Below, piece by piece: positions 1 through 20,000 of a stretch of 20,000 nt of DNA. The stretch's first letter is position 1, and every line of letters begins with the position of its first letter. Position numbers and translations under genes: made by a program. The stretch comes from an uncultured virus (IMG/VR IMGVR_UViG_3300037991_004722). Taxonomy: Duplodnaviria > Heunggongvirae > Uroviricota > Caudoviricetes. The stretch is from positions 53,970-73,969 of the IMG/VR virus record IMGVR_UViG_3300037991_004722; one strand, 5' to 3'. Below the pieces are notes generated by a model. That model was not told where the DNA came from, made no database searches, and saw only the letters and a program-made list of their open reading frames with translations.

Positions 1-56
1 TCCACCTCAAACGCAGGGGGCATCACGCACCCGTCGCACTTTCCGCACTTCTCCAT
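1..56 (-). CDS. 5' end of a Cys-rich hypothetical protein (MEKCGKCDGCVMPLRLRW...), runs off the window
   Basis: ATG at 56-54 overlaps the upstream TGA (TGATG) and follows GGAGGTGAG; CxxCxxC motif. Translated by hand. Confidence 0.6.
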   Translation of the reverse strand, partial: MEKCGKCDGCVMPPAFEV

Positions 57-256
57 CACTCACCTCCTTCGTCTTTGGTGCGCTGCCAGGCAGCAAATAC
101 ATCGCCAAGAGTCTTGCCTTCCGGGTATGACTGCGCGAGATAGTCCTCAGCACGCAGCCCTTTCTGCGGCGTGTCCGAGTACGGGGCACTGGCATCATCA
201 TCATTCCAGTCACACTCATCGTGAATGGTGAGATCGTTTTCGTCTGGTGTGAGCAT
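56..256 (-). CDS. hypothetical acidic phage protein, 66 aa
   Basis: ORF track; TAATG overlap with the upstream gene, GAGGTGAG SD, ends in GGE like its neighbours. Confidence 0.75.
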   Translation of the reverse strand: MLTPDENDLTIHDECDWNDDDASAPYSDTPQKGLRAEDYLAQSYPEGKTLGDVFAAWQRTKDEGGE

Positions 257-951
257 TACTCACCTCTCAGTTTCTTGGTGTTGCCTTGCGAGTCGATGCC
301 CGCGCTCAGGTTCATACTCTTTCCGGCATCGTAGCCAGCGGCACTGTGGCCGTACTCACTCGAAGCCTTTGCGCTGCCGAATGAGAAGTTGCTGTCCACC
401 CACTCGCTCACCGCTTGACTGCGGCTGCGGACCAAGGCAAAGCCCTGCACGTTGTCGCGCTCGGCATCCTTGCGGATGTGGTACAGCTTGTGCCTCAGGC
501 CATCCACTGCGCTGCGCCGGAAGTTGTTGCCGAGTGTGCGCTTGCCCGGCATGCCAGCAGGAAACTGGCTCGTGTACTCACGGGCCTGGTTCTCAATCTG
601 GCGCTCGCAGATAGAATACAGGTACTTCATCAGTTCAATGTCAGTGCGGTGCCCGTAGATGTGCAAGGTCTGGCCAATGTGGTGGCCTGACAAGTAGGCC
701 ATGCGGCAGTTGCAGTGTTGCGCGATGGCGTTGGCAAGGAGCCTGCGCCACACACTTGAACGGGTCTGAATGCTCTGCTGCTCCATTGGGTCATGTTCAG
801 CAGCACGGTCCACGTCGATGCTCGCCATGTCGATGGCGTGGGCGGCCATCATTCGGCTGGCGAGCTTCGCGGCGGTCTCCCCCTCAGGGGTGCCGTCTTG
901 GTTCCGGGCGAGGCGCATCAGCTTTTCAATCTTGGCAATGATTGGGTTCAT
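256..951 (-). CDS. DUF2786-domain protein, 231 aa
   Basis: N-terminus IIAKIEKLMRLA..GTPEGETAAKLASRMMAAHAI matches the DUF2786 pattern (KI.KLL.LA....E...A...A..LM..H.I); the C-terminal W...LA..IA....C, YG...D and AGY.AG motifs are typical of the family; GGAGG SD. Confidence 0.85.
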   Translation of the reverse strand: MNPIIAKIEKLMRLARNQDGTPEGETAAKLASRMMAAHAIDMASIDVDRAAEHDPMEQQSIQTRSSVWRRLLANAIAQHCNCRMAYLSGHHIGQTLHIYGHRTDIELMKYLYSICERQIENQAREYTSQFPAGMPGKRTLGNNFRRSAVDGLRHKLYHIRKDAERDNVQGFALVRSRSQAVSEWVDSNFSFGSAKASSEYGHSAAGYDAGKSMNLSAGIDSQGNTKKLRGE

Positions 952-1118
952 CGCTTGCCTCCTTGGGTGTTGATGGATTGCAGGAGAGCGTCATACGTCT
1001 TCTGGTTTCCGATGATGTCTCGCTCTTTACGAGTCAGGTGTTGAAAGTTGTCGGACACGTCCTCCAATGAGTACCGGAGCAGCGCGTCCTTGATTGCGTT
1101 CAGTTCTTGTTGGGTCAT
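948..1118 (-). CDS. hypothetical protein, 56 aa (MTQQELNAIKDALLRYSLEDVSDNFQHLTRKERDIIGNQKTYDALLQSINTQGGKR)
   Basis: Hand-translated (below ORF-track cutoff); fills the gap exactly and has an ATGA overlap with the DUF2786 gene. Confidence 0.8.
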   Translation of the reverse strand: MTQQELNAIKDALLRYSLEDVSDNFQHLTRKERDIIGNQKTYDALLQSINTQGGKR

Positions 1119-1124
1119 GATTCT

Positions 1125-1153
1125 CCCTTAACCGGTTCGGTGAAGTATGGCAA
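1125..1153 (-). promoter_or_regulatory. putative promoter TTGCCA-N17-TAAGGG
   Basis: Same architecture as the copies at 5831-5859 and 7090-7118; shares CTTGCCATAC..CGAAC..GGTTAAG with the 5831 copy; lies just after a terminator. Confidence 0.6.
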
Positions 1154-1171
1154 GTGTGCAGTTGATGGTGA

Positions 1172-1194
1172 AGGAAAGCCCCCCGAAGGGGGCG
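1172..1194 (-). terminator. putative intrinsic terminator
   Basis: Minus strand GCCCCC-TTCG-GGGGGC followed by TTTCCTT, just after the stop at 1201. Confidence 0.65.
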
Positions 1195-1200
1195 GTTGGT

Positions 1201-1533
1201 TTACTCCTCACCGGATTCGGCGAGCATGTCGGCGAAAGCACGAGCCCAGCAGAGAAGAATCTCGCGGTGGCTCAGAGGCTGCTCGACCCCGTCCTTCGGT
1301 TCCTTCCATGGCAGGACTACCCAAGGGTTCTGTTGGATGCGCTCCCAAGTGTCGGAAGTCAGGAATGCGAACGACCAGCCAGGGTTGTCGGGCGCGGTGA
1401 CCATGACGCTGCTTTCAGGATGCTTGCCAAAGGTGAACAGTGCCGATGCGTCGGGATGCTCGAAGCTCACACCATGGCGAGACATTTGAAGGCGGGACTT
1501 GCGGAAGCCCAGCTTGCTGAGCCGAGCGGACAT
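1201..1533 (-). CDS. hypothetical protein, 110 aa (may start at in-frame ATC 1557)
   Basis: ORF track; co-oriented with the cluster and followed by a terminator. Confidence 0.75.
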   Translation of the reverse strand: MSARLSKLGFRKSRLQMSRHGVSFEHPDASALFTFGKHPESSVMVTAPDNPGWSFAFLTSDTWERIQQNPWVVLPWKEPKDGVEQPLSHREILLCWARAFADMLAESGEE

Positions 1534-1638
1534 TTGACGATTTGTGATGGGTTTGATGGGACACCTCCTGTGTGTCTGGGGTTGGTTGGTTTGCCTCTCA
1601 CCCTACAGAACGAGAGGGATTATTCTCATGGACATAGG

Positions 1639-1878
1639 TCAGTAGTCGTACCCGTCGATGGGTCCGTCTTCGACGGAGTCGAGTTGAGGAAGCGTAAGCT
1701 CCTGCGGGCATCCGCTCTTGCACACTGGCTTCCCATCGTGGATCTCAATCCAGTCTCCGCACTTGCGGCACTTATCTTCGACCTCGACCATGGTCGGGTT
1801 GGGCATGTGGCACTTGCGGCACACATGCAGGTCACCCCAAAATGTATCGTAAGCGTTGCAGCATTCAGTCAACAGCAT
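1639..1878 (-). CDS. Cys-rich, double zinc-ribbon-like protein, 79 aa
   Basis: ECC, CRKC, CRKC and CKSGC motifs; GGAGGTGAG-TGATG coupled start. Confidence 0.75.
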   Translation of the reverse strand: MLLTECCNAYDTFWGDLHVCRKCHMPNPTMVEVEDKCRKCGDWIEIHDGKPVCKSGCPQELTLPQLDSVEDGPIDGYDY

Positions 1879-2177
1879 CACTCACCTCCTTTAGAGAAGC
1901 CGGCGTCCTTGGCGAGGTCCCATGCAGCGTTTCGCAGGTCCGCTTCAGCCTGTGTGTCATGTCTCGGTTCTTTACCGAAGACTTCAACCCACGCGTCAAA
2001 CATCGCCATGTTGGAATCCCACTTTTCGTGAGTCGCGCAACAGCCGTGTCGGTAGTCAGTCGTTGGCAGTGCCGCGTATTTCTTGTTCTGCTCATCAATC
2101 CATCGCAACTGGCTATCGGTGCCCCACGTTTGGATGACACGAATGAATGCATTCGCGAGTTTCTGTACGTCTTCCAT
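1878..2177 (-). CDS. hypothetical protein, 99 aa
   Basis: ORF track; TGATG coupling at both ends; CATH...D.NMAM..AW motif; ends KGGE. Confidence 0.8.
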   Translation of the reverse strand: MEDVQKLANAFIRVIQTWGTDSQLRWIDEQNKKYAALPTTDYRHGCCATHEKWDSNMAMFDAWVEVFGKEPRHDTQAEADLRNAAWDLAKDAGFSKGGE

Positions 2178-2299
2178 CACTCACCTCCCTTGCTAAGTCG
2201 TACGTCTGAATGTTTGCTAAATGCGATGATGAATGGGGCGGCCATGAACAACGGCAGCGCCATGCAGAAGAGGGTGTGAAGGTCGTTGGGGTCAATCAT
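2177..2299 (-). CDS. small membrane protein, 40 aa (MIDPNDLHTLFCMALPLFMAAPFIIAFSKHSDVRLSKGGE)
   Basis: ATG placed after the GGAG of the intergenic repeat; one hydrophobic segment. Confidence 0.7.
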   Translation of the reverse strand: MIDPNDLHTLFCMALPLFMAAPFIIAFSKHSDVRLSKGGE

Positions 2300-2339
2300 T
2301 TGTTGCTCCGGTTGGGGGCTTGCGCCCCAGGTTGAGGGT

Positions 2340-2561
2340 TCACCCTTGGGGGCACTTGGTTCCTTGCGTTGTCTCCCACTCGCGGCAGCCTTCGCAGATG
2401 TAGCCGCCGTCGATTCGGCTCGTGGCGTTGAAGGCGATGGGCTCAAGCAGTGGGTTGCTGCACCCTTCGGTGGTGCATCGGAACTGGTGGGTGTGGTTGA
2501 ACTTGACGATACCGGCAGCGATGGCCGCGGCCAGTCGGGTATTGTCTCGTGGGTAAAGCAT
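2340..2561 (-). CDS. putative Zn-binding hypothetical protein, 73 aa (MLYPRDN...)
   Basis: Start reassigned to the ATG after the repeat SD; CTTEGC and CEGC motifs. Confidence 0.75.
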   Translation of the reverse strand: MLYPRDNTRLAAAIAAGIVKFNHTHQFRCTTEGCSNPLLEPIAFNATSRIDGGYICEGCREWETTQGTKCPQG

Positions 2562-2604
2562 GTTTGCTCCTGTGGGGCACGGGGCCCCGGTTCGGGTTGA
2601 GGGT

Positions 2605-2685
2605 TTAGGCGGTTCGGTTTCTTGCTTCTTCAAGCAATGCCGCGAGTTCTTCCATGGTCCAGTCTGGCGTCGGTCCTCCGGGCAT
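2605..2685 (-). CDS. microprotein, 26 aa (MPGGPTPDWTMEELAALLEEARNRTA)
   Basis: Hand-translated; GAGGAG SD, TAATG overlap, and its stop abuts the intergenic repeat. Confidence 0.6.
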   Translation of the reverse strand: MPGGPTPDWTMEELAALLEEARNRTA

Positions 2686-2858
2686 TAGTCCTCCTCGATG
2701 ACCGTTACGGTCACGGTGTCGGGGTCGGCCTCGCAATACTCGCTGACGTTGTCTTCAAGGGCTGGCTCGCCACGACCGATAGCCGCGACGACGCGAGCCT
2801 TGAGGGTCTCGGGGTCAATGTTTGTGTCAAAGTCAATGGTGATTCGGATGGTGTCCAT
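2685..2858 (-). CDS. acidic hypothetical protein, 57 aa (MDTIRITIDFDTNIDPETLKARVVAAIGRGEPALEDNVSEYCEADPDTVTVTVIEED)
   Basis: Hand-translated; preceded by a repeat with GGAG SD. Confidence 0.8.
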   Translation of the reverse strand: MDTIRITIDFDTNIDPETLKARVVAAIGRGEPALEDNVSEYCEADPDTVTVTVIEED

Positions 2859-2879
2859 GGTATTTGCTCCGGTTGAGGG

Positions 2880-3254
2880 TTAGGCGGGTTCGACTGCGGT
2901 TGCCCAGCGAAACAGTGGCTCAGGGAGGAAGCCGCCTGCCCTGAGGTGTTCGGCCATCTCATACAATGATTGGTAGCGGTCACGATTCTGCCCTCGGTGA
3001 TTCCTTTCATAGCAGGCGTCATACGAGAAATACTTGGCGAATGACGGCTGGCTCTCGTGAATCAAGACAAGCACGGCATTCTCCCCGAGAGTCTCTCCCC
3101 GGTTGCGCCACTCCTCACCGGAGAGAAACGTGACACCCTCCAAGTTCAGGTCCGGTTCGATGGAGGCGATGCGCTCAACGATGCGCGTGGCAGCTTTGAG
3201 TGAGTCGCCGGCCAAGTGCGACAGGTTGGCGGTTCGGATGGTCGATGGAATCAT
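2880..3254 (-). CDS. hypothetical protein, 124 aa
   Basis: ORF track; bounded exactly by two repeat copies. Confidence 0.85.
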   Translation of the reverse strand: MIPSTIRTANLSHLAGDSLKAATRIVERIASIEPDLNLEGVTFLSGEEWRNRGETLGENAVLVLIHESQPSFAKYFSYDACYERNHRGQNRDRYQSLYEMAEHLRAGGFLPEPLFRWATAVEPA

Positions 3255-3299
3255 GGTTGCTCCGGTTAAATGGTGGGGCGCGGGGCCCCGGTTGAGGGT

Positions 3300-3746
3300 T
3301 TAGTAGCCAGCGGCTACAGCGTTGGCGTCGTAGTACTCGTGGCTGTCCTCGGTCCATTCGGGCCAGCCGGGTTGTTTTTCCCAAGTGGTCACACACGCGT
3401 GGGCAGTGGTGCCGTCGTAGTCGGTGAATGCTTCCCACCGTTCACCAGTCGGGCGGTTCACTGTCGCCGATCGAAGCCTGTCCACAGGGCAGAACTGGAC
3501 GAACTGGTTGGACATGTAGCCATCGCAGTCGCTGCCTTCATTGAAGTAGGTGCGGGTGACTTGTTGGCCGTCGTAGGTCCACTCGATGATAGTCCGGTCG
3601 TAGCCCTCATCGGTGGGCGTGAATCGGTGGTGGCGCAAGGTCTGGTCGGGCTTCAGTTCGATGACGACATCGCCGCCGTTCACGTAGTCCTTGAATCGCA
3701 CCTTGGTGGGAAGTTGCAACATGACTGTACACATTCGCATTTTCAT
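3300..3746 (-). CDS. hypothetical protein, 148 aa
   Basis: ORF track; bounded by repeats; TDEGY, DCDG and D..A.AAGY motifs. Confidence 0.85.
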   Translation of the reverse strand: MKMRMCTVMLQLPTKVRFKDYVNGGDVVIELKPDQTLRHHRFTPTDEGYDRTIIEWTYDGQQVTRTYFNEGSDCDGYMSNQFVQFCPVDRLRSATVNRPTGERWEAFTDYDGTTAHACVTTWEKQPGWPEWTEDSHEYYDANAVAAGY

Positions 3747-3788
3747 GGTCGCTCCAATGGGGCGCGGGCCCCGGTTGTGGGTTGGGGT

Positions 3789-3872
3789 TTAGTGGCGCGG
3801 TGTTCCACAGCAACGGCAGCGTGTGCGGGTTCCGCTGTTTACTGCTCCGCACTTGAAGCATTTCCAGTACAT
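3789..3872 (-). CDS. stand-alone RanBP2-type zinc-finger microprotein, 27 aa (MYWKCFKCGAVNSGTRTRCRCCGTPRH)
   Basis: Hand-translated; exact W-x-C-x2-C-x3-N-x6-C-x2-C spacing; bounded by two repeat copies. Confidence 0.8.
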   Translation of the reverse strand: MYWKCFKCGAVNSGTRTRCRCCGTPRH

Positions 3873-3907
3873 GGGGTCTCCAATGGGGCACGAGGCCCCG
3901 GTTAGGG

Positions 3908-4249
3908 TTAGGAAGCGTTGCGTTTGGGCCATCGACCCGTCTTACCGTCTACCAGTTGCCAAAACGTCTGACAGTCGAACTCCACCCAACCAAGGTCGAC
4001 CGCACCCTGAAGAACTTCCTGGGGTGTTTTGCCTTCGGAGTATGTGGGAAACTCGCGGATATCGAACTTCCATGCGTTTGGGCGCGGGTCCATGGTGAAG
4101 AAATACGCGGACGGCAACGTGTAGTCGTCGTCGATGTACGTGTGGTAGATGTTGTATGGAATCACCTGTTGCAGCCCTTCGGGGTGGTCGTCGTATTGAC
4201 GGACGATGCAAGCAAGGTCGGGGGCCATATATTTTTTCAGCCAAGGCAT
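3908..4249 (-). CDS. hypothetical protein, 113 aa
   Basis: ORF track; bounded by repeats. Confidence 0.8.
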   Translation of the reverse strand: MPWLKKYMAPDLACIVRQYDDHPEGLQQVIPYNIYHTYIDDDYTLPSAYFFTMDPRPNAWKFDIREFPTYSEGKTPQEVLQGAVDLGWVEFDCQTFWQLVDGKTGRWPKRNAS

Positions 4250-4303
4250 GGGTCGCTCCGGTGATGATAGTGGGGCACGGGGCCCCGGTGAGGGGTAAAG
4301 GGT

Positions 4304-4612
4304 TTACGAGTGGGCCAGTGCGCTACCAAAGGCGCGATACCATGCGACACAAAGCGGATTCGAGAGTTCAGCTTCGGGCACAGTCCAGTCAACGGGCGCG
4401 GCATCCTGAGCATGCAATGCCGCTGCGCGTATCTTCGCGAGGCTCGCTTGGACGTTGTACACGCTCGCAGGCATGGCCTTGCCGCTGTCTACGTGAGTGA
4501 GGCTGTAGATGCTGCGGCTGCCGGTGATAACCAGACCAGCTACACCTGAGGGGCGAGCCCGCACGGTATCAACGCCGCGCGGTCCATCGGTCGCAATTTG
4601 AACTGTCTTCAT
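4304..4612 (-). CDS. hypothetical protein, 102 aa
   Basis: ORF track; bounded by repeats; YSLTHVDSG motif. Confidence 0.8.
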   Translation of the reverse strand: MKTVQIATDGPRGVDTVRARPSGVAGLVITGSRSIYSLTHVDSGKAMPASVYNVQASLAKIRAAALHAQDAAPVDWTVPEAELSNPLCVAWYRAFGSALAHS

Positions 4613-4639
4613 GGGGTCTCCAGAGTGAGGGGTGAGGGG

Positions 4640-5341
4640 TTAGGCCGCGCGCTTGGTAGCCTTGCCGGGGCTGTGGTCGATGAAGCCAACGACCGGGCCC
4701 GCTTTGGAGCCGTCGCACAACCGGCAGGTGTTGCAGGTTACAATCTCGGGCTGCAGTTGAGCCGGGCAAACGATGCCCCGGTTGCCATCGGGGGTGTCAA
4801 AGGTCCGGCCCTCGAAGTCTTCGGGCAGTACAACCACGGCCCGCCACCCGTCCGCAATGGCGGCATCGGCCTGCTCCATCGTCTCGCATGAGGCCATGAT
4901 ATGACCCTTCCAACGCTTCGCAATGTCCATGGCCCACCCGTGGGTGTAGCCAACCAAGGCGAGCCCTTCGTCCCTGACGGCCTTGCGAATGTACGCCCCA
5001 TCAATAGGGGAGAGGGCCGCCGGGTCGCCGATGGAGCCGAGCCGAACCATGCGAGCGGCCCGCGATGCATTGGCCAGCGCACCCCGGAGGCTGTACCGCT
5101 TACCCTTTGCGTGAGCCTTGACCATCGCGGCATGCGAGAACGACGGGGTCCCATGCTGCGAATAGCAAAGGGGCTTATCTCCACCGCCCTCACCGCCGTG
5201 CTTTTTGTGCAGCAACGGACAGCCGACGGCGCGGCATGAGTCCAGCGATTCCTCACGGGTTGCCCCGATGGCAATGGTCGGGACGTTGCCTGTCTTGATG
5301 TTCTTGGTGGTAGCGGTCGCGAGGTAAGAGGGGAAGGGCAT
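4640..5341 (-). CDS. conserved Cys-rich phage protein, Gp88/DUF7227-like, 233 aa
   Basis: Start at MPFPSY after the repeat SD; motifs N.KTG, C..GCP..CY, RLG..GDP, GYTH.W, MAS.E, GWR, CPAQ...TCNTCRLC, GF..H (family recalled, not searched). Confidence 0.7.
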   Translation of the reverse strand: MPFPSYLATATTKNIKTGNVPTIAIGATREESLDSCRAVGCPLLHKKHGGEGGGDKPLCYSQHGTPSFSHAAMVKAHAKGKRYSLRGALANASRAARMVRLGSIGDPAALSPIDGAYIRKAVRDEGLALVGYTHGWAMDIAKRWKGHIMASCETMEQADAAIADGWRAVVVLPEDFEGRTFDTPDGNRGIVCPAQLQPEIVTCNTCRLCDGSKAGPVVGFIDHSPGKATKRAA

Positions 5342-5363
5342 GGGTGCTCCGGTGGTTTGTGGT

Positions 5364-5534
5364 TTAGTTACGGTCCCAAAGAACTTCGACAAGCGCGCCA
5401 AACAAGTGGACCGAGAGGTAGCCGACCTCTTCATGCGGGGCGTCGAAGTTGTGAAATACGCCGAAGGGTGTTCGGCCTTTGGTGGGTCCATATGAAAGAA
5501 ACGTGAGACGCGAACCGAAAAGGTTGATGGACAT
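5364..5534 (-). CDS. hypothetical protein, 56 aa (MSINLFGSRL...), first gene of the array
   Basis: ATG after ACCGGAGCCCTC; stop abuts a repeat. Confidence 0.7.
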   Translation of the reverse strand: MSINLFGSRLTFLSYGPTKGRTPFGVFHNFDAPHEEVGYLSVHLFGALVEVLWDRN

Positions 5535-5830
5535 GAGGGCTCCGGTGGCCCGTACTGTGGGCCAGTTGTCCCCCCTTTTTGGACAGCGAAAAGTAACGGG
5601 GGGAACGGGGTTTATTTGAAATGGCCTAACCGTCCTGTACCTTTTTCTAAAAAAAGTAAACGGGTATACGGTAAGGGTAGAAAGGGAATTTCGGGGGATT
5701 GAAAAGGTTCGGCAATAGGTACGGGACGGTTGGGACAAATCGAGATTGTGCAGGTTTACCCGTGGGTTTTCGTGGGTCCATGGTTCGGGACAGTTTGAAC
5801 ACTTGGCACACCCCTCCGGTTTACGTACAT

Positions 5831-5869
5831 CACTTAACCACGTTCGCCGGGTATGGCAAGGGGGGCAGG
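5831..5869 (-). promoter_or_regulatory. putative promoter CCTGCCCCCC-TTGCCA-N17-TAAGTG driving the small-gene array
   Basis: 16-bp CCTGCCCCCCTTGCCA identical to the 7113-7128 copy; 17-bp spacer. Confidence 0.6.
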
Positions 5870-6104
5870 GTTCAGGACAGGGTACGGGACACGGGGGCCA
5901 AAGACCCGCCGAAACTCACCGGGAACCGGACAGAATCTGTCACGGGGGAGGGTGCGTCTGGTCGCGCGGGTCGTTCGCGGTCGTTTTTAAAACCCCATCG
6001 GCTTAGCCATATCCAAGGTTACAAGCCGGATATCACGCGCCGGGGTTGACAGGTCAAACGAACCGCTGAGGTATCACGCGAGGGTTGAGATTGAGGCCCG
6101 ACGG

Positions 6105-7083
6105 ACGGAAAAAACCGCGTCAGTCTGAGCTAACCCGCGTTGCCCCTGCATAGTTCGCGGGTGTTGTACGGGTTCCGGGTGAATGCCCCCCAACGGTCAA
6201 GCGTTCCGGGGGCGGTAGAGGTCCGCCACGCGCCGGGCTCAAACCCCCTCGAAACGCAGGGGGAGCCCAGGCGCGGGCTATGTAAACGTGCGCCCTGTGC
6301 TATCGGCGGTGCCAGCCCGGACGCCCGACTGACTGCGTACCCTGAGCGTGTCCCCGTCAGGGAAGGGTAATGGTGAGGAGAGGGGGCCCCTAAGCCCCGT
6401 CTTCCAGTACTTGCGTTCGAACCATTAGGGTGATTCTACTAACGTACCGCTGTCATTTGATACGCTCCATAGCGTGCCCCCACGAGGGGCCGGGGATTCG
6501 AACCCCGCGTCTGTTGACTGCCTCAAAAAGTGGCGGTGATTTTCGCGCTCACCGGGGCGCACTGCTACCCGTGGCCACGGCACACGGGGCCCCCGGATAT
6601 CGCACCGGGGCGGGCGGCTCGTTTTTTAGACTGTGGAGAGCTATCCACCGGCCTTGTTTAGGTGGCCCCTTTAGCGGGGCCGGGTATCGGGTCCCCCTCG
6701 CGTCAGGCTATGCCGCCGGGGGTCATGGTGTCAGGTGTCTTCAATCACCTATGCACATGGGTGGACTCTTCACCGATTCGGCTCACCCGCTTGCTGGGGT
6801 CGTGGCCACTTGACGCTCCTACCTTCGCTCCTGCTGTCGCTCACTTGAGCCCCGACCGTGGCCGGGTTCCTCGCTCGTGTTGTTGCTTGGCTTCGCTTGT
6901 GACTTTCAGCGGGCGACAGAGTCCTCCCCTTAGTTGTCATCGGTGGCCGGGTTCGTGTGCCCGGCTTGCGCCTCGGAATGCTTTGGCCCTGCAGGCCGCC
7001 GCTGATTCGAGTTTGCACCCATTGTCTTATTCGAGATTTGAAAGAGCGTGTCTGGTTTGTTTCCGGGGTGTTTCCCTTTCCAC
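6105..7083 (-). ncRNA. candidate large structured non-coding RNA (~1 kb; boundaries approximate)
   Basis: Upstream promoter; no credible CDS; more than 12 hairpins, nested long-range helices, T-loop CGGGGTTCGAATCCCCG at 6491-6507. Confidence 0.5.
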
Positions 7084-7089
7084 ACAAAC

Positions 7090-7128
7090 AGCTTATGGCC
7101 GTATGACAGGTGTGGCAAGGGGGGCAGG
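7090..7128 (-). promoter_or_regulatory. putative sigma70-like promoter TTGCCA-N17-TAAGCT
   Basis: -35 at 7118-7113 and -10 at 7095-7090; A/T tracts further upstream (7187-7220). Confidence 0.7.
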
Positions 7129-7290
7129 CAAAGAAAGTTTGCTAAATCCAGTGAAAACCAAGGTTGAACCTCGATTATCGCTGGTGAAAAAAAATCTGAT
7201 TTTGTGCCGTTTTTTTTCTATTCGCTGCACTCGCGTGCGCGTGGTTCCTTTTATGCCCCCCCCTTTTTCTGGTTTTCTTTGGTTTTTTCC

Positions 7291-7330
7291 CCTTGCCCCC
7301 CTTGACGGGTGTGGCGGGTGTGACTAAATA
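7291..7330 (+). promoter_or_regulatory. divergent promoter TGCCCCCC-TTGACG-N17-TAAATA
   Basis: Same TGCCCCCCTTG prefix as the minus-strand promoters; T-rich upstream tract; ATG begins 6 nt after the -10 hexamer. Confidence 0.6.
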
Positions 7331-7336
7331 CCGTGT

Positions 7337-7666
7337 ATGACTTTGACTCTCGCCTTTCGCGGCCTCGCCGCAGACTCCCCCCGACAGCGCGCCCGTTGCT
7401 CTGTTACGGGTCGTTTCGTGGCATGGGTCAAGGCCGCCGCGCTCCGCGTTGCAGGTGCCCCCCGTGTGGTGGTGGTGCCGTCTACCGTGGAACCCGATAC
7501 CGCCGATGCTGCCCCCGTGGTGGCCCCCGTGGTATCCGTGGCCGCCGCTATCGCTGCCCCCGTGGTAGCCGTTGCGCGTGCCGTTGCTGCCCCTGTGGTG
7601 GCCGTGGCGTCAACTATCATCGCTCGCGTGGGGCGGTGGTTTCGCCGTGGGGGGTGTACCGTGTGA
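7337..7666 (+). CDS. Ala/Val/Pro-rich low-complexity protein with APVV repeats, 109 aa; probably leaderless
   Basis: ORF track; directly behind a promoter; R..TGRF motif; GCCCC(C/T)GTGGT repeats. Confidence 0.55.
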   Translation: MTLTLAFRGLAADSPRQRARCSVTGRFVAWVKAAALRVAGAPRVVVVPSTVEPDTADAAPVVAPVVSVAAAIAAPVVAVARAVAAPVVAVASTIIARVGRWFRRGGCTV

Positions 7667-7863
7667 AGCGTATGCCATGGCCGCAACCGACCGCCCCCCG
7701 TGGTTTTTTGTGGCGCNNNNNNNNNNGGGGGGGGGGGGGGGGGTGGTGCGTCTCGCTTCCGCTGCTGCCGAAGGCGTCCCCCCCGTGGATTCGTTTTGTT
7801 TTTCGTCTCGGGCCGCGCTGGGTTCCCCCCTGGGGTTTTACGGAAAATAGAGATAATCGGCTA

Positions 7864-7892
7864 TTGACGGACACCTTTCGCAGACATAGAAT
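7864..7892 (+). promoter_or_regulatory. sigma70-like promoter TTGACG-N17-TAGAAT
   Basis: Near-consensus hexamers, followed by GAGGT SD (7901-7905) and ATG 7910. Confidence 0.8.
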
Positions 7893-7909
7893 CGGCATTC
7901 GAGGTATCA

Positions 7910-8875
7910 ATGAATAAATACGTGTGTTTGGCTCATCGCTTTCCTGCGGCGGGTATAGAAGGTGTTCTTGGGGTTCCAGTACAGAGCGAGGCCGAAATAG
8001 AAGAATACAGGTCTCATATGGATGACGTATCGCCGAATCAGACCATCAGGTTTGTTCGTCTGACATCAATACCGGACCATGCGAATAAGCATCTGAAAGC
8101 AGGTGACGTAGTGGTCAAATACGAGGGACTGAGCGAGAAGTTTCTTGATGTTCTTCGTCCAGTAGAGACTGCGTACCTGCTCAGTAAGTACAAGGCCGGG
8201 GATATTGATTGGGAGCATGCGGAGGACATTCGTCGTTATTCGTTGGAGAGCTTTCAGTGGCAGCTTGGCTCAGATGGATACCAGTTGGCGATATCGGACC
8301 CGCATGGTCGTCTTGTTGTTTTGAGGGCGCATCACGGTACTCCGAGGCGTCTTTTTCCGACTGCGTACAGCATCTTGCAGGAAACAGAGAACGACAAGAA
8401 GCTTGTGGCGGATGATCCGTATATTGGTCGTCGTGTGTCGGTTTCTCACAAGCAGAAGTGTGCATGGGCGACAATGCGCTTCATTCACTACTACTTGTTG
8501 AAGTATGGCCCGATTGTGGACTCAAGCGTTCTGTATGAGTTTAAGAAGAAGATACGTCGGCACAATCGCGTATACAGCGACTTACCTAAGTTTGAATTTG
8601 CTAACTTTGTTCGTCTGCATACTCGCAGGACGCACAAGCATTCTCAGGACTTTTGGCGTCGAGTGCGCGTAGAGTACCTGGAAGATCCTGACTCATTGCC
8701 GCGACCGTTGTCGTTTATTGCGTCGAAGCGTTCTGTGCGCTGGGTTCGTCTGACTATGGAGGAAGTTGATCAGGTATTGAACCATGTTGAGTGGGATGAG
8801 TGGAACGAGTTCAGGGATCCGCTTCACTTCTCGAATGTTCGAAATAATTCATCTGGATCTGCGGAGTGGAACTGA
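7910..8875 (+). CDS. hypothetical protein, 321 aa
   Basis: Long ORF with promoter and SD; no family recognised. Confidence 0.85.
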   Translation: MNKYVCLAHRFPAAGIEGVLGVPVQSEAEIEEYRSHMDDVSPNQTIRFVRLTSIPDHANKHLKAGDVVVKYEGLSEKFLDVLRPVETAYLLSKYKAGDIDWEHAEDIRRYSLESFQWQLGSDGYQLAISDPHGRLVVLRAHHGTPRRLFPTAYSILQETENDKKLVADDPYIGRRVSVSHKQKCAWATMRFIHYYLLKYGPIVDSSVLYEFKKKIRRHNRVYSDLPKFEFANFVRLHTRRTHKHSQDFWRRVRVEYLEDPDSLPRPLSFIASKRSVRWVRLTMEEVDQVLNHVEWDEWNEFRDPLHFSNVRNNSSGSAEWN

Positions 8876-9189
8876 TGTTGGACGCCAAGTTTGTATCTCG
8901 CAACTTGAGGGCTGTTTTACGTGAGTGGTATGCGTGGTTGTCTGACAAGGCTACTCATCCAGACGAATGGAGAGCAGTGCCTCATTGGTGCAAGCAAGTT
9001 CCATCGACACTGGACATACCGTGGGCCTTGTATGAACTGGAGAAGCACACGGATAGGCGTCACATGTTGCGTGCATTGTTTACTGTGGTCGACGAGATCT
9101 ACATGTCTTGCGAGACGATTGAGAACGCTCCATCGATTGATAAGTTGAGAAACCATCTTTTGAGTTGGTATGAGGAAGAATATGGGTGA
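8875..9189 (+). CDS. hypothetical protein, 104 aa
   Basis: TGATG coupling with the previous gene. Confidence 0.8.
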   Translation: MLDAKFVSRNLRAVLREWYAWLSDKATHPDEWRAVPHWCKQVPSTLDIPWALYELEKHTDRRHMLRALFTVVDEIYMSCETIENAPSIDKLRNHLLSWYEEEYG

Positions 9190-9718
9190 TTGGCTGTACA
9201 TGGTGGAGATTCCTGGTGCTCCGATAGGCAAGGGAAGGCCGAGAGGGGCGTCAATTGGTGGTCAAGTGCGCCTATATACGCCGAAAAAGACGGCAGATTG
9301 GGAGCGTTCTGCGGCGATGGTGATGACCAGTGTGTGGCGAAAAGCGCCACTTGATGAGCCTGTAGAGGTCGAAATAGCGGCATTTGCGCATCGACCGAAG
9401 CGTTTATTGCGCCGAAAAGACCCAGATCACGTCATTTACAAGACATCGAAGCCAGATGCAGACAACATTTGCAAATGTGCCTTGGATGCGCTGGTGATGG
9501 CGGGCGTACTGAGGGACGATTCATTGGTGGTGAAGGTAACGATCCTGGACTTCTATGCTGAGCGTGATCGTGGACCGAGGCTGTGTTTGCGTATGCGTCC
9601 TGCGCAGTCTGAGCCTGTGGAGGGCTGGTGGGACACGGCATCGCATAAGATGAGCAAGACATTGATGGAATCGCTTGAGGAGAACGACCACAGGTATGAG
9701 GATGATTTACCGTGGTGA
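9182..9718 (+). CDS. rusA: RusA-family Holliday junction resolvase
   Basis: IPGAPIGKGRPR, YTPKKT..WE and KPDADNICKCALDAL..GVLRDDSLV match the RusA catalytic motifs. Confidence 0.92.
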   Translation: MGDWLYMVEIPGAPIGKGRPRGASIGGQVRLYTPKKTADWERSAAMVMTSVWRKAPLDEPVEVEIAAFAHRPKRLLRRKDPDHVIYKTSKPDADNICKCALDALVMAGVLRDDSLVVKVTILDFYAERDRGPRLCLRMRPAQSEPVEGWWDTASHKMSKTLMESLEENDHRYEDDLPW

Positions 9719-9747
9719 TTGACGGCTTGTTCTGCTTTGGTTACTCT
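9719..9747 (+). promoter_or_regulatory. sigma70-like promoter TTGACG-N17-TACTCT
   Basis: Same -35 as the 7864 and 7302 promoters; 17-bp spacer. Confidence 0.6.
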
Positions 9748-9790
9748 GATTTTGGAGACAGCCTCTCCTGTGTAATTGATTGTTTGCTCT

Positions 9791-9826
9791 AAAGGCCCTA
9801 CTTGCTCTGGTGGGGCCTTTTTCTTT
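9791..9826 (+). terminator. intrinsic terminator
   Basis: AAAGGCCCTA...TGGGGCCTTT stem followed by TTCTTT. Confidence 0.8.
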
Positions 9827-9884
9827 GTTTGCTTTATTGTTGATATGCGGTAAAGTTGTTTTTGTTCATTGAGAGGTAATCGTC

Positions 9885-10253
9885 GTGGCAACAACTGTAA
9901 TTGACAACACGTATCTTACTTCAAAGGTATTTTACGAGACTGATCTGGATACCAATCCATTTACAAACGTTTCGAATGGTGCTTGTACTGTTCATTCGAT
10001 CAACGTATTGAATGGTGTAAGCAGTGCTACGGTCAACTATCTGAAGATCTATGACACTGCGGAAGAGATTACTGCGAACTCTACTGAGCCAGATTTTGTC
10101 ATTCGCATTGGTGCTTTCGATTCGTTGATTACGTTTGGTTCTTCTGGTCTTACGATTGTGAACGGTTTGACGCTTCGCATGGTTCAGGGCGAGGCGACGA
10201 GCAGTGAAGATGATCCAGGTGCAAACGCAATCTGTGAAATCACATATACTTGA
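9885..10253 (+). CDS. small beta-rich putative virion structural protein, 122 aa
   Basis: GAGG SD with GTG start; Thr/Asn-rich; V.SI...N...YLKIYD...P...I...GL pattern; paralog of the next gene. Confidence 0.7.
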   Translation: MATTVIDNTYLTSKVFYETDLDTNPFTNVSNGACTVHSINVLNGVSSATVNYLKIYDTAEEITANSTEPDFVIRIGAFDSLITFGSSGLTIVNGLTLRMVQGEATSSEDDPGANAICEITYT

Positions 10254-10262
10254 GGTTTTATC

Positions 10263-10655
10263 ATGGCCGATTCTTTGGTAAGTTTGTCAAACCCTAGGGG
10301 AAACCTTGTATTTCGCGAGACCGCTGCTACGTCGACGTTGGAGCAGAACGTCTTTGCGAAGGCTGCTGCTACAATTTATGCGATCAAGATAGACGCGACG
10401 GCGAACACGGGCGAAGACGTGTATCTTGCGATTTACGAGAACACATCGGCGACAGCAGCGAACTTGACGGTTGGCACTCATCATCCGATTACAACGATAC
10501 GTTGTCGTGCTGGCAGGACGATTGAGGTTTTGATGCCTTGTGGTCTTGTGGGTTCCAGCAGCAATTATTTGCATGCTTGCGTAAAGACATCGGCTGGCAC
10601 GGCTGGCAACACGTCTCCGACTGGCACGGTTTCATTCACACTTATTGGTGAGTAG
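10263..10655 (+). CDS. small beta-rich putative virion structural protein, 130 aa, paralog of the previous gene
   Basis: GAGG SD; IYAI.ID...YLAIYE...VGT..P...I...GL pattern. Confidence 0.7.
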   Translation: MADSLVSLSNPRGNLVFRETAATSTLEQNVFAKAAATIYAIKIDATANTGEDVYLAIYENTSATAANLTVGTHHPITTIRCRAGRTIEVLMPCGLVGSSSNYLHACVKTSAGTAGNTSPTGTVSFTLIGE

Positions 10656-10659
10656 TCCG

Positions 10660-13600
10660 ATGGCGTCCGAAGATGCCGTATTGATGGGTGGTCTTCGTGG
10701 GTTTCGCTCAGACACGGGCGAGCCTCTGGAAACCCAGATTGAACCTGTAGAATCAAAGAACGTGGATGATCTTCGCGAGCGTTATCGTAATTTGCAGTCG
10801 GTTGATCGTCCTGAGTATCGTGGGTTCAAGGTTCCTGCTGGCATGAACCAGGTTCAGACGGATGCTTGGTTTGCTGAGATTGATGCTCGTGAGGACGAGC
10901 GTGAGCGCAAGGAGTCGTTCTTTCGTTACAGTGCGCCCAAGTTTTTTGCTGAGGGTAGTCAGTATTTATTTGGTGATCCGATCAATGTTACTGGCATGCC
11001 TCGCGAGGAGTTTGAGGAGCAGCGTCGCCTTGAGCGTGAAAAGTACGATCTGGATGAAGTGAAGGGCGAGCCTGAGTTTGTGAAGGACGTTCGTGGTTCA
11101 GGTGTACGTCAGGTTGGTTTGGACTTGATGGACGATCCTGTTGGTACGACTCAAAAGGCTAGGCGTGCATTTGATGAGATGGTTGAGAAGGCTATTTTGG
11201 AGGATGACGTTGAGTCTGCGCGTAATTTGGCTGACATAGCGAGTTTCAAGGATCCGACTGGTGTTTCTGATTTGCTGTCGGCAGTTTCGTCTGCACGCTT
11301 GGCGTATGATCGTCCTGATGATCGATACCGTCATTTGACGGACACGGCTATATCTGGCTTGGCTGCGGCGATACCTTTGGTTGGATCCGGCCTTGTCAAG
11401 CAGATCATACGCGGTGCTCCTGACGCAGCGAAGGCGGCACCTGATGCACCAGCACCCGTATTCGAGGCCGCAGCCGAGCGCATGGTCGAACGCTTGCCCG
11501 ATAAGATTGGTGTTCAGGCGCTTGAGAGTACTTTGGGTCGCAAAAAGAATCCGAAATCGGGTGAAGTTGTTCGATACACGAAAGATGTGAAGGACAAAAA
11601 CACTGGGGAAATCATCCACAAGAAGGGCGACAAGAAGCTTACGCCGTCTGGGGAAGAAATTCTTCATCCTGAGTTCATCTATAAGGACATCTCGGAGAGC
11701 GAGTGGAACGACACAAATTTCGACGACTTCATCAATGCGGCAAAGGCATCGGGCAAAAAGAGCGTCACCAAGGACGAGTTTATCCAGCATCTTGAGGACA
11801 ACAAGGTCCAGATCGAGGAAGTTCGGCTTGTAGAGGGTGCTCCTCCTCCTCAAGAGCTTCAGGATCTGATGCGTAAAAGAGTCGAGGCTTCAAGGTCGTT
11901 GAAATCTGAGTCTCAGGAGTTGGCGAAGATTCTTGCTCCTGGTGAAAACTTTGGAACGCATCGGCACAAGTTTGAGCAAAATGCGTATCACTACCATGGT
12001 TTGTACGTTGATTATTTAGCAAAACATTGGGACGTCGCAGAGAATATGAATCGTGGCGATGTTCCAGACGATATGTGGGAAATTGTTTCCAAGCTTAAAG
12101 ATCTTGAGAATAATGTTCCAATTTCAGACTTGACGGTTGAGCATGGCGCACTGATCACTGAGGTGCGCAATGCGGTGAACGCGAAGCTGGCTGATCCTGA
12201 GTATCTGGAGTTTGCACGTCGCAGGAAGACTGAACTGACATCAGGTAGTAGAAGAACAGAAGCGGAACACAACTCGATGATGGACGATGTTGCACAATTT
12301 GAAAATCTTCAAAGAGTGGGTCGAGCCCTGAACCAAATACCCGAGGCCGAGTCTCGCCTTATTGCCCTGCGTAATTTTCAGTCTTCTCCCAAGTATCAGG
12401 AGTATGCGAGCGTACAGAATCAGTTCCAAAGGAAGCTTGAGGAGTTGACGCCTGAAATTCAGGGTAAAAGACCACAATACGAAATATACACCGTCCCAGG
12501 CGGCGAGGACTACCAAGAGATTCTGCTGACGGTTCCACAAAAGGTGAACAAAGATTTCCTATCTTGGCATAAGTCCATGCTGGATCGAACAATGGGTCCA
12601 CGTTCTGGTACTGGACCTGATCCTGACAGTTATGATTTGTTGCCCGCAGAACAGCAGAAAGCTGCTCGGGCTCAATATCGAACAGAAATGGATAAAGAAC
12701 CGTTTGTCTCTCCTGAGTTCACCGACTCCCACCACGGCCACATCCCCAACGTCATGGTCCACATTCGCACCAAGACCCGGATTGACAGCAAGGGCCGCAG
12801 GATCTTGTTTGTTGAGGAGATCCAGTCTGACTGGCATCAAGCAGGCCGGAAAAGAGGGTATGAAGGTAAATATATTTTAAAAGGTGAAGTTGACGAAGCA
12901 CTAAAAAAACTTGAAGACGCTCAAAAAAACTTGCTCGATTGGATGGCAGAAAATCCCAATGTATCCATCACAGATCAACGACCTGAGCTTGTAAATTTAC
13001 GAGTGAAAGCCAGTGAAGCAGCGGATGGATTGATTCGTCAAGCTCAGGAATCAAACTTAGATATTGGTGTTGGTTCCACTCGAATGGATGATTCTGGGAA
13101 GATCGTTTTCGATACTCCCATATCCGGTGAAATTGAAGTAAGTGCAATTCGCGAATATTCACCAAGATATATCTCTCAAGGTGGAGACGAGGTTCCCAAC
13201 GCCCCCCTAAAAGACACCAAGGAGTGGACGGCCCTCGCCATCAAGCGCATCTTCCGCGAGGCCGCAGAGCAGGGCTACGACGGCGTAGCGTTTAGCCGTT
13301 CGGACGTGATCACGCCTTTGGTGACTTTGCCGAAAGATGAAGCTGNNNNNNNNNNCATGTTTGGAAACCCAGAAGCGTTTCTGGATCGTCTTGCGGAGCT
13401 TAAGCAACTAGGCGGGGAATACGCAGAAGGCGCAGAACAAGCTGAAAACGTGTTTGGCGGCAACCAATACTACTACGACAAGCTCATCCCCAGCATTGCC
13501 AAGAGAGAGACGAAGGCGAAGCAAGGGACGACACTCATTGATGTGGGCGATAAATCCCTCGAAGTCCCCTTCTTCGAACTCACCGACAAAGTCAAAGACC

Positions 13601-16600
13601 GGGTCATCAAGCCCCAGAAGCTGTACAGCGTTGCATTGCCTGGAATCGCCATAGGAGCCGCCGCAGCGGAGGAAGAGGAGCTTTCAGCGGCTGCCGCTCT
13701 GGGAGCGATTGGGCTGGGTGGCATGGCCCTGTATAAGGGTATGAAGGGTGCTCGTGCTGCGAAGCTTTCAACTGCTGGATCCACTGATCCTCATTTGGTT
13801 CCAAAGTCGGAATGGAAAAAATCAATCGACCGAGAGGAGCTTGGCCCGAAAGTCGATAATTCTCGACGGTATGTGGCCGCGATTGCGGACGAGCTTGATG
13901 ATTTGCCATCTGCAATGGAGAAGTATGGCCGCGACTTCGCGTATGAGGTGCCTGAGCTTGTTCGCAAGATGACTGGAATTAAGCCAGATGACAAGGTGAA
14001 GATCTACAGGGCTATCTCTGCTGATGATCCAGCCGATGGTATTTTGCCGGGTGATTGGGTGGCGCTGGACAGATCTTATGCTGAAATGCATGGATCTTCA
14101 GGGTACGGCGATGTTGGGTCTAAAATCGTAGAGCTTGAGGTTCCAGCGAAAGAAATCGTGTGGGCGGGAACCTCTGCTGATGAGTGGCACTATGCTCCTC
14201 TTTCTGCTCGCGACAACACCGTTAAATCGGCTCATGAGGCTTTCGTAAAGGATGCCATTCGTGAGGGTAAAGAGGTTCCTGAAGAGGTTCTAAAGGACTA
14301 CCCAGACCTTCGTGCTGCTGCCGACGTAGCCAAGCCCCCCGCCGCCAAGGTTGCTCGTGCCGCAACGGCAACAGCCAAAGGAGAGTCTTACTTTGACCCC
14401 GACAAGCTTTCCCAGCTTAAAAATCTGGTGGAGAAGCCTCGTCGGCAAGAAAACCTTATTTACATGTCTCCTGATGAGTTTTTGTCGTTAGCAGAACCGT
14501 TGAGCAAGCCAACCGCAGACAAGGCGGAGCGTGTTGCTGGCCTTCTGGAGCGCGGAGAGAAGTTTAACAGCGTCCCATATTTAAATCTGGATGAGTCTGG
14601 ACAGATATTCAATCATGAAGGCCGCCATCGTGCGATGGCGCTGAAGAAGCTTGGCGTTGAAAAGATGCCTGTATATTTGCATTCCGATGATATTCGTTGG
14701 AACGAGCAGGTACTGGGTAAGGGTGATGCTTCTTACTATGTTGAGAATTTGCCGAAGCAGTTGATTGGCCAAGACGGTAAGACCAAAATCAAGTCACCTT
14801 TCCATACAGAGGGGCCAAACCGAGGCAAGCCTCTGCCCGAGTACTCTGCCGACGCACCCAAGCCCCCCGCCTCAGGACTCAGTGACTTCGAGCGTGCTCA
14901 GCTTGGAACCCAAAAAGAGGGAGCCAAGTACCCATTCATCACTGAGGAGAACTGGCCGATTCTTCGTGAGATGATTCTCGGCAAAAAGACCAAAAGCAGA
15001 AGCTACAAGCAGACGGAGACATTTGGTCCTCTTGACCCTGAGCTTACGGCATACACGCCAGGTGAGACCCTGAAGCTTCTTTCAAACCCGAAGATTGTAA
15101 ATTTTCATAATAAGGTTTCTAACTACAAGATTCCTGATGAATACAAGACGGTTGTGTTTGTTCCGTGTGCCGCATCAAAGCCATGGGGTGCTGCTGCATG
15201 CAGCGGTAACTACTACCCAGCTTACAATAAGATTTTGAAGGGTGTTGAGTCTGGTGAGATTCCCGGCCCGGTTTTCTTCGCAACGATCAGTGAACCGCTG
15301 GGAATCGTTCCTATGGACATGTGGGACGATTTCCCGGCATACGATGTTCCCGGCTTGTTTGGCAATGATCCTCAGCGCACTGGAATGTTTACAGCGGACT
15401 GGAACAAGTCTCAGTTCGGTCAGCGATACATGATTCCTTTCGACAAAGAGGCCAAGGATAAGTCGATTGATATCTTGGGTGATGTTGTCGCTAAGTTTGT
15501 CGAGAACAATCAATCACCTGACCGTCGCTTCATCTCGTTTGTAGATGCGAAGGACATGGGCTCAACGACGCACTCGCTAATGCTGGAGCGCGCAGAAAAG
15601 ACGTTGGATCAAGAAATCGTCCCGTCTAGCCTTCGGTTTGGAAAGACTGATCCTGAAGCATCTCGTCCCGGTGCAAAAGCCACATACGACCATATTAAAA
15701 AGATTTTGGTCGAGACGGATGCTGCCCGAACCCCCGCCTCCGAAGACGCTTTCGGTGCAAGATACGCAGGTGAGACTGCACAATACACTTTCACAGCCCC
15801 ATCGAAGTTGCCCGAGACACCTGACGAGATTCAGGCGGCGTTTTCGGAAATGAACCGGATTCAGCGTGGCGCTCCAGAGTCAGCAATGGAGTCTTTTCAA
15901 ATGAGGTTACCGGGTCAATCGCCTGCTGGCTATTTAGCTGAACATATTGGAGATCTCACGGCGCGGCTGGGTCACCGTGCATATGGTCCGGTATCTGAGA
16001 AGGTTCGTAATACGCATGGCGATTTGCTGACGGGCTTTGAGACGCCGCCTTTGAAAGATGTTTTGAGTGACAAAAGTTATCGCAAGAAGCTTTTGGATAA
16101 GGGTTACGAAAGATACTCTCAACTGGAGAGTTTACCGCCGAAGACTCGCGATGAGTATGTGAAGGAGTTTGACGAGTATCTGAGTAACTACGCCGATAAG
16201 CACCGAAACATCCCTGTTTACAATGAGGTTCAAAGGCTCGCGAATGACGCGGCTATTGCGCTTGGTGAGCAGCGATACACTGATGTTCGCGATTCTTTGG
16301 CTAAGCTTCAAAAGTACATTGATGAAGGCGAAGAACGATTCAAGGCCCGCATGTCATGGATTGAGCCAGAGTTTGCTCGTTTTCCGGGTGGCGAGACCCC
16401 CCCCGGCAAGGCAGTCAAAACAGAGTTGCCTGATTTCTCCGCTGAGTACAAAGAAGCGAAGGAAATGCAAGATTTGATTGAGCGTTTGTCGGCCAGTAAA
16501 AAAGCATCAGAGCAACAAGACTTTTTGGATGCAATACTTAAATCACACGAAGCCAAGCCCCCCGCCGCCTCAAAGCTTCCTGAAGAGGGCAACCCCAACC

Positions 16601-17376
16601 CAAGCGTGGCCGCACCAGTTGGTGGTCGTTTCTCGAATATAGATCAGATGCTGAGGTTTGGTGGGTTTGGAACACTTTCCAGAGAAAGGATTGCTACCAG
16701 GGAAGACGAAGAAGAAGGCAACCCATCAATTGAAAATGGATACGACCAATCGATTGACATCGGCCCCGTAGCTGACTTTAGTGCTCAAACGAACGAGAAG
16801 CAGGACAAAGCCGATGGGCTGTATGAAACGCTGCTTATGATTGAGGCTGAATATGGGAGCTTGTCTCCAGAGGACGCAGAGGGCAAGCGCGGCGAGGTTC
16901 TGGAGAACTGGTACTCGAAGACATCTGATGAGTACAAGGTTGCTCAGGATGATCTCGATCGGTCAGAATATGACCGCTACTTTATGGGTGGCGATTTTTA
17001 TTACGACACTATTCCGGGTGGCGTTGAGAGATACGATGATTCTCGCGCATTCTCTGTACAGGCGCTTCGCGGCCCGAAGATTGTTATGGATATTCCGCTT
17101 CGTGAGGCTCAAGAGAATCAACAGCGTCAGAGATTTGCCGCCACTGTTGAGGCGGGTTCACCGATGGTTGATTTGTTTGGCAAATCTGGAATGATGAATC
17201 GTTATGTCTTTAATAAGGCAAAGCACTTTAATCATCCTGTACAATCAGTTCAGTTGAACTTTTCAGAAAAAGAATCACTGAAAAAAGATATTGCTAATGT
17301 TGAAGATTTGCATGAGTCAGGTTTGATATCATTCTTGTTATACAAAGAGTTGATTGGTGACGTAACGTTACTTTAG
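10660..17376 (+). CDS. giant polyvalent multidomain phage protein, ~2238 aa, probably virion-packaged/injected
   Basis: Single ORF (spans an N-gap) containing an EEIQSDWHQ domain, ART-like, ParB/Srx-like (HEGRHR) and DUF5591-like (PC..SKPW, SEPLGIVP, YDVPG) modules and two hydrophobic Gly/Ala segments. Confidence 0.8.
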   Translation: MASEDAVLMGGLRGFRSDTGEPLETQIEPVESKNVDDLRERYRNLQSVDRPEYRGFKVPAGMNQVQTDAWFAEIDAREDERERKESFFRYSAPKFFAEGSQYLFGDPINVTGMPREEFEEQRRLEREKYDLDEVKGEPEFVKDVRGSGVRQVGLDLMDDPVGTTQKARRAFDEMVEKAILEDDVESARNLADIASFKDPTGVSDLLSAVSSARLAYDRPDDRYRHLTDTAISGLAAAIPLVGSGLVKQIIRGAPDAAKAAPDAPAPVFEAAAERMVERLPDKIGVQALESTLGRKKNPKSGEVVRYTKDVKDKNTGEIIHKKGDKKLTPSGEEILHPEFIYKDISESEWNDTNFDDFINAAKASGKKSVTKDEFIQHLEDNKVQIEEVRLVEGAPPPQELQDLMRKRVEASRSLKSESQELAKILAPGENFGTHRHKFEQNAYHYHGLYVDYLAKHWDVAENMNRGDVPDDMWEIVSKLKDLENNVPISDLTVEHGALITEVRNAVNAKLADPEYLEFARRRKTELTSGSRRTEAEHNSMMDDVAQFENLQRVGRALNQIPEAESRLIALRNFQSSPKYQEYASVQNQFQRKLEELTPEIQGKRPQYEIYTVPGGEDYQEILLTVPQKVNKDFLSWHKSMLDRTMGPRSGTGPDPDSYDLLPAEQQKAARAQYRTEMDKEPFVSPEFTDSHHGHIPNVMVHIRTKTRIDSKGRRILFVEEIQSDWHQAGRKRGYEGKYILKGEVDEALKKLEDAQKNLLDWMAENPNVSITDQRPELVNLRVKASEAADGLIRQAQESNLDIGVGSTRMDDSGKIVFDTPISGEIEVSAIREYSPRYISQGGDEVPNAPLKDTKEWTALAIKRIFREAAEQGYDGVAFSRSDVITPLVTLPKDEAXXXXMFGNPEAFLDRLAELKQLGGEYAEGAEQAENVFGGNQYYYDKLIPSIAKRETKAKQGTTLIDVGDKSLEVPFFELTDKVKDRVIKPQKLYSVALPGIAIGAAAAEEEELSAAAALGAIGLGGMALYKGMKGARAAKLSTAGSTDPHLVPKSEWKKSIDREELGPKVDNSRRYVAAIADELDDLPSAMEKYGRDFAYEVPELVRKMTGIKPDDKVKIYRAISADDPADGILPGDWVALDRSYAEMHGSSGYGDVGSKIVELEVPAKEIVWAGTSADEWHYAPLSARDNTVKSAHEAFVKDAIREGKEVPEEVLKDYPDLRAAADVAKPPAAKVARAATATAKGESYFDPDKLSQLKNLVEKPRRQENLIYMSPDEFLSLAEPLSKPTADKAERVAGLLERGEKFNSVPYLNLDESGQIFNHEGRHRAMALKKLGVEKMPVYLHSDDIRWNEQVLGKGDASYYVENLPKQLIGQDGKTKIKSPFHTEGPNRGKPLPEYSADAPKPPASGLSDFERAQLGTQKEGAKYPFITEENWPILREMILGKKTKSRSYKQTETFGPLDPELTAYTPGETLKLLSNPKIVNFHNKVSNYKIPDEYKTVVFVPCAASKPWGAAACSGNYYPAYNKILKGVESGEIPGPVFFATISEPLGIVPMDMWDDFPAYDVPGLFGNDPQRTGMFTADWNKSQFGQRYMIPFDKEAKDKSIDILGDVVAKFVENNQSPDRRFISFVDAKDMGSTTHSLMLERAEKTLDQEIVPSSLRFGKTDPEASRPGAKATYDHIKKILVETDAARTPASEDAFGARYAGETAQYTFTAPSKLPETPDEIQAAFSEMNRIQRGAPESAMESFQMRLPGQSPAGYLAEHIGDLTARLGHRAYGPVSEKVRNTHGDLLTGFETPPLKDVLSDKSYRKKLLDKGYERYSQLESLPPKTRDEYVKEFDEYLSNYADKHRNIPVYNEVQRLANDAAIALGEQRYTDVRDSLAKLQKYIDEGEERFKARMSWIEPEFARFPGGETPPGKAVKTELPDFSAEYKEAKEMQDLIERLSASKKASEQQDFLDAILKSHEAKPPAASKLPEEGNPNPSVAAPVGGRFSNIDQMLRFGGFGTLSRERIATREDEEEGNPSIENGYDQSIDIGPVADFSAQTNEKQDKADGLYETLLMIEAEYGSLSPEDAEGKRGEVLENWYSKTSDEYKVAQDDLDRSEYDRYFMGGDFYYDTIPGGVERYDDSRAFSVQALRGPKIVMDIPLREAQENQQRQRFAATVEAGSPMVDLFGKSGMMNRYVFNKAKHFNHPVQSVQLNFSEKESLKKDIANVEDLHESGLISFLLYKELIGDVTLL
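14328..16569 (+). repeat. intragenic linker repeats (A)KPPA(A/S)
   Basis: AGCCAAGCCCCCCGCCGCC exact at 14328-14346 and 16551-16569; CCAAGCCCCCCGCC at 14858-14871; degenerate copies at 15729-15740 and 16393-16410. Confidence 0.8.
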
Positions 17377-17384
17377 GGGATTTA

Positions 17385-18323
17385 ATGGCCAGAAACATTT
17401 CATATGACGATGCTGTTCTGTTGGGCCGTCTTACTCTTTTGATGGGTAAAGAGGACATGTCTTCACGGGAGGTGGATTCTGTGAATGATATGCTCAAGCA
17501 GATCAATAAGAGTCCAAACCGCGACGAACTTCAGTCAATGCTACGCGATTCTTTGAAAGGAACTTCTGCAGAATTTCGTGATTTTTATGGCGAAACAACG
17601 TTTCCTGGATCAAGTCGGTATGTGTCTCCTGAAAATCCAGAACCTGTTTATGGCCAACTGGATCGGCAGATGAAGCAAAAAGCGGAAGACGCGATGATCG
17701 ATCGTGAAGTTCAGTTCCAACCATCGATGCCCATGGAGGGCGAACAGTCTTTGTATCAACCAAGCGATATTAACAAATATCTTGGATATGTCGGGATGGC
17801 TTCCTCAATGGATCCGACTATGGAGGACCGAGAAAAGGTCTCTGTTGGCGGTCAGACCTACATGCTTCCGAGTGACCCAGTCGCACGAGAAAGATATCGA
17901 AAGTCTTTGATGCAGCAACAAGCTCAAAAAGATGCAGCCATGGCGGGAAGACGGCCCGTAATTTCATCCTCGCCAAGAATTGATGCTATTACACAGTCAT
18001 CGATGTTTGCTGACATGCGTAGCCGTCCCGCATATGACCAAGGGTTTAGAAAGGGCCTTGACGCTACCGAAAATACTGGAATGATGACAATGGACGATGT
18101 TCGCGGATCTGGTGATAAAGCTGAACGTTTTCGATCGACTGCTCTCGATAGGCTTCAATCTGTTCGATTCAAAGAAGACCCTGAACTGATTTATCAGCTT
18201 GGGTATCTTGAGGCTCTTGAGTCTGCAGAGCAAAAAATGATGGATGAGGATCGGAAATTCTTAGAAGAGGGAATTTCGTTTACTACATCTCCAGAAGACA
18301 TCATTGAAGAACCGGGACGTTAG
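17385..18323 (+). CDS. hypothetical protein, 312 aa (Met/Gln/Asp-rich, helical)
   Basis: Long ORF, GGGGA SD, in operon. Confidence 0.85.
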   Translation: MARNISYDDAVLLGRLTLLMGKEDMSSREVDSVNDMLKQINKSPNRDELQSMLRDSLKGTSAEFRDFYGETTFPGSSRYVSPENPEPVYGQLDRQMKQKAEDAMIDREVQFQPSMPMEGEQSLYQPSDINKYLGYVGMASSMDPTMEDREKVSVGGQTYMLPSDPVARERYRKSLMQQQAQKDAAMAGRRPVISSSPRIDAITQSSMFADMRSRPAYDQGFRKGLDATENTGMMTMDDVRGSGDKAERFRSTALDRLQSVRFKEDPELIYQLGYLEALESAEQKMMDEDRKFLEEGISFTTSPEDIIEEPGR

Positions 18324-18324
18324 T

Positions 18325-18681
18325 ATGGACTCAGAAGCAAAAAGACGCATGGAAGCCCTTTCGAAAGCCAAGGGGGTTTTAAAAAAGCGATATCGAAACC
18401 CTCCGATGCAGAACAAAAGCCTTGCTCAAAACGTTGAGTCAGAGATTGGACCGCCGTCTCCTCCTACTGCTGGTGATCGAGAGCGAGCAACAGAGTCCTT
18501 GAAGCTGTTTCTTAATCGTAAAGGTCTAGACGGTCTTCCTCGTTTGAGCGAGAGGAGTCGACCAGCCGTGGGTAACCCGAAAGAAGACTTGAAAGAAATT
18601 TCCGGCCAATTGACTAAAGCGTCTAAGATGCATGCTCGCCAGTCAGATCGTGTCGGCAAAATCGCTAAGAAGCTGAAGTAG
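18325..18681 (+). CDS. basic hypothetical phage protein, 118 aa
   Basis: ATG 1 nt after the previous stop; C-terminal L.KASKMHA.Q motif. Confidence 0.75.
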   Translation: MDSEAKRRMEALSKAKGVLKKRYRNPPMQNKSLAQNVESEIGPPSPPTAGDRERATESLKLFLNRKGLDGLPRLSERSRPAVGNPKEDLKEISGQLTKASKMHARQSDRVGKIAKKLK

Positions 18682-18683
18682 CC

Positions 18684-18983
18684 ATGGCCCAGTCTGCAGA
18701 CGCATTGTTGAAAGGTGGCATGAAAACCAACAAGCCTCGTCGAATCCGAAAAGGCGAACCCGGATACGGCAAGAAGAAGTTTGTTGTTGTTGCCAGCGCG
18801 GGCGGTAAGAAGAAGGTCATTCGTTTTGGCGATGCAAAGATGGCGATTAGACGTGACAACCCCAAGGCTCGAAAGAACTTTAGGTCTCGTCATGGTTGCG
18901 ACAAGTCTGGGGCAAAAAACAAGCTGACTGCAAAGTACTGGTCCTGCTATCAATGGCGCGCTGGTTCGAAGGTGAAGGGGTAA
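18684..18983 (+). CDS. conserved highly basic phage protein, 99 aa
   Basis: KKFVV...IRFGD..M.I..DNP.ARKNFRSRH.CD...TAKYWSC..W motif, recalled from aquatic phages. Confidence 0.8.
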   Translation: MAQSADALLKGGMKTNKPRRIRKGEPGYGKKKFVVVASAGGKKKVIRFGDAKMAIRRDNPKARKNFRSRHGCDKSGAKNKLTAKYWSCYQWRAGSKVKG

Positions 18984-19393
18984 TGCACGAAAACTTTTTG
19001 ATGCGAAACATGCGAGAAACCGGTCAGCCGGATGCGTGCCCTCGTGCGACAAAAGATCTTGAGTTGAACCTTCAGAATCGCCAGGATGCAATCGATACAA
19101 AGATGTACGGCCCAGCGAATCCTCAGCTTGATCAGTCGGGTAGAAACCAATCGTTTTGGCAGCAGTATGCGGACAAGTTCAAAGACACCATTGAGAATGT
19201 CATGAACATGCGCTGCGGCAACTGTTCTTTCTTTGATCGTTCTCCGAACATTTTGGAGTGCATTCAAGAAGGAATTGGAAACGAGGCAGACCCGGAGATG
19301 GCTGTAGAGGCTGGAGAGTTGGGATATTGCCAAGCTTTGGATTTTAAATGTGCCTCAATGCGCGTGTGCGTGGTTTGGGCTGGGAGGGTCTGA
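18983..19393 (+). CDS. conserved Cys-rich phage protein with HiPIP-like Cys spacing, 136 aa
   Basis: TAATG coupling; CP.AT, YGPANP, RCGNCSFF, GYC...FKC...RVC..W. Confidence 0.75.
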   Translation: MHENFLMRNMRETGQPDACPRATKDLELNLQNRQDAIDTKMYGPANPQLDQSGRNQSFWQQYADKFKDTIENVMNMRCGNCSFFDRSPNILECIQEGIGNEADPEMAVEAGELGYCQALDFKCASMRVCVVWAGRV

Positions 19394-19926
19394 TGTTTTT
19401 TTATGATCATGCAATGAGCCGCGATGACTTTATGGATCACCACCATGAACCAGAGCCAATGGGTGAAATTGATATGATGGACGGCTTGCGCGCCATGGCT
19501 TTGTTCAAGCGCAACCCTGGTCCCCTTGACCCCATGGACATCAGCCAAGACGTAAAGGAGGAGCTTTCAACAGCCCCTACAGCCTTTATGGAGCTTTGTG
19601 CCGATGGGTTTATCTCTGATGGGCTAAAGCGAGAGATTGAGCAGATGATCAAAGATCGCACCTTTTACAGCGATCAAACTGAAAGTCGGCTTCCAAGTAG
19701 CTTCATGCTGACTTTTACTGGGCCTGAAGTTCACATGAGGGACGGATATTCGTACCAATATGAATACGGCAACCCAAAAAAAAAGAACATCCCCACGAAC
19801 CCAAAGCTGTACGCCCGAGTAAAGGCAGAGGCCAAGCGTAAGTTTGATGTGTACCCCAGCGCTTACGCAAACGCATGGCTCGTACGCGAGTACAAGAAGC
19901 GTGGCGGCGGCTACCGGAAGGGGTAG
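19393..19926 (+). CDS. hypothetical protein with C-terminal DUF5872-like basic domain, 177 aa
   Basis: TGATG coupling; PTNPKLY.RVK.EAKRKF.VYPSAYA..W.V.EYKKRGGGY. Confidence 0.7.
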   Translation: MFFYDHAMSRDDFMDHHHEPEPMGEIDMMDGLRAMALFKRNPGPLDPMDISQDVKEELSTAPTAFMELCADGFISDGLKREIEQMIKDRTFYSDQTESRLPSSFMLTFTGPEVHMRDGYSYQYEYGNPKKKNIPTNPKLYARVKAEAKRKFDVYPSAYANAWLVREYKKRGGGYRKG

Positions 19927-19928
19927 TC

Positions 19929-20000
19929 ATGTCTCTCACTGAGTGGTTTGGTAAGGGCAAGAAGGGCGACTGGGTCGACATCTGTGCTCCTAAGTCTGGC
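19929..20000 (+). CDS. 5' end of a conserved phage protein (MSLTEWFGKGKKGDWVDICAPKSG...), partial
   Basis: ATG 2 nt after the previous stop; L..WF...WVDI motif. Confidence 0.65.
   Translation, partial: MSLTEWFGKGKKGDWVDICAPKSG

Follow-up and report, generated by a model that had tools for sequence, protein, structure and literature searches.

A large structured noncoding RNA gene, probably of a new family, between divergent operons of uncultured marine phages

Several described RNAs come close to the one considered here. ROOL is several hundred nucleotides long, and ColE1 RNA II, a structured replication pre-primer, measures about 550 nt; HK022 put, P4 CI RNA and P1 c4 RNA are leader RNAs of phages and work on the operon that carries them, and cis antiterminator RNAs span about 70-120 nt. 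According to excerpts of one paper, GOLLD and ROOL are encoded in phages and prophages, and their assemblies are held together by kissing loops (PMC12286853). The same excerpts describe GOLLD as conserved in its 3' part and variable in the remainder, including the interior, with a linker that sometimes contains tRNAs, and report that the conserved loop-loop contacts of ROOL proved to lie between chains (PMC12286853).

The window, i.e., the whole 20,000-nt stretch of DNA analysed here, comes from an uncultured marine phage whose complete genome measures 74 kb. Within it, a noncoding stretch of ~1.5 kb (7120-5560) lies between leftward replication/recombination genes, among which helicases, primase, RecT and RecE adjoin the RNA, and rightward genes, and it is flanked on both sides by short DNA-box arrays. 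The original prediction held that ~1 kb of this region contains no credible gene, which is borne out, and that its minus strand encodes a large structured noncoding RNA behind its own promoter. The core of the latter claim is upheld by covariation, by G-U pairs that identify the strand and by the absence of a coding signal, whereas the argument from hairpin density is not. There is little doubt in our minds that the minus strand of 7083-6528 is the core of a real structured RNA gene, and the best overall explanation, to which we assign a probability of roughly 0.55, is a large structured noncoding RNA gene of the trans-acting, ornate type. The RNA is present in one copy per genome; a second genomic copy was not found with the covariance model R1, which represents the type A 3' domain (6625-6754). 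The features of the locus are collected in Table 1.

Table 1. Features of the RNA locus (window coordinates), with the observation on which each rests
Feature	Position	Strand	Basis or remark
-35-like hexamer TTGCCA	7113..7118	-	read in the sequence; putative promoter element
-10-like hexamer TAAGCT	7090..7095	-	putative transcription start near 7083
Structured RNA core, type A, ~556 nt, at least 21 helices	6528..7083	-	covariation
5' hairpin GGG-AAACA-CCC	7066..7076	-	pairing potential kept in all type A and type B RNAs
Long-range helix P2	5' strand 7009..7025; 3' strand 6755..6768	-	covariation
Hairpin P4, GCCGGG/CCCGGC, ACGAA in loop	6946..6965	-	single G-U change in type A
Hairpin P7, GAGC/GCTC outer, CCCGGC/GTCGGG inner, CACG loop 6860-6857	6847..6876	-	three pairs changed on both sides
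Hairpin P10, CCC-AGCAAGC-GGG	6786..6798	-	two pairs changed on both sides
Hairpin P11, TAGGTG/CACCTG	6732..6751	-	two both-side changes, L030 and L034
Hairpin P13, GGCCCC/GGGGCC	6664..6681	-	covariation
Hairpin P14, AGGC/GTCT and GTGGA/TCCAC	6628..6654	-	one pair changed on both sides
Hairpin P16, CCCGTG..GC-CGTG-GC..CACGGG, CGUG loop 6579-6576	6568..6588	-	unvaried in type A
Hairpin P17, CGGTGA/TCACCG, then CCAC and T-run 6529-6525	6525..6554	-	one both-side change, L001 and L080
Variable insert between core and 3' hairpin	6287..6524	-	alignment of homologs
Conserved 3' element: ACATAGCC, long hairpin, GGCGGACC	6220..6283	-	types A, B and C
Divergently oriented neighbouring gene of a small conserved protein (109 aa)	7337..7666	+	co-occurs with RNA locus

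The evidence for the fold is comparative. Six distinct homologs, all from marine phage contigs, are 82-93% identical, and the conserved block 7114-6525 was compared in L030, L033, L034, L001/L032 and L080. In a curated structure of 119 pairs, 98.7% of the 714 pair cells of six sequences are paired, and 20 pairs are changed on both sides, compared with 7.5 +/- 1.8 in shuffles (0/500) and 0-2 in slid controls; in the five-sequence set, 99.5% of 595 cells pair, and the 17 pairs changed on both sides compare with 5.0 +/- 1.6 in shuffles (0/500) and, again, 0-2 in slid controls. Because the type A homologs are all at least 82% identical, most of these compensatory changes come from few lineages (L001, L080 and L033), and many core helices never vary among type A sequences. 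Mismatches are found in L080, one each in the helices 6919-6913/6840-6834 and 6902-6899/6844-6841. The minus strand is identified as the RNA strand because 28 G-U cells pair only there, standard pairs being formed in 592 of 595 cells on the minus strand vs. 564 on the plus strand. L030 is 92.4% identical over the RNA, 86.9% over the upstream flank and 71.2% over the downstream flank. Taken across the homologs, the alignment shows compensatory substitutions that maintain a multi-domain fold of about 20 helices with long-range closure.

Other searches for relatives returned little: BLAST of 5700-7400 against 50,697 phage records gave no match, the 321-aa neighbour used as a query against viral contigs led to no related loci, and a gapped pattern search added no viral contig to the one already found. 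A 16-mer pattern search yielded 17 loci, of which one is a homolog and the others are chance matches. L031, a metagenome pattern match, was dismissed as a chance match, as was L036 from the genome contigs, which falls within a coding region.

The local inverted repeats named in the original prediction are all present in the sequence, and comparison sorts them into several groups. AGGTG/CACCT, GGCCCC/GGGGCC, GTGGA/TCCAC, CGGTGA/TCACCG and the long GCGCC..GGGCTC stem are backed by changes on both sides; in P13 one pair even shows four Watson-Crick types (CG, GC, UA and AU), and a second is changed on both sides in L080. P10 is replaced by GGAC/GTCC in L033 and L080. GCCGGG/CCCGGC, with its one G-U change, is neither supported nor contradicted within type A, and the same applies to CCCCGG/CCGGGG and CCCGTG/CACGGG, which are unvaried there. 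CGGGG-TTCGAAT-CCCCG, GCCCC/GGGGC and ACGCT/AGCGT, present as they are, lack comparative support because they lie in the window-specific insert. Other proposals had to be given up. The GCTC-aagt-GAGC hairpin loses two of its four pairs in L001, and GCTC pairs instead with GAGC at 6876-6873; L001 alters only one side of the long-range helix GGACTCT/AGAGTCC, and L033 and L080 alter only one side of the nested long-range helix CGCCCGCT/AGCGGGTG. Both of these long-range helices are wrong. A different one, 7025-7009/6768-6755 (P2), has seven pairs in which L001 carries substitutions in both strands; among five sequences no pair of it is broken, and L080 adds one A-C mismatch. The 12-mer GAACCCGGCCAC does occur at both proposed places, but the repeat is not kept in L001. 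At the 5' end, the hairpin of L089 reads CGG-AAACA-CCG, its outer pair being changed on both sides; an alternative 5'-3' closing helix, 7078-7074/6532-6528, is tentatively proposed to compete with this hairpin.

Related phages carry an RNA of one type or another at the same locus, and the types are strongly diverged. The type B RNAs L088 and L089 are 75.7% identical, and of their 149 predicted pairs, 15 have both partners substituted. Types A and B have in common the 5' leader, CGAATAAGA with a long-range helix after it, an ACGAAC hairpin, CACG/CGUG hairpins and a terminal hairpin; in type B, the P2-like helix, ATAGACGG/CCGTCTAT, stands directly after the shared CGAATAAGA, and the counterpart of P4 is CGCGG/CCGCG around an ACGAAC-containing loop. 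Types B and C carry other P7 stems (CCGC/GCGG, CCCCC/GGGGG, CTGC/GCAG, TGC/GCA), and the apex of P16 likewise sits there on other stems, e.g., CAGC/GCTG vs. CCGC/GCGG. The apexes themselves, CCACGG in P7 and CCGTGG in P16, are kept in all 12 of the 12 RNA-bearing loci of types A-C, and they are mutually complementary (CCACGG vs. CCGUGG). A loop-loop contact between them, within one molecule or between copies, is thus conceivable from the sequences, and we consider it plausible, if somewhat short of probable. Since the complementarity rests on unvaried sequence, covariation lends no support to the contact, and each conserved loop could instead be a protein site.

Four related loci, out of 15 examined, show no recognisable RNA of any type. 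None of the five relatives that are at least 90% complete is matched by the type A domain model, and model R1 matches only 1 of 39 capsid-related records, with no match in G002 or G003. A patchy presence of the RNA, as these R1 matches might suggest, was rejected: R1 misses its target because the type A 3' domain has diverged, and the same locus is held by types B and C. Indeed, RNAs of types B and C are present in G009 and G015 despite the lack of a type A model match. G032 has only the 3' hairpin block in common with the RNA locus, and nothing recognisable of the RNA was found in G033 and G038.

Between the core and the 3' hairpin lies a variable part of the locus. The insert is missing from L030 and L033 and is replaced by an unrelated sequence of ~170 nt in L001 and L034. 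That of the window carries GGTTCGAATCC, a T-loop-like motif; a tRNA-like fold remains below threshold (Rfam tRNA-Sec, 20.7 bits vs. a cut-off of 47), and ARAGORN matches appear only at relaxed settings, with mismatched stems. In the 3' hairpin, 9 of 20 predicted pairs are changed on both sides across seven sequences of types A-C, and its G-U variants fit the minus strand. Weaker DNA matches to the 3' element occur in L093 and L096.

The promoter-like site TTGCCA-N17-TAAGCT of the original prediction is present on the minus strand (7118-7113 and 7095-7090), and the hexamer positions and spacer are kept in homologs. In the alignment, the -35 position reads TTGCCA, TTGCAC or TGGACA at equal distance and is separated by 17 nt from the -10 position, which reads TATATT, CATCTT or AATCTT and is followed by the conserved TTTGTGTGG. 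The site is absent from the listing of a consensus promoter scan. We infer that a sigma-70-like promoter at 7118-7090 drives transcription of the RNA. A similar motif, TTGCCAYAC...TAAG, comes back at 5859 and 1153, both times on the minus strand, and L030, L033 and L001 retain a second promoter-like site, TTGCCA/TTGACA...TAAGT (5859-5831); thus, the downstream genes need not depend on the promoter of the RNA. A terminator scan found no canonical minus-strand terminator between 7100 and 5430. The T-run after P17 (6529-6525) has only three T in L030 and L033, which makes P17 with its T-run a doubtful terminator. The core is followed by the conserved 3' hairpin and then by a further conserved noncoding stretch, and the transcript probably continues from the core to this hairpin (6283-6220). 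A weak hint of expression comes from a marine RNA library, in which one 255-nt contig with nine differences covers 6812-7056; it is strandless and could be DNA carry-over. It is the only covered part of the 4.5 kb from 4500 to 9000, which is no evidence of absence elsewhere.

The neighbouring 109-aa protein was found by tblastn in 12 of 18 loci examined and forms 84 protein clusters in a large collection. It is arginine-rich and conserved in its N-terminal 46 residues, and it belongs to no Pfam or PHROG family; its AlphaFold2 model (mean pLDDT 56.5) is too poor for a structure search. The gene is tied to the RNA by neighbourhood only.

Doubt about whether there is a functional RNA at all, as opposed to chance hairpins in a GC-rich spacer or a protein-coding gene on one strand, could draw on the folding energies. 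In this check, which the original prediction had named as one that could refute it, the minus strand did no better than shuffles: z = -1.03 for 6105-7085 (3/20 shuffles as good), z = -0.90 for the core 6528-7083 (20/100) and z = -1.01 for the 3' domain (34/200), and the plus strand folds better than the minus strand (z = -2.15). There are also long plus-strand open frames, of 221 aa in the window (6662-7327) and 409 aa in L001. However, a structured noncoding RNA gene need not be more stable than shuffled sequence, covariation overrides a folding energy at shuffle level, and the claim of a structured RNA stands: the both-side changes far exceed those in slid controls, and the RNA is more conserved than its flanks. 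Codon-level conservation of an open frame is absent, in line with the original prediction, since the variable columns show no periodicity (43/48/43 per codon phase, p = 0.83), the indels among homologs are each of 1 or 2 nt, and frames shift between homologs and are not kept in L001. The overlapping frames match no Pfam or PHROG family, and the A-poor plus strand (AT skew -0.37 in 6501-7000) by itself removes stop codons. A locus devoid of functional RNA is therefore hardly credible. Only marginally more so is a very divergent GOLLD, ROOL, tmRNA, RNase P RNA or group I/II intron beyond the reach of current models. Size and phage context would fit GOLLD and ROOL, and a conserved 3' part with a variable interior would fit GOLLD, as far as the excerpts mentioned above describe them; the tRNA-like T-arm in the insert of the window points the same way. 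Against this, Rfam at gathering score gives no match in the 20 kb. Relaxing the limit to E = 10 over 5500-7600, or to E = 5 over the loci L030, L033, L034 and L032, brings up none of GOLLD, ROOL, HEARO, OLE, tmRNA, RNase P RNA and group I/II introns. ARAGORN at default settings reports 0 tRNA/tmRNA genes in the window, and neither flanking exons nor an intron-encoded protein is present. The original remark that the RNA could not be assigned to a known family by eye agrees with this lack of an Rfam 15 match, GOLLD, ROOL, tmRNA, RNase P and introns included. Full-text literature searches turned up no description of this RNA; supplements of candidate-motif papers might list the motif. In all likelihood, the RNA represents a new family.

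More weight is due to a leader that acts in cis on the leftward, presumably early operon, after the manner of HK022 put, P4 CI or P1 c4, although we still regard it as rather unlikely. Such a leader would control expression downstream through attenuation or processive antitermination, or would be processed into an immunity RNA. The RNA heads the leftward gene block straight behind a promoter, and the lack of a convincing terminator before the downstream genes, together with the shrunken T-run, makes read-through, and hence a cis role, possible, all the more as the RNA runs into the 3' hairpin and the conserved noncoding stretch; moreover, divergent types at one regulatory locus may resemble immunity regions. 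Nonetheless, the first downstream gene is preceded by the separate conserved promoter-like site, the downstream genes vary between homologs while the RNA is kept, and cis antiterminator RNAs are far smaller than this fold. Antisense complementarity is at chance level as well: stretches of at least 9 nt number 7 vs. 4.2 in shuffles for the downstream transcript and 5 vs. 4.4 for the rightward transcripts, and the longest match is 9-10 nt vs. a shuffle mean of ~10. Neither an integrase nor a repressor was recognised among the genes. Another alternative is a replication-origin transcript, i.e., a structured pre-primer like ColE1 RNA II beside iteron-like boxes, whose types would confer replicon specificity. 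The length is comparable to that of RNA II, the RNA adjoins the genes for replication and recombination, and in L087 a 20-nt repeat stands four times upstream of the RNA. Localised arrays flank the RNA in the window: the box GTCCYNNACC has five copies, all in 5632-5890 (1.14 expected), and CCCCCGTGG has five, all in 7512-7788 (0.20 expected). However, the 109-aa gene contains three of the five exact CCCCCGTGG boxes, which encode an A-P-V-V repeat there. An origin at this place is indicated neither by the cumulative GC skew nor by AT-rich DNA suited to unwinding, and neither an antisense partner RNA nor a site of the RNase H type came to light. An origin transcript should also be universal, yet the RNA is not recognisable in G033 and G038 and is reduced to the 3' hairpin block in G032. 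This explanation is accordingly quite improbable.

Under the preferred reading, a structured RNA comprising the core and probably the 3' hairpin would be made from the promoter at 7118-7090. It would be stable and act in trans, its function residing in the three-dimensional fold, as in GOLLD and ROOL, and the complementary apexes of P7 and P16 might touch, intra- or intermolecularly. By analogy with these RNAs, we lean slightly towards an RNA that works in trans through its fold, as opposed to a cis leader; self-assembly seems unlikely. RNA-only assemblies of the GOLLD/ROOL kind are homo-oligomers with loop-loop and A-minor contacts; of what these need, the present sequences show the conserved complementary apexes. 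A more far-reaching version would see here a new ornate phage RNA class that self-associates, or has its two halves locked together, via CACG/CGUG, with the diverging interior as a specificity determinant under diversifying selection, perhaps together with the 109-aa protein. We consider this version speculative and its truth doubtful; if it were true, the specificity determinant might serve as an RNA-based element of incompatibility, superinfection exclusion or counter-defence. The abundance of the uncultured marine phages, the RNA's own putative promoter and fixed position, its diverged types and its complementary loops are useful traits, which together give a testable hypothesis of loop-loop contact or assembly. 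The RNA also bears on whether such RNAs are general in phage early regions.

Compared with known systems, the RNA resembles put, P4 CI RNA and c4 RNA in its place: it heads an operon, follows straight on a presumably early promoter and occupies the usual immunity/antitermination region. It is, however, five to eight times larger, the downstream genes have their own promoter-like site, and, unlike P4 CI RNA and P1 c4 RNA, it shows only chance complementarity to downstream target sites. With ColE1 RNA II it shares a length of ~550 nt, a structured nature and transcription toward a region with replication-related features, and replicon specificity could account for types that diverge in sequence but retain their architecture. 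Its fold is far more elaborate than that of RNA II, however, and no origin signature, equivalent of the antisense RNA I or RNase H site was found. Neither GOLLD nor ROOL models in Rfam match this RNA, for GOLLD even at permissive thresholds, and there is no established correspondence of sequence or helices with GOLLD. Many GOLLD and ROOL loci lie near tRNA genes, of which the window has none; instead of tRNA islands, as in ROOL, the RNA occupies a fixed locus between divergent operons, and it has so far been found only in one clade of uncultured marine phages. Nonetheless, like GOLLD, it is a large, elaborately folded, phage-encoded noncoding RNA. Going by the excerpts on GOLLD, both have a well-conserved 3' part with a less conserved remainder and a variable linker (with tRNAs in GOLLD and a T-arm-like motif in the insert of the window), and the kissing loops central to GOLLD may find a parallel, at the level of sequence, in the two conserved complementary loops. 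GOLLD and ROOL belong to a small group of big structured RNAs without a known function, only a handful of such classes being described. A further unrelated family would enlarge this group and supply natural sequence variants for structural studies. ROOL, too, has no identified protein partner, and the RNA described here is of a similar size class, encoded by phages and built of many helices with a long-range closure.

The large structured RNA encoded on the minus strand here very probably (about 85%) belongs to a new family, and the comparisons establish that within one clade of marine phages this family has a fixed genomic position. One homologous locus (L001; 81.6% identity over window 7136-6516) was reached via a relative of the DUF7227 gene. 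A 21-nt pattern taken from the most conserved stretch was matched in six metagenome contigs, five of which are true homologs: L029 (99.7% identical, the same phage as the window), L030 (92.4%), L033 (91.9%), L034 (92.8%) and L032, which carries the L001 variant. The sixth, L031, is a chance match of the pattern. A further homolog, L080 (84% identical), was found by a single-domain model search. In L030, the RNA is 92.4% identical vs. 86.9% for the upstream and 71.2% for the downstream flank. Among homologs, the -35/-10 hexamers and their 17-nt spacing hold position while the hexamer sequences drift.

Features of the RNA locus and its surroundings (window coordinates)
Feature	Position	Strand	Detail
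DUF7227 / phrog_2554 protein	4640-5491	-	
GTCCYNNACC boxes	5632-5890		5 boxes
Second conserved promoter-like site	5859-5831		amid GTCCYNNACC boxes
3' element	6283-6220	-	ACATAGCC, long hairpin, GGCGGACC
Insert (linker)	6287-6524	-	~238 nt
T-run	6529-6525	-	
Hairpin before T-run	6554-6534	-	
Four-type hairpin	6681-6664	-	
Long-range helix	7025-7009 with 6768-6755	-	
5' hairpin	7076-7066	-	
Conserved block	7114-6525		
Promoter-like site	7118-7090	-	TTGCCA-17-TAAGCT
TTGACG, 17-nt spacer, TAAATA	7302-7307, 7325-7330	+	upstream of 109-aa gene
109-aa protein gene	7337-7666	+	divergent from RNA
CCCCCGTGG boxes	7512-7788		5 boxes
N/G run	7718-7743		ten N, then immediately 17 G
Rightward promoter	7864-7892	+	TTGACG-17-TAGAAT
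Giant frame	10645-17376	+	2,243 aa

The curated structure comprises 119 pairs in 21 helices. In the five-sequence alignment, 99.5% of 595 cells are paired and 17 pairs have changed on both sides, compared with 5.0 +/- 1.6 in shuffles (0/500) and 0-2 in slid controls; with six sequences, all close relatives among which many helices are invariant, the values are 98.7% of 714 cells, 20 pairs, 7.5 +/- 1.8 (0/500) and 0-2. RNAalifold predicted 156 pairs from five sequences (17 changed on both sides) and 147 from six (22 changed). The strongest-supported element is the long-range helix, with seven compensatory pairs, and one pair of the four-type hairpin occurs as four Watson-Crick types. L080 has one mismatch in helix 6919-6913/6840-6834 and one in helix 6902-6899/6844-6841; the 5' hairpin and the 5'-3' closing helix are mutually exclusive. 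Standard cells number 592 of 595 on the minus strand vs. 564 of 595 on the plus strand, and the 28 G-U cells thus identify the minus strand as the RNA.

That the region holds chance hairpins or coding sequence is a disfavoured reading. The original prediction of a giant noncoding RNA had relied on near-continuous hairpins, and the inverted repeats that it listed are all found in the sequence, as is its promoter-like site; however, hairpin density carries no weight as evidence, since folding shows no excess over composition (z = -1.03 for minus-strand 6105-7085, -0.90 for the core and -1.01 for the 3' domain), and the plus strand folds better (z = -2.15). Moreover, one-sided changes among L001, L033 and L080 contradict three proposed elements: the GGACTCT/AGAGTCC and CGCCCGCT/AGCGGGTG helices and the GCTC-aagt-GAGC hairpin. 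What stands against chance is the covariation. As for coding, inspection agrees that a credible gene is lacking, variable columns show no codon periodicity (43/48/43 by phase), the indels among homologs are all of 1-2 nt, and reading frames are not preserved; the long plus-strand frames exist because that strand is A-poor. The RNA also matched no catalogued family: Rfam 15 gave no match at gathering score and no relevant match at E <= 10 (the top match at permissive E, tRNA-Sec, scored 20.7 bits vs. a cut-off of 47), and ARAGORN at default settings found no tRNA or tmRNA.

The insert that follows the T-run is missing from L030 and L033, and unrelated sequence takes its place in L001 and L034. 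In the window it carries a GGTTCGAATCC motif, with tRNA-like folds at sub-threshold level only; it also has a T-arm of canonical appearance, CGGGG-TTCGAAT-CCCCG, as well as a second GGTTCGAAC motif. The 3' element is common to all RNA types; among seven sequences, 9 of its 20 predicted pairs show two-sided changes, and its G-U variants agree with the minus strand. Because this conserved, covarying element is found in every type, the transcript probably spans ~7083 to 6220, variable linker included. In L088, a locus with a diverged RNA (type B), the cassette after the RNA (1564-1741) is bounded by a direct repeat of ACATAGCCGCCGC, which suggests an insertion, or a hot spot of recombination, where the core meets the 3' hairpin.

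A domain model of the window's own type (A) matched genome records G000 (one match) and G001, one of 39 capsid-related records and none of five relatives at least 90% complete. A rightward 321-aa gene marks the matching locus in five of five records and in 8 of 29 further ones. Inspection of 15 loci assigned G000, G001 and G026 to type A, G009 and G028 to type B (with which G007 has the 3' part in common) and G015, G022 and G021 to type C; G031 and G032 share the 3' hairpin block alone, and nothing is recognisable in G033, G037, G038 and G041. Between the two type B RNAs identity is 75.7%, and two-sided changes affect 15 of 149 predicted pairs. Types A and B have in common a 5' leader, CGAATAAGA followed by a long-range helix, an ACGAAC hairpin and the terminal hairpin. 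Each of the 12 type A-C loci has a CCACGG-apex hairpin ~290-420 nt upstream of a CCGTGG-apex hairpin; their stems vary among types and their apexes are complementary, which suggests a possible loop-loop contact. In type C locus L087 (860-1240), four copies of a ~20-nt repeat (AAACGCTGTACGTCTCTGCAT-like), one inverted, lie directly upstream of the RNA promoter. In one marine RNA library, a 255-nt contig covers 6812-7056 with nine differences, the only coverage within 4500-9000; being strandless and possibly DNA carry-over, it is a weak hint of expression.

The 109-aa gene was present in 12 of 18 loci examined by tblastn. The N-terminal 46 residues of its product are strongly conserved over 84 protein clusters (M..LAF..L.A..PRQRARC..TGRFVAW...LR.PGAPRVVV, near-invariant over 24 aligned relatives), and the remainder is variable and Ala/Val/Pro-rich. 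No family in Pfam or PHROG matches it, and its predicted model is poor (pLDDT 56.5). TAAATA, part of a site absent from the promoter-scan listing, ends 6 nt short of the ATG, so the mRNA may be leaderless. The N/G run lies between this gene and the rightward promoter, and either masking or a weak place in the assembly could account for it.

The virus record (73,969 bp; 100% complete by CheckV), of which the window is the final 20 kb, encodes according to PHROG and Pfam a large terminase, major head protein, internal virion protein, SSB, two helicases, primase, RecT, RecE, methyltransferase and RusA, and no integrase was recognised in these scans. The capsid protein is at most 21-24% identical to that of any deposited phage, so the lineage is uncultured; related contigs are of marine metagenomic origin. 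Window 1-8000 (55-64% GC vs. 42-54% in the remainder and 43-54% in the first 50 kb of the genome) appears to be a compositionally distinct early/accessory region, with numerous overlapping open frames and sparse family matches. Distant relatives of the DUF7227 protein, at 27-31% identity, are encoded close to the right end of numerous mycobacteriophage and Gordonia phage genomes; others occur in roseophages and cyanophages. Of two giant proteins (2,479 and 2,243 aa), the larger is encoded elsewhere in the genome; the tabulated one has only weak matches, to a ParB C-terminal domain PHROG (residues 1101-1188) and, below cut-off, DUF5591. Contig bases 1-40 reappear at window ~19850-19890 and then diverge, both copies lying at a DUF5872-like gene junction; they may reflect tandem paralogs or a trace of contig opening.

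The main rival to a trans-acting RNA is a cis-acting leader. The RNA stands at the head of an operon, and no terminator is seen (a scan found no canonical one); however, the genes downstream have a separate promoter-like site and vary, and antisense targets are no more than chance. A lesser rival is an origin primer transcript. All five GTCCYNNACC boxes of the window (1.14 expected) and all five CCCCCGTGG boxes (0.20 expected) lie in the arrays flanking the RNA gene, and these boxes may serve as operators or iterons. Of the five exact CCCCCGTGG boxes, three fall within the 109-aa gene and encode A-P-V-V repeats, with looser copies nearby. The favoured reading is that the RNA would act in trans through its fold, on the model of GOLLD and ROOL. 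When tested for membership, it matched neither family; PMC12286853 describes these as phage-encoded RNAs whose 3' region is conserved, which have kissing loops and which carry tRNAs in the linker.
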